In this document: in pieces, positions 1 to 64,000 of the stretch
How the letters are laid out: every line of letters begins with the position of its first letter
How positions within the stretch are numbered: position 1 is the first letter of the stretch
Assembly: GCA_963822445.1 (NCBI GenBank)
Contig: CAWGHO010000002.1
Span: 2,304,001 to 2,368,000, forward strand
DNA: 64,000 nucleotides
Direction: 5' to 3'
Origin: an uncultured Acidobacteriota bacterium
GTDB taxonomy: Bacteria > Acidobacteriota > Thermoanaerobaculia > Gp7-AA8
Position numbers and translations under genes: made by a program
The notes under the pieces: generated by a model
What the model was told of the DNA's origin: nothing
Database searches by the model: none
What the model saw: the letters and a program-made list of their open reading frames with translations, nothing else

Positions 1-1
1 G

Positions 2-43
2 GACCGGATCGTCCGGTTGTTCGACGGGAGGCAGGTGGCTTGA
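2..43 (+). CDS. 3' end of ABC transporter ATP-binding protein (partial)
   Basis: Frame 2 reads DRIVRLFDGRQVA*, typical LolD/MacB ATPase C-terminus; lies upstream of two permeases. Confidence 0.7.
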   Translation, partial: DRIVRLFDGRQVA

Positions 44-44
44 C

Positions 45-115
45 CAAGGCGCAAAGGCTTCAAGGCGCAAGGGCTCAAAGCCTTTGAGCCATTGAGCCTC
101 TGAGCCTTTGAGCCT
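45..115. repeat. Inverted 8-mer tandem-repeat element (AAGGCTCA-type / TGAGCCTT-type)
   Basis: About 4 degenerate units followed by about 4 reverse-complement units, intergenic. Confidence 0.85.
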
Positions 116-130
116 CCGACAGGAGCAATC

Positions 131-1372
131 ATGATCAAAAACTACATAACTCTCGCCCTCAAGGTCCTCGCCAGAAGAAAGTTCTTCACCTTCATCTCCC
201 TGTTCGGCATCAGCCTCACGCTGGTCGTGCTGATGGTGGCGACGGCGATCCTCGACAACCTCTTCTCTCCGCGTAAGCCGGAGAGCCGCTTCGATCGCGC
301 CCTCACCGTTCAGGTCCTCGGCGAATACGGTCATCAGGGCGGTCGCACCAGCGCGCCGGGATATGCGTTCCTCGACAAATACGTGCGCGGGCTTCCCGAC
401 GCCGAAGCGACCACGGTCTTCTCGCAGGTCTCGTCCGCGGCGATGTATCACCAGGGCCAGAAGGTCGACACGTTCGTCCGGCGTACCGACGGTCCGTACT
501 GGCAGATTCACGACTTCACCTTTCTCGAGGGTGGCCCGTTCACGCAGGCCGATGACGACGCGGCGAACTTCGTCGCGGTCATCAGCGAGGAAGTTCGGCA
601 GAAGCTGTTCGCGGGCGCGCCGGCGGTCGGAAAGACCTTCGAGCTCGAAGGCCGCCGCTACAACGTCGTCGGGGTCGTTCCGTCAGTTCCCTTCACACGC
701 GTGACCGCCTACTCCGAGATCTGGGCGCCGAACAGCACGACCAGAAACCCCGACTACAAGCGTCAGCGTTTCGGTGCCTACGGCGCGGTGGTCCTCGCGA
801 AGAGCAAGGCCGACTTTCCGAAGCTTCGCGCGTCGTTCACCGAGCGGCTGGATGGCTATATCTTCGAAGACCCCAAAAACTTCAACAAAGTCGTGGCCGG
901 ACTGGACACGCCTTTCGAGGCCGTCGCACGGCTCTCCTTCAACAACAAGATGGAAGACTCGCGCACGACCATCCTCCGGACGATCTTCATCGTCGCGGCG
1001 CTGCTCTTCATCACCCTGCCGACCATGAACCTGGTCAGCATCAACCTCAGCCGGATCATGGAGCGCGCGTCGGAGATCGGCGTACGGAAAGCGTTCGGCG
1101 CTTCGTCGCGGGCGCTGGTTGGCCAGTTCGTCGTGGAGAACGTCGTTCTCACCGTCATCGGCGGCCTCCTCGGATTCCTGCTGTCGATAGCGGCGCTGGC
1201 GATCCTCACTCGCGTCAACCCGCTTCCGTCCATGGTCTTCGACGTCAACTTCCGGATCTTCCTGTACGGAATGCTGATCGCCGCGGCGTTCGGGGTGATC
1301 TCCGGTGTCTATCCCGCCTGGCGGATGTCGCGAATGCATCCGGTCAACGCTCTTCGTGGAGGTGCGCTGTGA
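131..1372 (+). CDS. ABC transporter permease, MacB/FtsX family
   Basis: N-terminal TM, periplasmic domain, ERASEIGVRKAFGA motif, C-terminal YPAWRMSRMHPVNALR. Confidence 0.93.
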   Translation: MIKNYITLALKVLARRKFFTFISLFGISLTLVVLMVATAILDNLFSPRKPESRFDRALTVQVLGEYGHQGGRTSAPGYAFLDKYVRGLPDAEATTVFSQVSSAAMYHQGQKVDTFVRRTDGPYWQIHDFTFLEGGPFTQADDDAANFVAVISEEVRQKLFAGAPAVGKTFELEGRRYNVVGVVPSVPFTRVTAYSEIWAPNSTTRNPDYKRQRFGAYGAVVLAKSKADFPKLRASFTERLDGYIFEDPKNFNKVVAGLDTPFEAVARLSFNNKMEDSRTTILRTIFIVAALLFITLPTMNLVSINLSRIMERASEIGVRKAFGASSRALVGQFVVENVVLTVIGGLLGFLLSIAALAILTRVNPLPSMVFDVNFRIFLYGMLIAAAFGVISGVYPAWRMSRMHPVNALRGGAL

Positions 1373-2565
1373 TCCGTCATCTGCTCAAGCTGGTCTGGAA
1401 CCGGAAGCGCGCGAACGCGCTGCTCATCACGGAGATCTTCATCTCCTTCATCGTGATCTTCGCCGTGCTCACCGCGGCGATCACCTTCGGCTCGAACTGG
1501 TCGCGCCCCCTCGGCTTCGACTGGAATGGCGTGTGGGACGTGAGCATGGAGTTCGACATCGACTACGGCCCGGGCGGTGTCGAACAGGACAAGAAGATGC
1601 GTCCGCAGGTGAAGCTGATGATGGATGAGATCCGCCAGTTTCCCGAAGTCGAAGCGGTCGGCGGCTCGAACACGCCTCCATACGCGTTCTCGACGTCCGA
1701 AGGGCGGTGGAGAATCAAGGGCAAGGACGTCCGCCTGGTCTGGGACGACGTCACCGACGGCTTCGGCGACGCCATGAAGCTGCAGGTAGTGCGCGGCCGG
1801 TGGTTCAACGCCGAGGACGATGCGGCGACCGATCAGCCGGTGGTCATCGACAGCAACACGGCAAAGACGATCTTCGGCGACGCCGATCCGATCGGCGAGA
1901 AGCTCGAAGACGAGCCGCGCCCGCTGCGCATCGTCGGCGTGGTCAAAGAGTTCCGCAAGAACGGGGAAACGGCGGGACCGATGAACCTCATCTTCCGTCG
2001 CGTGGCCATGAACGGCGCGTACGGACGCCTGGGCAGCCACATCCTCGTGCGCCTCCGCCCGGGCACGTCCGCCGACTTCGAGGAGAAGCTCGTCGACCGG
2101 CTCCAGGCAGTGGCGCCGGAAATGGTCTTCAAAGTCCGGCACATGGATCAGATGCGCGATCGCGGCTTGCGCTCGCGGTTCGGGCCGGTGCTCGTCGGCG
2201 GCGTCGTCGCGCTGTTCCTCGTATTGATGGTGGCCCTCGGTCTCACCGGCGTGCTCTGGCAGAACGTGACGCGGAGGACTCGCGAGATCGGTCTGCGCCG
2301 CGCGATGGGCGCCGCCGGCTCGACCGTGCACCGCCAGATCCTGATCGAGGTGGCGCTGCTGGCCACGATCGCGTTGATTCTCGGCAGCATCATCGTGCTG
2401 CAGCTGCCGATCCTCGGCGCATTCGCGCTGGTGACGCCGTCCGCATTCACGATCGGCTTCATCGGCGCGCTTGCGACGATTTACGCGCTCACGATACTTT
2501 GCGGGCTATACCCCAGCTGGCTCGCGTCGCGACTGCAACCCGCGGACGCGCTGAGGTATGAGTAG
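1369..2565 (+). CDS. ABC transporter permease, MacB/FtsX family
   Basis: RRTREIGLRRAMGA motif, YPSWLASRLQPADALRYE; GTGA overlap with upstream permease. Confidence 0.93.
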   Translation: MIRHLLKLVWNRKRANALLITEIFISFIVIFAVLTAAITFGSNWSRPLGFDWNGVWDVSMEFDIDYGPGGVEQDKKMRPQVKLMMDEIRQFPEVEAVGGSNTPPYAFSTSEGRWRIKGKDVRLVWDDVTDGFGDAMKLQVVRGRWFNAEDDAATDQPVVIDSNTAKTIFGDADPIGEKLEDEPRPLRIVGVVKEFRKNGETAGPMNLIFRRVAMNGAYGRLGSHILVRLRPGTSADFEEKLVDRLQAVAPEMVFKVRHMDQMRDRGLRSRFGPVLVGGVVALFLVLMVALGLTGVLWQNVTRRTREIGLRRAMGAAGSTVHRQILIEVALLATIALILGSIIVLQLPILGAFALVTPSAFTIGFIGALATIYALTILCGLYPSWLASRLQPADALRYE

Positions 2566-2568
2566 CTT

Positions 2569-2664
2569 TGTCATCCCGAGCGTCAGTCGAGGGACCCGGT
2601 GGGGTGGGTGGCGCGACTCGCGTGCCGCCAGCCGCCGGGTCCCTCGACTTCGCTCGGGATGACA
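2569..2664. repeat. REP-like palindromic element (TGTCATCCCGAGC...GCTCGGGATGACA)
   Basis: Long imperfect inverted repeat with inner GAGGGACCCGG/CCGGGTCCCTC arms. Confidence 0.8.
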
Positions 2665-2671
2665 CGTTTTT

Positions 2672-4045
2672 ATGAATGCACCCATTCTCATCGTCGACGA
2701 CGACGCCTCCATCACCGCGTCGCTCGCGCTGCTGCTCAAGCAGAGCGGCTACCGCTCTGTTTCCGCGCAAACCCCCATCGAGGCCCTCGCCGCAATCCGC
2801 GGCGAGCGGCCTCGACTCGTCATTCAGGACATGAACTTCTCGCGGCAGACGACCGGCGAGGAGGGGCTCGATCTGCTCGAGCGCATTCGCGCCGAGGAGC
2901 CGTCGATGCCTGTGATTCTGATGACGGCGTGGGGATCCATCGGTTTAGCTGTTGAAGGGATGAAGCGCGGCGCGTCGGACTTCATCACCAAGCCGTGGTC
3001 GAACGCGACGGTGCTGCAATCGGTCGAGACCGCGCTGAAACTCGTCGAAGCGCGCGCGTCCGAGGAAGACCTGACGCGCTCCGAGCTCGACGAGCGCTAC
3101 GACTTCTCGAACATCATCGGCAGCGATCCGAAAGTCGTGCGCATGCTCGAGCTGATCGGCAGGGTCGCGCCGACCGAGGCTTCCGTGCTCATCACCGGGG
3201 AAAGCGGGACGGGCAAGGAGCTGGTGGCCGAGGCCATTCATCGCAACAGCAAGCGCCGCAGCGGTCCCTTCATCAAAGTAAACCTCGGCGGCATCTCATC
3301 CACCCTTTTTGAGAGCGAGATGTTCGGCCATGTCCGCGGTGCATTCACCGATGCGAAGCTCGATCGGCGCGGCCGGTTCGAGATGGCGGATGGGGGAACG
3401 ATCTTCCTCGACGAGATCGGCGAGCTCGATTCCCCGTCGCAGGTGAAGCTCCTGCGCGTGCTGCAGGACCGCACATTCGAAGTCCTCGGATCGAGCCGCA
3501 GCAAGAGCGCGGACGTGCGGGTCATCGCCGCGACGAACCGCGCGCTGCACGAGATGGTGCAGCGCGGCGAGTTTCGCGAAGACCTTCTGTATCGGCTGAA
3601 CCTGATCAACATTCATCTGCCGCCGTTGCGCGATCGCCGCAGCGACGTGCCGCGGCTCGCGAATCACTTCCTGCGTATGGCCAATGAGGCGTATCGCACC
3701 GATGTCGAATCGATCTCCACGCGGGCGATGGACTGGCTGAAGTCGCAGAACTGGCCGGGGAACATCCGCCAGCTCCGGCAGGTCATCGATCGCGCCGTCC
3801 TGATTCGCGGCGGGCGGGAGCTCGACGTCGAGGACTTTTTCTCCGTGCGCGACACCGGCGAGCGGCGCGGTACCGTGGAGCTGCCGGAAGCGGGAACGAT
3901 CACGCTCGACGAGCTGGAGAAGCGGATGATCGAGAAGTGCATGAAGCACTACGAGGGCAACGTATCGCGCGTGGCCGAGGCGCTGGGGGTGTCGCGGGCG
4001 GCCTTGTATCGCCGGTTCGAGAAGTACGGGATAAGCGCGGAATGA
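2672..4045 (+). CDS. Sigma-54-dependent response regulator (NtrC family)
   Basis: REC domain, GESGTGKE Walker A, GAFTDA loop, WPGNIRQL, Fis-type HTH. Confidence 0.95.
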   Translation: MNAPILIVDDDASITASLALLLKQSGYRSVSAQTPIEALAAIRGERPRLVIQDMNFSRQTTGEEGLDLLERIRAEEPSMPVILMTAWGSIGLAVEGMKRGASDFITKPWSNATVLQSVETALKLVEARASEEDLTRSELDERYDFSNIIGSDPKVVRMLELIGRVAPTEASVLITGESGTGKELVAEAIHRNSKRRSGPFIKVNLGGISSTLFESEMFGHVRGAFTDAKLDRRGRFEMADGGTIFLDEIGELDSPSQVKLLRVLQDRTFEVLGSSRSKSADVRVIAATNRALHEMVQRGEFREDLLYRLNLINIHLPPLRDRRSDVPRLANHFLRMANEAYRTDVESISTRAMDWLKSQNWPGNIRQLRQVIDRAVLIRGGRELDVEDFFSVRDTGERRGTVELPEAGTITLDELEKRMIEKCMKHYEGNVSRVAEALGVSRAALYRRFEKYGISAE

Positions 4046-5304
4046 AACTCCGCAGCAAATTCACGACCTACCTCGTCGGGATCCATCTCATCCTTGCCGT
4101 CGCGGCGGCGTTCATCCTGCGCGAGCGGCCGATGCTGCTCTTCGCGATCGAGGCGCTCTTCGTCCTCTCCGTGATCCTCGGCGTGCGCTTCGTGCGCGCG
4201 CTGTTCGTGCCGCTCGAGCTGATCCGTACCGGCGCGGAGCTGATCGGCGAACGCGATTTCACTTCGCGCTTCGTCCCGGTCGGCCAGCCGGAGATGGACA
4301 TGCTCATCGACGTCTACAACCGGATGATCGACCGGTTGCGCGAGGAGCGGCTGGCGGCGGAAGAGCGCCATCACCTGCTCACGAAGATCGCCGAGGCGTC
4401 GACCGCTGGAATCGTGATCTGCGACTTCGATGGGAACGTGGAGAGCATGAATCCGGCGGCGCGGGAGATTGCCGGTGTGGTGCGGGCCTCTGGCCTGCCT
4501 TTCGAGTCCTGGCTGAAGGCAGGCCAGAGGCCTGCACCACACGGAGACGCACTGGGCCGTCGATTCAAAGTCAGCCGCGGCGCGTTTCGGGATCGAGGGT
4601 TCGAGAAGACCTTCTACATCATCGAAGAGATGACCGAAGAGCTGCGGCTCTCGGAAAAGTCGGCTTACGAGAAGCTGATCCGGATGATGTCCCACGAGGT
4701 CAATAACTCCGTCGGCGCAGTGCGCTCGCTGCTGGAATCATCGTTGCGCTACGCGCCGCAGATCGGCGAGGCGGACCGCGAGGATTTCCGTTCCGCGCTG
4801 ACCATCGCCTCCGCCCGGATCGACGCGCTGAACCGCTTCATGGCCGCGTTCGCGGACGTCGTGCGCATTCCGCACCCCGCGCGAACGCCGACGAACGTCG
4901 CCGGCATCGTGGAACGGGTTACAGGGTTGCTGCGGCCGGAGCTGGAGGATCGCGCGATTCGCGTGGAGCTCGATCTCGCAGACCGCGCGACGTACGACGT
5001 CGACGAGAACCAGATCGAGCAGGTCGTGCTGAACATCTTCCGGAATGCGATCGACGCGGTCGGCCGCGACGGAACGATCCTCGCGACGTTGCGCGACGGC
5101 GCGCTGACTGTCGCTGACTCCGGGCCGGGGATCGCCGAGGGCGTTCGCTCCGAGCTCTTCACGCCGTTCTTTACCACCAAGCGGGAAGGGCGGGGGCTGG
5201 GGCTGACGATCGTGCAGGAGATTCTGGCGAACCACGCCCTCCCGTTCTCGCTGCAGAACCGGGAGGGCGGCGGGGCGGAGTTTCGGATCGGGTTCGGCGC
5301 TTAA
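4042..5304 (+). CDS. Sensor histidine kinase (NtrY-like; HAMP, PAS remnant)
   Basis: Two TMs, H-box SHEVNNS, N-box NAIDA, DSGPGI, FFTTK, GLGL; ATG overlaps upstream TGA. Confidence 0.92.
   Translation: MKLRSKFTTYLVGIHLILAVAAAFILRERPMLLFAIEALFVLSVILGVRFVRALFVPLELIRTGAELIGERDFTSRFVPVGQPEMDMLIDVYNRMIDRLREERLAAEERHHLLTKIAEASTAGIVICDFDGNVESMNPAAREIAGVVRASGLPFESWLKAGQRPAPHGDALGRRFKVSRGAFRDRGFEKTFYIIEEMTEELRLSEKSAYEKLIRMMSHEVNNSVGAVRSLLESSLRYAPQIGEADREDFRSALTIASARIDALNRFMAAFADVVRIPHPARTPTNVAGIVERVTGLLRPELEDRAIRVELDLADRATYDVDENQIEQVVLNIFRNAIDAVGRDGTILATLRDGALTVADSGPGIAEGVRSELFTPFFTTKREGRGLGLTIVQEILANHALPFSLQNREGGGAEFRIGFGA
4475..4542. repeat. Palindromic element GTGGTGCRGGCCTCYGGCCTGCC inserted in frame in kinase
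   Basis: Inverted arms ~4475-4502 and ~4515-4542; same arm at 18620-18687 and 62256-62280. Confidence 0.85.
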
Positions 5305-6317
5305 TCCTTCAAAATCTCCTCGATCATGTCGATGGCCCGGTCATCGCCGGTCTGGGCCAGCCAGAACATCGCCTTCTTCCGCACGCCCGGGCTCTTGTGG
5401 TTGCGCACGAGGTCCATGAGCAGCGGCACGGAGCGGTCGTGCGGCAATTGGGAGATGGCGAAGACGGCGTGCTCGCGGACGTCGTCGTCGGGGTCCTCGT
5501 CGACGAAGCGGCGAAGCTCGTCGGCGGCTTTCGCGCCGGCGCGCTGGCCGAGCCAGAAGATCGCCTCGCGGCGGATCTCCTTCGTCTTGTCGTTGCGAGC
5601 CAGCGAGATCAGCTCAGCGGTCGCGCCTTCGTACTGATTCTGCGACAGCGAGAACACCGCTTTCTTGCGCAGAGACGTGCTTTCGTTCGAGCGGAGGAAG
5701 TCGCGCAGGAAACGGAAGCCGCGCTCGCCGCCGCGCTGGCCGATCCAGAACAGCGCGTCCTCCCGAATCTTCGATGACTCGCCCGGTCCAGCGAGCCGCT
5801 CGAGCGCGGGAAGTGCATTCGCGTGCGCATGCTGCGCGATCGCGCCGACCACGGAGTTGCCGTGGCGGCCGACCGTCTGACGCGCTTTGTCGACGAAGAA
5901 GGCGATGCTGCTGGCGGGATCGACGTTCGCGAGCACCGTCACTTCGTTACCGCGGCCGTCGACCGCGCACGTGCTGTCGAACATCTGCACTCGCGTCACC
6001 AGCCCCTTTTCGATCTCGACGGCGATGGTGACGTCGGTCGTGTCAGCTTGCCGGTCGTTATCGCCGTGATTGATCGACCAGCCGCGATTGCCGCCGAGGC
6101 TGCAGCCGCCGCAGCAGCCTTTCCGGTCGTTGGTCCAGCAGCAGATCGAGCCGCCTTCAGCCATCGGCACGCTCCAGGCGAACCAGCCGTCGCGATTTCC
6201 GATCGCCTGCGCAACGCCGCCGCGCGCGTCGACATTGCGAACCGTTCCGTTGGTGAACTGCTGTGCGAAAAGCGACGTCGTGATGAGCAGCGAGGCGAGG
6301 ATCAGGCGCGTATTCAT
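5301..6317 (-). CDS. Secreted HEAT-repeat protein
   Basis: Signal peptide; repeated IREDALFWIGQ / IRREAIFWLGQ / VRKKAMFWLAQ units. Confidence 0.88.
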   Translation of the reverse strand: MNTRLILASLLITTSLFAQQFTNGTVRNVDARGGVAQAIGNRDGWFAWSVPMAEGGSICCWTNDRKGCCGGCSLGGNRGWSINHGDNDRQADTTDVTIAVEIEKGLVTRVQMFDSTCAVDGRGNEVTVLANVDPASSIAFFVDKARQTVGRHGNSVVGAIAQHAHANALPALERLAGPGESSKIREDALFWIGQRGGERGFRFLRDFLRSNESTSLRKKAVFSLSQNQYEGATAELISLARNDKTKEIRREAIFWLGQRAGAKAADELRRFVDEDPDDDVREHAVFAISQLPHDRSVPLLMDLVRNHKSPGVRKKAMFWLAQTGDDRAIDMIEEILKD

Positions 6318-6320
6318 CGG

Positions 6321-7547
6321 TTACTCCTCGAGTAGCTCCAGCATGTAAGCGACGGCGTCATCACTGCCCATGACCGAGAGCTTCTGAAGGATCTCCTTCT
6401 TCATCTGCCGGTTGGTTTCCTTCCTGGCGAGCTCGATCAGGGCCTTGGCGTTACCCATGACGAAGAGGCCGTTGATGACGGCTTCTTTCACTTCGTGGTC
6501 TCCGGTCGCGTAGAAACCGAGGAGAGCCGGCGCCGACTTCTTGCCCATCAGTCCGAGCTTCTGAATGGCCTCGGCGCGAAGCTTGGTGTCCTTCTCGTTC
6601 GTGGCCAGCTCGGTGATGCGGGTGTAGTCACCGGCGATGAAGAGCCCTTGGATGATCTCTTCCTTCATCTGACGCGAGGTCTCGGTCGCGTACATCGAGG
6701 CCAGCTCGGCGCGGGCGCCCATGACGCCGAGGAGACGGATCGCGTCTTCGCGCAGCTCGAGGTTCTTCTCGGTCTTCGCCGCCTCGAGCACGCGGGCCTT
6801 ATTGCCGCTGATCATCCAGGCCTTGAGCACCTCGCCCTTGACCTCGGTGCCGGCGTTCGGCGACGCGTAAACCTCGGCCAGCAACTGTCCGTTGCGCTGG
6901 CCGCCGGCGATGCCGAGGTAGCGGATCGCTTCTTCCTGGATCTCGGGGTTGGCGTTCCCGCGGGCGATGTTGGCGAGCAGAGTCTGCGCGCGAGGCGATG
7001 AGGACTGGCTGAGGATGAACAGCGCCTGCTGCTTCATCTTCTTCGTGTACGAACCGCCCTTGACGATCTTCTCCAGCAGGGGAAAGGCTTTTTCCGGATC
7101 GGTGTGCATCAGCGACTGGATGGCGATCACCTTCACGTCATCGTCGACGCTCTCCGGCTTCACCCGCTGGCCGGCACCCTGGCGCACTTCGATCTCGAGG
7201 GCCTTGGCGTCGTTGAGCCAGCGGCTGGACGGGTGGCCTTTCTTCAATCCTTCGATGACGCTCAGCGCCTCGGTGCGGCGATTGAGCTTGTTGAGCGAGT
7301 AGGCCATCCAGTACAGCGCTCCGTCCTGCCGGCTGCCCTTCATCTCCGCGACGCGGGTGAATTGCTCGAGAGCCTCTTCCCACTCTTCGTCGTCGATGTA
7401 GTCGGTGCCGTCTTCGTAGAGCTCACTCTCGCGCTCGGAGCGCTCGGAACGCTGTTCGGCTTCGCCGTACTCGAGGTCCGCCGCGACGAGCCCCGTGGTC
7501 ATGAATGCGGCGATGAGAATGGCCGCCAGTAGTTTTCTGATGTTCAT
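6321..7547 (-). CDS. Secreted TPR + HEAT-repeat protein
   Basis: Signal peptide, TPR-like ALYWMAYS segment, repeated EEAIRYLG / EDAIRLLG units. Confidence 0.88.
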   Translation of the reverse strand: MNIRKLLAAILIAAFMTTGLVAADLEYGEAEQRSERSERESELYEDGTDYIDDEEWEEALEQFTRVAEMKGSRQDGALYWMAYSLNKLNRRTEALSVIEGLKKGHPSSRWLNDAKALEIEVRQGAGQRVKPESVDDDVKVIAIQSLMHTDPEKAFPLLEKIVKGGSYTKKMKQQALFILSQSSSPRAQTLLANIARGNANPEIQEEAIRYLGIAGGQRNGQLLAEVYASPNAGTEVKGEVLKAWMISGNKARVLEAAKTEKNLELREDAIRLLGVMGARAELASMYATETSRQMKEEIIQGLFIAGDYTRITELATNEKDTKLRAEAIQKLGLMGKKSAPALLGFYATGDHEVKEAVINGLFVMGNAKALIELARKETNRQMKKEILQKLSVMGSDDAVAYMLELLEE

Positions 7548-7562
7548 CGTCAGTCCTTGTGC

Positions 7563-8330
7563 TCAAACGTTCGGTTGATTGAGGTCGTTGGCTGCTTCGC
7601 CGGTGCGCGTGTCGTTGCGCAGGACGCGAAGCTTGAAGACCAGCCCCTTTGCCTCGACGCGCTTCTGGATGCGGCGGAGCTCGTCCGCCGGCATGTCCTC
7701 GGGCGCGTGGGCGATCTGCAGCAGGATCGGCTCGAGCTCGTCGAGGAGCGTGGCCACGCTCTCCTCTCCGCGATCGAGTGCGGTCCGGCGATACAGGCGG
7801 TTGCTGGTGAGAAGTTCCTCGGCGACGGCGCGCTCGGCGCCGATGTCGACGTTTTCGTCAGTCGGTGTGATGTTGGTCAGCTCGACGAGGACGCGCTCGG
7901 AACGGTCGAAGTGATCGTTGACCACGACCAGGAGCACGCGGTCGCGCTGCTGTTGTGTAGAGGGTTGGGTTACTGGGGTTGCTGGGTTGCTGGGTTGCTG
8001 GGTTGCTACCTGCGTAACTGGTGCTGCGTCGCGTTTCCAGAGCAGACCGCCGATGAAAGCGAGCATCACCACGGCGGCCGCGGCTGCCCACTTCATCCAT
8101 CCGTGTTTCGCCTGTTTTTTCTCGACGCGCATCCGCCAGCGCAGGCGCTCCCAGACGCGGGTCTCGTAGTCATCGGCCGGTTCCGGTACTTCCGGTGCGG
8201 TCACGCGATCGAGCACGGTCGCGAGACGCGCGAGGTCGGCCTGACAGTCCGCGCAGGTGCGGAGGTGCTCCTCCGAGCCGGGCTCGCCGTAGTAAGCCGC
8301 CACGATGTCTTCCTGAGTGAGGTGATTCAT
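7563..8330 (-). CDS. Zinc-finger anti-sigma factor
   Basis: HLRTCADC (HxxxCxxC) motif, single TM, downstream of ECF sigma. Confidence 0.85.
   Translation of the reverse strand: MNHLTQEDIVAAYYGEPGSEEHLRTCADCQADLARLATVLDRVTAPEVPEPADDYETRVWERLRWRMRVEKKQAKHGWMKWAAAAAVVMLAFIGGLLWKRDAAPVTQVATQQPSNPATPVTQPSTQQQRDRVLLVVVNDHFDRSERVLVELTNITPTDENVDIGAERAVAEELLTSNRLYRRTALDRGEESVATLLDELEPILLQIAHAPEDMPADELRRIQKRVEAKGLVFKLRVLRNDTRTGEAANDLNQPNV
7962..8008. repeat. 8-mer tandem repeat (GGGTTGCT) inside anti-sigma CDS
   Basis: About 4 units encoding QQPSNPATP on the minus strand. Confidence 0.8.
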
Positions 8331-8887
8331 ACGGTGCTTCCCATATATGGCTGCAGGTGTTGCCTGACTTTCTGTACCGCTCTGAAAACGGTGTTCTTGG
8401 TGGCGTTGAGCTTCGTGCCGAGGACTTCGCCGATCTCTTCGAGGGGCATGCCTTCGTAGTGGCGGAGAACGAACGCGGTGCGCTCGTTGCCGCTCATGCC
8501 GTCGAGCGCGACGGCCACGGCTTTCTGCATCTCGGTGCCGAGAAGGATGCGATCGGGCGCCGCGGTCTGTGACGCGATGGCCGAGAGGTCTTCGACGTGT
8601 TCGACGCGGTTGTCGCGGCGCTTGCGGGAGTCGATCAGATCGAGCGCGCAGTTGACGGCGATGCGGTGCAGCCAGGTCGTCAGCGCCGCGCGCGATTCGA
8701 AGGTCGACAGTTGTCTGTAAGCCCGCATGAAAGTCTCCTGCACCACGTCGTCCGCATCGGCGGAGTTCCCGGTGATCCGGTACGCGGATCGGAACAGAGC
8801 CCGCGAGTGCCGCTCGACGATGAGCCGGAACGCGTCATCGTCACCGGCCCGAACGCGCTGAACCAGCTCGCTGTCGCTCAGTTCCAT
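8327..8887 (-). CDS. ECF RNA polymerase sigma factor
   Basis: Region 2 DADDVVQETF and TWLHRIAVN; region 4 HTH. Confidence 0.95.
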   Translation of the reverse strand: MELSDSELVQRVRAGDDDAFRLIVERHSRALFRSAYRITGNSADADDVVQETFMRAYRQLSTFESRAALTTWLHRIAVNCALDLIDSRKRRDNRVEHVEDLSAIASQTAAPDRILLGTEMQKAVAVALDGMSGNERTAFVLRHYEGMPLEEIGEVLGTKLNATKNTVFRAVQKVRQHLQPYMGSTV

Positions 8888-8923
8888 CCGACCAGCTTAG
8901 ACAGGGGATTCCTTGTTTAGTTA

Positions 8924-8998
8924 GTTGCGGGGTTTCGGGGTTACGGGGTTTCGGGGTGGTAGGGACCTCGTAACCCCGAAACCTCGTAACCCCGTAAC
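8924..8998. repeat. Inverted 8-mer tandem-repeat element (GGGGTTWC / GWAACCYC)
   Basis: 4 G-rich units, short spacer, 4 reverse-complement units. Confidence 0.9.
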
Positions 8999-8999
8999 G

Positions 9000-9851
9000 T
9001 TACGCGACCGCGCCCGCTATCCGCGCTCTCATGGCCTGATCCGGCATCACCCCACCGCCCGCCCTCATGTTCTGCCGCAGGTGCTCCACCTTCGAAGTGG
9101 CTGGGATGGCGCAGGTTACGGCGGGGTGGGAGACCACGAACTTGAGGAAGAGCTCGGCCCAGCTCTCACAGCCGATCTCGGCGGCGAAGGGGGGAACAGG
9201 CTTGTTGCGGACGTCGCGGAAGAGCGAGCCGCCGCCGAAGGGGCGGTTGACGAGGACCGCGACGCCTTTTGAGGCGGCGTGCGGGAGGAGGCGGCGCTCG
9301 GCTTCCCGTTCGGCGAGGGAGTAGTTCAGCTGCACGAAGTCGATGCCGCCGCGGTCGATGATCCGCTCGAGGTCGGCATACGCGCCGGCGGTGTAGTGGG
9401 TGATGCCGATGTAGCGGATGCGACCCTCGCGCTTCCACTCGCGGAGCGTAGCCAGGTGGGTGTCGACGTCGAGGAGGTTGTGCACCTGCATCAGGTCGAC
9501 GCGGCCGCGCAGCTTGCGCTCGGAGTCTTCCATCTGGCGGATGCCCGCGGCACGGCCGCTGGTCCAGACCTTCGTGGCCACGAACAGCTTGTCACGGACG
9601 CCAATCTCGACCGCGAGGTCGCCGAGGACGTCTTCGGAACGGCCGTACATCGGCGAGGAGTCGACGACCCGGCCGCCGAGCTTGACGAACTCCGCGAGGA
9701 CGTCGCGAAGCGGTTGGCGTGCGGCATCGGACGGGCCGACGTCGAAGGTCTGCCACGTGCCGAGGCCGATGCGAGGGAGTCGCTCGCGGGCCTTGCCGCC
9801 GGCGCCGAGAGCGCCCGCGGCAAGGATGGCGATCGCCTCGCGGCGCGTCAC
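9000..9851 (-). CDS. Aldo/keto reductase
   Basis: IGLGTW, DSSPMYG, ATKVW, GRIRYIGIT, AIPATSK; GTG start overlaps upstream TGA. Confidence 0.92.
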   Translation of the reverse strand: MTRREAIAILAAGALGAGGKARERLPRIGLGTWQTFDVGPSDAARQPLRDVLAEFVKLGGRVVDSSPMYGRSEDVLGDLAVEIGVRDKLFVATKVWTSGRAAGIRQMEDSERKLRGRVDLMQVHNLLDVDTHLATLREWKREGRIRYIGITHYTAGAYADLERIIDRGGIDFVQLNYSLAEREAERRLLPHAASKGVAVLVNRPFGGGSLFRDVRNKPVPPFAAEIGCESWAELFLKFVVSHPAVTCAIPATSKVEHLRQNMRAGGGVMPDQAMRARIAGAVA

Positions 9852-10258
9852 TTGTCCTTCAGCATCCCGCATTGGGCCATCGCCGAATCGTACGGATTGC
9901 CGATGTCCCCTTTGGCCTGGAGCCAGGACTTGTTGACCATCGGGCAGAAGCCGATCATCGGGCGCTCGCCCGTGGCCGCGTTGCGGACCTTGATCATCTG
10001 ATCGGAAAGAGCGGCGAACGCGTTCCGCGCCGACTTCAGATCCTTCGCCGCGGCAACGGCCTCGGCCGTCGCGGTGACGTCGCCGTTCTTCGCTTCGGTC
10101 GCAGCCGCGGCGAGGTCTTTTGCCGAGCTCTGCACGTCGGCGAGCTTCTGCCCGAGCAGGCCCTGGCGGACGGCTTCGTACTTCGAGAAGAGGGTGGTCG
10201 TGTCGGCGAGCGCCGGCACGGCAAGAATGAGGGCAAGGGCGAGGAGTAGGTCACGCAT
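9848..10258 (-). CDS. DUF3347-like periplasmic metal-binding protein
   Basis: Signal peptide; FCPM..WLQ..IGNPY..MAQCG motif seen in CusB-associated domains. Confidence 0.8.
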   Translation of the reverse strand: MRDLLLALALILAVPALADTTTLFSKYEAVRQGLLGQKLADVQSSAKDLAAAATEAKNGDVTATAEAVAAAKDLKSARNAFAALSDQMIKVRNAATGERPMIGFCPMVNKSWLQAKGDIGNPYDSAMAQCGMLKDK

Positions 10259-10299
10259 GCGGCCTAGAACAACGATGACCGCCCATACAATTCGCGCCC

Positions 10300-10638
10300 A
10301 TGTTCTGTCCTGAATGCGAAACCGAATACCGCGAAGGATTCACCACCTGCAGCGACTGCGACGTGGCCCTGGTCGCCGAGCTCGGCGTGGCCTCGCTCGT
10401 TCCGCTGACGATGGAGCGTTCGCCTGACCTCGTCGCCGCGGTGGTCGAGGCGCTGGAAACGGCGGAGATTCCCTACGTCGTCGAAGCCGGGACCGCGCTG
10501 CGCGTGCTCGACGGCGACGAGGAGTCGATCGAGGTGCCCGATCCCTGGCAGGCCCGGATCTGGGTCGCGGTGTCGAAGTCGGACCAGGCCGTGGCCATCC
10601 TCGAGGAAACCCGCGCGGTGCTGAAGCAGGAGCACTAG
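10300..10638 (+). CDS. Zinc-ribbon + DUF2007-like putative signalling protein
   Basis: MFCPECETEYREGFTTCSDCDVAL N-terminus. Confidence 0.75.
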   Translation: MFCPECETEYREGFTTCSDCDVALVAELGVASLVPLTMERSPDLVAAVVEALETAEIPYVVEAGTALRVLDGDEESIEVPDPWQARIWVAVSKSDQAVAILEETRAVLKQEH

Positions 10639-10641
10639 GGC

Positions 10642-10740
10642 GTACGGCGGGCGTCCCGCCCGCCTCGCGCGGCGCGTCTCGCGCCGCGCAACCCGCCGGG
10701 CGAGACGCCCGGCGGAAGGCGGCCGGGACGGCCGCCGTAC
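10642..10740. repeat. GC-rich REP-like palindrome between convergent genes
   Basis: GTACGGCGG...CCGCCGTAC ends with nested hairpins (GCGTCTCGC / GCGAGACGC). Confidence 0.7.
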
Positions 10741-10741
10741 A

Positions 10742-11092
10742 TCAAACCAGACGCGAAAGGGTCTTCGGCGCGATCGCCGCGTAACTCGATCTCACGAACG
10801 CCTCGACCTCGGACCAGTTCACCCGGCCGCGGTCGAGGCGCAATCCCGCCCAGCCGCGCGGACCGATGTAAGCCGGGATGTGGAAGCGCTCCGGTTGCGC
10901 GCGCGCCAGGTCCTGATGCTCGCCGAGGCGGGTCTTGAAACAGACCGAGACGATGCCGTCTCCGTGATGGTTGTCGAGAAAGTACGCGAAGACTTTCTTG
11001 CGCACTCTGAAGATCGCGTGATCGCCGCTGCGCTCGACCGTGGCCTCGGGCAAGGCCAGACAGATCTTCGACAGGCGATCGAGCGGATTCAC
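10742..11092 (-). CDS. MmcQ/YjbR family protein
   Basis: ICLALPEA, FRVRKKVFA, PAYIGPRGW motifs. Confidence 0.88.
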   Translation of the reverse strand: MNPLDRLSKICLALPEATVERSGDHAIFRVRKKVFAYFLDNHHGDGIVSVCFKTRLGEHQDLARAQPERFHIPAYIGPRGWAGLRLDRGRVNWSEVEAFVRSSYAAIAPKTLSRLV

Positions 11093-11742
11093 GAGCGGCT
11101 CTGCGGATCGACCATCCCGTGCCGGAGCGCGTAGCCGACGACTTCCGCGCGCGTGTGCAGGCGCAGCTTGTCGAGAATGTTCCGGACGTGGAACTTGACC
11201 GTGTTCTCCGACAGGCCGAGGCGCTTGGCGAGCTTGCGATTCGAAGTCACGCCTTCGACCATCAGCTCGAGCACTTCCCGCTCGCGCGTGGTGAGGATTT
11301 CTTCTTCGGCCGGTGTTGCCACGCCGGCGGGCTTCGCGAATTCCTGCAGGAGCTTTCGCGCGAGCGCGGGCGTCAGCGCAGGCTCGCCCCGCTGCGCGCG
11401 ATCGAGCAGATCGAAAAACGCGTCGGCCTCGAGGTTCTTCATCAGATAGCCCTGCGCGCCCGCTTTGATCGCGTCGAACAGCGTCGTCTCTTCTTCCGAC
11501 GCGGTGAGGATGACCACCTTCACGTCGGGCATCGCCGCGGTGAGCAGCCGCGTTGCTTCCAGCCCGTCGACTTCCGGCATCTGCACGTCCATCAACACCA
11601 GGTCGGGCTGCAGTTCCTGCGCGAGCGCGACCGCATCGCGGCCGTTTTTCGCCTCGCCGATCACCTCGTGTCCGTTGGCGGTCAGAAGACTGCGGAGGCC
11701 GTCGCGAAAGAGGGCGTGATCGTCGGCGATGAGAATGCGCAC
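11089..11742 (-). CDS. NarL/DosR-family response regulator
   Basis: REC (ADDH, DVQMP) plus LuxR HTH LTTREREVL...TVKFHVRNIL. Confidence 0.95.
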   Translation of the reverse strand: MRILIADDHALFRDGLRSLLTANGHEVIGEAKNGRDAVALAQELQPDLVLMDVQMPEVDGLEATRLLTAAMPDVKVVILTASEEETTLFDAIKAGAQGYLMKNLEADAFFDLLDRAQRGEPALTPALARKLLQEFAKPAGVATPAEEEILTTREREVLELMVEGVTSNRKLAKRLGLSENTVKFHVRNILDKLRLHTRAEVVGYALRHGMVDPQSRS

Positions 11743-11755
11743 GCCGGGAGTTTAA

Positions 11756-13141
11756 CTAATCGACGCGCTGGGGCACTTCGCAACGCACCGTCGATCCGCG
11801 GCCGGGCGCGCTTTCGATCGACAGTTTGCCGCCGATGCTCTCCGCTCGCTCGCGCATGGTGGTGAGTCCGAACTTGCGTTGCACTTTGTCCGCGGCGGAT
11901 ACGGGATCGAAGCCGACGCCGTCATCGGTGATGGTGGCCAGCACGGAGCCATTGCGGCGCCGCAGATCGACGCTCGCCCGCGACGCTTTGGCGTGCTTGC
12001 GCACGTTCGTGAGGGCCTCCTGCACGATGCGCACGAGTTGCAGCTCGACCGAGGGCAGGAGCTGGATGCCGGGGTCGATGGTCAGCGCGGTCGGGACGCC
12101 GCTCACTTCCTGCCAGCGGTGGAGATACTCCTGCAGCGCCTCGCCGAGGGTCTGTTTCGGCCCGGGCAGCGTGCGCAGGCCGACGATCGACTCGCGCACG
12201 TCGGTGTACGCCTGACGCGCGGCACTGGAGAGCTCGCGCAACTGCGCCGCCGCCTCTTCGGTCTTCTCCCGTTTCAGAAACAGCTCCGCGGCCTGCACCT
12301 TGGTGTTCACGTATCCGAGGATCTGGGCGAGGCCGTCGTGCATCTCGTGGGAGATGCGCAGGCGCTCCTGGGCGACGGCGAGATCGGCGACCTGTTCATG
12401 AAGGTGCGCGTTGTCGATGGCCAGCGCGGCCTGCAAAGCGAATCGCTCCAGCGTCTCCTCATCCTCGGCGCGGAACGCGGCGCGGCCGATCTTCTCGGTC
12501 AGATACAGGTTCCCGAGAAACGGGCCTTTGCAGGGGATGGGCACGGCTAGGAGCGTGTGCATCGGCGGGTGATTGGCCGGAAACCCCTGCGACAGGGGAT
12601 GTTTGGTGAGATCACCGAGGCGCAGGTGATGGCCTTCGCGGAGCACCACGCCGAGGAGTCCGTGTCCGACAGGCGGCGGGCCGATGGCCTGACGCTCTTC
12701 CGTGGAGATGCCGGAGGTGATGAAGGAGAGGATTTTTCCTTCGCGATCGATCACGGAGAGAGCGCCGTACTTTGCGCCGACCAGGTTCTTGGCCTGCTCG
12801 ACGACTTTCTTCAGCACGACGTCGAGGGAGAGCTCGGCGGTGACGTCGAGGCCTGCGCTGTGCAGGGCGAGGAGCTCTTCGTTCTGCCGCTTCAGCCGGG
12901 CTTGCATTTGATCGACGAAGCGGAAGATGACGATGGAGAAGATGACGATCGCGGCGACGAAGACCAGGTCGAGGGTGAGCCGTTTCTGCCAGGAAACGGT
13001 GCCGACCGTCGCGAACCGGACGGCCTCGAGGATGATCACGCCGAGGACCGGCATGATCATGGCGATCGTCTTCAGTCGCTTCAGAGTCATCAGCAGAGCG
13101 GAGCCGTTGAACGGGAGCGCGTATTGTGCACTAAAGCTCAT
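11756..13141 (-). CDS. GAF-domain HisKA_3 sensor kinase (DosS/DosT-like)
   Basis: Two TMs, GAF with GHGLLG / HPLSQGFPANHPPM / GNLYLTEK, ERLRISHEMHD, DDGVGF. Confidence 0.9.
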   Translation of the reverse strand: MSFSAQYALPFNGSALLMTLKRLKTIAMIMPVLGVIILEAVRFATVGTVSWQKRLTLDLVFVAAIVIFSIVIFRFVDQMQARLKRQNEELLALHSAGLDVTAELSLDVVLKKVVEQAKNLVGAKYGALSVIDREGKILSFITSGISTEERQAIGPPPVGHGLLGVVLREGHHLRLGDLTKHPLSQGFPANHPPMHTLLAVPIPCKGPFLGNLYLTEKIGRAAFRAEDEETLERFALQAALAIDNAHLHEQVADLAVAQERLRISHEMHDGLAQILGYVNTKVQAAELFLKREKTEEAAAQLRELSSAARQAYTDVRESIVGLRTLPGPKQTLGEALQEYLHRWQEVSGVPTALTIDPGIQLLPSVELQLVRIVQEALTNVRKHAKASRASVDLRRRNGSVLATITDDGVGFDPVSAADKVQRKFGLTTMRERAESIGGKLSIESAPGRGSTVRCEVPQRVD

Positions 13142-13794
13142 CGCGGTCCTCCCGCGCGCAGGACGAGCTCGAAGCGGACGGCGAGGTCGTTGCGGGCCTT
13201 GATGGCGCCGAAGAGCGCCGTCGGCGGAGTGATGTCGTAGTCGGTCATTTTCAACGGCAGTCGCGCGGTCAGGCGGAAGGTGTCGGACGCGACGCGCTGC
13301 GCGTCGACGTCGAGCCGGATGGTGCGGCTCTCGCCGGCCAGGGTGAGCACGCCGGCGATCTTTGCGTGATACGAGCCGGCGTCGATGTCGTGGTTGATTC
13401 CGCCGATCAGCTCCGTGAAGCGGAACTCGATCGACGGGTGCTGTTCGGCGCGAAGCGCGTCGTACATGTCGCGCTCCATCTTCGCGTTCCCGCAACGCAG
13501 TGTGTTTACGGGAACGCGGAGGCGGAACGCAGGCTGGGGGAAACGCGCGGAGGCGGGGTCGGCGATCAGCGGAATGATGTTGCCGTCTTCGATGCGGTCG
13601 ATGAGGTGGTTGATACGCGCGAGCGGCGCGGCCACGTCCATCCGCCCCTCGAGCGTCGTCCCCTTGCAGCGCCAGGGAGCGACGTTCGAGGAGCCTTCCA
13701 GCGTCAGCCGGCTGGCCGGCGACGCGAGGAGGATGGTGGCCTCTTCGGCGATCGCAGGCGCGGCCAGCAGGACGATGAGCAGCAGGCGGATCAT
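13138..13794 (-). CDS. YceI-family periplasmic protein
   Basis: Signal peptide, LEGSSNV, MERDMYDAL, GVLTLAG, MTDYDITPP. Confidence 0.85.
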   Translation of the reverse strand: MIRLLLIVLLAAPAIAEEATILLASPASRLTLEGSSNVAPWRCKGTTLEGRMDVAAPLARINHLIDRIEDGNIIPLIADPASARFPQPAFRLRVPVNTLRCGNAKMERDMYDALRAEQHPSIEFRFTELIGGINHDIDAGSYHAKIAGVLTLAGESRTIRLDVDAQRVASDTFRLTARLPLKMTDYDITPPTALFGAIKARNDLAVRFELVLRAGGPR

Positions 13795-13796
13795 GA

Positions 13797-14345
13797 CTAG
13801 TTCGCTTTCTCCACGATCCAGCGGAAGGTGACTTTCACGTCGTCGCCGGTCTTGATCGTGCCCAGCATCGCGACCGGCGGCTTGATGCCGAAGCTGGTCA
13901 TCTTCACGGGGGCCTGGCCGGTCAACATGTAACGGCCGTCGCTGGTGCGCGAGCCCTGGACGTCCATGTCGAGGTCGCGGGTGACGCCGGCGATGGTGAG
14001 CTTGCCGCGGGTCTTCATCACGAAGGTTGCGGGCGGATTCGGGGGAAGGGTTGCTTCGATCAGTTCGTAGCGGATCTCGGGATGCTGTCTGGCTTTGAGC
14101 GCTTCGGCCATCAGCTTGTCCATCTTCGCGTGCTCGCTCTTGATCGAGGTGACGGGGATGGTGACGATGGCTTTGGGAGTGGTGGAGTCGATCGTCCCGT
14201 TGATCGCGGCCCCTTCCATCTTCCAGGCGTGGAGCGTGGAGGTGCCTTCGACGCGAACGAGACTGCCGGTGGCGGGTGCGAAGCGCTCGGCGCTGGCCGC
14301 GAGGGCAGCCAGCGCGAGGGCGATGTAGGTGATTGTGCGTTTCAT
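13797..14345 (-). CDS. YceI-family periplasmic protein
   Basis: Signal peptide, VEGTSTLHAW, MDKLMAEALK, GKLTIAGVT, MTSFGIKPP. Confidence 0.9.
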   Translation of the reverse strand: MKRTITYIALALAALAASAERFAPATGSLVRVEGTSTLHAWKMEGAAINGTIDSTTPKAIVTIPVTSIKSEHAKMDKLMAEALKARQHPEIRYELIEATLPPNPPATFVMKTRGKLTIAGVTRDLDMDVQGSRTSDGRYMLTGQAPVKMTSFGIKPPVAMLGTIKTGDDVKVTFRWIVEKAN

Positions 14346-14359
14346 GATGTCGGCCTTTA

Positions 14360-15607
14360 CTAGAACGTGAAGCTGACTTCCGAGATCACGCCGCTGAAGG
14401 CGGGGTCGCGCCAGGCCTGGATGCCGTTGTTCACGATCTGCCCTTCGGTGAATCCCGAGTACTTCTGCTGCACGTACTCCATCTTCATGAGCAGGTTCCT
14501 GGTGACCCAGAACCCGCCGCCGACCTGGATGCGGTTCACCTGACCGGACGAGTTGTTGCCGGCGAGCATCGACGTTGTCGCGGCGCTGTAGCGCGCGGCC
14601 GCGTAGAGGCTCTTGGTGATGTCGTACTTCACGTCGGCCGCGTAGTAGTTCCACGTCTCTTCCGGCGCGCCGACCGCGGAGCCGTTGATGTCCTTGTCCT
14701 GGGTGATGCCGTAGTGGCCGTAGAAGGAGAGCGGCGAGTCGTTGTCGAAGGTGACGTCGAACTGCGCGGAGCTGAACTTCTCGCCGGCCTGCGGGAACAC
14801 GTTGCCCGGTGCCTGACCGCCGCCGAGGACGCCCGCGTAGCGCTCACCGCTGCGGTTGCCGGTGAACATCTGCATCGAGCTGCCGCCCGCGGCCTTGGTG
14901 GGGTTGTCGCTCTGGTCGGTGCCGATGTAGGAGACCGAGGTACGGACCGATTCGATCGGGTAGAAGATCAGCTTTCCGTTGTAGGCGAAGCCGCGGCCGA
15001 CGTTCCAGTCTTCGGTGGTCGTGCCGTTGGAGACGCCCACGAGCCAGCCGATGCGGTTGCCGGGCTTGGACGAGGCCTGCATGCCGATGGAGACGATGTT
15101 CGGGTCCATCACGAAGTTGCCGACCAGGGGGTTCTTCTGCACGTTGGCGTTGTTCGAGCGGTGCATGGACGCGTCGCCGAAGTCGACGAGCATGTGCCCG
15201 GCCTTGAGGTCGACCTTCTTCAGGATCGGCTCGAGGAACTTGAGGCTGGTCAGGTTCTCGGGAACGCCGCGAAGAATGATGTAGCCCTCATTGCCGTACG
15301 TCTGCGAGGGATGGTTGCGGGAGCTGAGGTACATGTCGAAGACGACCTCGATCTCCTGGTTCTGGCCGAACTTGCCGATGAAGCCGAGGTTGCCGAAGGC
15401 GGTCTGGAAGCCCGGCTCGACCTTCGCGAGCTGGTTGCCTTTGGCGTCGTATACGTTCTCGTGATCGAGGGCCTGGGCGGTGCCGACGGTGTTGAGGGTG
15501 ATGAAGAGCTTGTTCTTGTCGGTGTCGACGATCTTGAGCTGTGCCTGCGCGGCGCGGCCGAGGGCCAGAACGATGAGGGCGAGGGCGATGAGTCGTAGCG
15601 TTTTCAT
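14360..15607 (-). CDS. Outer-membrane beta-barrel (porin-like) protein
   Basis: Signal peptide, amphipathic beta strands, C-terminal EVSFTF aromatic BAM-type end; GGAGG RBS. Confidence 0.8.
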   Translation of the reverse strand: MKTLRLIALALIVLALGRAAQAQLKIVDTDKNKLFITLNTVGTAQALDHENVYDAKGNQLAKVEPGFQTAFGNLGFIGKFGQNQEIEVVFDMYLSSRNHPSQTYGNEGYIILRGVPENLTSLKFLEPILKKVDLKAGHMLVDFGDASMHRSNNANVQKNPLVGNFVMDPNIVSIGMQASSKPGNRIGWLVGVSNGTTTEDWNVGRGFAYNGKLIFYPIESVRTSVSYIGTDQSDNPTKAAGGSSMQMFTGNRSGERYAGVLGGGQAPGNVFPQAGEKFSSAQFDVTFDNDSPLSFYGHYGITQDKDINGSAVGAPEETWNYYAADVKYDITKSLYAAARYSAATTSMLAGNNSSGQVNRIQVGGGFWVTRNLLMKMEYVQQKYSGFTEGQIVNNGIQAWRDPAFSGVISEVSFTF

Positions 15608-15704
15608 TTGTTCCTCCGTTGTGCAGCGTCATGATCGGTCGCTAAAGCATTCGCTGCGAACCACTTGCGGGTAGTTCTGCGCACACGGAGGGATGGGTGG
15701 GAAG

Positions 15705-16196
15705 CTACCCTTTGGGGTGGGAGAGGGTGAGCAGCTTCGTGACGGTGTTGAGGTTCCGGGTGGTTCCGGCGACCCCTAATTTGCGCTCGATGAAGGTGTT
15801 GGTGAGCTTCGAGGTGCCCGCACCGTTCGGGTAGTAGAGGTAGACGTGACGGCCGTCGACACGAGCCTCCTCGGGTCCGTCCCAATCGAGATCACTCTTC
15901 GCCGCGCCGTCGAGGAACATGATCATCACCCGGTTCGGCTCCCCTTTCAGCGGGTTGCGATCGATGGCTTTCTTCAATTCCGCCGGTGTCCGCAGGATGA
16001 CCCGCGCTTCGATGGGCAATGCCTTTTCGATGTCCGCGGCTTTCGCGCTTTTCGCGTCGAAGAGGACATTCCCGCTGTTCAGCAGCGTGCGCACGTTCGT
16101 GTAGCCGAGCGACTCGCAGACGGACTTGAGATCCGCCATCGACAACTTCTTGTTGCCGCCAACGTTGATGCCGCGGATCAGGGCGATGAAGGTCAT
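15705..16196 (-). CDS. DUF1697 family protein
   Basis: MTFIALIRGINVGG, TLLNSGNV, TTRNLNT motifs. Confidence 0.9.
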   Translation of the reverse strand: MTFIALIRGINVGGNKKLSMADLKSVCESLGYTNVRTLLNSGNVLFDAKSAKAADIEKALPIEARVILRTPAELKKAIDRNPLKGEPNRVMIMFLDGAAKSDLDWDGPEEARVDGRHVYLYYPNGAGTSKLTNTFIERKLGVAGTTRNLNTVTKLLTLSHPKG

Positions 16197-16277
16197 GAAT
16201 GCAGAATGCTGAATGCAGAATGCAGAAAGTAGTTTGGCAGAATCCCTTTCTGCATTCTGCATTCTGCATTCAGCATT
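16197..16277. repeat. Inverted 7-mer tandem-repeat element (GAATGCA / TGCATTC)
   Basis: 4 units, ~18-nt spacer, 4 reverse-complement units. Confidence 0.9.
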
Positions 16278-16281
16278 TGAT

Positions 16282-16878
16282 TTACCTGACCGTCTCCAGC
16301 TCCGCCGCTTCCTCCCGCCGTTCCGGTGAGAGCCAGCAGTACGGGCCCACCTGCGTCATGCCCACTTTCCCGAAGGCCTTCCGGTACCAGGCGGCGGGGC
16401 GGAAGTGGAAGGCGTCGAGGTCGCCGATCACGGAATCCTCCGCCGTCAGCACTTCCACGAAGGCGACGCCTTCGCAGATGCGTGCGATCTCGGCGATGCC
16501 GGCGCGGAGCTCGCGGTCTTCGACGTAATGCATCACATCCGCGCAGACGACGAGGTCGTAGGGCAACAATCCGAGCGACGGCAGCTCGCCGAAGGTCGCC
16601 AGGCGGATGTTGCGCTCCTTGCCGTACCGCTCGACGGCGTAGTCCGACGAATCGAGTCCGCGGTACGCGACGCGCGGCCTGAGCGCGCGCAGGTGACCGA
16701 GCCACGCGCCTTCGCCGCAGCCGATGTCGAGCACGGTGCGCAACGGGCGTCGCAGGAAGTACTCCGCCGTGGCCACGGCAATCGACACCTTCCGCCGCAC
16801 TTCCGCATGCGAATTCACTCGCGTTCGCCGGTCGTGGTACCAGCGCTGGAAATAGGCCCGATCGTAGGTCTTTGTCAT
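16282..16878 (-). CDS. Class I SAM-dependent methyltransferase
   Basis: VLDIGCGEG, YDLVVCADVMHY. Confidence 0.9.
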   Translation of the reverse strand: MTKTYDRAYFQRWYHDRRTRVNSHAEVRRKVSIAVATAEYFLRRPLRTVLDIGCGEGAWLGHLRALRPRVAYRGLDSSDYAVERYGKERNIRLATFGELPSLGLLPYDLVVCADVMHYVEDRELRAGIAEIARICEGVAFVEVLTAEDSVIGDLDAFHFRPAAWYRKAFGKVGMTQVGPYCWLSPERREEAAELETVR

Positions 16879-17186
16879 TGCTCGCGATGGACGCCGATGC
16901 CGATGCGGCGCAACCAGGCCACCAGGCGCGGCATCTTCTTCTCGATCTTGTCGAGGGACTTGATGGCGAATTTGCTTTGAGGAAAGAGCACCAGCACGGC
17001 CAGGAGCATGAAGATCCAGCCCTGCATGATCGGGACGAACCCGCCGATGATGCCGAGGATGATGAAGATGATTCCGAGGGTGATGCGCAGCGCGAGAATC
17101 ATCGGCGCCGGGAGTTTAGAGGACTCATGCCCATGGCTGCGCAACAGCTCGACGGCGAAGATGAAAACGATGGCCAGGACGGCCAC
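16875..17186 (-). CDS. Small membrane protein (PGPGW-like); start uncertain
   Basis: LGIIGGFVPIMQGWIF hydrophobic hairpin; overlaps next gene. Confidence 0.65.
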   Translation of the reverse strand: MAVLAIVFIFAVELLRSHGHESSKLPAPMILALRITLGIIFIILGIIGGFVPIMQGWIFMLLAVLVLFPQSKFAIKSLDKIEKKMPRLVAWLRRIGIGVHREQ

Positions 17187-17209
17187 CGCGAGAACGATGT
17201 ACTCGGCGG

Positions 17210-17740
17210 TTATACGGCGCGCCCCTTCTTCCGCTGCTCGGGATAGAGCACGAGAAACGTCCGCAACCCTTCCATCGTCTCTTTCACCCCGTCGGGAATG
17301 GTCTTCGTCCGCAGCCAGAAGCAGGACGGATCGAGCAGGTTGCGCAGGACCTCGATGAACTGGTTCAGCGAGATGTACGTGTTCTGGTAGAGCTGCGCTT
17401 TCGGGCTCTCGCCGTACTTCGCGCGCAGGATCTTGCTGACCACGCGCGCCGCCAGGTAGTAGGGCGTCTGCAGGATGTCGAACTCGTCCTGCGACATGCG
17501 CGGACCCTTGGTGATGTGCTGGCGATTGATCGTCGCCTGGAAGAATTCGACGGTCATGACCACGGCGGTTTTCGGAATCGGTCCGCAGCGTCCGGACTCC
17601 ACGGCCTGCGCCAGGAAGGCCGTGAGCGCCTTCACATGCTCGCTGTCGGGAGGGGAGAGCTCGCGCAGTCCGTACTTCCTGGCGATGGCGCGCTCGTCGA
17701 GCTCGGGGACCGGCGCCTCGACCGTCTTGTTGTCATCCAT
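17210..17740 (-). CDS. Hypothetical protein
   Basis: Genome-typical codon usage; start chosen at MDDNK. Confidence 0.7.
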   Translation of the reverse strand: MDDNKTVEAPVPELDERAIARKYGLRELSPPDSEHVKALTAFLAQAVESGRCGPIPKTAVVMTVEFFQATINRQHITKGPRMSQDEFDILQTPYYLAARVVSKILRAKYGESPKAQLYQNTYISLNQFIEVLRNLLDPSCFWLRTKTIPDGVKETMEGLRTFLVLYPEQRKKGRAV

Positions 17741-17785
17741 ATGGAACGAACCCGGGCCGGAGAATAGCACGCTAGAATCGGCCTC

Positions 17786-18661
17786 ATGCAGACGGCTGAG
17801 CTTCTACGGAGCGTGCCGCTGTTCAACCTTCTGGACGCGCCCGAACTGGCCGATCTGGAGGCCGTGCTGGAGCGTCTCGAGGTCGCCGCCGGCCAGACTG
17901 TTTTCTCGTTCGGCGAGCCCGGCGAATCGCTGTACATCGTGGCCGCGGGAAGCGTCGAGCTGTTCGTCAAAGACAACAGCGGCGCCAAGATCGTGCTCAC
18001 GAACTGCGGCGCCGGCGAGCGGTTCGGCGAGCTGTCGCTGTTCGACGGCGGAGCGCGCACGGCGACCGCGGTCGCACTCGAGGATTCGACGCTGTTCGTG
18101 CTCCATCGCGACGACCTGCTCGCGTTTCTGCGACGCCATCCCGAGGCCGCGTTCGACTTCCTGACCACGATGGGACAGCGGATGCGCAACGCCGACGAGA
18201 TGCTCCGCCGTCGCGTGGCCCGCAACATCAACGAGGAGCACGAAACGCGCATCTCGACGATGGATCACATCGCCGACCTGATCGCGGCCTTCAGCGGCAG
18301 CATCCCCTTCCTCGTTCTGAATGCGGTCTGGTTCATCGGCTGGATCGTCTGGAACACGGCGCCGTTCCTGCCGCACTTCGATCCCTACCCGTTCGGCTTC
18401 CTGACGATGGTGGTGTCGCTCGAAGCGATCTTCCTGTCGATCTTCGTGCTGGTCAGCCAGAACCGGCAGGCGGCGAAGGACCATCTCCGCGCAGAGGCGG
18501 ATTACGAGGTGAATCTGAAGGCGGAGCTGGAGATCTCCCACCTGCACGAGAAGGTCGATTTTCTGACCGAGGAGCTGCTGGCGCGATTGCCGCGCGGTCA
18601 CAGAACACCCGCGCCGAAAGGTGTAGTGCAGGCCTCCGGCCTGCCTCGGGGCGGGGATTAG
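17786..18661 (+). CDS. cNMP-binding domain + DUF1003 membrane protein
   Basis: FGELSLFDGGARTATA; FDPYPFGFLTMVVSLEAIFLSIFVLVSQNRQ. Confidence 0.92.
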   Translation: MQTAELLRSVPLFNLLDAPELADLEAVLERLEVAAGQTVFSFGEPGESLYIVAAGSVELFVKDNSGAKIVLTNCGAGERFGELSLFDGGARTATAVALEDSTLFVLHRDDLLAFLRRHPEAAFDFLTTMGQRMRNADEMLRRRVARNINEEHETRISTMDHIADLIAAFSGSIPFLVLNAVWFIGWIVWNTAPFLPHFDPYPFGFLTMVVSLEAIFLSIFVLVSQNRQAAKDHLRAEADYEVNLKAELEISHLHEKVDFLTEELLARLPRGHRTPAPKGVVQASGLPRGGD

Positions 18662-18687
18662 GGCAGGCCGGAGGCCTGCACCACACC
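18620..18687. repeat. Palindromic element (same family as 4475-4542) spanning a convergent junction
   Basis: GGTGTAGTGCAGGCCTCCGGCCTGCC...GGCAGGCCGGAGGCCTGCACCACACC. Confidence 0.85.
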
Positions 18688-19319
18688 TACTTCCAGCTCA
18701 TCTCGAACACACACGCCTTATCCCCAAGACACTGGCACTTCGACTCGATGACCGTGGGATCGGTCCCGCCGTGGCGAAGGATGGTCTCGAGGAAGAAGCC
18801 CACCGCGCTGGCGCAGTAGACTGGGCTGTAGACCGGATAGTCGCTGTAGGTCATCCGCCCGCCGGACGGGGTCTTCTCGAACTTCTGCTGGCCGAACTTC
18901 TGATACTGGCTGTGAAACAGCGCGTTGCTCTCCAGGAACTGCGTCAGCCCCTCGGAATCGAGCGACTTGTAGACGCGGCCCACGCCCAGCTCCGCCGACG
19001 CCGCACCGATCAGCGCCAGCACGTTCGGATATTCGCTCTTCAGCTCATTGTGAATGGCGCGATCGAGCTCGATCAGCGACTCGAACTCGCACCAGCTCGA
19101 GGCCAGCGGCGTCTTCACGTAGCTGCGCGTGCGCGGGGTGAGCTTCTCGATGAATTTCGCGAAGCGCTCTTCGCCCATCGTGTCCATGAGGAACTGCTTC
19201 CGCCCGCCGAACATCACCCCTTTGACCTTGGCGATGGAGGGATCGCGGCCGGTCAGGACTTCCTTTCCTTCGAGGCGAGGCGGCGATGGTGGCGCTTTCC
19301 GTTCTTTGAGCAGCGACAT
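18687..19319 (-). CDS. V4R-like domain protein
   Basis: KVKG N-terminus, YCASAVGFF, C-terminal ESKCQCLGDKACVFEMSW. Confidence 0.7.
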   Translation of the reverse strand: MSLLKERKAPPSPPRLEGKEVLTGRDPSIAKVKGVMFGGRKQFLMDTMGEERFAKFIEKLTPRTRSYVKTPLASSWCEFESLIELDRAIHNELKSEYPNVLALIGAASAELGVGRVYKSLDSEGLTQFLESNALFHSQYQKFGQQKFEKTPSGGRMTYSDYPVYSPVYCASAVGFFLETILRHGGTDPTVIESKCQCLGDKACVFEMSWK

Positions 19320-19335
19320 GGCGTGATTCTATGCC

Positions 19336-20985
19336 TCAGCGGAGATGCCGATACATCTCCGGAACAAACTCGCCGTCGCTCGCTTCACGCGCGGCGAGGC
19401 CGATCTGAAAGTCCATCACGTCCGGCGGCACCGGATTCTGATACCCGTCGAGCGTCTCCCGCAGCGCGTCCACCGCCGCCAACCCTTCGGTCCGAGCCGA
19501 GCGATAAACCTTCACCGCAATCGCCTCGGCTGCACCAGGCGTCAGGTGTTTCGGAATGAGCGGCTCGAGCGACGCGAAGTCGGTTTCGGGGATGTCGATG
19601 CCGCGCCGTTTCGCGAGCGCGCGCAGCAGCGCGAATCCTTCCGCGGCGGTGGTCGCCGGAAAAATGGGGATCTTCACGTCGACGCGGCCGGGCCGCTTGA
19701 GATCAACTTCGATGAGATCGGGACGGCTCGAGGCGAGGATCCAGATGATCCGTCCGCGATTCGCGGGATCGCTCATCTGCGCGGCGAACATGCCGTAGAT
19801 GCGTCCCGACAATCCGGAGTCGCTGGTGCCGCCGTCGCGTTTGCCGAGGGCCTGGTCTGCTTCGTCGATGAAAACGAAACAGCGGCCGAGGCCTTTGAGC
19901 AGGCGGAAGATCTTCTCCAGATTGCCTTCCGTGCTGCCGACCCATTTGTCGCGGAAGTTCTTCAGCTTCACCACCGGCACGCCGGCTTCACCGGCCAGGC
20001 ATTCGACGAGGTAGGTCTTGCCGGTGCCGACCGGACCGCAGAGCAGGTAGCCCATCGGCAGCGCTTCGATGTCGTTCATCTGCCAGAGCTTGATGTCCTG
20101 CCGCAGCCAGGTCTTCAGCTTTTCCTGCGCGTTGTAGTCGTCGAGCGTGCGCTTGGATTCGATGAACTCGATCAGGCCGCCGGCGTCTTTTTCGACGAGC
20201 TCCTTGCGCATGGTCACGAGATCGCCCGCGCGCAAGGCCTGCTTCGCATGCGTCCGGGTGCGCAGGAGGTTCTCGATGGAGTTGAGGGTCGATCCCGTCA
20301 ATTGATGCGCGAGCGCGTCGAAGGCCGGCGCGAACTCGGCGAGAGTGTCGCGATGATCGCCGGCCAGGTGCTCGAGTGCGTCGCGCAATTCAGCCGGCGT
20401 CGGCAGGGGAACCTCGACCGAGGACGCGCGAGGGTTGCTGACCAGGAGCGCGTGGAGATCGTGAAGGTTGTCGGCGATGAGAAACGTGACCAGCGAGTGT
20501 CGCGAGAGCTGCTCGTCGGCCGACCAGTCGCGCATGAGCAGCGCCAGGGCATTGAGGTCGTAGTTGAGCGCGCCGGGTAGCGCCGGCGCAACGAGATGGG
20601 CGGCCTTCATGTAGAAGCCGATCTGGTAGTTCTCCTGGCCGAGCCGCGCGAGATTGGCGGAGTAGCGGAAGAAGCGGGTCAGCCATTCGATAGCCGCGCG
20701 CGGCGCTCTCGGGAGCTCGGAGTTTTCCTTGAACGCCGGCCAACGCGTGAGGATCTCGCCGCCGCGCTCGATGCGGACGCCGTTGCCGAGGTCGTAACTG
20801 AGGATGACGTCGAAGCGGGGCATCATCACCCGGGTGAGGAACTCGTACAGCGTGCCGAGGGTGCGTTTGTCTCCAGAGGTCAACAGGAAGCGATCGTTGA
20901 CGTTGCCGTAGAGCAGGAACTGATTCGACGCGTGCGATTCGTAGAGGGCGATCAGCTTCGAAGCCCACCCGGGCAGCGCACTCAT
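19336..20985 (-). CDS. AAA+ ATPase, classical clade, with degenerate N-terminal AAA-like domain
   Basis: Walker A GPVGTGKT, pore loop KWVG, Walker B FVFIDEAD, SRH RPDLIEVDLKRPGRVD. Confidence 0.92.
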   Translation of the reverse strand: MSALPGWASKLIALYESHASNQFLLYGNVNDRFLLTSGDKRTLGTLYEFLTRVMMPRFDVILSYDLGNGVRIERGGEILTRWPAFKENSELPRAPRAAIEWLTRFFRYSANLARLGQENYQIGFYMKAAHLVAPALPGALNYDLNALALLMRDWSADEQLSRHSLVTFLIADNLHDLHALLVSNPRASSVEVPLPTPAELRDALEHLAGDHRDTLAEFAPAFDALAHQLTGSTLNSIENLLRTRTHAKQALRAGDLVTMRKELVEKDAGGLIEFIESKRTLDDYNAQEKLKTWLRQDIKLWQMNDIEALPMGYLLCGPVGTGKTYLVECLAGEAGVPVVKLKNFRDKWVGSTEGNLEKIFRLLKGLGRCFVFIDEADQALGKRDGGTSDSGLSGRIYGMFAAQMSDPANRGRIIWILASSRPDLIEVDLKRPGRVDVKIPIFPATTAAEGFALLRALAKRRGIDIPETDFASLEPLIPKHLTPGAAEAIAVKVYRSARTEGLAAVDALRETLDGYQNPVPPDVMDFQIGLAAREASDGEFVPEMYRHLR

Positions 20986-21752
20986 TGCATCTCCCTCGGC
21001 GTATACGTCGTCCCGCCATCATCGAGGTTCGCGAGCAGATGCGAGGTCAGCTCGACATTCGCGGAGATCGCCGCGGGCCGTCCGCGCAGGCTTGCTTCTT
21101 CGAGGGCGACGTCGAACTGCGTCTCGATGCGAGCCAGATCCGCGTCGATCTCGGCGAGGTAGGTCTGGCGATGCTGCACGTTGTCGAGGCGCTCGCGGAG
21201 AAGGCGCAACGTCGCTTCCTTCGATCCGCGCAGGGTTTCCGAGGGTGGGGCGGTGGCGATCTCGCGCTCGAGGGAGGCGATCTGTTTCTGCAGATCGCGC
21301 TCGTCGGATTGCGGGGCGACGATGAGGTTCCGTTGGGCGACGAGCAGGTTCAGGAAGAGCCAGGTCAGCTTGCGCAGTGCGTCGCGATTGCTTTCGTAGA
21401 GCAGGTCGTCGCTCTGTTCCTTTCCGGAAAGCTGCTCCAGTCGCACGCGCTTCTCTTCGAGCTTTTCGTAGCGCCGTCTCGCTGCGCCGCCAATGCTTTT
21501 TCGGAGCGCGTCGCGTGCTTCATCGGTATCGCCGCGCTGTTCCTCGATGCGGCGGTTGTCGATGGACTGCTGAAAGCCCGCGTTCGACGCGAGCGTGAGG
21601 AGGTAGATCATCTCGCCGGCCGTGGCCACGCCCCAGATTGCAGGGTCCCAGAACCCGGCGACCGCTGCCGCGACCATGGCCACGGCATTCCACGGCAACC
21701 GCAGCAGAGGAATGTCGGGCCGGGCGAAGAAGGCGTGCCAGAGGTAACGCAT
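20982..21752 (-). CDS. Membrane-anchored coiled-coil hypothetical protein
   Basis: N-terminal hydrophobic hairpin then heptad-rich helices; ATGA overlap with ATPase. Confidence 0.8.
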   Translation of the reverse strand: MRYLWHAFFARPDIPLLRLPWNAVAMVAAAVAGFWDPAIWGVATAGEMIYLLTLASNAGFQQSIDNRRIEEQRGDTDEARDALRKSIGGAARRRYEKLEEKRVRLEQLSGKEQSDDLLYESNRDALRKLTWLFLNLLVAQRNLIVAPQSDERDLQKQIASLEREIATAPPSETLRGSKEATLRLLRERLDNVQHRQTYLAEIDADLARIETQFDVALEEASLRGRPAAISANVELTSHLLANLDDGGTTYTPREMQ

Positions 21753-21755
21753 TGA

Positions 21756-21859
21756 TAGTCGTTAGTCGTTAGTGATTAGTCGTTAGTAGATGGAGGGCAA
21801 GTGCGCAGTAGAAGGCTAGTGGCCGGCCTTTCTACTAACGACTAACCACTAACGACTAA
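21756..21859. repeat. Inverted 7-mer tandem-repeat element (TTAGTCG / CGACTAA)
   Basis: 4-5 units, ~40-nt spacer, about 4 reverse-complement units. Confidence 0.9.
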
Positions 21860-22609
21860 TCACTCGGTCGTGGGTCCCATCGACTTCACGCTCTCCGCCG
21901 GCGGGGCTTCGGTAGTGCCGGCGGCGGGCTCGAGGGCCATGCCTTCCTTCGCGGCGAAGTCGGCGAGGGCCTGGTCGGCGAGGGCTTTCTGCTCTTCTTC
22001 CTTGATCGCGAAGTCGGTGGTGTTCAGGGAGTCGCGGGCGATGCGCGCGCGGCCGGAGGCCTGTTCGCGCTCTTCCTCGACCATCTTGTGCAGGCGATCG
22101 AGCGTGTCGCCCGATCCGCCGATCGACGTGATCATGCCTGAGGCCATTTCGGTCAGCTCCGCGGTTGCCTTCTTGATCTTCAGATCGTCGAGGCTCGACT
22201 TGAGAGCCTGGATCTTCGCCTGTGCGGCTTTCACTGACACGTCGCGGGCCTTGATCAGCTCCTTGTACGTCGTCTCGGCCTGTTCGAGCTGGGCGCGATT
22301 CTCGGTGAGCTCGCGCGACACGGTCTGCAGGCGGAGCGCGTAGTTGCCGGCCACGTCGCGGTTGCCGGCGCGGAGATTCGCCGCGGTCTTGGCGCGCAGC
22401 TCGCGCTCTTCGGTCTCGAGCTTGCGGATCTGGGTCATCAGCCGCTCGCACAGTCCCGCGTGCGCGGCGAGCCCTTCGTTGTAATTCGAGATCTGCTTTC
22501 TGAGGTTCTCTTTTTCCACCTCGAGCAGCGCTTCGGGATTGCGCCGCTCCATGCCGGAAACGAAGAGGCCGAGGAATCCGCGGAAGATGTTCGCGAGTCG
22601 TCTGAACAT
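21860..22609 (-). CDS. PspA/IM30 (ESCRT-III-like) family protein
   Basis: Amphipathic N-terminus MFRRLANIFRGFL, NPEALL, long coiled coil, LRAGNRDVA hinge. Confidence 0.85.
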   Translation of the reverse strand: MFRRLANIFRGFLGLFVSGMERRNPEALLEVEKENLRKQISNYNEGLAAHAGLCERLMTQIRKLETEERELRAKTAANLRAGNRDVAGNYALRLQTVSRELTENRAQLEQAETTYKELIKARDVSVKAAQAKIQALKSSLDDLKIKKATAELTEMASGMITSIGGSGDTLDRLHKMVEEEREQASGRARIARDSLNTTDFAIKEEEQKALADQALADFAAKEGMALEPAAGTTEAPPAESVKSMGPTTE

Positions 22610-22629
22610 GATCGGCGAAGTGTATCGCT

Positions 22630-23627
22630 TCACCCGCTGCGCGCGGAGCGCCGGCGGCGCGCGGGAGGCGGCGAGGGATCGCCGGCCAGCGCCAGGCCGT
22701 CCGCCGTCGCGCCCGCTCGAGCCGAGCCGACGACTTCGTAGGTCTCGAGGTCGAGCTTCACCACCAGGTCGGGATCAGTCATGCCGATGTACGCGAACCT
22801 GCTGTCGCGGCTCACCAGGATCCCTAAGGGCCTGCCGACGATGCCGAGAGTGCGGATCTCCTGGCGCGCGAGCGCGTCGTAGACCGCGATCGCCCGTTGT
22901 TCGTGGCGGGGAACGAGCACGCGGCGCCCATCGTGCGTGAAGGTCAGGCGGTAGTTGAACGTGCCCGGCGAGAGCGTGGCCACGCGCGATTCCGTCATCA
23001 GATCGATGATGGCGATACCACCGGTCGACGCGCTGCCGACCTACAACTCCCGGCCGTCGGGCGAGAGCGCGATTCCTTCGCCGTGCACGACCGTGGGGAT
23101 CGTCTTGCGCGCGATCGACTCGCTGCCGCTCACGTCGATGATCGACGCTGTGCCCGAGCCGACATTGGCCGTGTACACGACCTTGCTGTCGCTCCGCACG
23201 GCGAGCATGTGCGTGCCCACCTGATTCGTGCGGCCGATCCAGTCGATGCTATCGGTCAGCGGGTCATATCGGGCGACGGCACTCGATTTCTCTGCCGTGA
23301 ACCAGATCTTGCCGTCGCGCTGCACGATGCCGTGAGGCGCGGCGAGCGGCGCGATGTTGATCGTCTTCAGGGTCGTGCGCGCGACGAGATCGACCACCGT
23401 CAGCGTCTGACCGGTCGCATTCACATAATTGGAGACGTACGCGAATTTGTTGTCGTACGAGACCCCGACTTCGTGCGGCTGCGGGCCGGCCTCGATCTCG
23501 CCCAGGCGCTGCATCGTCTCCGCATCGACGAGCGTCACGGTTGTGCCGCCGCGGTTGCCACGACGAGAACATCGGCCTGTGCCGAGACTGCGATGAATGC
23601 AGCGAGGAACAGCAGCACGATTCGCAT
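22630..23627 (-). pseudogene. YncE/YVTN-type beta-propeller protein, disrupted (frameshift ~23555, in-frame TAG 23041-23043)
   Basis: Signal peptide, PHEV/PHGI/GEGIALSPDG repeats split over three ORFs; ELWVG reads EL*VG. Confidence 0.7.
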
Positions 23628-23646
23628 GCGCTCAGCAAACCTTTCG

Positions 23647-23661
23647 TGGCACATGTCGTGC
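23647..23661 (+). promoter_or_regulatory. Candidate sigma-54 promoter
   Basis: TGGCACATGTCGTGC, GG-N10-GC spacing. Confidence 0.5.
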
Positions 23662-23664
23662 GTC

Positions 23665-24036
23665 GTGGGCAGCGTGCTCGCCTCCGTGCTCATCGTCGAT
23701 GACGACCCTTCCATCGTTGCCATGCTCCGCGGCGTTCTGCCCGAGTCCGTCGAGCTGACGTCCGCCGCCGATGCGTCGTCAGCGACGGCTCTTCTCGATT
23801 CGCGCAAGTTCTGCGGCCTCGTGCTCGACCTCGTCCTCGTCGACAGCGACGGCTTCGACGTCCTCCGGCACATGGAGACGAACGGCATCAGCGTCCCCAC
23901 CGTGGTCATCAGCGGAAAGCTGCCCCTCTACCTGCGGGAGATGCTTCACGAGGATCAGGTGAAGCTCGTTTTCCCGAAGCCGATCGAGCCTCGCCTTCTC
24001 GCGGCGATCGTCCTCGGCCTCTGCGGCATGAGCTGA
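23665..24036 (+). CDS. Single-domain response regulator (CheY-like); start uncertain
   Basis: VLIVDDD, LVLDLVL..DGFDVL, VVISG, FPKP. Confidence 0.85.
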   Translation: MGSVLASVLIVDDDPSIVAMLRGVLPESVELTSAADASSATALLDSRKFCGLVLDLVLVDSDGFDVLRHMETNGISVPTVVISGKLPLYLREMLHEDQVKLVFPKPIEPRLLAAIVLGLCGMS

Positions 24037-24064
24037 TTCGCAGGGCCCTTCCAAAACAAGCCGA

Positions 24065-24124
24065 TTGACAGCGTGGGAGAGCTGCTCCTACACTCCGCGC
24101 ACACAAACCGACCGGTCGGCCGGT
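24065..24124 (+). promoter_or_regulatory. Sigma-70 promoter plus palindromic operator
   Basis: TTGACA 24065-24070, TACACT 24089-24094, perfect palindrome CCGACCGGTCGG 24108-24119. Confidence 0.65.
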
Positions 24125-24165
24125 AAATCGGATGAGCAACAACGAGCAATAGAGGAGAGGCGCCC

Positions 24166-26442
24166 ATGAGCTATCGCCGCGCATTCACAACGATTACGAA
24201 GCGTTCCCTGCTGATCACTCTGCTGGGCCTGCTTTGCGTCACGGCCGTGCCCGCCATCGCGCAGGACGCGCCGCCACCACCGGCCCAGACCGAGGCGAAA
24301 GCGGATGATCCGCCCACGGCCAGCGAAGAGATCGTGGTCACCGCCCGCAAGCGCGAAGAGAACGTGCAGGAAGTCCCGGTCGCCGTCTCGGTCGTGACCT
24401 CCGACGAGCTGGAAGAGTCGGCCGCGGCAGACATCTCCGAGCTCCAGACCCAGGTGCCCAACCTCTCCGTCTATCAGGGCCGCAACCAGTCCACGACCCT
24501 CACCGCGTTCATGCGCGGCATCGGCCAGGCCGATCCGCTCTGGGGCGTCGATCCCGGAGTCGGTCTGTACATGGACGACGTCTACATCGCCCGTCCCCAG
24601 GGTGCGCTCCTCGATGTCTACGACGTCGAGCGCATCGAAGTGCTGCGCGGCCCGCAGGGCACGCTGTACGGGAAGAACACCATCGGCGGCGCGATCAAGT
24701 ATGTCAGCCGTCCCCTCACCGATGACTTCACCGCCTCGGTCGGCCTGACCGCCGGCGAACACTCGACCCTCGACCTGCGCACCAGCATCGCCGGGGCGCT
24801 CATCCCCGGAAAAGTGCGCGGCAAGCTGGCCTTCGCCTCGCTGAACCGCGGCGGCTACGGCGAGAACCGCTTCACCGGCCGCGACGTTTCGGACCGCAAG
24901 ACGTTCGCCATGCGCGGCGCCATCGACTGGCTTGCGACGGAAAAGATCAAGGTGGCCTTCGCCGCCGACTACACGAAGGACGACGCCGAGCCGAAGGGCT
25001 ACCAGCGTCTCATCCCGAACCGCCTCTGCCCCGCGTTCGGCATCGTCTGCCCGACGTACGACAGCCGCTGGGACACGGACAGCGGTCTGGCGCCGCTCAA
25101 CGGAACGGAAGCCATGGGCGGCTCGATGACCATCTCCTCGCCGATCAGCAGCGGATGGGACTTCAAGTCGATCACCGCGTACCGCGAGTCGGATTCGGAG
25201 AACAACATCGACTTCGATACGACGACTGCGCGCATCGTCGACGTCACCGCCACTTACTACGATGAGCAGCTCTCCCAGGAGTTCCAGTTCGTCTACGACA
25301 CTGGCGGAAAGATCTCCGGTGTTCTCGGCGCGTACTACTTCGACGGCGAGGCCGGCGGCCTGGTCAAGAACATCTTCGCGAACGCGCAGTTCGGAACGAC
25401 GAACGGAAAGACCTTCACCGAGTCGATCGCCCTCTTCGGCGACGGCAGCTACTCTTTCAACGACCGGCTGACGTTCAACGGCGGTCTGCGCGCGACCCGC
25501 GAGACGAAGAACGGTGTGGCCTTCAACGCCGGCTTTGCCAACGATCAGTTCAGCACACCCGTGGTCATCCTCGCGAACTACGACAAGGAAGCGACGTTCG
25601 ACTCCATCGCCCCGAAACTCGGAGTCGACTACAAGTTCCGCGAGGACGTCCTCGGATACGTCAGCCTTAGCCGGGGTTTCAAGAGCGGCGGCTTCAACGT
25701 GCGCGCACAGTCGAACGTTTTCCCGAAATCGGCCGAGCCGTTCGACGATGAGGTCCTGACGGTGGGCGAGCTCGGATTGAAATCGGTGCTTGCCGACGGC
25801 CGGCTCGTGCTGAACACCGCCGTTTTCCACGGCAAATACGAGGACATTCAGGTCTCGACGTTCACCGCCTTCGACGCGAACGGCGACGGCATCGAGGAGT
25901 CGTTCTTCGGTAACTTCATCAACGCCGGCAACGCGACGATGAACGGAGTGGAAGTCGAATTCGACGCGTCCACCCCCAACATCGACTGGCTGGCCGTGAA
26001 CGGCTACGTGAGCTATCTCGATCTCGAGCCGGATGAAGTTCTCGATGCAAACCGCGACGGCTTCGTCGACACGCAGGTGATCACCAATGCGCCGGAATGG
26101 ACGGGCGGTCTGCGTCTGAACTTCGACTTCCCGGCCCTGGGCGGCCTGCTCACGGCCAGTGCCGGCGGCGCGTATCGCTCGGACTCGACGCTCACCAACG
26201 AGGGCGGTTCCTTCGGCGGGCAGCCGGTGCGTCCGATCACCCAGGACGCGTACACGCTGTTCGACGCGTGGGTGAGCTGGCTCTCGCCTGATGCGACGTG
26301 GCGGTTCGGACTCAACGCGAAGAACATCACCGACGAGGCCTATCTGACCAACGGCTACAACATCCCCGCCCTCGGCATCCTCACCGGCTCGTACGGTGCG
26401 CCGCGGACGGTTCTGGCCACGGTCGAATACCGGTTTCACTAG
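24166..26442 (+). CDS. TonB-dependent receptor
   Basis: EEIVVTARKREE TonB box, IEVLRGPQGTLYGKNTIGG plug, GFKSGGFN, C-terminal YRFH. Confidence 0.95.
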   Translation: MSYRRAFTTITKRSLLITLLGLLCVTAVPAIAQDAPPPPAQTEAKADDPPTASEEIVVTARKREENVQEVPVAVSVVTSDELEESAAADISELQTQVPNLSVYQGRNQSTTLTAFMRGIGQADPLWGVDPGVGLYMDDVYIARPQGALLDVYDVERIEVLRGPQGTLYGKNTIGGAIKYVSRPLTDDFTASVGLTAGEHSTLDLRTSIAGALIPGKVRGKLAFASLNRGGYGENRFTGRDVSDRKTFAMRGAIDWLATEKIKVAFAADYTKDDAEPKGYQRLIPNRLCPAFGIVCPTYDSRWDTDSGLAPLNGTEAMGGSMTISSPISSGWDFKSITAYRESDSENNIDFDTTTARIVDVTATYYDEQLSQEFQFVYDTGGKISGVLGAYYFDGEAGGLVKNIFANAQFGTTNGKTFTESIALFGDGSYSFNDRLTFNGGLRATRETKNGVAFNAGFANDQFSTPVVILANYDKEATFDSIAPKLGVDYKFREDVLGYVSLSRGFKSGGFNVRAQSNVFPKSAEPFDDEVLTVGELGLKSVLADGRLVLNTAVFHGKYEDIQVSTFTAFDANGDGIEESFFGNFINAGNATMNGVEVEFDASTPNIDWLAVNGYVSYLDLEPDEVLDANRDGFVDTQVITNAPEWTGGLRLNFDFPALGGLLTASAGGAYRSDSTLTNEGGSFGGQPVRPITQDAYTLFDAWVSWLSPDATWRFGLNAKNITDEAYLTNGYNIPALGILTGSYGAPRTVLATVEYRFH

Positions 26443-26463
26443 GCCGGCACGTCCGGTGCGGCC

Positions 26464-27180
26464 ATGAACCTCAATCTCAAGGACAAAGTCGTCATCGTGA
26501 CGGGCGGCGCGGCTGGAATCGGCCGCGCCACCACCACGGCGTTCGAGAACGAAGGCGCGCGCGTCGTGGTCTGGGACGTTCCGGACGTGAACGTGACCCA
26601 GCCTGAAGTGGTCAGCGCGGCGACGGAGAGAGTCATCGCCGAGCACGGCCGCATCGACGTGCTGGTCAACAACGCCGGCATCGTCCGCGACTCGCAGCTG
26701 ATCAAGTGGAAGGACGGCGAGGTCCTTTCGATGATGGACGACGACACGTTCGACGCCGTGATCAACGTGAACCTCAAAGGCGTTTTTCTCTGCACGCGCG
26801 CGGTGGCGCCGCACATGATCAAGAACGGATCGGGCGTCATCCTCAATGCCTCCTCGATCGTCGGCCTGTACGGAAATTTCGGACAGACCAATTACGCGGC
26901 GACCAAGGCCGGCGTGATCAGTTTTACCAAGACCTGGGCGCGTGAGCTGGGTCGCTACAACATCCGCGTCAATTGCGTCGCGCCTGGATTCATCGCCACG
27001 GAAATGGTCAAAGCCATGCCCCAGAAGGTGCTCGACGGCATGGCCGCGAAAACACCGCTCGGAAGAATGGGCGAGCCGGACGACATCGCCAATGCGTACG
27101 TCTGGCTGGCCAGCGACGCCGCGAAATTCGTCCATGGCGCAGTGCTCTCTGTCGACGGCGGGCTGGTGATGGGAACCTGA
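26464..27180 (+). CDS. fabG: 3-oxoacyl-ACP reductase-like SDR
   Basis: TGGAAGIG, NNAGIVRD, GNFGQTNYAATK. Confidence 0.85.
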   Translation: MNLNLKDKVVIVTGGAAGIGRATTTAFENEGARVVVWDVPDVNVTQPEVVSAATERVIAEHGRIDVLVNNAGIVRDSQLIKWKDGEVLSMMDDDTFDAVINVNLKGVFLCTRAVAPHMIKNGSGVILNASSIVGLYGNFGQTNYAATKAGVISFTKTWARELGRYNIRVNCVAPGFIATEMVKAMPQKVLDGMAAKTPLGRMGEPDDIANAYVWLASDAAKFVHGAVLSVDGGLVMGT

Positions 27181-28199
27181 TGGCCTACGCAAACATCGTT
27201 GCGACGGGCTCCTACCTTCCCGAGATCGAGATCTCGAATGACCTGCTCCGCGCGCGCTTCAATGACAGTGCGCCGGAATTCGTCGACAAGATGGAAGCGG
27301 CCAGCGGGATCCGTACGCGCTGGTACGCGCCGGAGGACTGGTCTGCATCCGATCTCGCTCTGCGTGCCGCGCAACAGGCACTGGAGCGCGCCGGCAAGAA
27401 GCCCGAAGACGTCGATCTGATCATCCTCGGCACCGACTCGCCCGATTACATCACTCCGGCAACGTCTGTCGTATTGCAGGCGAAGCTCGGCGCGAAGAAT
27501 GCTGGGACGTTTGATGTCGGCTGCGCGTGCGCATCCTTTCCAACGGCGATCGCCAATGCCGCCGGACTGATGGCCACGAACCCCGGATTGAAGACGGTTC
27601 TGGTCGTGGCCGTGTATCTGATGCACAAGCTCGCCAATGAAGACGACCCGATGGTCTTCTTTTACGGAGACGGCGCCGGCGCGGCGATTCTGGAGCGCAG
27701 TGAAGAGCCTGGATTCATCGCTGCCGCGTTTCACGCGGACGGCACGTACGCGAAGAACTGGCTGATTCAGGCCGGCGGCACCGTCGAGCCGGCGACCGAG
27801 CTCGCGGCGCGCGAAGGACGAACGCTGGTGACGATGCTCGAGCGTTATCCGCCCGAGATCAACAACGACGGCTGGCCGAAGATCGTACGCAGAGTCGCGG
27901 AGAACGGCGGCTTTGCTTTGAACGACATCGACTTCGTGATTTTCACCCAGGTCCGCAAGCCGACCATCGAGCTGGTCATGGAAAAGCTCGGCCTGCCGAT
28001 GGCGAAAACGCACATGATCATGGAGCGCTGGGGCTACACCGGCTCTGCATGCATTCCCATGGCCTTCAACGACGCGATCGAGGAAAAGAAGATCAAGCCC
28101 GGCGATCTGGTCGTGCTCGTCGGATCCGGTGTCGGATACAACCAGGCCGCGGCCGCGTTCCGCATGCCCATGAACGAGAAACGGCTTTTCCGCGGGTGA
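27180..28199 (+). CDS. Ketoacyl-ACP synthase III (FabH-like)
   Basis: TGSYLP, FDVGCACA catalytic Cys, GDGAGA; FTQ and GYTGSA replace canonical HQ and GNTS. Confidence 0.85.
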   Translation: MAYANIVATGSYLPEIEISNDLLRARFNDSAPEFVDKMEAASGIRTRWYAPEDWSASDLALRAAQQALERAGKKPEDVDLIILGTDSPDYITPATSVVLQAKLGAKNAGTFDVGCACASFPTAIANAAGLMATNPGLKTVLVVAVYLMHKLANEDDPMVFFYGDGAGAAILERSEEPGFIAAAFHADGTYAKNWLIQAGGTVEPATELAAREGRTLVTMLERYPPEINNDGWPKIVRRVAENGGFALNDIDFVIFTQVRKPTIELVMEKLGLPMAKTHMIMERWGYTGSACIPMAFNDAIEEKKIKPGDLVVLVGSGVGYNQAAAAFRMPMNEKRLFRG

Positions 28200-28203
28200 C
28201 GCC

Positions 28204-29637
28204 ATGTTCGATGGCGACCTGCTGAGCGAGCGCGCACGTGTCACCCCCGACCGCCTGGCGCTCGTATCGGTCGAAACCGGCGAGCGCCTGACTTACGCCG
28301 AATTGAACGCCCGCGCCGAACGCGCCGCCGCAACATTGCAGGAGCTCGGCGTCTCGCCCGGCGATCGTTTCGGCCTGCTCGCCCACAATTCCATCGATTT
28401 TCTGGCGTTCTTTTTCGCCGCCGGCAAGATCGCCGCGATCGTAGTTCCGCTGTCCACCCGCGCCACCGTGCACGAGCTGATGCACATCGTCAAAGACTGT
28501 GGAATGACCGTGCTGATACACAGCACCGACTTCACTGAAGTCGCAGCCCAACTCCCAGTCCAGCCACATCTCCTCGGCGCGCACCAGCCCAGCAACCCAG
28601 CAACTCAGCAACTCAGCAACCCCGAAACCACTTACTGCCTCCTCTACACCAGCGGCACCACCGGCAAACCCAAAGGCGTAATGATCCCCAAACGCCAGCT
28701 CTACTGGAACGGCTACAACACGGTCGTGAACTGGGGTTTGCGCGAGGACGACGTCAGTCCGATCTTCACACCGCTGTATCACGCCGGAGGCCTGGCCGCG
28801 TTCTGTATCCCGATTTTCTGCGCGGGCGGCACGATCGTCCTGCACAAAACGTTCGATCCTGCCGCCGTCTGGGAAACCATTGAAAAAGAGAGCTGCACAG
28901 TAGTCCTCGGCGTCCCCACGATCTGGAAGCTGTTGATGGACGCGCCTCAGTTTGCAGATGCGGATCTCTCGCACGTGCGCTGGTTCATCTCCGGCGGCGC
29001 GCCACTGCCTCAATTCATCATCGACGCGTACCAGAAGCGCGGAGTGGTCTTCAAACAGGGCTACGGGATGACCGAGGTTGGCGTGAACTGCTTCACGATG
29101 ACCGTCGAGGATTCGTTTCGAAAGCCGGGATCGATCGGACGGCCGCTCCTTTTCACCGAGGTCAAGCTCGAAGAGATGGACGGCGAAGTGGGGGAAATGT
29201 GGATTCGCGGCCCGCACGTATCCCACGGATATTGGAACAATGAAGAGGCCACGCGCGCGGCATACGCGGAAGACGGCTGGTTTCGGACCGGCGATCTCGC
29301 CCGCCGCGACGGCGAGGGGTTTTTCTATATCGCCGGGCGGCGCAAAGAGATGTTCATCAGCGGGGGCGTGAACGTTTATCCCGCTGAAATCGAGGCGGAG
29401 CTCGTATCGCACCCTGCAGTTTCCGACGCGGCGGTCATCGCCATTGCCGACGAGACCTGGGGAGAGGTCGGTGTTGCATTTGTGGTTGGTACAACGACCG
29501 CTGAAGAGCTTACCCAATACCTCGCCGAGCGCATCGCAAAGTACAAATTGCCTCGCAGATTCGTCTTTCTGGACGTTTTGCCACGAACTCCGTATGGAAA
29601 GGTAGTGAAAGACGAATTAAGGAGGGTCCTCGCGTGA
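28204..29637 (+). CDS. Acyl-CoA synthetase (AMP-binding)
   Basis: YTSGTTGKPKG, GYGMTE, TGDL, GRRKEM, terminal Lys motif. Confidence 0.93.
   Translation: MFDGDLLSERARVTPDRLALVSVETGERLTYAELNARAERAAATLQELGVSPGDRFGLLAHNSIDFLAFFFAAGKIAAIVVPLSTRATVHELMHIVKDCGMTVLIHSTDFTEVAAQLPVQPHLLGAHQPSNPATQQLSNPETTYCLLYTSGTTGKPKGVMIPKRQLYWNGYNTVVNWGLREDDVSPIFTPLYHAGGLAAFCIPIFCAGGTIVLHKTFDPAAVWETIEKESCTVVLGVPTIWKLLMDAPQFADADLSHVRWFISGGAPLPQFIIDAYQKRGVVFKQGYGMTEVGVNCFTMTVEDSFRKPGSIGRPLLFTEVKLEEMDGEVGEMWIRGPHVSHGYWNNEEATRAAYAEDGWFRTGDLARRDGEGFFYIAGRRKEMFISGGVNVYPAEIEAELVSHPAVSDAAVIAIADETWGEVGVAFVVGTTTAEELTQYLAERIAKYKLPRRFVFLDVLPRTPYGKVVKDELRRVLA
28588..28629. repeat. 8-mer tandem repeat (CAGCAACY) inside acyl-CoA synthetase
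   Basis: Encodes QPSNPATQQLSNPET just before the A3 motif. Confidence 0.8.
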
Positions 29638-30284
29638 CAACGGTCCCGATTGCTAGACTCGCGGAACGCATGACCCAGGAAGAGCGGTCCGAAAAATCCC
29701 GACAACAGATTCTCGACGCCGCGCTGAAGCTTTTCTCGCATCGCGGTTATGGCGCTACCAGCGTCCGTGACATCGCCGAGGAAGCGAGCGTTTCGAAAGG
29801 AAACGTGTATCACCACTTTCCTGATAAAGAGACGATCTTCCGGGCGCTGATCGAGCGCTACTTCGAAGCGATGTCCGCGCCGGACTTTCCATTCAATCGC
29901 GCCCTGGCCAATGGTGAGTTTCCGGAAAACCTGGAAGAGATCGGACACGCCGTGCGCGAGATCGTTCGCGATTATCGCGAGTACGTCGCGCTGATTTACG
30001 TCGACGTCGTGGAGTTCGACGGCACGCACGTCCGCAAGTTCTACGAGAACATGTCCGACCGTTTCACCACGTTCATGCGGGCCACAGGAATGGAGCAGGT
30101 CCTGGAGGGCAAACTGGCCGAAGGGCTGTCGCCCGTGTCGGCGGTCATGCTGGCCACGCGGATCTTCTACAACTACTTCACCGTCGAGATCCTCTTCGGC
30201 GTGAAGGATCACTTCGGCAAGGACACCGATGCCGCGGTGAAGGAGATCTCGCGGATTCTGCGGCATGGGATGTTGCGATCGTAG
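29634..30284 (+). CDS. TetR/AcrR transcriptional regulator
   Basis: ILDAALKLF..GYGATSVRDIA..KGNVYHHF. Confidence 0.95.
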   Translation: MTTVPIARLAERMTQEERSEKSRQQILDAALKLFSHRGYGATSVRDIAEEASVSKGNVYHHFPDKETIFRALIERYFEAMSAPDFPFNRALANGEFPENLEEIGHAVREIVRDYREYVALIYVDVVEFDGTHVRKFYENMSDRFTTFMRATGMEQVLEGKLAEGLSPVSAVMLATRIFYNYFTVEILFGVKDHFGKDTDAAVKEISRILRHGMLRS

Positions 30285-30450
30285 TTGCGGGGTTACGGGG
30301 TTTCGAGGTTGCGGGGTGGTTGTCGGGTGATCAGGTTGTCGGGTTGTCAGGTGGATGCCGCACCTGACAACCCGACAACCCGACAACCCGACAACCTGAC
30401 AACCTGGCAACCACCTCGAAACCCCGTAACCCCGAAACCTCGAAACCCCG
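30284..30450. repeat. Nested inverted 8-mer tandem-repeat element
   Basis: Outer GGGGTTAC/GTAACCCC-type arms enclose inner GGGTTGTC/GACAACCC-type arms. Confidence 0.9.
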
Positions 30451-30454
30451 GCGC

Positions 30455-30482
30455 TTGACATCTTCTACAAATGTAGTAGCAT
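30455..30482 (+). promoter_or_regulatory. Sigma-70 promoter with BlaI-type operator
   Basis: TTGACA-16nt-TAGCAT; CTACAAATGTAG (TACAnnTGTA) at 30465-30476. Confidence 0.8.
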
Positions 30483-30506
30483 CTCCACGTTCTGTAGGAG
30501 GTGCGG

Positions 30507-30899
30507 ATGCCGGCGTCACCCAAAATCAAGCTGACCCGTCTCGAGCTGGAGATCATGCAGTACCTCTGGAAGCTCGGCGAGGTCGCGGTGCGGGAGATCC
30601 AGGAAGCGATCCCCGCGTCGAAGCGTCCCGCGTACACGACCGTCCAGACCATCCTCACCAGGCTCGAGGAAAAGGGGGCCGTGCGCCGCACGCGGAAGAT
30701 CGGTAACGCCCATCTCTTCGAGGCCGTGCTGACGAAGAAGGGGATGTACGAGCGGCTCGTCGATGAGCTGCTCGATCTGTTCGGCGGCAGCCCCGAGCCG
30801 CTGGTCTCCCATCTCGTCGACTCGGGGAAGCTGACGCTCGAGGACCTCAAGCACGCGGAGGAGCGTCTCGCCTCCGCGCCGAAGAAGGGGACGCGATGA
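30507..30899 (+). CDS. BlaI/MecI/CopY family repressor
   Basis: LELEIMQYLW, AYTTVQTILTRLEEKG; AGGAG RBS. Confidence 0.93.
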   Translation: MPASPKIKLTRLELEIMQYLWKLGEVAVREIQEAIPASKRPAYTTVQTILTRLEEKGAVRRTRKIGNAHLFEAVLTKKGMYERLVDELLDLFGGSPEPLVSHLVDSGKLTLEDLKHAEERLASAPKKGTR

Positions 30900-32494
30900 A
30901 TTTCCTGCACGCCAATACGCCGTTCCTCGTCGTCTTCGCCGCCGCCGCCATCGCCGCTGTTGCTCTGGGATTGTTCGCCCAACGATTCCTGCGCGCGGCA
31001 TCGTCGCGACACGCGGTGCTGCTGGCGACTTTGCTTCTGCCGCCGGTGCTCTTCGCCGCGGCGGCACTCGGATTACGCGCGCCACTCGCGGCACAGCCGG
31101 CGGCTTCGAGCGCTGACGTTTCGATGTCGATCGTCTTTGCGCCTGCGACGAACACCACCGGCAATCTTGCGACGGTCCTCTTTTCGCTGTGGCTGATCGG
31201 CACGACGATCGCCCTCGCCCGGATCGCGCTCGAAGCCATCCGCTGGCGGCGCATCGCCGAGCGCGCGGAACCGATCACCGACTGGGATCTTCTGTCGCGG
31301 TTCGACTCGACCTGCGCTCTTGCGCGGTCGAATGAATGCGCGGAGCCGGCCGTCATCGGCATCGTCGATCCGCTGATCGTTCTGCCGGCGGCCTACGAGC
31401 TCGAGCCGGCGGAGCTCGACGCCGTGTTCGCGCACGAGCTCGCGCACGTAATGCGCCGCGACAACCTCATCGCGCTGACCGTGCAGATCGTCTGCGCGCT
31501 GTTCTGGTTCGACCCGCTGCATCGCATCGCCCGGCGCAAGCTGGTCGAGCTCCGCGAGCGCGTCTGCGACGAGCTCGTGCTCGATCGCGGTTGCGATGCC
31601 GAGGCTTACATCACGGCGCTCGCGCGCAGCACGCGGTCGACGCTCGCTCCCCAACACGCCGTGGCCTGCATGAGCCGCCTCAAGCTCGAGGAAAGGATGG
31701 AATCGATCATGACACACGAGAACCGCCGCCGTTTCCCTGTCTGGATCACCCGCGCATTCGTCACCGTCGCCGTGGCCGTAGCGGCCATCGGCTTTGCCAC
31801 GTTCTCGCCGGCACCGGTCGTCATCGCCGGCGAGGCCGGTCAGGCGCAATACGACTTCGACGTGCACGTCATGCGGCACGAGGACGGCCGCTTCACCCTC
31901 GTCGTTCGCATCGACACGCCGGAGGGCCCGATCAGCTCATTCGCCGTCGTTCGCTCCGCGCCCGACGCGCGCACGATCAGCACGACGCACAACGGCAAGA
32001 CCTATCGCGTCGACGTGCAGCTCGCCGCGGATGGATCGGCAACGGGCAAGTTCGACGTGACCGCGGGGGCGGCCACGCTCGCCAGCGCGGGCAAGCAGTT
32101 CGCCGCGCCGACGCGCACCTCGCCGATGCTCGCTCCGCCCGCGCCTCCGCAGCCCGGCTCGGAAGCTCTGGCGAAGAAGATCGCAGGGAACGACGCGGAA
32201 GCCCTGCTGAAGAAGATCGAAGTGAACATGACCCCGCCGAAGCCGGTGCACACCGTCGAGCCGATCTACCCCGGGGAAGCGAAAGACAACGGGATCTACG
32301 GGGTCGTCATCATCGAAGCTTCGATCAGCGAGACCGGCCTGGTCACCGACACGAAGGTCTTGAAAGGGCTGCCGTACGGATTGGACAAGGCCGCCGAGGA
32401 TGCGGTCCGTCAGTGGCGGTTCGAACCGGCCACCCGTGACGGGAAGCCGGTTCCGGTGACGTTCAATCTGACGGTGAACTTCAAACTCGATTGA
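30896..32494 (+). CDS. BlaR1-like M56 peptidase fused to TonB C-terminal domain
   Basis: HELAH, FWFDP, ERVCD; YPGEA..GVVII..AVRQWRFEP. Confidence 0.92.
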   Translation: MNFLHANTPFLVVFAAAAIAAVALGLFAQRFLRAASSRHAVLLATLLLPPVLFAAAALGLRAPLAAQPAASSADVSMSIVFAPATNTTGNLATVLFSLWLIGTTIALARIALEAIRWRRIAERAEPITDWDLLSRFDSTCALARSNECAEPAVIGIVDPLIVLPAAYELEPAELDAVFAHELAHVMRRDNLIALTVQIVCALFWFDPLHRIARRKLVELRERVCDELVLDRGCDAEAYITALARSTRSTLAPQHAVACMSRLKLEERMESIMTHENRRRFPVWITRAFVTVAVAVAAIGFATFSPAPVVIAGEAGQAQYDFDVHVMRHEDGRFTLVVRIDTPEGPISSFAVVRSAPDARTISTTHNGKTYRVDVQLAADGSATGKFDVTAGAATLASAGKQFAAPTRTSPMLAPPAPPQPGSEALAKKIAGNDAEALLKKIEVNMTPPKPVHTVEPIYPGEAKDNGIYGVVIIEASISETGLVTDTKVLKGLPYGLDKAAEDAVRQWRFEPATRDGKPVPVTFNLTVNFKLD

Positions 32495-32500
32495 CCCTGG

Positions 32501-32610
32501 AGCGGGCGGTGGGCAGCGGGCGGCGGGCGGCGGGCAGTAGCTAGAACCCCGAATGGTCTGCAGAGGAGCAACTTGCTTCCTGCCCGCTGCCCACTGCCCG
32601 CTGCCCACTA
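32501..32610. repeat. Inverted 7-mer tandem-repeat element (GGGCRGC / GCTGCCC)
   Basis: 5 units, ~40-nt spacer, 4 reverse-complement units between convergent genes. Confidence 0.88.
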
Positions 32611-32620
32611 CCACGCCCGT

Positions 32621-35116
32621 CTACTTCCGCTTCTTCGTCTTCCAGCGCTGACCACCGGCTTCTTCGGCCAGGGCGTCCCAGCGCGGATCGTCGTGCAGCG
32701 CTTCGAGGTCGTCGTCCTGATGCATGTGGTGGCTCAGCTCGAAGCCTTCGGCGCGGGCCTTCTCCAGCCACTGGAAGGCGGCGTCGCGGTTGCCCTGGAG
32801 GGCGTAGCCGCAGGCGATGTTGTAGGACGACGTGCCGACGCGGTAGCCGAGTGAGATGGCGCGGTTGAAGGCATCGTTGCCGGTCTGGAAGTCGCGGGCC
32901 TGCAGGGCGGTGAAGCCGAGGTTGAACCACGCGCGGCCGGACTGGGGGTACCTCATGGTCAGGGCGCGGTGATGCGCGGCAACCTTGCGCCACTGGCCGC
33001 GGTCGTCGTCGTCATCCCACTCGTCGTCGCAGCAGCCGCGCATCTCCAGGTCTTCCGCTTTCTGGCGGAGGGCGTCGAAGCCGTTCTGCTGGCGGAGCAG
33101 GGCGATGTCCGGATCGTTCAGGAGCTTCTCGTCGCTGGAGAAGCCGTTCTCGATCGACTTGTCGAGCCAGAGCATGCCGTTGCGGGCATCGCCCTTGAGC
33201 GAGTAGGCGCAGGCGATGTTGTACATCGACGTGCCGACCTTCTCGCCGCGCTTGATTGCGTTCTGGAAGGCGTTGATGCTCTCGTCGAACCGGCGAAGGC
33301 GGAGCAGGTCCAGGCCGACGTCGGCCCAGTCGTTGCTACCGTCGAAGATCTCGTCGAATCCCTTGCCGACGGCATCGCCGACGCGCTGGCTCACGCTGTC
33401 GCCGATGGCGTTGGCGATGACGTTGCCCACGCGGTTGCTCACGTCGTCGCCGCCCGTGACCTGGAGTTTCTTGTAGCGCTCCATGGTCTCGGTGACGCGC
33501 CGCGTGGCGACGTCGCTGCCGCCCTGCGCGACGAGGCGCTGGAAGCCGGCGTCGTTGCGGATCGGATCGAAGTCGGAATCGTCGGCGATGTGGTCGAAGT
33601 CATCCCAGCCGGCGTTGATGGCCTTGGCCAGCGATTCGGTGGCACGGCGGGCATCGCCGAGGAGCGCGTAGGAGCAGGCGGCGTTGTACAGCGCCGTTTC
33701 CACCTTGTAGCCCTCGTCGGCGGCGCGATGGAACGCGATCGCCGCATCGGCATACCGGTCGGAGCGATAGAGGTCATAAGCCCGCTCGTACCAGTCCTCG
33801 GCATCCTGCGGCGTGCGCAGGAACTTGTCCGCGCGCTTGTCGTACTTGCCGAGCTTCGCGAGGAGGTAGTCCTCGATGGCCTCGACGTCCGGGGTGACGG
33901 TCATCTGGGCGTCGGTGGTCTGCGACTCTTCGACTTTCGCCTTCGCGGCGACGTCCTGCGGCTTCGGCTGCTCCGCGGTCAGACGCAGCGCGGAGACGGG
34001 GATGATCACGGCGACGGCAAGGGCACACGCGACCGCGACACCGCGGCCGCTCAGAATGCGGCGGGCTACATCAGGCTGAAGAATCGACAAGAGACGTCCC
34101 TCCAATTGGGATTTACGCGACATCGCGAGCGTGACGGAGCGGAACGGATCGAAGGTGGGCATGGAGCGGGCGATCGCCAGCAGGTGATCCGCGTACTCGG
34201 ACGGCTTGGTGCCGCCGGCGAGGACGAGGTCATCGCACGCGCGCTCGCATTCGCTGCGGCCGGCGCGCTCGAGTGACCAGGCCAGCGGGTGATACCAGAA
34301 GATCGAGACGGCGATGCGGGTGACGATCAGGGAGATGCCGTCGAAACGCTTGAGATGCGCGAGCTCGTGCATGAGCACGACGCGCAGGCGCTCGGCCGGC
34401 CAGGTCACGACGTCCGCGGGCAGAAGCAGCACGGGCTTGAAGAAGCCCCACAGCACCGGGACGCTGATGCGGCCGGAGCGGAGCAGGCGGACGTCGCGGC
34501 TGAGGGCCAGCGCGTCGCGGGCGTGGTCCAGCTCGACCAGCGCCGCATCCTGAGTCAACTCCTCGGCATTCTTGGACACGTGCCACACGCCGGCCATGCC
34601 CAGGAGCATCTGGCCGAACATCAACAGGGTCATGCCGCCCAGGGCCAGGGCGATCATGCCCTTCCAGGTCGACTGGGTGATGTTCATCGCCCGGCTCATC
34701 GCCGTCAGCGGCTCGTCGGGAACGACGCCCGTGGCCTTGGCCAGGGAGATGGCGGTGCCGATCGAGGCGGACGCACCACCGGTCACGGTGACGGTCTGGC
34801 CGCCCTCTTCGGCGTCCGTGGCGCCCACGATCGACTTCGGACCGGTCTTGGTCTCGGTTGCCGCAGCAGCCGCAGCGGGCTTCTCGACGACGATGTGCCA
34901 CGCCGGCACGACCACGGTCGCGATCGGCATCGCTGCCACGGCGACGAGTGCGGCCGTCGCGACGATGTGCTTCGTCGCGGCGGATGCCCGCGGCATCGCC
35001 ATCAGCAGCACCCGCGCAATGGCCAGAATCAGCGTGGCCTTGAGGATGACCAGGAGCATGGTCTCCACGGCGCCGGCGGCCTGAAGTCTCGCAGCGAGCT
35101 CGAATAGGGTGGTCAT
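32621..35116 (-). CDS. BlaR1-like M56 peptidase with TPR sensor domains
   Basis: HELAH, FWYHP, ERACDD; three YNxACxY TPR-end repeats. Confidence 0.92.
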   Translation of the reverse strand: MTTLFELAARLQAAGAVETMLLVILKATLILAIARVLLMAMPRASAATKHIVATAALVAVAAMPIATVVVPAWHIVVEKPAAAAAATETKTGPKSIVGATDAEEGGQTVTVTGGASASIGTAISLAKATGVVPDEPLTAMSRAMNITQSTWKGMIALALGGMTLLMFGQMLLGMAGVWHVSKNAEELTQDAALVELDHARDALALSRDVRLLRSGRISVPVLWGFFKPVLLLPADVVTWPAERLRVVLMHELAHLKRFDGISLIVTRIAVSIFWYHPLAWSLERAGRSECERACDDLVLAGGTKPSEYADHLLAIARSMPTFDPFRSVTLAMSRKSQLEGRLLSILQPDVARRILSGRGVAVACALAVAVIIPVSALRLTAEQPKPQDVAAKAKVEESQTTDAQMTVTPDVEAIEDYLLAKLGKYDKRADKFLRTPQDAEDWYERAYDLYRSDRYADAAIAFHRAADEGYKVETALYNAACSYALLGDARRATESLAKAINAGWDDFDHIADDSDFDPIRNDAGFQRLVAQGGSDVATRRVTETMERYKKLQVTGGDDVSNRVGNVIANAIGDSVSQRVGDAVGKGFDEIFDGSNDWADVGLDLLRLRRFDESINAFQNAIKRGEKVGTSMYNIACAYSLKGDARNGMLWLDKSIENGFSSDEKLLNDPDIALLRQQNGFDALRQKAEDLEMRGCCDDEWDDDDDRGQWRKVAAHHRALTMRYPQSGRAWFNLGFTALQARDFQTGNDAFNRAISLGYRVGTSSYNIACGYALQGNRDAAFQWLEKARAEGFELSHHMHQDDDLEALHDDPRWDALAEEAGGQRWKTKKRK

Positions 35117-35117
35117 G

Positions 35118-35513
35118 TCAGCGTCCTTCCTTCTTGGCCTGCTCGATGAGTGAGGACAACCTGTCGAGCTCGTCGTCGGTGATGTTTGCTCTCTGCTTTT
35201 CGATGAGCGTGGCCACGACGTTGGCGGCGGAGCCGTCGAAGAACGTGGTCAGGAGCTGATCGAGCGCGGAGAGGCGCACTTTTTCCCTGTTGGTGGTGGG
35301 GAGGTACACGTAACGCGCGCCGTCGTGCTGATGTTTCAGGTGCCCCTTCTGCTCGAGGATGCGCAGCGTGGCCCGGACAGCGGAGTAGCTGGGCGGCTCG
35401 GCCATGGCCTCGAGGACTTCCGTGGCCGTGGCCTGCCCGCGGGCAAAGATGATGTTCATCATCTCCCGCTCGCGACGACTGAGGCTTTCTGTGGTCTTGG
35501 GCACGCTGGTCAC
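35118..35513 (-). CDS. BlaI/MecI/CopY family repressor
   Basis: LSRREREMM, SYSAVRATLRILEQKG, FFDGS. Confidence 0.93.
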   Translation of the reverse strand: MTSVPKTTESLSRREREMMNIIFARGQATATEVLEAMAEPPSYSAVRATLRILEQKGHLKHQHDGARYVYLPTTNREKVRLSALDQLLTTFFDGSAANVVATLIEKQRANITDDELDRLSSLIEQAKKEGR

Positions 35514-35521
35514 TCTCCGGG

Positions 35522-35555
35522 TGCTGAATTTTTAACAGGTGCTGGAAATTTAGCA
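35522..35555. promoter_or_regulatory. Tandem imperfect palindromes, candidate operator of second BlaI
   Basis: TGCTGAATTTTTAACA and TGCTGGAAATTTAGCA immediately upstream of the gene. Confidence 0.55.
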
Positions 35556-35607
35556 GTGGATACGGGCGGGGGCAAGGGAGGGTTGCGGGCGTCACCGTTT
35601 GTTAACA

Positions 35608-35686
35608 GGGTTACGGGGTTGCGGGGTTACGAGGTTTCGGGGTGGGCGGAACCCCGAAACCCCGTAACCTCGTAACCCCGCAACCT
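35608..35686. repeat. Inverted 8-mer tandem-repeat element (GGGGTTAC type)
   Basis: 4 units, short spacer, 4 reverse-complement units. Confidence 0.9.
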
Positions 35687-35723
35687 CTTGTACGATGCGC
35701 GCGCTTCACGCGACGGAGGACGA

Positions 35724-36698
35724 ATGCCCGGCCCAATCACCAACTTCATCGACCACCACTACCGCCACTTCAACGCGGCCGCGCTCAAGGCGGCGGCGAT
35801 TGATTACAACAAGCATCTCGACAAGGGTGGGCAGATGCTCATCACGCTGGCGGGGGCGATGTCGACGGCGGAGCTGGGGTTGTCGCTGGCGGAGATGATC
35901 CGGCAGGACAAGGTCCAGGCCATCAGCTGCACGGGCGCGAACCTCGAGGAGGACATCTTCAACCTCGTGGCGCACGACTGCTACGAGCGCGTGCCGCACT
36001 ACCGCTACCTGTCCGCGCTCGACGAGCAGGCCCTGCTCGAGCGGCACATGAACCGCGTGACCGACACCTGCATCCCCGAAGGGGAGGCCATGCGCCGCAT
36101 CGAGAAGGCCGTGCTCAAGCACTGGATGGACAAGGACAAGGAAGGCAAGCGGCTGTTCCCGCACGAGTTCATGTACGAGATCATCCGCGACGGCTCGATC
36201 GCGGAGTTCTACCAGATCGATCCGAAGAACTCCTGGATGGTCGCCGCGGCGGAGAAGAACCTGCCCATGTTCGTCCCCGGCTGGGAGGACTCGACCCTCG
36301 GCAACATGTATTCGGGCCACTGCATCTCCGGCGACGTGAAGAACGTCCACACCGTGCGCACCGGCATCGAGTACATGATCGAGCTGGCCGACTACTACAC
36401 GCGCATGTCCGCGAAGAGCCCGATCGGCTTCTTCCAGATCGGCGGCGGCATCGCTGGCGACTTCCCGATCTGCGTCGTTCCCATGCTCCACCAGGACCTC
36501 CAGCGCGTCGACGTCCCGCTCTGGGGCTACTTCTGCCAGATCAGCGACTCCACCACGAGCTTCGGCTCCTACTCCGGCGCCGTCCCCAACGAGAAAATCA
36601 CCTGGGGCAAGCTCGGAGTGGACACGCCGAGCCACGTGATCGAAAGCGACGCGTCGATCGTGGCGCCGCTGGTGTTTGCGTATGTATTGGGATGGTGA
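35724..36698 (+). CDS. Deoxyhypusine synthase-like protein (possible homospermidine synthase)
   Basis: TGANLEED, IGGG, GSYSGAVPNEKITWGK with catalytic Lys; GGAGG RBS. Confidence 0.9.
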   Translation: MPGPITNFIDHHYRHFNAAALKAAAIDYNKHLDKGGQMLITLAGAMSTAELGLSLAEMIRQDKVQAISCTGANLEEDIFNLVAHDCYERVPHYRYLSALDEQALLERHMNRVTDTCIPEGEAMRRIEKAVLKHWMDKDKEGKRLFPHEFMYEIIRDGSIAEFYQIDPKNSWMVAAAEKNLPMFVPGWEDSTLGNMYSGHCISGDVKNVHTVRTGIEYMIELADYYTRMSAKSPIGFFQIGGGIAGDFPICVVPMLHQDLQRVDVPLWGYFCQISDSTTSFGSYSGAVPNEKITWGKLGVDTPSHVIESDASIVAPLVFAYVLGW

Positions 36699-36701
36699 TC
36701 G

Positions 36702-39546
36702 ATGAGATCAGTTACGAGGTTACGAGGTTACGGGGTTGCGGGGTTGTTCATCTGCTCGTTCGCTTTGAGTTCCACCTCGCAACCTCGTAACCCCGAAACC
36801 CCGCAACCCATCATCGAAAAACACATCCGCACCCTCTCCTCGGACGCGATGGAAGGGCGCGGCCTCAACACCAAGGGCCTTGCTTCCGCCGCTTCTACAT
36901 CGAAAACCAGCTCCGCGACGCGAAGCTCGAGCCGGCCTTCGGCAAGTCCTACCGCCAGAAGTTTCCGGTGAAGATCGGCGTGGCCCTCGGCGAGAAAAAC
37001 GCGATCGAAGGGTTGTCGAAGGACGACTGGACGCCGCTCGGATTCTCCAGCCCGGGCACGTTCTCCGGACCGATCGCATTCGTCGGCTACGGCATCGACG
37101 CGCCGCCGATGAACTACCGCGAGTACGAAGGCATCGATCTCAAAGGAAAGGTCGCGCTGATGCTGCGCTACGAGCCGCAGGAGCGCGATGAGAAGTCGGT
37201 GTTCGACGGTCGCCGTCCGAGCCGCTGGTCCGCGCTGCGCTACAAGGCGATGCAGGCGCGCGAGCGCGGCGCGGTTGCCGTGATCTTCGTGACCGGACCG
37301 CTGCAGGACGAAGCGAAGGACAAGATCCCCGCGCTCGCGAATGACGGCCCGGAGTCTCCGGCCGGTCTGCCTGTGATTCAGGTGAAGACGTCCGTCGCGC
37401 AGAAGTGGGTGGACATTGCCCAATTTCAAAAGGATGTCGACGCGGACATGAAGCCGCGCTCGCGCGTCCTCGATCGCACGCTCAGCGGAACGGTGGACGT
37501 GAAGGCCACCTACGCCGAAGCGGAGAACGTCGCCGGCATCATTCCCGGCCGCGGAAAGCTGAAGGACGAGATCGTCGTCATCGGCGCCCACTACGACCAC
37601 CTGGGCCATGGGCGGCCGCGGCTCGATGAAGCCGAACGACAACGCCATTCACAACGGTGCCGACGACAACGCGTCCGGAACCGCGGCGGTGCTCGTCGCG
37701 GCTCGCAGACTGGCTGACTTACTCAAAGGTGCCCAGGACCGCCGCACGATCCTCATCGCTCTCTTCTCCGCCGAAGAAACAGGTCTCGGCGGCTCGGCTT
37801 ACTTCGTCGGCAACTCGCCGGTACCTGTCCAGAAGGTCGTTGCCATGATCAATCTGGACATGGTCGGCGCGATGAAAGACGACAAGCTCATCGCCCTCGG
37901 CAGCGAATCAGCGCCGGAATGGAAGCCGTTGCTCGAGCGCGTGTCGACCGACCTGAAGATGACCATCGCCGCGAGCGGCGACGGATACGGCCCCTCCGAT
38001 CAGACCAGTTTTTACGCGAAGCAGATTCCGGTACTGCACTTCTTCACCGGCACACACGAGCGCTATCACACGCCCGACGACGACGCCGACGCGATCAACT
38101 TCGCCGGTGCCGAACGCGCCGCGGAAGTGACGACGCGCGTTGCTGCCGCACTGGCGAAAGGCGATGTGACGCCGGCGTACGCACGAGCGACGTCCGCCCC
38201 GGCCATGGAAGGCGACAGCCGCGGCTACGGCGCCTGGCTCGGCACGATTCCCGATTTCAGCGCGATGGAATCCGACGTCGGGCGGCGTGAAGCTGGCCGA
38301 CGTTCGCGCCGGCGGTCCGGCTGACAAAGCCGGCATCAAGGGCGGCGACGTGCTCGTGGAGATGGCGGGCACGCGCATCGAGAACCTGTACGACATGACG
38401 TTCGCGCTGCAGGATCACAAGCCGAACGAGACGATCGACGTGGTCGTGCTGCGCGACGGAAAGCGGATGACGCTGCGCGCGACGCTGGGATCGCGGGCAT
38501 CCGTTGCCGCGCCGACCGCGCCGCACGGCGCCGCGGCGGAGATGCAGATCAAAGCCGGCAAGCCGTTCGAGAAAACGGTCGACGGCGAGAAGCATCTGAA
38601 GGACATCCGCCAGCTGACGTTCGGCGGGGAGAATGCCGAGGCGTATTTCAGTCCGGATGGGAAGAAGCTGATCTACCAGTCGACCGCGGAGCGCGGCGGA
38701 TGCGATCAGCAGTACGTCATCGACCTGGTCAGCGGCGAGACGAAGATGGTCTCCAGCGGCAAGGGGCGGACGACCTGCGGTTACTTCTCCTGGCCGGTCG
38801 GCGATCGCATTCTTTACGCGTCGACCGAGGCTGCTGATTCGAGTTGTCCGCCGCCGCCGGATCGGGCCAAGGGCTACATCTGGGGCGTTTATCCGTCGTA
38901 CGACATCTACGTCGCGAAAGCGGACGGCTCGAGCCCGAAACGCATCACCACCACGGCGGGCTACGACGCCGAAGCGACCTGGTGTCACAAGGGCGGCAAG
39001 ATCATCTTCACCTCCGTGCGCGACGGCGATCTCGATCTGTACGAGATGGACGAGAACGGCGGGAACGTGAAAAAGCTGACGACGTCCGCGGGATACGACG
39101 GCGGCGCGTTCTACAACGGCGATTGCACGGAGATCGTGTGGCGCGCGTCGCGGTTCAGCGATCCGGCGCAGCTCGCCGATTACCGCTCGCTGCTCGCGGA
39201 AGGGTTCGTGCGGCCCTCGAAGATGGAGCTGTTCGTCGCCAAAGCGGATGGCTCGGGCGCGAAGCAGATCACTTCCAACGGTGCGGCGAACTTCTGTCCG
39301 TTCTTCACGCCGGACGGCAAGCGAATCATCTTCGCCTCGAACATGCTCGATCCGCGCGGCCGCGAGTTCGACATCTTCATCGTCAACAAAGACGGCAGCG
39401 GCACGCCCGAGCGGATCACCACCGCGGCGGCGTTCGACGGCTTCCCGATGTTCAGCCCCGATGGGAAGTATCTGGTGTGGGCGTCGAACCGTTCGAATCC
39501 CGAGGGGCGGGAGACGAATCTGTTCATCGCGAAGTGGGTGGAGTAG
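36702..39546 (+). CDS. M28 peptidase (PA insert) - PDZ - PD40/TolB fusion; 3 apparent frameshifts (~36895, ~37607, ~38281)
   Basis: LSSDAMEGRG, GAHYDHLG, GADDNASG, FSAEE, SDQ, YH; PDZ GPADKAG; FSPDG repeats across consecutive ORFs. Confidence 0.8.
36711..36809. repeat. Inverted 8-mer tandem-repeat element within 5' end of peptidase CDS
   Basis: GRGGTTAC-type arm and GTAACCYC-type arm flank the codons for LFICSFAL. Confidence 0.85.
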
Positions 39547-41227
39547 CTACCTCCATCTCCACGCGATTCCGGCCGCTCTCTTTCGCGCGATAAAGCAGTG
39601 AATCCGCCGCGGCGAGAGCGGCCGCGGCGTCGTATCGTTCGGTGACCCAGACGCCGAGGCTGATGGTGATCTGCAGGTCTTCGGCGATGGACGAGAAGTC
39701 CAGCGACTCCACCGCTGTTCGCAGGCGCTCCGCGATCTCGCGAGCCTGCGTGACGGATGCGTCGTGCAGGACGACCAGGAACTCTTCACCGCCGGTACGG
39801 CCGATGAGATCCGCTGGCCGCAGCGCCATGCGGCAGGTGTGGGCGATCGTGCGCAGAACCAGGTCGCCGTCGGCGTGGCCGTACGTGTCGTTGATCCGCT
39901 TGAAGCGATCGATGTCGAACACGATGACCGTTGCCGGACGGTGGTCGCGCTTCGCAGCGGCAAAGGCGAGATCGAGCGCGGTCAGGATGTGACGCCGGTT
40001 CGGAAGGCGGGTGAGCTCGTCGGTCATGGCCATCGACCGCATGCGCCGCGTGTTCACGACCTGCCGCCAGAAGAGGATGGCCAGCGTGACCGCGAGCAAC
40101 GCCGTCAGCGCGATCACCGCAATCTGCAGATTCTGATTGCGGTTCGCGGCGTCCAACGCGGTTGCGCGAAGTGCGTTCTCGCGCGCGAGGGCGCGGTTCT
40201 CCTGTTCTTTTTTCTCCGCGTCGAACTCGACGCGCAGCCGCGACGAGAGTTCATCGCGGCGCGAAGCGGCGAGCTCCTGCTGGATCGCGCCGTGCCGCCG
40301 GCGAAACTCGTAGGCGTTACGCCAGTCGCCGAGCTGCTCGTACGCGAGCGCGGTCTCATCGACGTTTCGCTCGAGAAATCGCGAGTTGCCCTGACTTTCG
40401 AAGTGAACCCGGGCCGCCGCGAGCTCGCGAATGGCCTCGGCGGACCGCCCGAGGCGGCGATAGGCGATGCCGCGGAATTGCCGCGCCGAAGCGAGTTGTC
40501 CCGGTGCGCGCTCCTTTTCGTAAAAGCCGACCGCCGCGTCCAGATGCGGCAAGGCCTCACCGGCCCGCCCCAGCTTCACCAGCGTGGAGCCGAGCGACCG
40601 CCGGGTGAACGCGATGTCGTCCTGACGGCCCAGCCTTTCGAATGCTGCAATTGCGCGGCGGTAGTTGAACTCCGCCGCGGCCAGGTCGCCCTTGGTCTCG
40701 TTCGTCGCGCCGATGTTGTAGAGCGTGTCGGCGACGTCACTGGGCTGGCCGTGCTGCTCGTAGCCTTCGAGCAACTGCCGGTAGTACTCGAGGGCCAGGT
40801 CGTACTGCGCGACCTGCGCGTCGGCGTAAACGTTGGCCATGTCGGAAAGGCAGTCCAGCTGCTCTTTCTGCCGCCCCAGACGAACGTTGGTGCGATAGGC
40901 GGTCTGCAGGTTGGTGAGCGCATCCGCCATCTGGCCGCGCGCGTATTGAAGCGTACCCAGGTGCATGATCGCGTCGGCTTCGAGCGCCGCATCACCAGCT
41001 TTCCGAGCCAGCACCGCAGCATCGCGGTAGTCGCGCTCTGCCTCGGCATCCCGCCCGTCGATGGCGCGTTTCTCTGCGCGACATCCGATCAATCTGGCCT
41101 GCAGGCGGATGTCGCCGGCGCGCTGCGCTGCCGTGAGGCCCGCGGAGACAGCGCGGTCCGCGGTCGCGGAGTCTTTCGCCGACTCACACGACGCGAGTTG
41201 AAGGAGAAAAGCCAGGACGAGTGCCAC
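39524..41227 (-). CDS. TPR-containing diguanylate cyclase
   Basis: Periplasmic TPRs, TM, TDELTRLPNRR, DIDRFKRINDTYGH, GGEEF. Confidence 0.93.
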   Translation of the reverse strand: MALVLAFLLQLASCESAKDSATADRAVSAGLTAAQRAGDIRLQARLIGCRAEKRAIDGRDAEAERDYRDAAVLARKAGDAALEADAIMHLGTLQYARGQMADALTNLQTAYRTNVRLGRQKEQLDCLSDMANVYADAQVAQYDLALEYYRQLLEGYEQHGQPSDVADTLYNIGATNETKGDLAAAEFNYRRAIAAFERLGRQDDIAFTRRSLGSTLVKLGRAGEALPHLDAAVGFYEKERAPGQLASARQFRGIAYRRLGRSAEAIRELAAARVHFESQGNSRFLERNVDETALAYEQLGDWRNAYEFRRRHGAIQQELAASRRDELSSRLRVEFDAEKKEQENRALARENALRATALDAANRNQNLQIAVIALTALLAVTLAILFWRQVVNTRRMRSMAMTDELTRLPNRRHILTALDLAFAAAKRDHRPATVIVFDIDRFKRINDTYGHADGDLVLRTIAHTCRMALRPADLIGRTGGEEFLVVLHDASVTQAREIAERLRTAVESLDFSSIAEDLQITISLGVWVTERYDAAAALAAADSLLYRAKESGRNRVEMEVATPPTSR

Positions 41228-41241
41228 TCGTCCTTAGTGTC

Positions 41242-41466
41242 TCATTCGTCGTCTTCCCACTTCAGCTGGAACTCCAGCTCGTGCTCGCCGCCGGCGCGTT
41301 CGTGCTCGATGTTGAATGTCGCATCGGCGGCGATGCGCAGGCGCTCGCCGCCGACCTGGATCGTGAACGCGCGCTTCGTCTCGATGGCATCGGCGAGGCG
41401 GCGCAGCTTCGCCACGAACTGCGCGCGGGGATAGGTCTTCTCGAGATCGCGACTGCGCTTCTTCAT
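41242..41466 (-). CDS. Amphi-Trp domain protein
   Basis: LRRLADAIE...IEHER...ELEFQLKW. Confidence 0.85.
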   Translation of the reverse strand: MKKRSRDLEKTYPRAQFVAKLRRLADAIETKRAFTIQVGGERLRIAADATFNIEHERAGGEHELEFQLKWEDDE

Positions 41467-41930
41467 CCCTTCCTCACTGTGACCGTGGTCGTGGCGCTGG
41501 TCGGGCTGCCGGTGTCGTCGACCGCTTCGACCTTCAGCTCCGCGGAGATGCCGCCGAAGAGGCGCTCGTCCGGGACGTCTTTCCGCGGCGTGAAGCGATA
41601 GCGCAGCTCGCCGTGCGCGTTGATGGTCGTGCTGAATCCGAGGGCGCGGATCCGGTCCGCGTTCCAGCTTTCCTCGCCGACGCTGAATCCGCCGGGCGCG
41701 AAGACGGTGGCGGTGACGCGATTGACCGTGACAGGCCGGCCGCCCGTTTCGCGGACCACGACGTCGAATGCGAAGTCGTACGTGTCACCGGAGACGTGTC
41801 TGGCGACGATCGGATTGGGCACGACCTGAATGGAGATCGCTCCTTGGCCGGGAGCGCCGGTGATGCTGTCCCGCGGACCTGAGCTGCAGGCCGCGAGGGC
41901 GATCACGAGGATGGGAAGGAGTTTTCTCAT
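41463..41930 (-). CDS. Hypothetical lipoprotein
   Basis: Lipobox LAAC; beta-rich. Confidence 0.75.
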   Translation of the reverse strand: MRKLLPILVIALAACSSGPRDSITGAPGQGAISIQVVPNPIVARHVSGDTYDFAFDVVVRETGGRPVTVNRVTATVFAPGGFSVGEESWNADRIRALGFSTTINAHGELRYRFTPRKDVPDERLFGGISAELKVEAVDDTGSPTSATTTVTVRKG

Positions 41931-42433
41931 TTCATCTCCACCACGCCGCAGGCGATGCGGCCGCCGGCGTTGCCGGTTGGCTGCGTCGTCAGATCGTCGG
42001 GATTGGCGTGAAGGATGACGGCGTGTCCGACCGCGGAGCTCGCGCCCGCTTCGACAGTGACCGAACGGGTGGTGAAGGTCTCCCGGACCGTTCCGCTGGC
42101 GTCGGCAGTGACGTTGCCGAAGTCGCCGGCATGGTGCGGGTCGCCCTGCGGCGCGCCGTGTCCCGTTCCCATCGGATTGAAGTGACCGCCGGCGGCATTG
42201 CCGTTGTCGCCGCAGTCGCCTTTGTCATGCACGTGGAAGCCGTGAACTCCCGGCGGTACGCCGGTGAGGTCGACCGAGACTTCGACGGCGCCGCCGGCGA
42301 GCTGAACGAACCGAACGGTGCCCTGCGCGGTCGAGCCGGTGGTCGGCATCAGGGTCGCGGTGGCGGTGGGACGCATCGTGGTTGCGCAGGCGAGGAAAAT
42401 CATCGAGACTACGAGTACGGCAAACTTCTTCAT
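41927..42433 (-). CDS. sodC: Cu/Zn superoxide dismutase (lipoprotein)
   Basis: HGFHVH, GGHFNP, HAGDFGN, ILHANPDD, GNAGGRIACG. Confidence 0.95.
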   Translation of the reverse strand: MKKFAVLVVSMIFLACATTMRPTATATLMPTTGSTAQGTVRFVQLAGGAVEVSVDLTGVPPGVHGFHVHDKGDCGDNGNAAGGHFNPMGTGHGAPQGDPHHAGDFGNVTADASGTVRETFTTRSVTVEAGASSAVGHAVILHANPDDLTTQPTGNAGGRIACGVVEMK

Positions 42434-43050
42434 GAACCCTCCACTTTCAAAACGATGGTGACCTTCGTGCCCGCGGGCGGAAGGCGTTCCGGGACGGATG
42501 CATAGACGACGCCGTCGCGGACGTAGTCCCGGATCGGATGGGCGTGATTGCCGATCGCGCCGCCGGGGCAGGAGTAGAGACAGACGATGCAGCCGGACTT
42601 GAATTCTTTCTGGTAGCGTTCGTTGCCGCCGTAGCGGAAGTCGAGCGAGGGGTTGGTGCGGCGTTTCTCCTGAATGAGGCGGCCGAGGGGCGTGCGGCGG
42701 CTGTTCCATTCGACGTAAACCTCGATGCGCGAGCCCTCGACGCGCTTGTCCGGCTCCGGGTTGCGCTTGTCGTTGCGCGCGTTCCAGGCATCGGGCGTGA
42801 GGTTCTCGCCGCGGCGCGCGCCGAGAGAATCGAGCGCGACGCGAACGTCGTGATCGCTCGCTTCGCTCACGAACAACGCCCAGCGCTGCGAGCCGCCGCC
42901 CTTCCAGACGATGGCGTGGTGGCCCTTCACGCCGAAGGGACGCTTCATGGCGTTGGGCTGGACGGTGGCGGTGAAGCGGACCTCGCGGGTCGGGCGGTCA
43001 ACGACGACCGACGGTGTGGCGAGAAGGAGTATCAAAGCTACTGCGACCAC
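42430..43050 (-). CDS. YdjY-like domain protein
   Basis: Signal-like start, FRYGGN, SGCIVCLYSCPGG. Confidence 0.7.
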   Translation of the reverse strand: MVAVALILLLATPSVVVDRPTREVRFTATVQPNAMKRPFGVKGHHAIVWKGGGSQRWALFVSEASDHDVRVALDSLGARRGENLTPDAWNARNDKRNPEPDKRVEGSRIEVYVEWNSRRTPLGRLIQEKRRTNPSLDFRYGGNERYQKEFKSGCIVCLYSCPGGAIGNHAHPIRDYVRDGVVYASVPERLPPAGTKVTIVLKVEGS

Positions 43051-44469
43051 GCGGCGACCTTTTTCCCCAGCCCGCCCAGCCAGCTCGCGGCGACATCCTG
43101 GTAGTAGAGCGACGCCGCTTTCTGCACGCCATCCGCGAGCGACGGATACGAGGAGATCCGCTGCGCGAGGTCGCCGATCTTCATGCCCTTGCGTCTCGCA
43201 AGCACGATCTCGTAGATCACCGTCGATGCGTTCGCGCACGAGCGCGTGGCCGCCGAGGATGTTTCCTTTCGCGTCGCAGACGATCTTGATCAGGCCCGCG
43301 GGTGTGCGATCGACGACGGCGCGGTCGACATCCGCCATCTCCACCTTGTACGTCCGCACCTCATCGCCATGTTTCGCCCGCGCTTCGGCTTCCGTCATGC
43401 CGACGTGGCCGACTTCCGGATCGGTGTAGAGCGCCCAGGGGATGTCGGTGTAATCGACAGCGGATTTGCCGGGGAAGAGCATGTTCCGCACGAGCTTCAC
43501 CGCCTCGTACGCGGCGACGTGCGTGAACTGCAGGCCGCCGTGTACGTCACCGCACGCCCAGACGCGCGGCACGGTGGTCTGCAGGAACTTGTCGACCACG
43601 ATCCAGGAGCGCTCGACTTTCACGCCCGCGTCCTCGAGGCCGAGGTTCTCGGTGTTGCCGCGGCGTCCGGAGGCGACGAAGACCTCGTCGACGGTGATCT
43701 CGCGGGACTGGCCGCTCTTCGTCTCGATCCGTCGCGACTTTCTTCGACCCCTCGCGCCCGCACGGACTTCACCGCCCAGCCGGTGAGGAGCTCGATGCCC
43801 TCGTCGGCGCAGGATCTGCCGCACGCGCGCGATCACGTCCGCGTCTTCCTTGTTGATGATCTCGTCGAGCATTTCCACGACGGTGACGCGCACGCCGAAC
43901 CGGGCGAAGAGCTGGGCGAACTCGATGCCGATGTAGCCGCCGCCGAGGATCAGCAGCGATTCGGGGAAGGCGTCCTGATTGAGGAAGGAGACGTGATCGA
44001 GAAAGCCCGCTTCCTTCAGGCCTTCGACCGGCGGAACGGAGGTGCGTGCGCCCGTGGCGATGACGATGTCCTTCGCGGTCAGCTTTCGTCCCGCGACCTC
44101 GACTTCGTTGCGCGAAACGAGACGGGCCGCGCCTTCGATGACGTCGATGCCCAGCTTGCGGAATTTCTCGGGATCGTCGTGCCGGCTGATGACGCGGCGC
44201 TGCTCGCGCATCGATTCCATGATCGAGCGCGGCGTGACCTTCGGCGTGACTGGCTCGAGCCCCCACGCAGCGGCGTTCCGCATCTGATGGGCGAGCTTCG
44301 CCGTCGCGACCAGGGCCTTCGTTGGAACGCAGCCGGTCCAGAGGCAGTCGCCGCCGAGGGCGTCGCGCTCGATCAGGGCGACTTTGCGTCCCAGCCGCGC
44401 GCAACCGGAGGCGGTGACCAGGCCGGCGGTGCCGCCGCCGATCACGACTACGTCGAAGGGTTCGGACAT
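43038..44469 (-). CDS. Pyridine nucleotide-disulfide oxidoreductase (Lpd/MerA-like); apparent frameshifts ~43810, ~43750, ~43235
   Basis: IGGGTAG, GGDCLWTGCVPTK, GGGYIG, ACGD, QFTH, YTDPE. Confidence 0.85.
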
Positions 44470-44481
44470 CGGACGAAGTCT

Positions 44482-44587
44482 AGCGGAACGCCGCCGTCGC
44501 GGCGGCTGTTGCGCCGACGTCCCGCGCCGGCACCATGGAGAGCCGGCGGGACGCCGGCGGACCAGCCGGCGAGACGCCAGCGCTCCA
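44482..44587. repeat. GC-rich REP-like element
   Basis: GCCGGCGGGACGCCGGC and GCCGGCGAGACGCCAGCGCTCC hairpins; related short copy at 58139-58166. Confidence 0.65.
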
Positions 44588-44592
44588 CTTGA

Positions 44593-44662
44593 AGAGTCGC
44601 AGAGTCTCAAAGTCGCAAAGTCTCAAAGAGAAAACCTCTGAGACTCTGAGACTTTGCGACTT
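44593..44662. repeat. Inverted 8-mer tandem-repeat element (ARAGTCKC / GMGACTYT)
   Basis: 4 units then 3 reverse-complement units. Confidence 0.88.
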
Positions 44663-45066
44663 CATGGCACGTACACCGTAACTTGTCGCTCGCGGGGCCC
44701 ATCGAGCTCGACAAAGTAAACCCCCTGCCACGTGCCGAGGATGAGGTTGCCGCGCTTGTAAGGCCAGGTCAGCGACGACCCGATCAGCATCGACAGAAAG
44801 TGTGCGTCCGAGTTGCCCTCGCCATGCCGGAAATTCACGGAAGGGACGGCCGCGCGGAGGGCATTGACCAGGTCGCGGGGGACGTCGGGATCGGCGTTCT
44901 CGTTCACCGAGATCGCGCAGGTGGTGTGCGGGACGACGATCGTGCAGACCCCGTCGCCGGAGGTGAGGGTGGCCAGGGCCTCATCGACCAGCCTGGTGAT
45001 GACGATGATCTGCTCCCGCTCGCTGGTGCGGACGCGGAACGTCGTCTCCTTCATCTTCTGGATCAT
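44662..45066 (-). CDS. YjbQ/UPF0047 family protein
   Basis: PHTTCAISVNENADPDV, HGEGNSDAH, LGTWQGVYFVELDGPR. Confidence 0.92.
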   Translation of the reverse strand: MIQKMKETTFRVRTSEREQIIVITRLVDEALATLTSGDGVCTIVVPHTTCAISVNENADPDVPRDLVNALRAAVPSVNFRHGEGNSDAHFLSMLIGSSLTWPYKRGNLILGTWQGVYFVELDGPRERQVTVYVP

Positions 45067-45110
45067 ATAATTGCGCGCACAGCAGTCATTTATTTGGTCA
45101 AGTAACCCCA

Positions 45111-46673
45111 ATGGCATTCTTCTGCATCCACTGCAAGTCGGAGATCGACCCAAAGTTCAAGGCCTGTCCGTTTTGCGGCGAGGCGATCACCGATTTCCTG
45201 AGGCGCCACCTCGAAGCCCCCATCGACGGCAAGTACCAGATCCTCTCCCGCCTCGGCGTCGGCGGCATGGGCGAGGTCTACAAAGTCCTGCACGTGCACC
45301 TCAACTCGATCCGGGTGATCAAGTTGATGCGCTCGCAGATCGCGGGCGACACCGGCGCGAACGAACGCTTCCTCCGCGAGGCCCGCCTGGCCACGCGCAT
45401 CAATCACCCCAGCGTGGCGACGCTCTTCGACTTCTCCACGCTCGAAGACGGCTCGCACTACATGGTCTGGGAGTACATCGAGGGCATCAACCTCCACGAG
45501 CTGATCGATCAGCGCGGGCCGCTCTCGCCGAAGTACGCTGCGCAGCTCGCGGCCCAGGCCCTTCACGGACTCGACGCCATTCACCGCGCGGGCATCGTCC
45601 ACCGCGACATCAGCCCCGAGAACCTCATGATCACCCGCGACGCGGAAGGGGAAGAGCGCGTCAAAGTCATCGACCTCGGCATCGCCAAGCAGTGGGATAC
45701 CGAGGACAACAAGACCAAGACCGGGATGTTCGTGGGCAAGTGGAAGTACTGCTCGCCCGAACATCTGGGCATGCTCGCCGCGGGCGAGCGCATCGACGGC
45801 CGCGCCGATCTCTACTCCTTCGGCATCGTGCTGTACGAGATGCTCACCGGCGTGCCGCCGTTCCAGGCCGATACGCCGCACGCCTATCTGCTGATGCATT
45901 CGAACGAGCGGCCGAAGGCGCTGCGCGCAGTGAATCCGAGCGTGACCGCGCCGCCGGAGCTCGAGGCGGTGATCCTCCGTGCGCTGGAGAAAGACCGCAG
46001 CAAGCGATTCGCGACCGCGCGGGAGTTCGCGCAGGCCATCGAGCGGCTGATGCCGACGCTTTCCGAAGATGCCGGCGCGCCGCCGCCGCTGCCGCTCGAG
46101 GCAGAGGTCACGAACGAAGCGACGCGCGTCATTCCGCGGCCGGGCGATGCGGCGACGATCGTCTCCACCGCGCACGACGCCGTGACGATCGCGACGACCG
46201 TCCCACGGGAAGAGTCGCCGGTCGCCGCGGAACCGGAACCGAAGAAGCGCCGGCCCACGCTCGCCATCGCGGCGCTGCTGTTGATCGTTTTCGCGATCGC
46301 GGTTTGGGTGGTGACGCGACCGAAGCCCGAACCGGCGCCGGTTGCGGCGGCGGTACCGGCTGCACCGAAGATCGACACGACTGCCGTTCCCGTCGCCGCG
46401 GCACACCTCGGCATCAACGCATTTCCCTGGGCCAAGGTGACGAGCATCCGCAATCTCGACAACGGCCAGGACGTCGAGCTGCAGAAGGACCTTCTGACGC
46501 CGACCCCGATCGACCTCGCGCCGGGTCGTTATGAGATCACGCTGTCGAATCCGAATTACGACGAGCCGTTGAAGCGCACCGTCGCTGTCGAAGCGGGCCG
46601 CGACGAGATGCTGCACGTTTACTTCACCGAGCCGAATCGCGCCACGGTTCCCGATTTCGGAGGAGCGGAGTGA
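45111..46673 (+). CDS. Hanks-type Ser/Thr kinase (N-terminal zinc ribbon, TM, PEGA-like C-terminus)
   Basis: CxxC..CxxC, GVGGMG, HRDISPEN, DLG, SPE. Confidence 0.93.
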   Translation: MAFFCIHCKSEIDPKFKACPFCGEAITDFLRRHLEAPIDGKYQILSRLGVGGMGEVYKVLHVHLNSIRVIKLMRSQIAGDTGANERFLREARLATRINHPSVATLFDFSTLEDGSHYMVWEYIEGINLHELIDQRGPLSPKYAAQLAAQALHGLDAIHRAGIVHRDISPENLMITRDAEGEERVKVIDLGIAKQWDTEDNKTKTGMFVGKWKYCSPEHLGMLAAGERIDGRADLYSFGIVLYEMLTGVPPFQADTPHAYLLMHSNERPKALRAVNPSVTAPPELEAVILRALEKDRSKRFATAREFAQAIERLMPTLSEDAGAPPPLPLEAEVTNEATRVIPRPGDAATIVSTAHDAVTIATTVPREESPVAAEPEPKKRRPTLAIAALLLIVFAIAVWVVTRPKPEPAPVAAAVPAAPKIDTTAVPVAAAHLGINAFPWAKVTSIRNLDNGQDVELQKDLLTPTPIDLAPGRYEITLSNPNYDEPLKRTVAVEAGRDEMLHVYFTEPNRATVPDFGGAE

Positions 46674-47983
46674 AACGCGCGCTCTTCCTCCTCGCCTTCG
46701 CCGTCACGACCTTCGCGGCGCCACCTGAAAAATGGTGGGCGAACTATCAAAAAGGCGTGGCCGCGGTGAACGGGCGAAACTACAAAGCGGGCGCGGACGC
46801 GCTGGCGGCGGCAATTGCCGAGCGTCCCACCGAGGGCACATCGATCCGCGTCGGCAATCAGATCGTCACCTACACCCCCCACTTCTTCCTCGGCATCGCC
46901 AAATTCAACCTCGGCGAAGTCGACGCCGCGCTGCGCGAGTGGCGGATCTCCGAGGAGCAGGGGGCGATCACGCGGACCGAGTACTACTCGAACCTGAAGG
47001 ATTGGGTCGCGCGCGCGCAGACCGAGAAGCAGCGGAACGCGCAGAGCGCGGCGTCCGGTCCGAAGAAGTCGGCCGATGCGGCGATCAGCCGGGCCGTAGC
47101 ATTGCAGCTCGACGCGTTGTCGGCAGGCGGCGACCGCACCGAGAGTTACCGTAATGCCGTCCGCAAACTGCAGGAAGCGGTGGGCGAGTTTCACAAAGCG
47201 GGAACGGACATCGCCGCATACAAGTCCGCCGAGAACAGCGCGACACAGGCGATCAATCTCTTCAGCGCCGCCGCTGATGAAGCGAAGAAGCTGAAGGCCA
47301 CGCAGGCCGCGCGTCCCGCGCCGGTGAAACCGCAGCCGCAGCCCGTGCAGCAGAAACCGGCCGCGCCGATCGTGCAGACGCCGCCGCCGCTGCCGGTGAA
47401 AAGCGAGGCGCAAGCCGCCGCGGAAATCGCCGTGCAGGCCCTCAGCCGCGATGCGAAAGGGGAGGACGCGAAGGAAGCGGAGTCGCTCCGCAACCAACTC
47501 GCCGCCGCGAAAACTGACGCCGAGTTTCAGCGCATCATCAAGACGGCGAACGATCGCTCCGCAGAAATTGCGAGGAAGATCGCCGAAGCCAACGCTCCAA
47601 AGCCCAAGGCCAGCAACCCAGCAACCCAGGAACCCAGCAACCCCATCCCCGCAACCCCGGAACCCCGCAACCCCGTAACCCAACGGAATTTCGATTCCGA
47701 TCTCCGCAAGGCTTATCGCGCCTTCGCCTCCGGCGATCTCGCCACCGCGGAGCAGGTCCTGACGCGCGTGCTCGGTGAAGGTGCCGGCCCCGAGGCGTAT
47801 GTCCTTCGCGGCTGTGCGCGCTACACGCGGGCCATGCTCTCGCGCACGCCCGACGTGCTGCTCACCGGCGCGCTGGCGGATTTCAAATCGGCGCTCGCCC
47901 AAAACCGCGGCTTGAAGCTCGATCCGCAGGCGTTCTCCCCGAAGCTCGTCGCCTATTTCGAGCAGGTGCGGAACGGCCGGTGA
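46670..47983 (+). CDS. Secreted TPR-like helical protein
   Basis: Signal peptide, YTPHFFLG, C-terminal EAYVLRG..FSPK; GTGA overlap with kinase. Confidence 0.8.
   Translation: MKRALFLLAFAVTTFAAPPEKWWANYQKGVAAVNGRNYKAGADALAAAIAERPTEGTSIRVGNQIVTYTPHFFLGIAKFNLGEVDAALREWRISEEQGAITRTEYYSNLKDWVARAQTEKQRNAQSAASGPKKSADAAISRAVALQLDALSAGGDRTESYRNAVRKLQEAVGEFHKAGTDIAAYKSAENSATQAINLFSAAADEAKKLKATQAARPAPVKPQPQPVQQKPAAPIVQTPPPLPVKSEAQAAAEIAVQALSRDAKGEDAKEAESLRNQLAAAKTDAEFQRIIKTANDRSAEIARKIAEANAPKPKASNPATQEPSNPIPATPEPRNPVTQRNFDSDLRKAYRAFASGDLATAEQVLTRVLGEGAGPEAYVLRGCARYTRAMLSRTPDVLLTGALADFKSALAQNRGLKLDPQAFSPKLVAYFEQVRNGR
47611..47681. repeat. 8-mer tandem repeats (CAGCAACC then CCGYAACC) inside CDS
   Basis: Encodes SNPATQEPSNPIPATPEPRNPVT. 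Confidence 0.85.
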
Positions 47984-48909
47984 CGCCGGACCGGATCCGT
48001 GACGCGGCGGCGCGTCTGGCAAAGTACGCGCGGCCGACGCCGCTGGTGCGCTCGCTGCTGTTGTCCCGCGAGCTCGCCTGCAATCTGTGGGTGAAGAACG
48101 AGACCGTCTCGCCGATCGCATCGTTCAAGTGGCGCGGCGCGCTCACCGCCATCGACGGCTCGAGCGACGTCGTCACCTCCTCGACCGGCAATCATGGACA
48201 GGGCGTGGCCTGGGCCGCGAGCGTCATGGGCGTGCGCGCGCATGTCTTCCTGCCTCGCGGCGCCAATCCGATCAAGCGCGCGAAGATCGAGCTCCTCGGC
48301 GCAACCCTTCACGACATCGGCAACGACCTCGACGAGGCGAAGGACGCCGCGATCGCGTTCGCCGCCGCGGAGAAGCTGCCGATGATCGATGACGGCGAGA
48401 GCGAGGAGGTGATCACCGGCGCGGGAACGGTCGGGCTGGAGATCGCGAATGAGCTCAGTCCCGACGTGATCTTCGTGCCGATGGGCAGCGGGTCCCTCGC
48501 CAGCGGCGTGGCCATCGCCGCGCCGAACGCGCGGGTCGTCGCCGTGCAGTCGAAGGGAGCGCCGGCGATGGTGGAGAGCTTTCACGCGCGGCGTGCGATC
48601 GAGCGGCCCATCGACACGATCGCCGATGGCCTGGTCAGCCGCGTGCCGGCGAAGCTCGCCCTCGATGCGCTGCTCGAGCACGTCGACGACGCAATGTCCC
48701 TTTCCGACGAAGAACTGCTCGCCGCGGCGCGCAAGATGATTCTCGGCGCGCACATCCTCGTCGAACCGTCAGGAGCGGCCGGTCTGGCCGCGGCGATGTT
48801 GCGACGTGACGAGATTCGCGAGAAGACGGTCGTGGTGATTGCAACGGGAGCAAACGTGACCGCGGAGGTGTTCGCGCGACTTCACTTGCTGGACGGGCGG
48901 GGGCCGTAA
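47980..48909 (+). CDS. PLP-dependent threonine/serine dehydratase
   Basis: SFKWRGA, STGNHGQG, PMGSGSL, VEPSGA. Confidence 0.92.
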   Translation: MTPDRIRDAAARLAKYARPTPLVRSLLLSRELACNLWVKNETVSPIASFKWRGALTAIDGSSDVVTSSTGNHGQGVAWAASVMGVRAHVFLPRGANPIKRAKIELLGATLHDIGNDLDEAKDAAIAFAAAEKLPMIDDGESEEVITGAGTVGLEIANELSPDVIFVPMGSGSLASGVAIAAPNARVVAVQSKGAPAMVESFHARRAIERPIDTIADGLVSRVPAKLALDALLEHVDDAMSLSDEELLAAARKMILGAHILVEPSGAAGLAAAMLRRDEIREKTVVVIATGANVTAEVFARLHLLDGRGP

Positions 48910-49274
48910 AGGCTGCCGCGGTCCAGCAGGTCGTAGTTCGCCTTCCACATGAAGATCCTGCCGGCCGCCCTGAAGCCGGCCTCTTCATCGACCAGCTCGT
49001 AAATCGTGCCTCTTCCGGTTTCATCGTCGCGGTAGGTCACTGTCAATCGCTGGTTCGGCCAGACGACGGGGCCGGAAATGCGGTCGCAGTCGGCAAGCGA
49101 GAGCACGACGTTGTTCTTGCCCATCGCGTCGCCGACGAGGACCTCGAAGAGGCTGTGGCTGACCGTGAAAAGCCACCATCGGCAGCCGTTCGATGCGTGC
49201 TCTGCAAGCGCCTCGTTGGCAGTGCGCACCGAGGCGGCGAGTCTGGCTTCGATTTCGGGATCGCGCATCACCAT
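48882..49274 (-). CDS. Hypothetical protein
   Basis: Protein-like 3' part of ORF 48882..49709; fills the gap between genes. Confidence 0.6.
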   Translation of the reverse strand: MVMRDPEIEARLAASVRTANEALAEHASNGCRWWLFTVSHSLFEVLVGDAMGKNNVVLSLADCDRISGPVVWPNQRLTVTYRDDETGRGTIYELVDEEAGFRAAGRIFMWKANYDLLDRGSLYGPRPSSK

Positions 49275-49295
49275 GGGCTCGATGATAATCGCCGG

Positions 49296-49844
49296 GTGCC
49301 GCAATCCACGGTTCTTCTCCTTGGCGATCCTCGCCTTCGCGTTCGCTCGACGGAGGTCGATGCGCACGACGCTGATGCGTTCGACTCGCTCGCGGCGACA
49401 CTCGATGCCTTTCGCCGCGAACATGGCTTCGGCCGGGCGATCTCCGCGCCGCAGATCGGGATCGCCCGCCGCTTCATCGCCGTGAATCTCGGGGAAAACA
49501 CGTTCTTCGTGGTCAACCCGGTCATCTCCTGGCGCAGCGACGAGACCTTCACGATGTGGGACGACTGCATGAGCTTCCCCGACCTGCTCGTGCGCGTCGA
49601 GCGGACGAAGTCGCTCTCCCTCGAATACGTCGACGAGCATGGCAAGCCGAAGACGTGGAACGAGCTCGATCAGGCCGCGGCGGAATTGCTGCAGCACGAG
49701 ATCGATCACCTCGATGGGATTCTCGCCGTCGATCGCGCGCTCGATCGCGAGGCGCTGGTGATCAAGAGCGTGTACGAGCGCGATCGCGAGCGATTTGACG
49801 CGATGGTCGACTACACCATTGCGCCGCTAAACCAGCCTCGCTGA
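49296..49844 (+). CDS. def: Peptide deformylase-like protein (atypical motifs)
   Basis: LGDPRLR, GRAISAPQIG, DDCMS (for EGCLS), QHEIDHLDG. Confidence 0.8.
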   Translation: MPQSTVLLLGDPRLRVRSTEVDAHDADAFDSLAATLDAFRREHGFGRAISAPQIGIARRFIAVNLGENTFFVVNPVISWRSDETFTMWDDCMSFPDLLVRVERTKSLSLEYVDEHGKPKTWNELDQAAAELLQHEIDHLDGILAVDRALDREALVIKSVYERDRERFDAMVDYTIAPLNQPR

Positions 49845-50413
49845 CGCTCGTCCGCGAGCCGCCCTTCCAGGTAAGTCCAGAGCGCGGGGCATCCGCCTTC
49901 GATCTCCGGCCGGCACCGGCGCACGACTTGGTCGTGAGTGATTCCGTGCTCGCGCCAGCTCTGGCCGTTGTTCGCCAGGTTCAGCAGCACCGGCATCGCT
50001 CGATCGACCGAATGCGCGAAACGCGACTCGAGCGTCTGCTCCTCTTCGAATTCCAGCCACAGCGACATCAGGTGGTCGCGTTGCGCGTCGGGGAGCATCC
50101 CGAAGATTCGCGTCACCGCCGCGCGCTCGCCCGCTTTGCGCTCCGCCAGACCTTCGGCGACGAAAGCGCTGGTGTCGCCGGTGTCGATCTCGCCGACGTC
50201 GTGAACGAGGAGCATGCTGATGACGCGGTTGATGTCGATCGTTGCGTCCGCGAACGGCGCGAGGGACGTCGCCAGCAGCGCGAGCTGCCAACTGTGCTCG
50301 GCTGGGTTTTCGAAGCGGTCCACGCCGCGCACGCGGATCTTGCGCGTGATGGTCTTGAGTTTGTCGAGCTCGAGGATGAAGTCGGCGATTTGCTGCATCA
50401 GCGGTTTTTCCAT
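49811..50413 (-). CDS. HD-domain hydrolase
   Basis: ENPAEHSW, LVHDVGEI, DR motif. Confidence 0.9.
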   Translation of the reverse strand: MEKPLMQQIADFILELDKLKTITRKIRVRGVDRFENPAEHSWQLALLATSLAPFADATIDINRVISMLLVHDVGEIDTGDTSAFVAEGLAERKAGERAAVTRIFGMLPDAQRDHLMSLWLEFEEEQTLESRFAHSVDRAMPVLLNLANNGQSWREHGITHDQVVRRCRPEIEGGCPALWTYLEGRLADERQRGWFSGAMV

Positions 50414-52689
50414 TCGCTCTTCAACAATCGTTGATACTGGCCGGGCGGCATCTCGTGCGCGGCTTTTTCGAGACGGGCCTTCGCTTCGTCGTGTCGTCCG
50501 AGGGCGACGAGGAGCGTGGCCATGCCATACGAGGAGACGAATCGTTTCTGCGACAGCTCTTCGAGCGTTGTCAGCGTCTTCTGCGCGTCATCCACGCGGC
50601 CCGCGGCAACCTGGGCGAGACCAACGCGAACGAGACTGCGAGGATCGCCGCCGAGCTGCCAGGCAGTCGCCGCTTCGGTGACCGCTTCCGCGTTCCGCTT
50701 CTGCTTCAGGTACGCGCCGGCCAGGACGTAATGGCCGAACGCGAAGTCCGGCTCGAGCGCGAGCGCGCGATTGCATTCGGCCACGGCTTCATCGAGCCTC
50801 CCGGCATCGGCGTACACGCCTCCCAGCTCGGCAATGATGATCAGACTCAGCGGATCGAGCTCCTCGGCACGCCGGATCTCGCGAATCGCTTCGTCGAACC
50901 GCTTCATCTCCACGAGACAGCGGCTGTACCACTGATGCGCGGTCGCGTAGCTTGGATTGAGCTCGATGGCGCGCTCGAAGTTCTTCGCGGCCTTCGCCAG
51001 ATCGCTTCCGAAGTTCATCTCGAAGTAGGCGAGCGACGTATGCGCCTCGGCCAGCGTGTCGTCGATGGCCAGCGCCTTCGCCGCTGCCTCGCGCGCGAGA
51101 GGCAGCGCTTTCGCGGGTGGTGCTTCGTTGTAGATCGACTGGAGGATGTGCGCGTCGGCGAGACCCGCGTAGGCGCGTGCGTACTCGCGATCGCGGGCGA
51201 TGGCGTCGTTGAAGTACCCGATGGCCCGCTCGAACGCGCCGCCGGTGCGCTTGTTCAATTCATAGCGGCCCTGCAGATACAGCCGGTAGGCCTCGCCGCT
51301 TTCGGTGTGGCGCGTCGCGCCGCTCAACTCGAGGCGGAGCTGCTCGGCGATCTTGCGGGAGATGGCGGCCTGCGCCGTCGACAGATCATCGAGTCGCGTG
51401 TTGAATCGCTCGCCCCACAAATGTCGGTTGGTGCGGCCGTCGATCAGCTCCGTCGAGATCAGCAGGCCGCCTTCGCCTGGATGGACGACGCGGCCGGTGA
51501 GCACGGCCTGCACTTTCAAGTCCTTCGCGACCTGCTGCGGCGACTGCTCCTTGCCTTTGTAGCGGAACACCGACGCGCGCGAGACGACGGAAAGGTCGGG
51601 GATGCCCGCGAGATCGGAGATGAGCATCTCGGTGATGCCGTCGGTGAGGTAGTCGTTGCTCGGATCGCGCGTGTCGTTGATGAAAGGGAGTACGGCGATG
51701 GAGCGGATCGGCGTATCGGTCGCTGGTTTTTTGATGAACACGATCCCGAGGGCGATCGCCGATACGACGACGGCGATGAGTGGCGCCAGCCATTTCCGCG
51801 GCCTGGCCAGGTCGACATCACCGGATGCAGTCAGTGAGCGCAGGGCGAAGGCGAGGTCGCGCGCGGATTGAAATCGTGCCGCCGGCTTCTTTTCCACGCA
51901 GCGGTGGATGATGCGATCGAGCTCGTACGGAACGCGCGCACCGGACTCGCTGAGCGGCGGAAGATCATCGCGCAGAACCGCGGTCATCGTGTCGATCGCC
52001 GTCTCGGAGCGGAACGCGCCGCGGCCGGTAATGCACTCGAAGAGGATGCAGCCGAGGGCGAAGAGGTCGGTGACCGCGGTCGTGGGCTCGGCGCGGAGTT
52101 GTTCGGGTGCCATGTAGCCGACGGTGCCGATGACGTTGGTGTCGCTGTCCAGCTCGTCGCTGTGCAGCCGTTCGGTGGGTTGTGAATCGTCCACCTCGAC
52201 AGCGGGTTTCGGCCGCGCGCGAGCGAGACCGAAGTCGAGGATCTTCACCAGGCCTTCGTCGGTGATGAAGATGTTCTCCGGCTTTAGATCGCGATGAACG
52301 ATGCCCTTTGCATGCGCTGCGGCGAGGCCGTCGGCAATCGACGCGCCGATCTCCGCGGCGCGACGCCAGGACATCGGTCCGTGACTGAGAACGGTGCGGA
52401 GCGTGTCGCCTTCCAGGAGCTCGGTGACGACGTAGGAAAGCTCACCTTCCTGTTCGAACTCGTACAGCGCGAGGACGTTCGGATGGGAGATGGCCGCGAC
52501 AGCTTTCGCTTCGCGGTTCAGCCCCGCGCGGGCGTCGTCATCACGGGAAAGCCGCTGGGGGAGGACTTTGATGGCGACGTCGCGGGCCACGCGCACGTCA
52601 TGCGCGCGGTAGACCTCGCCCATGCCGCCCGAGGCGATGGGCGCGACGATCTCGTACGCGCCGAGGCGGGTTCCCGGAGTTAGATGCAA
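50398..52689 (-). CDS. Ser/Thr kinase with TolB-like and TPR domains
   Basis: GGMGEVY, HRDLKPEN, DFG, YMAPE, SIAVLPF, TPRs. Confidence 0.95.
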   Translation of the reverse strand: MHLTPGTRLGAYEIVAPIASGGMGEVYRAHDVRVARDVAIKVLPQRLSRDDDARAGLNREAKAVAAISHPNVLALYEFEQEGELSYVVTELLEGDTLRTVLSHGPMSWRRAAEIGASIADGLAAAHAKGIVHRDLKPENIFITDEGLVKILDFGLARARPKPAVEVDDSQPTERLHSDELDSDTNVIGTVGYMAPEQLRAEPTTAVTDLFALGCILFECITGRGAFRSETAIDTMTAVLRDDLPPLSESGARVPYELDRIIHRCVEKKPAARFQSARDLAFALRSLTASGDVDLARPRKWLAPLIAVVVSAIALGIVFIKKPATDTPIRSIAVLPFINDTRDPSNDYLTDGITEMLISDLAGIPDLSVVSRASVFRYKGKEQSPQQVAKDLKVQAVLTGRVVHPGEGGLLISTELIDGRTNRHLWGERFNTRLDDLSTAQAAISRKIAEQLRLELSGATRHTESGEAYRLYLQGRYELNKRTGGAFERAIGYFNDAIARDREYARAYAGLADAHILQSIYNEAPPAKALPLAREAAAKALAIDDTLAEAHTSLAYFEMNFGSDLAKAAKNFERAIELNPSYATAHQWYSRCLVEMKRFDEAIREIRRAEELDPLSLIIIAELGGVYADAGRLDEAVAECNRALALEPDFAFGHYVLAGAYLKQKRNAEAVTEAATAWQLGGDPRSLVRVGLAQVAAGRVDDAQKTLTTLEELSQKRFVSSYGMATLLVALGRHDEAKARLEKAAHEMPPGQYQRLLKSEWKNR

Positions 52690-52719
52690 TGCGCGGAATG
52701 GTACCGCGCGTGCGGGGGC

Positions 52720-53178
52720 CTACTTCCGCAGTTCCACGCCGGTGGCCACGAACGAGATCTCCAGCGCCGTGCCGTCCGCGTCGCGATTCAGCTTCGCGCC
52801 TTCATCGGCCAGATGCTGGGCCTCGTCCTTCGACAGCTTCTTCACCGCGACCACGCCTTCCATGCGCGCGCGCTGGCCTTTGCTGTCTTTCGGAATGAAG
52901 AAGCCGTAATCCTTGAACGTCACGCGCATCCCGCTCTGTCCCGCCTCGGGAACGACCTGCATCCAGCAGCCTTTGTTCTGGCAGGCCGTCTCGACGAGAC
53001 CTTCCACGACGATCGCGGACTTTGTGAATTCCTCGGGCTTCTGGAGGACGTCCGCGAGCGGAACGGCCTTGGTGTCGGCGGAGATCGCGGCACCGCGGGT
53101 GACGACGTCTTCGCCGGCGAAAGCGGCCGTGGCGGTCAAGGTGAGAGCGATGGCGAGAGCGATGGTGAGTTTCTGCAT
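52720..53178 (-). CDS. DUF4920 family protein
   Basis: Signal peptide, CQNKGCWM, FKDYGFFIP, ATGV. Confidence 0.88.
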   Translation of the reverse strand: MQKLTIALAIALTLTATAAFAGEDVVTRGAAISADTKAVPLADVLQKPEEFTKSAIVVEGLVETACQNKGCWMQVVPEAGQSGMRVTFKDYGFFIPKDSKGQRARMEGVVAVKKLSKDEAQHLADEGAKLNRDADGTALEISFVATGVELRK

Positions 53179-53536
53179 GGGCGTGCGTAACGATACCTGA
53201 CTGTCAGATATTCGAGACGCGAGTCTGTATGGAAATCTCGACAGCGGCCCATCTTCCGAAACGGCTAACCCATTTCGATTCAGCACTTTGATTTCCTGAG
53301 ACCGGTGGCACCTCCCTCGCCATCAGTAGCCGGCCAATGGAGGAAACCAAAGTGAGTCTTCGAATCGTGTATCGGGTTGTGTTCGTGATGTTCCTCGCAG
53401 TCATGTCGCTGCGCGCCTTCGCGCAGACGGTCACCATCGCCTTCGATGGGGGCGTGGTCGGCGGCGCGTTCGAGCCCAATCCCATTTTCGACGAGCCGTC
53501 AGAGCCGGACGAGGATGGCTTCGAGACGACGGAGCA

Positions 53537-53627
53537 TTGGAGTGCGGCGGCTCTGCCGCCGCTTTTTCAGCGCGCGGAGCGCGCCTCCGGCGCGTACCAA
53601 AGCGGTGGCAGAGCCACCGCACTCCAA
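53537..53627. repeat. REP-doublet-like element (TTGGAGTGCGGCGGC...CCGCACTCCAA)
   Basis: Two inverted copies, each with an internal hairpin. Confidence 0.85.
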
Positions 53628-53628
53628 G

Positions 53629-53660
53629 AAAAAAAGGCCGGCGTTTCCGCCGGCCTTTTT
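53629..53660. terminator. Bidirectional intrinsic terminator
   Basis: A-tract, GGCCGGCG stem, TTTC loop, CGCCGGCC, T-tract; just downstream of the pyrophosphatase stop. Confidence 0.85.
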
Positions 53661-53680
53661 GCGTTGCGATGCGAGCTCGA

Positions 53681-56201
<2,521 letters not shown>

Positions 56202-56324
56202 TGATTCCTCCGTGTTGTGGATGCGATCGACCCGGGTCCGGGAGCCCGCAGGCAAGCGTTTCCCGTCAGGTGTGGGTCGTTAGGGCGCGCGGATTGTACA
56301 CGAGGAGCCTCCGCGAGGGTCACC

Positions 56325-56359
56325 GAATGTCCCCATCGCCTGCCCAGAATGTCCCCATC
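56325..56359. promoter_or_regulatory. 13-bp direct repeat, 22-bp period
   Basis: GAATGTCCCCATC at 56325-56337 and 56347-56359. Confidence 0.6.
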
Positions 56360-56515
56360 CCCGGACCACTTCCGGAACGGTTTCCGCAGGTGCGGCTGGC
56401 CGTACGTACGTCGATCCGCCTGCTGCAGCGGGCTTGGGGGAAAGGAGGCAGGCTCGCCTTTACCCATCACGAAACGTCCGCATTTCGCGTTTTTTCGAAA
56501 GATCAGGAGAGCGTC

Positions 56516-57037
56516 ATGAAAACGACATGGAGAGTGCTCCTCGGAGCGCTCGCATTCGCAGCGTTCTTCGTTCCTACGGCCTCGGCGCAGATCGAGTGTT
56601 ATCAGTGCGATCCCTGGGGCCCGTGCTACGAGAGCTGTTGGTACTGTCAGACTCCCCATCCCGATTACTGTCCGCAGAACGACGTGGTCTATACGACGTG
56701 CGGCGACGCCACGGGGGCGTGCATGGAGGAGAACTGCACGCCGAACTGGCAGGAGACCGGCCGGGTCGCTGTCGGCACGTACGGGGAGGCGATCGATTAC
56801 TGGAGGTGTGCCTTCTTCGAGGACTGTGAATGCGAGCACCACACGGTTTATCGGGTCACCGAGGAAGACCAGAATCAATGCAACACCAGCTCGTACTACT
56901 GGGAGCGTGAGTTCTGCGACGACGTCCAGACCGGCGAGAAACACGGCAACGACCAGCCGGATTGCTGCGACGGCTACGGCCCCGGCGGAGGTCCTGACCC
57001 AACCTACACCTGTAACCACTGGCACAGCTGCTTCTGA
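56516..57037 (+). CDS. Secreted cysteine-rich protein (18 Cys)
   Basis: AGGAG RBS, signal peptide ending ASA|Q, acidic Trp/Tyr/Cys-rich mature region. Confidence 0.85.
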   Translation: MKTTWRVLLGALAFAAFFVPTASAQIECYQCDPWGPCYESCWYCQTPHPDYCPQNDVVYTTCGDATGACMEENCTPNWQETGRVAVGTYGEAIDYWRCAFFEDCECEHHTVYRVTEEDQNQCNTSSYYWEREFCDDVQTGEKHGNDQPDCCDGYGPGGGPDPTYTCNHWHSCF

Positions 57038-57042
57038 CCGGC

Positions 57043-57076
57043 GCTGCCGGGGCGCGGGCGACCGCGCTCCGGCAGC
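57043..57076 (+). other. Strong intergenic stem-loop without U-tract
   Basis: GCTGCCGGGGCGCGG-GCGA-CCGCGCTCCGGCAGC. Confidence 0.65.
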
Positions 57077-57106
57077 ACCTTCAACGCTTGACGTGAGGAG
57101 ACACGA

Positions 57107-58129
57107 ATGAAAATCCGAGTGCTGATTTTGACGGCGATGGTTCTCGTCCTGGCCGTGACGGCCGTGGCGGGTGACAAGGGAGTGGCGCGGATCAACGGCG
57201 TGGTGGTCACGGAAGCAGAGCTCGATCGGGCCATCGGTTCGCGACTGATGCGCGTCCGTTCCGAGGAGTACCAGATGAAGGTGGCCATCCTCGACGAGCT
57301 GGTGGCCGACAAGCTCATCGCCGCCGAGGCCGCGCGGCGCGGCGTGACCGTCGACGAACTGCTGAAGGTCGAGGTCGACGCGAAGACGAAGGTCCCGGCG
57401 GACGTCGACCTCGAGACGATGTACGACGGGATGCGCGAGCGCTTCGGGAACATGCCGAAGGAGGCCGCGATCGCCGAGATGCGGACCAAGCTGCAGGCCC
57501 GCAAGGCCCACGAGCGGAAAGAAGCGTTCGTGAAGGAGTTGCGCGCGAAGTCTGGAGTGGAGGTGCTGATCCAGCCGCCGCGCGTGGACCTGCGCGCCGA
57601 TGGACCGTCGCGAGGCAATCCGGATGCGCCGGTCACGATCATCGGCTTCTCGGACTTCGAGTGCCAGTTCTGCGGCCGGGCCGCGGAAACGCTCCGCACG
57701 ATCGAGCAGCGTTATGGCGACAGCGTACGCATCGTCCATCGCGACTATCCGCTGATGTCGCACAAAGGTGCTGCGAAGGCAGCCGAGGCCGCGCACTGCG
57801 CCTCCGAGCAGGGCAAGTTCTGGGAGATGCACGACAAGCTGTTCGCCAAGGGCGGCTCGATCGCCCGGCCGGATCTGACCCGGTTCGCGCGCGAGCTGCA
57901 GCTCGAGACCGAGCCGTTCGAGACCTGCGTCGACTCCGGGAAGTACCAGGCCACCTGGCGCCGGTCGTTCGAAGAAGGCGGCGCGATCGGCGTCCGCAGC
58001 ACGCCGACGTTTTTCATCAACGGCCGGCTGGTTTCCGGCGCCGCGTCGATCGAGTCCTTCGCGAAGCTGATCGACGAAGAGCTGGCGCTCACGCCGAAAC
58101 GGGAGAGCGTCAAGGCCGCGGCAAAATGA
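57107..58129 (+). CDS. DsbA-family thioredoxin with SurA-like N-terminal domain
   Basis: VARINGVVVT, FSDFECQFC, FWEMHD, GVRSTPTFFING. Confidence 0.92.
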   Translation: MKIRVLILTAMVLVLAVTAVAGDKGVARINGVVVTEAELDRAIGSRLMRVRSEEYQMKVAILDELVADKLIAAEAARRGVTVDELLKVEVDAKTKVPADVDLETMYDGMRERFGNMPKEAAIAEMRTKLQARKAHERKEAFVKELRAKSGVEVLIQPPRVDLRADGPSRGNPDAPVTIIGFSDFECQFCGRAAETLRTIEQRYGDSVRIVHRDYPLMSHKGAAKAAEAAHCASEQGKFWEMHDKLFAKGGSIARPDLTRFARELQLETEPFETCVDSGKYQATWRRSFEEGGAIGVRSTPTFFINGRLVSGAASIESFAKLIDEELALTPKRESVKAAAK

Positions 58130-58165
58130 AGCGAGGCAGGAGCGCCGGCGTTCTCGCTGGCGCTC

Positions 58166-59359
58166 CTACAGCGCGATTTTGAGCATCACCGGATCGCTCA
58201 GTTTCGAAAGCGGCCAGATCTTTCCGCTCTCGTCGAAGGAGCGCAGTCCGGGATTGGCGATGAAGAAGTAACTGCCGCCGACGATGGCGCCGGTGGTGGG
58301 AAGCTCGAAGAGGCGATTTTTCGACTCGAGGACTTCCATGCGATTGGTGTCGAGATGCACGCGGATCAGGCGCGGGTTGCCGATGCTGTTCTGGATGCCG
58401 ATCAGCGTCCCGCGATAAAAATCGAGACCGTCGATGCCGCCGAGGAGCGTGTTCGGCACTTCGATCTTCGCGCGGGTTTTGTCGGCAAGGGTGAAGCGAT
58501 GCAGGCCGCGGAAATCGGCGACGTACAGATAGGTGCCGTCATTGTCGACGGCATGGGTGATGCCGTTCGGGAAGCCGAAACCGTCCGCGTAGGTCTCGAA
58601 CTTGTCGGCGCCGGGCGCGAGGCGGACGACCGTGTGGCCGCCCATGTCCGTGGCGAAGATCGTTCCGTCCTCGAGCAGGGTGAGGTCGTTCAATCGGGCC
58701 GGGGCGGGATCGATTTTGCGGAGCAGTTTCCCGGTGCCGAGGGCGTACGCGGCGAGCATCGATGAGTCCTGCCCCTTCACAGAACCGCGCATCTCGGGAG
58801 TGGTCGAGCTGATGACCCAGAGGATGCGATTCTCGTGATCGATCTTCATCCCCAGACCGCCGAGCATTCCGTCCTGACCTTCCTTCACGAAGTCAGTGGC
58901 GCGGCCGGAGGGATCGACGCGGATCACTTTCCGCCGATAGATGCTGCTCACGTAGAACGTGTCTTCGATCTTGTCGTAGGCGATGCCCTCGGGGACGAGG
59001 TCGCGCTGGCCGGCGATGGTGAAGGCGACTTCGGCGTTGTTGACGCGGGGCTCCCGGGCATCGAGCTTCGCGACGATGTTGCGAAACGTTGAACCTCGCG
59101 AGCTCCTGAAAGCGATCGGACTGGCGCCGTGTTGCCAACCGAGCTCGTCAAGGCGGGTGAGCCAGCGGACGACCTGGTCCGTCTCGCCGGTTTTGTCATG
59201 GTAGGTTGCGAGAACGTAGATCCACGGCATGTTCGTGGGTTGCTGCGCGATCGCATCCGTCAGTTGTTTGATCGCGCCGCGGGTTTGCTCGTCGACCACG
59301 ATCGGTTTCGTCGAACAGGCGAGAACGACGGCGACGAAGAGCAGCGCGATCCGTTTCAT
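58166..59359 (-). CDS. Lipoprotein with SMP-30/gluconolactonase-like beta-propeller
   Basis: Lipobox VLAC, PEGIAYD, LNDL, PNGI, IDGL. Confidence 0.8.
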   Translation of the reverse strand: MKRIALLFVAVVLACSTKPIVVDEQTRGAIKQLTDAIAQQPTNMPWIYVLATYHDKTGETDQVVRWLTRLDELGWQHGASPIAFRSSRGSTFRNIVAKLDAREPRVNNAEVAFTIAGQRDLVPEGIAYDKIEDTFYVSSIYRRKVIRVDPSGRATDFVKEGQDGMLGGLGMKIDHENRILWVISSTTPEMRGSVKGQDSSMLAAYALGTGKLLRKIDPAPARLNDLTLLEDGTIFATDMGGHTVVRLAPGADKFETYADGFGFPNGITHAVDNDGTYLYVADFRGLHRFTLADKTRAKIEVPNTLLGGIDGLDFYRGTLIGIQNSIGNPRLIRVHLDTNRMEVLESKNRLFELPTTGAIVGGSYFFIANPGLRSFDESGKIWPLSKLSDPVMLKIAL

Positions 59360-59374
59360 AGCAGCGGAGGATAG

Positions 59375-60448
59375 ATGCTGTCCCTTCTCCTGGCGGTGTT
59401 GGTCATCAAATCGTTGCAGCCGTTGCACACGTTGACCATCGAAGTTCCCGACGTTTCGGTTTACGGCTACGCGCGGGACGAGCAGTTCGAATACCTGGCG
59501 ACGCCGAAAGGGCTGTACCGCGCCCCGCGACTGGCTACGTCGCAACCGCAACTGATCGCGTTCGGCGGCGAGGCTGTGCATGCGGTCGCCGTGCACGAGG
59601 GCGCGTTGTACGTCGCGAAAGGGGAGGGGAACGAGGCCGGCGCGTCGACGGGACACACATTCGTGCGCTCGACCGATCACGGCGCGACGTTCACCAACAT
59701 CGACGCGGGGCTGCTCGACTGCGCGTTGCAGCCGTGCACGTATCTCGTGCCGACGCGGATGTCGTTCGGGCCCGATCACATCTACGTGAATGCCGGCGGA
59801 AATCTGCTGGCCAGCGATGACGACGGCGCGTCGTGGCACCTCCTGTGGGGTCTCGCGCACCAAGGCAAGCCGACGTCGCAGATCTGCCCACTCAAGTTCG
59901 AGCGCATCGGCAACCTGATGCTGATGGGCGGCGAGTGTCCGCTGGACGTGGGCTGGATCCGCCGTGGAACGCTGCAAGCGAATCTCGTGGAGTGGGCGGA
60001 AGAGCCGGCGAGCGTTTCGGCGCCGGAGCTCGAGAACAGGAACGTGCAGTTCATCCGCGACCACGGCAACGGCGTCGTCTTCGCCGGAATCGAAGGCGCG
60101 TTGCTGAAGAGCACGGACAACGGCGCGACCTTCCGCTTCGTTCTGCATTACGACCTCGAGGCGGAGGACCGCTATCCGTACATCACGCAGATGGTCGTGT
60201 CCTCGCGCGATCCGCGGGTGATGATCCTCGGCGGCTTCGACAAGAAGAACGCCGTCGGCTATCTCGCTTACTCACACGACGGCGGCGATCACTGGCAGGA
60301 CATCTCGAACGCGGTCGGACCTGCGGTGGTGTCGCTGCTGGTCGAGGATGCGGATGGCCGGATGCTGGCCGGGTTGCAGAACGGCTCGCAATTCACGCTC
60401 GCCGAGTTGGTCCTCGGCGAGCGTGTGAAGCGTCGTTCGTTGCGATGA
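59375..60448 (+). CDS. Secreted BNR/Asp-box repeat protein
   Basis: STDHGATF, SDDDGASW, STDNGATF, SHDGGDHW. Confidence 0.82.
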   Translation: MLSLLLAVLVIKSLQPLHTLTIEVPDVSVYGYARDEQFEYLATPKGLYRAPRLATSQPQLIAFGGEAVHAVAVHEGALYVAKGEGNEAGASTGHTFVRSTDHGATFTNIDAGLLDCALQPCTYLVPTRMSFGPDHIYVNAGGNLLASDDDGASWHLLWGLAHQGKPTSQICPLKFERIGNLMLMGGECPLDVGWIRRGTLQANLVEWAEEPASVSAPELENRNVQFIRDHGNGVVFAGIEGALLKSTDNGATFRFVLHYDLEAEDRYPYITQMVVSSRDPRVMILGGFDKKNAVGYLAYSHDGGDHWQDISNAVGPAVVSLLVEDADGRMLAGLQNGSQFTLAELVLGERVKRRSLR

Positions 60449-60451
60449 AGG

Positions 60452-61135
60452 CTAGCGTCCGCCGGCGGCGGTTTCGGCCGCGCGGATGTTGATCTCCACG
60501 CGACGATTGAGCTGACGGCCTTCGGCGGTGTCGTTGGTCGACTTCGGACGCGATTCGCCGAAGCCGTACACGGTGATGTTGCCGGCGCGAACGCCACGGT
60601 CGATCAGGTAGTCGGCGACGTTCGCCGCGCGCTGCTCGGAGAGCTTCTGGTTGTACTGCTCGGTGCCGGTCGAGTCGGTGTGGCCCTCGACGATGATCAC
60701 GTTGTCCGGATACTGCGCGAAGTTCGCGGCGAGCTCGTTGAGCGTCTCACGCGAGGTGCTGCGCAACCCGGCCGAGTTGTGATCGAAGAGGATGTCGCTG
60801 GTGAGGCGGACGTTGATCTCCCCTTCCGAAGGGCGGTTGACTTCGACGCCTTCGATCTGGCGAAGCTCGGCTTCCTGCTTGTCCATGCGACGGCCGACGG
60901 CCGCGCCCACCGCGGCACCCGCAGCTGCACCGACGACTGCGCCGGTGCGGTTGTTCCCGGACTGATTTCCGACCACGCCACCCACCACGGCTCCCGCGAT
61001 TGCGCCGATGACGGCGCCACGCTTGGTCTTGCGGTTGGGATCGGTGCTGTCGCTGGTGGTGCCGGTGTCATTCGTCGTCGCGCAGGCGAAGCTGAACGCG
61101 GCGAGGATCACGAGGATGAGTACTTTTCGAGCCAT
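60452..61135 (-). CDS. OmpA-family lipoprotein with glycine zipper
   Basis: Lipobox, GAVIGA repeats, GHTDSTG, NQKLSEQRA, NRRVEI. Confidence 0.95.
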   Translation of the reverse strand: MARKVLILVILAAFSFACATTNDTGTTSDSTDPNRKTKRGAVIGAIAGAVVGGVVGNQSGNNRTGAVVGAAAGAAVGAAVGRRMDKQEAELRQIEGVEVNRPSEGEINVRLTSDILFDHNSAGLRSTSRETLNELAANFAQYPDNVIIVEGHTDSTGTEQYNQKLSEQRAANVADYLIDRGVRAGNITVYGFGESRPKSTNDTAEGRQLNRRVEINIRAAETAAGGR

Positions 61136-61203
61136 TTACTGCCTCCTAAAGATGAAAAAGACGGCTGTTGCCAGCCGTCTTCAGGTTCACGAGTGATGCC
61201 GGG

Positions 61204-61857
61204 TTACGCATTGTTGGCCCGGACGTAGATCTCGACGCGGCGGTTCTGCTGGCGGCCGCTTGCGGTCGAGTTCGACGCTTTCGCGCTGCCTTCGCCGTAG
61301 CCGATCGAGTCGATGCGCGATCCGCGGACGCCCTGGTTTTGCAGGTAGCTGGCGACCGCGTCCGCACGACGCTCGGACAGGCGCTGGTTGTACGAGGTGG
61401 AGCCGGTCGAGTCCGTGTGTCCGCCGACCACGATGGTGGTGTCGCCGTACTTGTTGAACACGTCAGCCATCTCGCGCAGCTCGTCCTTCGAGGTTGCACG
61501 CAGCCCGGCCGAGTCGAAATCGAACAGGATCTCGTTGCGGACCGTCACGCGGAGCTCGTCGTCGTCGGTACGGGCCACGTCGATGCCTTCGATCTGCCGG
61601 AGCTCGCGCTCCTGCTTGTCCATCATGGCGCCGACGATCGCGCCGGTGGCCGCGCCGACCGCGCCGCCGATGACCGCACCGCGCTTGGCGTTCCCCGAGC
61701 CACGGTTGTTGTGGATGATCGCGCCGGCGATGGCACCGGCCACGCCGCCGATGACGGCGCCCTTGGCGGTCTTGTCGCGGCGGGTCGTGTTGTCGACCGC
61801 GAAGGCCATGGGGCTGGCGAGCAGGGCGATGAGCAGAGTGGCGATGAGCTTGTTCAT
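61204..61857 (-). CDS. OmpA-family protein with glycine zipper
   Basis: Signal peptide, GHTDSTG, NQRLSERRA, NRRVEI. Confidence 0.95.
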   Translation of the reverse strand: MNKLIATLLIALLASPMAFAVDNTTRRDKTAKGAVIGGVAGAIAGAIIHNNRGSGNAKRGAVIGGAVGAATGAIVGAMMDKQERELRQIEGIDVARTDDDELRVTVRNEILFDFDSAGLRATSKDELREMADVFNKYGDTTIVVGGHTDSTGSTSYNQRLSERRADAVASYLQNQGVRGSRIDSIGYGEGSAKASNSTASGRQQNRRVEIYVRANNA

Positions 61858-61890
61858 TGTCTTTCTCCTTGGTTCTGGCGGTCCTTAATC

Positions 61891-61905
61891 GCAACGGAGC
61901 TGCCA
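61891..61905 (-). promoter_or_regulatory. Candidate sigma-54 promoter of OmpA pair
   Basis: Minus strand TGGCAGCTCCGTTGC, GG-N10-GC. Confidence 0.65.
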
Positions 61906-61958
61906 TGTACCAAATAACTATGGAAGAAATGGCGCTCAGCCGTTGTACCATCGGCGCC

Positions 61959-62990
61959 GTGGCGACCGAGACCTCGATGGCCGACGTGCTCCGTAACATG
62001 CTCAGTTACGGGGACTTGTCGTTCCGGGACTTCATGGAGGTGGCCCTCTACCACCCGCAGTTCGGGTACTACACGCGGGGTGTTCACCCTGCCGGAAAAG
62101 GGGGTGATTTCGTCACCGCCCCCTCGCTGAGCCCGGCATTTTCCTTTGCCATTGCCGGGCTCGTCCGCGAGTTTTCGAGCCGCTGCGAGGGCGAGTTGTG
62201 CTCTTTTGTGGACATCGGGGCAGGGGACGGCTCTCTCATTAATAGTGTGCAGCGCGTGGTGCAGGCCTCCGGCCTGCCTTTCCGCTTCTTCGCCTTGGAC
62301 CGCGCCCGGGGCACATCCCTGGAAGACGTTCCGACCGACGGCGTCCACTTCATTTTCTCCAACGAGCTCTACGACGCCTTTCCCTTTGCCCGGCTCGTGA
62401 ACCGCGGGGAGCACCTTCACGAACTGTGGGTGACAGAGCGCGAGGGCGGGTTGGACTGGGCGGAACGGGAAGCTCCGGCGCCCTACGAGGACTACTTCGC
62501 GAGCCACGGCGTCGAGCTGGCCGAGGGGCAGTTCGTCGATGTGTCTCTGGAGTGGGAGGCGTTTCATCGCGAGGTCGTGAACCGCTTCGAGCGCGCGCTC
62601 TTCGTCACCTTCGACTACGGACACGAAGCGGCGAAGCTCTTCAGCTCGCGGCTGCGGCGGTTCGGAACGGCGGCCGCGTACTCCGGGCACCGCGTGTCGC
62701 GCGACCTGCTCGCCAACCCGGGAGAACAGGACCTGACCGCGCACATCAACTTCTCCGATCTGAAGCGCGCGGAGGCGGAGACGCTCTACTTCGATCGGAT
62801 GAACAAGTTCCTGCTCTCGATCGGAATCGCCGAACACCCGCTTCTTCAGCCCGGAACGGGCGATTTTCAGGAGCGCGAAGATGCCCGCCGCCTCGTTCTA
62901 CCTGACGGCATTGGCGAGGACTTACGGGTCCTGGTGCAGGCCAGAGGGGTGCCGCTGGATGGGTGGTCGTTCCAGCGTCCGCTGTATTAG
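61959..62990 (+). CDS. MidA/NDUFAF7-family SAM-dependent methyltransferase
   Basis: FRDFMEVALYHP..GYY, DFVTAP, DIGAGDG, SNELYDA, DYG, QDLTAHINF. Confidence 0.9.
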   Translation: MATETSMADVLRNMLSYGDLSFRDFMEVALYHPQFGYYTRGVHPAGKGGDFVTAPSLSPAFSFAIAGLVREFSSRCEGELCSFVDIGAGDGSLINSVQRVVQASGLPFRFFALDRARGTSLEDVPTDGVHFIFSNELYDAFPFARLVNRGEHLHELWVTEREGGLDWAEREAPAPYEDYFASHGVELAEGQFVDVSLEWEAFHREVVNRFERALFVTFDYGHEAAKLFSSRLRRFGTAAAYSGHRVSRDLLANPGEQDLTAHINFSDLKRAEAETLYFDRMNKFLLSIGIAEHPLLQPGTGDFQEREDARRLVLPDGIGEDLRVLVQARGVPLDGWSFQRPLY

Positions 62991-62991
62991 G

Positions 62992-63019
62992 TTGACTCTC
63001 CGCTTTTGCCGTTTAGAAT
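62992..63019 (+). promoter_or_regulatory. Sigma-70 promoter of nuo operon
   Basis: TTGACT-16nt-TAGAAT. Confidence 0.65.
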
Positions 63020-63050
63020 GACCGCGGTCGGCGACTCCGTCGAGAAAAAG

Positions 63051-63413
63051 ATGGCAAATTACTCGGTGCTGCTGGTAGCTGCGCTCATCGTGCTCTCGGT
63101 TCCGGTATTGACGCTTTTCGTCCTCCAGCCGCTGGTGCGCTCGGGCCGCCGGGGAGGCAAGGTGAAGCTCGAGCCGTACGAGTGCGGCATCGCCCCCACC
63201 TCCCTCGCTTTCGACCACAGGTTCTCGGTCCGCTACTTCCTGATCGCGGTCCTGTTCATCGTCTTCGACGTGGAGACGGTGTTCCTCTTCCCCTGGGCGA
63301 TCCGGTTCAAACAGCTCGGCCTGTTCGGCGCTGTGGAAATGGCAATCTTTCTTGCGATTCTCCTGATCGGTTACTTCTACGCCTGGAAGAGGAAGGTCCT
63401 TTCATGGGTCTGA
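63051..63413 (+). CDS. nuoA: NADH-quinone oxidoreductase subunit A
   Basis: [31 protein letters not shown]. Confidence 0.95.
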
Positions 63414-64000
63414 TCGAGGGCCGATTCGATTCGAACGTCCTGACGACGTCGGTCGACAAGATTTTCAACTGGGCCCGCAAGTCTTCCCTCTGGCCGATGC
63501 AGTTCGGTCTGGCCTGCTGCGCCATCGAGATGATGGCCGTCCTCGATCCCCGCCACGACATGGCCCGCTTCGGCGCCGAAGTCTTTCGCGCGACGCCGCG
63601 GCAGGCCGACCTGATGATCGTCTCCGGCACGGTCACCGAGAAAATGGCCCCCATCGTCCGCCGTCTCTGGGACCAGATGCCCGATCCGAAATGGGTCATC
63701 TCCATGGGCTCGTGCGCGACGTGCGGCGGTCCGTATGACACCTACGCCGTCACGCAGGGTGTCGATCGACTCGTTCCGGTCGACGTCTACATTCCCGGTT
63801 GTCCTCCTCGCCCCGAGGCGCTGATCTGGGGATTGATGGAGCTGCAGAAGAAGATCGAGAAGATGCACATCCTGCGGAAGGGCGGCGAGGCCTACGACTT
63901 CGCGCGCGCCGCGGTGCGCGACTCCCTGCGGCCCGAGCACGAAGGTCCCGCGCTCCGCGCCGAGCAGGCCGCGCAGCTCAAACAGGCTCCGATCTCCGGC
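63404..64000 (+). CDS. nuoB: NADH-quinone oxidoreductase subunit B (partial, runs off window)
   Basis: Reads [47 protein letters not shown]. Confidence 0.95.

Follow-up and report, generated by a model that had tools for sequence, protein, structure and literature searches.

The closest described relative of the locus reported here is an operon type from the comparative genomics of Ravi et al. 2024 (mSystems, PMC11237479). In the accessible parts of that paper, PspA is accompanied by a protein with two AAA+ copies, the N-terminal one inactive, by a transmembrane (TM) protein described as a Snf7 homologue, and by ABC and PBPB-OmpA genes; its authors draw the Snf7/Vps4 analogy and propose ATP-dependent membrane remodelling for such operons. 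PspA is also functionally tied to an AAA+ protein in E. coli, where, according to the available portion of a 2025 review (PMC7619361), it inhibits PspF, an AAA+ enhancer-binding protein for sigma-54 that carries an HTH domain. Mycobacterial PspA (Rv2744c) is encoded beside PspM (Rv2743c), a small integral membrane protein whose cytoplasmic part is helical, in an operon that has no AAA ATPase as far as the accessible text of PMC11237479 describes it.

The locus studied here lies in a 64,000-nucleotide stretch of DNA (C2:2304001-2368000, hereafter the window) from the 6.0-Mb, 94.7% complete genome of an uncultured member of the Acidobacteriota. Re-checking the open reading frames recovered four genes, all in the same direction on the minus strand: pspA (21860-22609), encoding a 249-aa PspA/IM30 protein of the ESCRT-III superfamily; a gene for a 256-aa protein that we call Mid (20982-21752); a gene for a 549-aa classical AAA ATPase (19336-20985); and a V4R/DUF2378-like gene (18687-19319, 210 aa). 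The pspA frame as listed spans 21860-22633 from a GTG start, and the ATG at 22609, which yields the 249-aa product, agrees with homologue starts in the alignment. Mid is translationally coupled to the ATPase through a 4-nt ATGA overlap at 20982-20985, common to the Mid stop and the ATPase ATG. The gaps are 107 nt between PspA and Mid and 16 nt between the ATPase and the V4R-like gene, and the four genes form one unit. The genome carries a single copy each of PspA, Mid and the ATPase N-domain. The initial annotation had read the pspA-like, TM/coiled-coil and AAA+ genes as lying on one strand with an ATGA overlap, which proved correct, as did its statement that no PspB/C/F-like gene is nearby: none was seen near the locus, PspC-domain matches lay ~1.0–1.4 Mb from the window (C2:966738 and C2:1310005), and PspB was not found in the whole 6.0-Mb genome at its 94.7% completeness.

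As far as the available text of Ravi et al. 2024 describes their operon, it and our locus share PspA, a tandem AAA+ protein with an inactive N-terminal copy and a TM-bearing helical protein. ABC and SBP-OmpA genes are missing from the window, which has an additional V4R-like gene; relatives of the locus elsewhere share with the published operon the ABC ATPase, the permease and the SBP fused to OmpA. The locus thus matches this operon kind by description, not by accession. Because the description matches, the kind was already known from comparative genomics, and the Snf7/Vps4 analogy, which the initial annotation had likewise drawn, had been published in that work (PMC11237479).

Motifs and structure prediction indicate that the ATPase is a tandem AAA+ protein with a degenerate D1 and a classical D2 that is active. 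D2 (residues ~280–549, including a conserved C-terminal region; 19336-20148) provided the sole Pfam match of the protein (PF00004, AAA; 86.8 bits over residues 313–440). It contains Walker A (GPVGTGKT, 317–324), a KWVG pore loop (347–350), Walker B (FIDEAD, 372–377) and two second-region-of-homology (SRH) arginines within KRPGRVD (430–436), all invariant across 24 sequences; these are the elements that had been called intact at the outset, now located. By sequence, D2 is closest to the D2 of Cdc48/VAT. Its best solved relatives were the D2 domains of VAT, p97, NVL and Afg2 (E values 3e-34 to 1e-30), and the NCBIfam CdvC model (27.8 bits; cut-off 650) was outscored by the CDC48 (TIGR01243; 66.6 bits, cut-off 802.65) and FtsH models. 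D1 (residues 1–275; 20161-20985) has no Walker A and reads LLYGNVND at residues 24–31. Its predicted structure (pLDDT 89.4, pTM 0.86) matched AAA domains of p97, FtsHi, Rpt and Vps4 in Foldseek (E ~1e-6, probability 1.00, TMq ~0.5). All 50 of the 50 matches listed by VIA-align were AAA+ domains or P-loop ATPase domains close to them (Z 10.3–13.8), and the best among those listed included Pex1/Pex6 (Z 13.8), p97 D1 (Z 13.4) and NSF D2 (Z 11.0). Tandem AAA+ folds of which one is catalytic recall type II AAA proteins in which one ring is degenerate (Pex6 D1, NSF D2, p97/VAT), but in the window ATPase D1 is preceded by no N-terminal domain for substrates or adaptors, just by a conserved LPxWA helix.

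These features bear on the proposal that the locus is an ESCRT-III/Vps4-analogue module. Its likeness to the ESCRT-III/Vps4 pair of archaea and eukaryotes (CdvB/CdvC) consists of a gene for an ESCRT-III-superfamily polymer protein beside a classical AAA with an aromatic pore loop and SRH arginines, and this part of the proposal stood. The Vps4 build did not: no MIT domain was present in the ATPase, a degenerate AAA+ D1 sits where it would be, and the best score went to Cdc48/VAT D2 and not to CdvC. The operon also differs from ESCRT-III/Vps4 in having a dedicated 2-TM partner. Any resemblance would reflect analogy or a Cdc48-like ATPase that was recruited independently.

Window PspA scored 37.2 bits against PspA_IM30 (PF04012; cut-off 33.9) over residues 2–221, and a profile built from 15 operon-type PspAs matched solved Vipp1/PspA chains over positions 2–200 (7o3w, E 2e-11; 6zvr, E 3.5e-9). 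Alignment of ATPase-linked PspAs revealed a conserved short tail motif, which is a new observation. K242, G245 and P246 were conserved at ≥90% in the 15 sequences, and [KR]x[MLI]GP occurred within the last 45 aa in 14/15 of them and in 24/25 close relatives; none of 30 canonical PspAs had it. The motif is kept while the linker columns before it vary. In the window it reads KSMGP (residues 242–246; codons at 21872-21886) after a variable Pro/Ala/Thr-rich linker. In being short, conserved and C-terminal, and in following a flexible linker, the motif resembles the MIM of ESCRT-III proteins. The motif was missing from the PspA of locus L079, and PspAs of genome G251 and the Verrucomicrobiota operons end in ER(K/Q)K(I/L)xE instead.

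Mid had no family match in Pfam or NCBIfam, and its relatives comprised 566 cluster representatives at E ≤ 1e-3. At its N-terminus it is predicted to form a 2-TM hairpin, and its cytoplasmic part is predicted to be helical: helices span residues 21–33 and 37–56 in the predicted structure (pLDDT 89.1), and the hydrophobicity windows peak over residues 14–43, covering two hydrophobic helices. We looked for an ESCRT-III-like or Snf7-homologous identity of Mid and found no confirmation. In the protein Atlas, the nearest named cluster was the Rv2743c family (score 0.88), a lead only: a Pfam search with Mid at E ≤ 10 gave no Rv2743c (PF25587) match, and the family lay outside the 25 most matched by the 107 members.

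The V4R-like protein scored 18.5 bits against V4R, under the Pfam cut-off of 31, and its protein Atlas neighbours carried DUF2378 in 16% of members and V4R in 12%. Its gene followed the ATPase 3' in 30/32 close loci of Acidobacteriota/Thermoanaerobaculia, and in the two others (L019, L033) the sequence stops at the contig end. No V4R-like gene was detected in 20 distant loci (0/20; blastp, E ≤ 1e-3). The gene, whose membership the initial annotation had left undecided, belongs to the transcription unit in its own clade only, and its product is perhaps a clade-specific small-molecule or redox sensor. Between the V4R-like gene and the convergent cNMP/DUF1003 gene lies a 27-bp inverted repeat (18619-18688) with 96% complementary arms (18619-18645 and 18662-18688). 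Its fold energy of -69.2 kcal/mol (z -7.1) was matched by 0/200 shuffles, and Rfam returned sub-threshold miRNA-precursor-like hairpins alone. It is probably a two-way terminator closing the operon.

PspA-ATPase and Mid-ATPase neighbourhoods were kept across Acidobacteriota and Verrucomicrobiota, a deep conservation of the pairing that answers the check suggested at the outset. PspA, Mid, AAA and V4R occurred in this order at 25/34 close loci found via the ATPase; a further 7/34 were truncated by contig ends and held nothing contrary. Among the best 20 distant Acidobacteriota loci, a Mid-family ORF adjoined or lay close to the ATPase in 16, PspA was within the fetched stretch in 15 (14 above the Pfam cut-off, one at 26.8 bits), and an SBP(NMT1)+OmpA fusion was present in 13. 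Most commonly, six genes make up the operon: PspA, the SBP+OmpA fusion, ABC permease, ABC ATPase, Mid and AAA. The window has a reduced version of it. The ABC importer usually accompanies the other genes, with its binding protein fused to an OmpA peptidoglycan anchor. A pure recycling model has no place for this importer of the full operon. The 4-nt Mid-AAA overlap recurred in L073, L081 and L085. In Verrucomicrobiota, the N-domain profile matched 9/251 genomes, and PspA-like, SBP/OmpA, Mid and AAA genes were together at 4 of 8 other loci fetched.

Linkage is incomplete. The ATPase N-domain was present in 62/401 Acidobacteriota genomes, with PspA (counted at E ≤ 1e-4) in 52/62 of these and in 73/339 of the remainder, a contrast overstated by related genomes that are not independent. 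In the full table, 52 genomes had both, 10 the ATPase only (no PspA match at that threshold), 73 PspA only and 266 neither; the 73 genomes show that PspA can do without this ATPase. Where both were present, PspA and the ATPase shared a contig at a distance of 0.8–8.6 kb in 34/52 genomes and were on different contigs in 17/52. L066 and L079 contained PspA-AAA pairs without Mid or ABC genes, and in L079 the paired genes share a 4-nt overlap. Neither PspA nor Mid adjoined the two ATPases from outside the Acidobacteriota that are closest to ours (L032, L034; 52–53% identity); a window-type PspA was located on a separate contig in one of these genomes, and the search of the second genome yielded none. 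L072 and L096 had no PspA nearby, and the L096 ATPase adjoins an Hsp70 gene. The overall clustering of PspA with the ATPase is not due to chance.

A complex of the ATPase, Mid (residues 58–256) and PspA, with PspA as the scored partner, was predicted in three runs. The median ipSAE was 0.35 (0.35, 0.39 and 0.08) against 0.00 for the best of three controls, a verdict of 'weak support'; according to the tool, most weak passes of this kind are wrong if the guess had no prior likelihood. Of the solved complexes 58/80 attained the mark, as did 2/110 mismatched pairs; at 0.60 or under it was attained by just 7/80 solved complexes and by both mismatches. The runs had at least 31% of contacts in common and a PspA pLDDT of at least 54, and no interface was given. 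When the ATPase was replaced and Mid kept, the PspA score fell to 0.00. The prediction lends weak support to docking of PspA. The initial suggestion that the middle protein recruits PspA is not supported, given this control and the L066 and L079 pairs.

We give about an even chance to the reading that the locus represents, in reduced form, a conserved family of bacterial operons pairing PspA with a tandem AAA+ ATPase of its own and that ATPase's membrane partner, and that the ATPase extracts PspA from polymers. Mid, co-translated with the ATPase, would tether the ATPase hexamer to the inner membrane face. The ATPase would recognise PspA, perhaps via the tail motif after its flexible linker, as Vps4 does with MIM tails, and would thread PspA through the D2 pore and so pull subunits from membrane-bound PspA polymers.

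It is unlikely, in our judgement, that Mid and the ATPase instead serve as a machine for extraction or quality control of membrane proteins in the style of Msp1/ATAD1, Cdc48 or a protease-less FtsH, acting on other envelope proteins such as the ABC importer or the OmpA-anchored binding protein, with PspA co-expressed merely to seal the membrane during extraction. The tightest unit is indeed the Mid-AAA pair, with its 4-nt overlaps and proximity in 16/20 loci; the importer and SBP+OmpA fusion accompany it in 13/20, and four ATPase orthologues (L032, L034, L072 and, beside Hsp70, L096) have no PspA nearby. Against such a machine stand the PspA-AAA pairs of L066 and L079 (4-nt overlap), a tail motif particular to ATPase-linked PspAs and missing from 30/30 canonical ones, and a weak PspA complex score that hinged on the ATPase.

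The neighbourhood and the weak, ATPase-dependent predicted contact would fit equally well a PspA that regulates the ATPase, silencing it when free and releasing it for another target when membrane damage draws PspA off. PspA-PspF sets a precedent for this in the accessible part of the 2025 review (PMC7619361), but the window ATPase is a classical AAA without a DNA-binding or sigma-54 interaction domain (PF00004 alone in Pfam), its intact aromatic pore loop and SRH arginines are typical of threading unfoldases, and the flexible linker with a short terminal motif more resembles a recruitment or initiation tag. We consider this quite unlikely.

There is a slim chance that the ATPase acts as a chaperone for assembly or loading, building or nucleating PspA polymers at membrane sites marked by Mid. 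Pore-loop classical AAA proteins such as Vps4, p97, katanin and ClpB-type motors are mostly disassembly or unfolding machines, which counts against it. Reaction direction is not readable from genomic evidence, and Ravi et al. 2024 (PMC11237479), in the text available, interpret the AAA+/chaperone neighbours of PspA as assembly machinery for membrane-linked complexes; PspA and Vipp1, however, are described as self-assembling without ATPases in the portions of the literature accessible to us. That the genes adjoin without common function is scarcely credible and already contradicted by the synteny counts: some orthologues are unlinked, but in 34/52 genomes with both the distance from PspA to the ATPase is below 10 kb, PspA carriage is 52/62 against 73/339 (overstated by related genomes), and the arrangement recurs in a second phylum.

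Disassembly of PspA polymers by the ATPase, as we infer it, would make ATP hydrolysis the driver of turnover or remodelling of the PspA coat in envelope stress, and the PspA/ATPase pairing may be a bacterial analogue of ESCRT-III/Vps4.

Four open reading frames were confirmed on the minus strand between 18687 and 22609, as the initial annotation had placed them. The pspA-like gene was listed at 21860-22633 from a GTG, and the ATG at 22609 gives a 249-aa protein that agrees with homologue starts in the alignment. After a gap of 107 nt comes the gene for Mid (20982-21752; 256 aa; no Pfam match), a helical protein with two transmembrane (TM) segments, whose stop shares 4 nt with the start of the AAA ATPase gene (19336-20985; 549 aa; PF00004 at 86.8 bits, residues 313-440). 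A V4R-like gene (18687-19319; 210 aa) lies 16 nt past the ATPase. Its match to V4R (PF02830) in Pfam covered residues 169-207 only and scored 18.5 bits against a gathering cut-off of 31, and the Atlas neighbours of the protein carried V4R or DUF2378 in a minority of members. Between 18687 and 22609 there are no genes for an ABC ATPase, a permease or a solute-binding protein (SBP/PBPB)+OmpA fusion. A 27-bp near-perfect inverted repeat at 18619-18688, directly after the V4R-like gene and between it and a convergent gene, probably marks the transcript end of the four-gene unit. Its fold energy of -69.2 kcal/mol (z -7.1) was equalled by 0/200 shuffles, and Rfam returned only sub-threshold miRNA-precursor-like hairpins for it. 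Consensus scans gave no promoter-like sites and 1 terminator-like site vs 3.9 expected. No RNA data sets with the locus were found, and the DNA data sets with it all shared <0.2 of words.

The genome around the window spans 6.0 Mb in three contigs and is 94.7% complete; the closest relatives of its ATPase are named Thermoanaerobaculia (Acidobacteriota) in their source records. PF04012 had one match in this genome, the operon pspA itself, and there was likewise one Mid-family match and one strong match to the ATPase N-domain. Neither Snf7 (PF03357) nor PspB was matched anywhere in the 94.7% complete genome and the two PspC-domain genes lay about 1.0-1.4 Mb distant, in agreement with the earlier statement that no PspB/C-like gene is nearby.

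The flanks held several further genes. Directly upstream of pspA is a YNCE/lactonase-like beta-propeller gene (22630-23538, minus strand) split in frame by a TAG at 23041-23043 (...SPDGREL*VGSAS... in translation), past which the sense resumes. Candidate explanations are a nonsense mutation (a single change turns TGG into TAG), a sequencing error and a pseudogene. A similar beta-propeller gene is kept upstream of pspA in two related loci (L011, L012). Just outside the operon on the other side are a cyclic-nucleotide-binding + DUF1003 membrane protein (17786-18661, plus strand) and a 186-aa protein without a Pfam family (17210-17770, minus strand). The cNMP/DUF1003 gene is found on the opposite strand just past the V4R-like gene in 15/34 related loci, and the 186-aa ORF in 25/34. 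By eye, an ORF of 758 aa with a signal-like N-terminus (24166-26442, plus strand) resembles a TonB-dependent receptor, and it is followed by short-chain dehydrogenase and FabH-like ORFs (26464-28199).

The ATPase had the marks of the classical AAA clade, namely Walker A and B, aromatic pore loop 1 and a second region of homology with two arginines. All motifs named in the initial annotation were located (GPVGTGKT 317-324, KWVG 347-350, FIDEAD 372-377 and KRPGRVD 430-436), and they were invariant across 24 aligned ATPase sequences. Among solved structures, the C-terminal half was nearest by sequence to D2 of VAT, p97, NVL and Afg2 (E 3e-34 to 1e-30). Residues 1-300 had no Pfam match. The model of residues 1-275 (D1, or the N-domain), built on an alignment of 22 sequences, reached a pLDDT of 89.4 and a pTM of 0.86. 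Foldseek matched it to AAA+ domains of p97, FtsHi, Rpt subunits, Vps4 and Pex1/Pex6 (E about 1e-6, probability 1.00, TMq about 0.5), and its best 50 VIA-align matches among 48,161 chains were all AAA+ or closely related P-loop ATPase domains (Z 10.3-13.8 across 168-232 aligned residues). At the P-loop place D1 reads LLYGNVND, and GxxGxGK[ST] is missing. Because residues 1-275 fold as AAA+ in the model and the P-loop place has no GK[ST], the ATPase is, by predicted structure, a tandem AAA+ protein with a degenerate D1 and an active D2. D1 starts at residue 1; apart from a conserved LPxWA helix, nothing at the N-terminus forms a domain of its own.

This build bears on the kinship of the ATPase. 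NCBIfam ranked CDC48 (66.6 bits), FtsH (61) and PAN (49.9) above CdvC (27.8), all far under their cut-offs: the CDC48 model TIGR01243 covered residues 305-442 only, with 66.6 vs 802.65 bits, and the CdvC equivalog NF041006 gave 27.8 bits vs 650. Unlike Cdc48, p97 and VAT, the window ATPase lacks an N-terminal double-psi barrel domain. It also differs from Vps4 and CdvC, whose N-terminal MIT domain binds MIM tails; no MIT domain was found, with residues 1-275 folding as an AAA+ domain and no Pfam match in 1-300. The sigma-54 interaction domain and HTH of PspF were absent as well, and Pfam reported only PF00004 and a sub-threshold AAA_22 on the protein. The ATPase is a Vps4 analogue, not an orthologue, and its kinship to Vps4 is no closer than the classical AAA clade. 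A role in anti-phage defence was dropped because the partner genes of the IetA and LeoBC systems were not seen, the PADLOC matches being confined to IetA (40 bits, generic for AAA) and, for Mid, LeoBC (23 bits).

A scan with the ATPase yielded 34 loci, 32 close ones from Acidobacteriota and 2 from Verrucomicrobiota. The order PspA-Mid-AAA-V4R was present in 25/34, seven more Acidobacteriota loci cut by contig ends showed a consistent subset, and in the 2/34 from Verrucomicrobiota the ATPase (52-53% identity) stood alone. ATPase identity in the 32 close loci is 71-83%, so their synteny by itself says little. The N-domain alone matched 62/401 sampled Acidobacteriota genomes, and the 20 best non-self matches, each with about 13 kb of surrounding sequence, made up a deep set, for which Pfam was run on 102 of 219 GC3-filtered ORFs (180-700 aa, in or beside the clusters; none from loci L069 and L084). 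A Mid-family HMM found an ORF beside or near the ATPase in 16/20 of these distant loci, PspA was present in 15/20 (14 above the cut-off, one at 26.8 bits) and the SBP+OmpA fusion in 13/20. The commonest distant arrangement had six genes: PspA, a fusion of an SBP of the NMT1/phosphonate-binding type with OmpA, ABC permease, ABC ATPase, Mid and the AAA ATPase. Mid was missing from L066 and L079, where the ATPase directly follows PspA (with a 4-nt overlap in L079), and L072 had neither PspA nor Mid. As side observations, a 920-aa ORF (7081-9843) separates Mid from the ATPase in L074 (genome G226), with PspA 8.6 kb from the ATPase, and a von Willebrand factor A (VWA) gene adjoining PspA or SBP/OmpA genes was seen in or beside the operon in five loci (L068, L085, L098, L099, L102).

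We cross-tabulated the N-domain search with a PF04012 search of the same 401 Acidobacteriota genomes. Where the ATPase N-domain was found, PspA was found in 52 genomes and not found in 10; where it was not found, the counts were 73 and 266. No test statistic is attached to this table because related genomes are not independent. In 34/52 genomes with both, a single contig carried PspA and the ATPase at a distance of 0.8-8.6 kb; the genes were 1.0 Mb apart in 1/52 and on different contigs in 17/52, several of the 17 at contig ends. The pairing also recurs in Verrucomicrobiota, where the N-domain profile matched 9/251 sampled genomes and, besides the known locus, 4/8 loci had a PspA-like gene, an SBP/OmpA protein, Mid and the ATPase. 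Two more divergent Verrucomicrobiota loci contained OmpA, NMT1, VWA and ABC genes along with 250-315-aa proteins without assignment. In Verrucomicrobiota locus L096 (G483; 4390-8670), a gene for Hsp70 (DnaK-like) immediately precedes an ATPase of the window clade and neither PspA nor Mid lies close by, and the genome of L034 has a window-type PspA on another contig (305.8 bits with the operon-PspA HMM). Neighbourhood conservation, proposed earlier as a check on the module, was borne out by the adjoining PspA and ATPase genes in both phyla. A functional link of PspA with the ATPase has good support, and we consider it very probable that the genes work together.

An IQ-TREE phylogeny of 32 ATPases, with a midpoint root for drawing only, placed the window, five close relatives, L066 and three stand-alone Verrucomicrobiota ATPases in one clade (100/100) on a long stem (1.48). 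This clade was nested in a 22-row clade (100/100), the rest of which consists of ATPases from operons carrying ABC genes. With only a midpoint root, the tree fits a window lineage that has lost its transporter genes.

The window PspA matched the PspA/IM30 profile (PF04012; 37.2 bits vs a cut-off of 33.9) over residues 2-221, and a profile of 15 operon PspAs matched solved Vipp1/PspA structures over positions 2-200 (E 2e-11 to 3.5e-9). Beyond about position 200, the ATPase-linked PspAs share a conserved helix (ALADQALADF, 209-218), a variable Pro/Ala/Thr-rich linker and then a short motif, which in the window PspA is KSMGP at 242-246. Counted within the last 45 residues, [KR]x[MLI]GP was present in 14/15 distant ATPase-linked PspAs and in 24/25 from close relatives (the remaining one has NAMGP), vs 0/30 of the highest-scoring canonical PspAs of the phylum sample, many of which end in LAxLKKKMGI instead. 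In the close set, linker columns were 20-70% identical vs 90-100% for the motif columns, the free second motif position excepted. The linked PspA of L079 was without the tail motif. Those of Acidobacteriota genome G251 (L137) and of four Verrucomicrobiota operons (L097-L100) end in ER(K/Q)K(I/L)xE instead, which may be a second type of tail motif. ESCRT-III proteins recruit Vps4 via a conserved short motif at the end of a flexible linker, and by analogy we infer that the tail of the linked PspAs is a candidate ATPase recognition motif.

Mid belongs to a family of 566 cluster representatives at E<=1e-3 (304 at E<=1e-10), and none of the members examined was named or had a Pfam domain. A search with the profile of the Mid alignment likewise matched only unnamed or 'hypothetical' Pfam-less proteins, all those with a stated organism being from Acidobacteriota. 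The N-terminus of the Mid model (pLDDT 89.1; 107-row alignment) is a short helix; two TM helices follow (21-33, 37-56), and the cytoplasmic part, also helical, includes a helix of 52 residues (172-223). Comparison of the Mid family with the operon PspAs by hhalign gave a probability of 0.9%. Snf7/PspA was not among the 25 most-matched Pfam families of the 107 Mid members, and nothing in that scan was consistent. Foldseek had no match for Mid at E<=0.001, the best being BAR-like Lsp1/Pil1 (E 0.12, TM about 0.2), and the best VIA-align matches were generic helical hairpins (Z 8.8) inside the tool's stated noise for helical models. The Mid profile had no relative among solved structures below E 0.16. 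The nearest named Atlas cluster was the mycobacterial PspA partner Rv2743c (PspM) at 0.88, a lead only; Pfam did not report PF25587 (Rv2743c/PspM) for Mid at E<=10, a search in which the HMMER filters drop most weak matches. Kinship of Mid to ESCRT-III/Snf7 or to PspM could not be shown.

In a single three-chain job, the complex was predicted from the ATPase, PspA (the scored partner) and residues 58-256 of Mid. The result was graded as weak support, with a median score of 0.35 (runs 0.35, 0.39 and 0.08) and 0.00 for the best of three controls. The score mark is reached by 58/80 solved complexes and 2/110 mismatched pairs, and at <=0.60 by 7/80 and both mismatches. By the tool's own caveat, a pass of this kind is wrong more often than it is right, unless there were prior grounds to think the guess likely. 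The runs had at least 31% of contacts in common, with a partner pLDDT of no less than 54, and the job reported no interface. The control in which the ATPase was replaced and PspA and Mid were kept scored 0.00; the signal, if real, depends on the ATPase and not on Mid. The prediction points weakly to a contact between PspA and the ATPase. The proposal in the initial annotation that the middle protein recruits PspA was left without support, as the ATPase-replaced control fell to 0.00 despite the presence of Mid.

The operon family closely resembles one already described. According to the passages of Ravi et al. 2024 (PMC11237479) on this subject, bacterial PspA is on occasion accompanied by a protein with two AAA+ domains, of which the N-terminal copy is inactive, and longer operons combine the ATPase and PspA with TM-bearing Snf7 homologues, an ABC ATPase, a permease and a PBPB-OmpA protein, the ABC ATPase, permease and PBPB+OmpA genes being optional. 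The same passages take the operon to suggest ATP-dependent membrane remodelling comparable to Snf7 and Vps4. Like that operon, the window encodes two AAA+ domains, the N-terminal one inactive, beside PspA and with a TM protein; unlike the longer form, it is without the ABC ATPase, permease and PBPB+OmpA protein. Matched by description, the family fits these passages gene for gene, the Snf7 homology of Mid excepted, and the window carries a reduced version of a system known from in silico description. A term search of Popp et al. 2022 (PMC9239133) turned up no passage on such an ATPase, and full-text literature searches found no bench test of the PspA-tandem AAA+ operon. Beyond the published description, the present analysis contributes domain evidence for D1, counts of co-occurrence, an extension to a second phylum, the tail motif and a weak PspA-ATPase contact prediction.

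The disassembly mechanism proposed in the initial annotation is plausible and unproven, and we regard the case that the ATPase extracts PspA from polymers as evenly balanced. More tentatively, and with the balance tipped somewhat against it, the family could represent a bacterial ATP-driven ESCRT-III recycling machine recruited independently of Vps4, in which a dedicated 2-TM partner would keep a Cdc48-like tandem AAA+ ATPase at the membrane, and this ATPase would recognise the MIM-like [KR]x[MLI]GP tail of a specialised PspA and extract polymer subunits; in the full operon, the machine would work together with an ABC importer anchored in the envelope, which would sense or correct a periplasmic solute. 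The operon family bears on the question of how bacterial ESCRT-III polymers (PspA, Vipp1) are disassembled. According to a 2025 review (PMC7619361), a Vps4-like ATPase appears absent from bacteria, to which the operon family described in the above passages of Ravi et al. 2024 is the obvious candidate exception. The transporter-less three-gene core, the domain map of the ATPase, the co-occurrence counts and the candidate PspA recognition motif provide handles on this question.

Follow-up and report, generated by a model that had tools for sequence, protein, structure and literature searches.

Bacterial proteins with one Cys per eight residues, all of them paired, are uncommon, and how such a Cys-dense chain settles on one correct pattern among millions of pairings is a practical problem still to be solved. 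It is posed by two neighbouring genes in an uncultured member of the Acidobacteriota, of which we analysed one stretch of 64 kb (hereafter the window). The upstream gene encodes a Cys-rich secreted protein, P0001, and the downstream gene a chaperone-DsbA fusion, P0002 (Table 1). An earlier note on this DNA had read the pair as a two-gene system that exports a disulfide-rich effector together with a dedicated folding catalyst. On balance, we lean towards the view that the locus is a cassette of a Thermoanaerobaculia type, in which a disulfide-locked client is folded by the chaperone-DsbA fusion through the mechanism proposed below. Such a cassette would be a natural and compact test case, offering a client with an apparently new fold, a catalyst equipped with a chaperone domain of its own, and several diverged copies of both for swaps. 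If the P0002 fusion were specific and efficient, it could aid the production of disulfide-rich proteins in bacteria. Moreover, the cassette provides a function-linked handle on a class of Acidobacteria that is known almost only from metagenomes.

Table 1. Features of the P0001-P0002 locus, with positions in the window
Feature	Codons or residues	Position	Strand	Remark
Shine-Dalgarno-like GGAAAGGAGG in the 5′ leader		56439-56448	+	aligns with the SD of the relatives' two-codon mini-ORF
RBS of the P0001 gene, AGGAG		56505-56509	+	6 nt before ATG; read from sequence
Cys-rich secreted protein gene, P0001		56516-57037	+	173 aa (open reading frame)
P0001 signal peptide	codons 1-24	56516-56587	+	A-x-A/Q site, residues 22-25
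Intercistronic GC-rich stem-loop		57043-57076	+	15 pairs including one G-U, loop of 4
RBS of the P0002 gene, GAGGAG		57095-57100	+	6 nt before ATG
Chaperone-DsbA fusion gene, P0002		57107-58129	+	340 aa, exported
P0002 signal	codons 1-22		+	N-terminal hydrophobic stretch
P0002 SurA-N-like helical domain	residues ~24-160	57176-57586	+	SurA_N_3 match, model
P0002 DsbA/Thioredoxin_4 domain	residues 166-324	57602-58078	+	Pfam
P0002 CQFC	residues 186-189	57662-57673	+	active-site motif
P0002 Thr299-Pro300		58001-58006	+	loop opposite CxxC
Terminator-like hairpin, 13 pairs		58138-58167	+	between the dsbA gene and a convergent gene ending at 58166

The description of P0001 in the earlier note was confirmed in every part, namely the open reading frame, the signal peptide, the 18 Cys residues and the lack of a CxxCH haem-binding motif. 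In addition, no cytochrome family was matched in Pfam or NCBIfam. The signal is of the Sec type and has no twin-arginine motif. The mature part of 149 residues has a pI of 4.10, with 27 Asp and Glu residues against five Lys and Arg residues, and it contains six Trp and 12 Tyr. Its Cys residues comprise the 16 of the family core plus C98 and C104, and two CxxC motifs are present at residues 28-31 and 41-44. Across the 58 further proteins predicted in the window, Cys accounts for 0.73% of the residues (132/17,995), and the binomial probability of finding at least 18 Cys in 149 residues is 1e-16. Cys density alone is nevertheless no proof of a gene, because off-frame stretches of the GC-rich DNA of the window reach up to 11.5% Cys. 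We consider the P0001 gene real because it combines a GC3 of 0.79 with a signal peptide and membership in a conserved family.

The homologue search suggested by the earlier note, with attention to Cys spacing, uncovered a genuine, narrow family with an invariant Cys framework. The family amounts to about 36-48 sequence clusters: 36 representatives were found at E <= 1e-3 among 1.84 billion, a figure that includes the spurious P0037, and 48 clusters by a profile search limited to 100 words. P0037 (1609 aa) matched in 14 stretches but, as a repeat protein lacking the Cys framework, was dropped from the family. In a genome collection, family loci were located with a degenerate pattern for the block C-x-H-H-x-V-x-x-V-T-x-x-D-x-x-x-C. 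This pattern matched 29 loci, 23 of which carry the Cys-rich family, all in records of Thermoanaerobaculia, Thermoanaerobaculaceae or Thermoanaerobaculum (19 contigs, 17 MAGs). The remaining six are chance matches; at loci L013 and L001 the family profile matched nothing beyond the pattern (E 2e-4 and 1e-3), and these two were treated as chance. A pattern derived from an 11-sequence family alignment matched 30 stretches, none of which was confirmed.

No known family or fold accounted for P0001. At E <= 1 it matched no family in Pfam or NCBIfam, and among 51 members there were only sporadic weak Pfam matches, to BTRD1 in three and to a yeast killer toxin in one (E 0.0016). The AlphaFold model is confident (pLDDT 89.5), and Foldseek found no match to it in PDB or BFVD at E <= 1e-3. 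The best hit of a profile search against PDB, at E 0.12, was not significant, and ESM Atlas gave no usable match for P0001 or for the member P0183 (the Atlas's own model has a pLDDT of 0.35). PADLOC and PHROGs yielded no matches for the Cys-rich protein. Likenesses to thaumatin, secreted phospholipase A2, GH45/DPBB and cystatin were not borne out by Pfam, and the listed matches to cystatin-like and endoglucanase V-like PDB chains were not significant. Full-text searches of the literature, including passages of PMC12428200 and PMC6067686, returned no paper on the family. P0001 is an exported, acidic, beta-rich protein of ~150 residues whose family is undescribed and whose fold is apparently new. 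The suggestion in the earlier note that it is a toxin, inhibitor, adhesin or metal binder found no support in these matches.

Further information came from the Cys residues across the family. The mature part has an even number of Cys in 85/85 full-length members, with 16 in 55 members, 18 in 26, 20 in three and 22 in one. Extra Cys occur two at a time in neighbouring loop positions (98+104, 98+100, 96+102, 145+146, 34+75, and 156 plus an insert), and two members have lost both C37 and C69. In five other members the total remains even because the loss of a core Cys goes along with an odd number of extra ones. Across the family, Cys are thus gained or lost in pairs, or a single Cys shifts its position. 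As judged from these even counts and paired changes, the family probably has eight core disulfides and P0001 one more. This argues for a fully disulfide-bonded protein with nine bonds in the window copy, in agreement with the up to nine disulfides that had been proposed. In metallothioneins and thiolate storage proteins, the Cys residues stay reduced as metal ligands, and their count need not be even or change pairwise. The even, pairwise behaviour therefore favours disulfides over thiolates of the metallothionein type as the probable state in this family. The Cys framework, including C28-x2-C31 and C41-x2-C44, is invariant, and the loops vary in length and sequence. Conserved positions of the family are also found at His108, His109, His170, Asp118, Asp136, Asp139, Asn120 and Tyr89; at eight polar or aromatic positions other than Cys, conservation is 87-100%. 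P0001 itself has Thr at position 139, where the family has 94% Asp. This conserved His/Asp/Tyr set hints at a candidate ligand or metal site.

By family profiles and motifs, P0002 can be assigned to the DsbA-type thiol:disulfide oxidoreductases, as the earlier note had it from the CQFC motif and the Thr-Pro loop. It matched Thioredoxin_4 (PF13462) with E 1.9e-31 and 109.9 bits (cut-off 23.2) over profile positions 5-165 of 165, and DSBA (PF01323) with E 2.4e-20 and 73.6 bits (cut-off 25.6) over positions 1-190 of 191. Both profiles were also matched by 43/43 relatives. In these 43 relatives, both CxxC Cys and S298-T299-P300 are invariant, and a second invariant Cys pair is formed by C231 and C274. 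The active site reads CQFC in P0002 and CPFC in most relatives. Among solved structures, the DsbA domain of P0002 is nearest to 7unn and 4pwo (E ~2e-27) and to BdbD. Every PDB match starts at query position 122 or beyond.

The SurA-like N-terminus proposed earlier is probable. P0002 itself matched SurA_N_3 (PF13624) at residues 6-84 with E 3.7e-5 and 24.1 bits, which falls short of the gathering score of 27.2, and 43/43 relatives matched at E <= 1e-3, the best at 2.8e-9. Modelled alone, the N-domain reached a pLDDT of 90.2, and its top Foldseek match was SurA (9hg9_F; probability 0.96, TMq 0.49, E 0.14). PrsA, trigger factor and PEB4/Cj1289 came next. The top 25 include several chains of SurA, PrsA, trigger factor and PEB4, none of them at E <= 1e-3, and all matches of the N-domain lay above E 0.1. 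Pfam gave no rotamase or parvulin family for P0002 at E <= 1, and the protein is therefore not SurA proper. A description of a SurA-N/DsbA fusion was not found in the full-text literature search, which included passages of PMC12428200. A complex prediction for P0002 (23-340) and P0001 (25-173), both with alignments, scored 0.00 and gave no verdict either way.

The association of the two genes extends well beyond the window. On 13/19 family-bearing contigs, a full-length P0002 orthologue lies directly downstream of the family gene on the same strand; counted by gene, 14/23 intact family genes have such an orthologue next downstream and 18/23 are clustered with one. The complete orthologues gave phmmer E-values of 1e-105 to 1e-117, and the gap from family gene to dsbA measures 14-77 nt. 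With fam for the family gene, the arrangements were fam-dsbA, fam-dsbA-fam-dsbA, fam-dsbA-fam and fam-fam-fam-dsbA. Since 38 other neighbouring ORFs were scanned and no family recurred beside the pair, fam-dsbA is the sole conserved neighbourhood at these loci. Five contigs, all of one subclade with the C-terminus ...CNHQH[SGN]C, have no DsbA gene within the stretch of up to 2 kb covered on each side, and the sixth without a full-length downstream orthologue retains only a 67-aa remnant. The loci were found via the Cys-rich gene, so the sample consists of family-bearing loci, and DsbA orthologues without a Cys-rich gene lie outside it. Shared longest-contig sizes (134151, 2710, 46028, 83387 and 4351) suggest that five metagenomic pairs of Cys-rich and DsbA matches are also located on the same contig.

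The two genes also diverged and multiplied together. Trees of the family and dsbA genes have five two-member clades in common, and pairwise identities in the family correlated with those in dsbA (Mantel r = 0.82; 0/5000 permutations reached r), an agreement that is partly expected from shared species history. Three MAGs contain two cassettes each, every cassette with its own DsbA copy. In two of them, both cassettes are mutually nearest relatives for both genes, with comparable dS values (0.57/0.39 and 0.59/0.32), and purifying selection acts on both duplicated DsbA copies (dN/dS 0.29 and 0.22). Judging from these relationships, the fam-dsbA pair was copied as a whole in these two MAGs. Thus, homologues do keep the DsbA neighbour, and the two-gene system of the earlier note stands as a same-strand pair that is conserved, co-diverging and co-duplicated. 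The word 'dedicated' is supported only in part: the conserved, co-duplicated pair speaks for it, whereas specificity does not follow, because the fusion type is common in metagenomes, and one subclade of five contigs has no DsbA neighbour.

Conceivably, the spacer between the genes sets their relative expression. The GC-rich stem-loop in this spacer begins 6 nt after the P0001 stop codon and has a dG of -44 to -46 kcal/mol (z -5.5 to -5.7), with 0/200 shuffles folding as well. An equivalent GC hairpin with a stem of 10-15 bp is present in 14/15 fam-to-dsbA spacers, with stem sequences that differ between loci; in 13/15 spacers, at most 5/200 shuffles folded as well as the spacer itself. The distance from the hairpin to the start codon of dsbA is only ~19-30 nt, too short for a promoter to fit in between. 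When the window hairpin was tested as an intrinsic terminator, the stem was present, no T run followed and the consensus scan gave no call; classic terminators with T runs do occur elsewhere in the window. The same type of hairpin is also found after family genes with no dsbA behind them, and for this reason it may be a plain terminator of the Cys-rich gene, albeit one lacking the T run. Intercistronic stem-loops are known to set unequal operon expression in the Rhodobacter puf operon and in E. coli malEFG. Like these, the fam-dsbA hairpin is stable and directly follows the upstream gene, whose product is presumably the more abundant one.

What was observed here, that is, the genes and their family, pairing, co-duplication and pairwise Cys behaviour, the hairpin and the domain make-up of P0002, would fit together as follows. 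Both genes would be co-transcribed from the P0001 promoter, and the GC hairpin without a U tract would stop or protect part of the transcripts, giving much message for the substrate and less for the catalyst. In the periplasm, the chaperone domain of P0002 would hold the unfolded, Cys-dense P0001 chain while its CQFC site would introduce the disulfides. The folded P0001 would then be a very stable extracytoplasmic protein with fast-evolving loops, in which His108, His109, His170, Asp118, Asp136, (Asp139), Asn120 and Tyr89 may make up a binding site, or a catalytic one, for a small ligand or metal.

DsbA-type genes linked to particular secreted clients are known from uropathogenic E. coli (DsbL/DsbI) and from the Salmonella virulence plasmid (SrgA), where, as may hold for P0002, the enzyme is not the sole general one. 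The AssT gene lies beside dsbLI and the PefA gene beside srgA. Conserved adjacency, as in a client-plus-DsbA pair like DsbL/AssT, was found here on the 13/19 contigs mentioned above. P0002 differs from DsbL and SrgA in that its oxidase part is joined to a chaperone domain of the SurA-N type, the putative client belongs to an undescribed family with 16-22 Cys, and the pair was apparently duplicated as a unit. Unlike DsbL/DsbI, there is no partner of the DsbI/DsbB type near P0002 in the 64-kb window. With oxidases of the DsbA/MdbA/BdbD type (7unn, 4pwo, 3eu3), P0002 shares a full-length domain, the CxxC motif, the Thr-Pro loop and an export signal, but it adds an N-terminal helical, chaperone-like domain of 140 residues that the matched PDB chains do not cover. 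This domain resembles the chaperones SurA, PrsA and PEB4 in the SurA_N_3 matches of the relatives and, weakly, in structure; in contrast to them, P0002 has no parvulin PPIase domain, and a DsbA domain takes its place.

Several other explanations have to be weighed against this reading. P0002 could be the housekeeping periplasmic oxidase and chaperone of the lineage, serving many clients, and P0001 may have settled upstream of it or become co-regulated as its heaviest client. We regard this as a possibility of some weight, though not the probable one. Since the fusion type is far from rare, P0002 may indeed be a general periplasmic oxidase: its architecture gave 2932 matches at E <= 1e-10 among 8000 candidates scored, against 48 clusters of the Cys-rich family, which is a rough comparison given the 100-word limit of the family search. 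The best 120 of these matches all scored at least 355 bits and were 47-94% identical across most of the sequence, or 39-50% identical across the DsbA half. No DsbB, VKOR, DsbD or other DsbA was found among the predicted proteins of the window, one subclade of the family lacks the DsbA neighbour, and a chaperone domain of the SurA type points to a broad range of clients. However, a general enzyme fits poorly with the three MAGs in which each of two cassettes has its own DsbA, under purifying selection in both that were tested, and with an adjacency that persists where both genes have diverged to about 45-50% identity and all other neighbours have changed. Alternatively, in a refinement of the preferred reading that differs in the end function, P0001 might be a secreted bacteriocin-like toxin or an inhibitor of proteases or other enzymes, with the DsbA fusion as its maturation factor. 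We think this rather unlikely. It would account for the tandem arrays of two or three diverged family copies, the variable loops on an invariant Cys framework, the narrow, lineage-specific distribution, and a dN/dS of 0.41-0.55, which exceeded that of dsbA (0.15-0.40) in 5/5 comparisons. Nevertheless, gene-wide dN/dS stays below 1, no conserved immunity, export or processing gene accompanies the family, PADLOC and PHROGs were silent, and the eight positions conserved at 87-100% are a better fit for a fixed ligand than for a co-evolving target. The one weak killer toxin match and a Kazal-domain protein gene that adjoins the family gene in convergent orientation at locus L006 are single, weak observations.

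It is improbable, in our estimation, that some of the P0001 Cys serve as metal ligands, in a Zn(Cys)4 knuckle or as thiolates for copper, and that P0002 is ScsC-like or a reductase or isomerase. The two invariant CxxC motifs and three invariant or near-invariant His would suit such a role, and four Cys on one metal also give an even count. The PDB relatives of P0002 include a 'Suppression of copper sensitivity protein', a 'Copper resistance protein' and a 'Metal resistance protein' (E 7e-15 to 8e-16), and the best PDB profile match of P0001 was the zinc-finger chain 2cr8 (residues 25-60), which, at E 0.12, is not a match. Against this, extra Cys that come as close pairs and the joint loss of C37 and C69 are the behaviour of disulfide partners, the signal is of the Sec type without a twin-arginine motif, and the neighbour is an oxidase-type CxxC protein whose best DsbA-domain matches are oxidases of the DsbA/MdbA/BdbD type. 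Least credible of all is the idea that P0001 is the working partner of P0002, binding metal at its His/Asp/Tyr site and exchanging oxidising equivalents with the DsbA domain, so that both would make up a soluble, membrane-independent module that replaces DsbB/VKOR and is controlled by a mini-ORF in most relatives. A cassette in which P0002 folds a disulfide-locked client thus remains our preferred reading.

Concerning the transcription signals, a promoter scan of the locus gave no sigma-70-like site, and the single terminator-like site from the scan lies inside the P0002 gene and is at chance level. Rfam searches of the locus, of 11 related loci and of the whole window returned nothing usable. 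The region downstream of P0002 that contains the terminator-like hairpin (58127-58200) folded with -41.7 kcal/mol in RNAfold. In the leader of the window the mini-ORF is not intact, whereas a mini-ORF consisting of an SD, a start codon, one further codon and a stop codon is present in 14/23 related leaders.

The Cys-rich gene of the window (fam, encoding P0001) and the DsbA-fusion gene behind it (dsbA, encoding P0002) form a real, conserved cassette. P0001 starts with a typical Sec signal ending in Ala-Ser-Ala, followed by Gln25. The mature protein of 149 residues contains 18 Cys (12%), 6 Trp and 12 Tyr, has 27 acidic versus 5 basic residues (pI 4.1) and carries two CxxC motifs, at 28-31 and 41-44; a search of the mature part for CxxCH found none. 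The mean Cys content of the window's annotated proteins is 0.73%. Since off-frame stretches of the window's 64%-GC DNA attain up to 11.5% Cys, Cys density alone is insufficient as proof of a gene; the Cys-rich frame has a GC3 of 0.79, and relatives exist.

Features of the fam-dsbA cassette, its arrangements and nearby terminators
Feature	Position or occurrence	Strand	Remarks
Ribosome-binding site AGGAG of Cys-rich gene	6 nt upstream of ORF		read from sequence
Cys-rich ORF (fam)	56516-57037	+	173 codons
Intercistronic stem-loop	57043-57076	+	15 pairs (one G-U), 4-nt loop; six bases past fam stop codon
DsbA-fusion gene (dsbA)	57107-58129	+	340 residues, own signal sequence; 69 bases downstream of fam
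Classic A/T-tract terminators elsewhere in the window	53631-53660; 61158-61181		
Arrangement fam-dsbA	9 contigs		
Arrangement fam-dsbA-fam-dsbA	1 contig		
Arrangement fam-dsbA-fam	2 contigs		
Arrangement fam-fam-fam-dsbA	1 contig		

Among 5.8 billion proteins, a word-indexed search returned 10 relatives of P0001, and an exhaustive HMMER search of 1.84 billion representatives returned 36 at E ≤ 1e-3, including one spurious repeat protein. A 51-member family profile, searched with a limit of 100 words, matched 48 clusters. In their sources, family members are named solely 'hypothetical protein'. P0001 itself matched no family at E ≤ 1 in Pfam (2025 copy) or NCBIfam release 20, and a scan of the 51 aligned members gave only sporadic weak matches (BTRD1 in 3, yeast killer toxin in 1). 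The AlphaFold2 model of P0001, built from 34 sequences, is confident (mean pLDDT 89.5, pTM 0.69) and beta-rich, with three strands of ~15 residues each. Foldseek found no match to it at E ≤ 1e-3 in PDB and BFVD, and the query-normalised TM-score was at most 0.28 among the matches listed; a PDB profile search reached a best E of 0.12, and the ESM Atlas offered no usable match. Homologue search and structure prediction, both suggested in the earlier note, yielded a real family with 16 conserved Cys columns and a model with no counterpart in these structure libraries. The Cys-rich proteins are a small, undescribed family, and the predicted fold would be new as far as these libraries reach; neither is described in Pfam 2025, NCBIfam release 20, PDB or the full-text literature searched.

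P0002 matched Thioredoxin_4 (E 1.9e-31) and DSBA (E 2.4e-20) at residues 166-324, covering both profiles whole, with the active-site CQFC at 186-189. Its residues 6-84 matched SurA_N_3 at E 3.7e-5, just under the Pfam cut-off; in NCBIfam only a thioredoxin-like lipoprotein family matched, below threshold. Thioredoxin_4, DSBA and SurA_N_3 were each found in 43 of 43 aligned relatives (E ≤ 1e-3), in which the active site reads C-[PQNT]-F-C, most commonly CPFC, and neither Ser-Thr-Pro nor a second Cys pair (231/274) varies. The nearest solved domains were 7unn and 4pwo (E about 2e-27), 3gyk, BdbD and several ScsC-type chains; none of the matching PDB chains covered the N-terminal 120 residues. 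When modelled alone, residues 24-160 gave an elongated helical domain behind a short beta-hairpin (pLDDT 90.2), with SurA (9hg9_F) as the best PDB neighbour (probability 0.96, TMq 0.49, E 0.14), followed by PrsA, trigger factor and the SurA-like PEB4/Cj1289, none at E ≤ 1e-3. P0002 has no parvulin domain. The earlier note had described both proteins correctly throughout, including the secreted DsbA-type protein with CQFC; its SurA-like N-terminus holds by sequence at the family level, with weak structural support.

Automatically chosen peptide patterns recovered nothing from the genome collection, and loci were retrieved with a degenerate pattern for the block C-x-H-H-x-V-x-x-V-T-x-x-D-x-x-x-C. 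The family was present in 23 of the 29 loci returned (profile E 1e-20 to 1e-57), distributed over 19 contigs from 17 MAGs whose records all bear the title Thermoanaerobaculia, Thermoanaerobaculaceae or Thermoanaerobaculum. The nearest of these loci shared 51% and 54% identity with the window's two proteins, and the window most likely belongs to that class too. The other six were chance matches in Planctomycetota, Acetobacteraceae, Luminiphilus, Geobacter, Mycobacterium and Algoriphagus. The earlier note had asked whether homologues keep the DsbA neighbour, and on most contigs they do: on 13 of the 19, the next gene after fam on that strand codes for a full-length P0002 orthologue (phmmer E 1e-105 to 1e-117; one truncated by the contig end), with a gap of 14-77 nt. 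Counted per gene, an orthologue directly follows 14 of 23 intact family genes, and 18 of 23 are clustered with one. A lone family gene is found on five contigs, in each case from one and the same subclade with the C-terminal end ...CNHQH[SGN]C, and the sixth dsbA-less contig has just a 67-residue family remnant. This remnant (L016:1732-1935, minus strand; profile positions 53-122, E 7e-20; record titled Thermoanaerobaculum sp.) adjoins a TIR-domain gene and appears to be a decayed copy. In a single case, a 129-aa Kazal-type serine protease inhibitor ORF (L006:1536-1925, minus strand; E 1.5e-9) is convergent to a lone family gene. Among 38 further neighbouring ORFs scanned, which include methyltransferases, transglycosylases, an ion channel, NamZ, GNAT enzymes and pseudopilins, no family recurred beside the pair. 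The window cassette itself has an H+-pyrophosphatase gene in divergent orientation on one side and a convergent SGL-type beta-propeller gene on the other, in an ordinary stretch of chromosome.

Maximum-likelihood trees of the 13 complete pairs had five two-member clades common to both genes, and pairwise identities of fam and dsbA were correlated (r = 0.82, reached by 0 of 5000 permutations). Because species history, common to both genes, adds to this agreement, the paralogues are the telling cases. In SMAG_U4372 (tandem cassettes) and MAG149 (two contigs), the genome's own two cassettes are mutually closest in both genes, with identities of 63-66% in the family gene and 84-87% in dsbA. Within these duplicated cassettes, fam and dsbA have diverged to a comparable extent at synonymous sites, and purifying selection acts on each dsbA copy (dN/dS 0.22-0.29). 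The two cassettes of SMAG_U12094 are old paralogues with separate places in both trees. The Cys-rich gene evolved faster in five of five comparisons (dN/dS 0.41-0.55 versus 0.15-0.40 for dsbA). Judged from these sequence comparisons, the two genes are passed on and duplicated together.

For a Cys census, 96 sequences were aligned and the 85 full-length members counted, excluding 11 fragments. Each of 16 Cys columns is occupied in at least 83 of the 85, and the mature parts total 16 (55 members), 18 (26), 20 (3) or 22 Cys (1), never an odd number. Extra Cys occur as pairs, either separated by a few residues within one loop or at sites that probably lie near each other in space: 98+104 in the window's clade, and elsewhere 98+100, 96+102, 145+146, 34+75, and 156 with an insert after residue 160. 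The only joint core loss, of C37 and C69, is in two members which gained another pair; in five others a core loss is offset by an odd number of extras, so that the total remains even. This behaviour argues for fully oxidised proteins, with eight core disulfides and nine in the window's P0001. Four invariant Cys on one metal would have the same even parity and retain some likelihood; the pairwise gains, however, argue against a thiolate-type metal protein. Among 79 sequences filtered below 80% identity, Gly87, Tyr89, His108, His109, Val111, Val114, Thr115, Asp118, Asn120, Asp136, position 139 (Asp in 94% of members, Thr in the window's P0001) and His170 are 87-100% conserved. Loops 91-105, 123-133, 140-149 and 152-165 are variable, in length as well as in sequence. 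Such a fixed polar His/Asp/Asn/Tyr set would fit a site for catalysis or for binding a metal or small ligand better than a co-evolving protein interface.

The earlier note had proposed a two-gene system with a dedicated foldase. A conserved, co-inherited cassette bears this out in outline; 'dedicated' is not established, as the fusion type is plentiful, and the same holds for the note's reading of the Cys-rich protein as an effector, which stays a proposal. P0002-like architectures gave 2932 matches at E ≤ 1e-10 among 8000 candidates scored; the best 120 of these all reached at least 355 bits, and many of them are named just 'thioredoxin domain-containing protein [Thermoanaerobaculia bacterium]'. 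By contrast, the Cys-rich family amounts to those 48 clusters of the word-limited search, and the loci, being sampled via the Cys-rich gene, cover only fam-bearing dsbA orthologues. These points favour a housekeeping enzyme, which we nevertheless consider rather unlikely in view of the conserved adjacency and joint inheritance, and chiefly of the two DsbA copies kept in two-cassette genomes. That P0002 is a specific partner of the Cys-rich protein we hold tentatively, with a confidence just short of an even chance; under either reading, it very probably oxidises P0001. The closest known systems are accessory DsbA paralogues tied to particular clients, DsbL/DsbI and SrgA (PMC6067686). As far as can be told, the cassette works likewise, but here the oxidase is a chaperone fusion, the client differs in nature and cysteine load, and no membrane re-oxidant is linked.

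The window's intercistronic hairpin folds at -44 to -46 kcal/mol (z -5.5 to -5.7), equalled by 0 of 200 shuffles. A GC stem of 10-15 bp, varying in sequence by locus, is present in 14 of 15 fam-to-dsbA spacers (the window and 14 loci), the exception being the 14-nt spacer of L014; in 13 of the 15, at most 5 of 200 shuffles fold equally well. No T run follows the hairpin, and dsbA starts ~19-30 nt past it, preceded by a GGAG-type ribosome site. We tentatively read the hairpin as an attenuator or 3′-end protector, which would result in unequal amounts of fam and dsbA message. Since a similar hairpin also follows most family genes without a downstream dsbA, a plain terminator is the simpler alternative. 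The window's longest perfect hairpin, with a 20-bp stem and 7-nt loop (30334-30380), is separated by 50 nt from the stop codon of the preceding TetR-family gene and is followed by a BlaI/BlaR1-like pair.

In the leaders of 14 of 23 family genes, a strong Shine-Dalgarno sequence is followed after 5-8 nt by a start (ATG 11, TTG 2, GTG 1), exactly one sense codon and a stop (TGA 12, TAG 2), 52-92 nt upstream of the gene (L002, L005, L007-L011, L019-L021, L024, L027, L029). Resampled controls gave a mean of 0.41 per 23 regions and a maximum of 3 in 500. This element, without an Rfam match, appears to be a conserved two-codon mini-ORF; a preprint (bioRxiv 10.1101/520783) mentions start-stop-like elements in bacteria. 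It is absent from the window, which has only an SD-like remnant (56439-56448), from L014, L003, one L024 copy and the five lone-subclade genes. In L003:1875-2492 and L024:1026-1643 (both minus strand), the upstream SD and ATG, elsewhere the mini-ORF opener, are in frame with the family gene, giving a possible 46-residue extension ahead of the signal peptide.

Elsewhere in the window, the H+-translocating pyrophosphatase gene (53681-56255, minus strand) is split across two frames near 54715, which match the H_PPase profile at 1-378 and 378-644; the frameshift is either real or an assembly error. A PA-domain ORF (36968-37717) overlaps a Peptidase_M28 ORF (37608-38324) in a different frame (36968-38324, plus strand), possibly a second frameshift, within one aminopeptidase gene. 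Finally, 30501-35513 holds two pairs of a BlaI-like repressor and a BlaR1-like M56 sensor (30501-32494, plus strand; 32621-35513, minus strand), in which one sensor carries a fused TonB C-terminal domain, the other fused TPR repeats.
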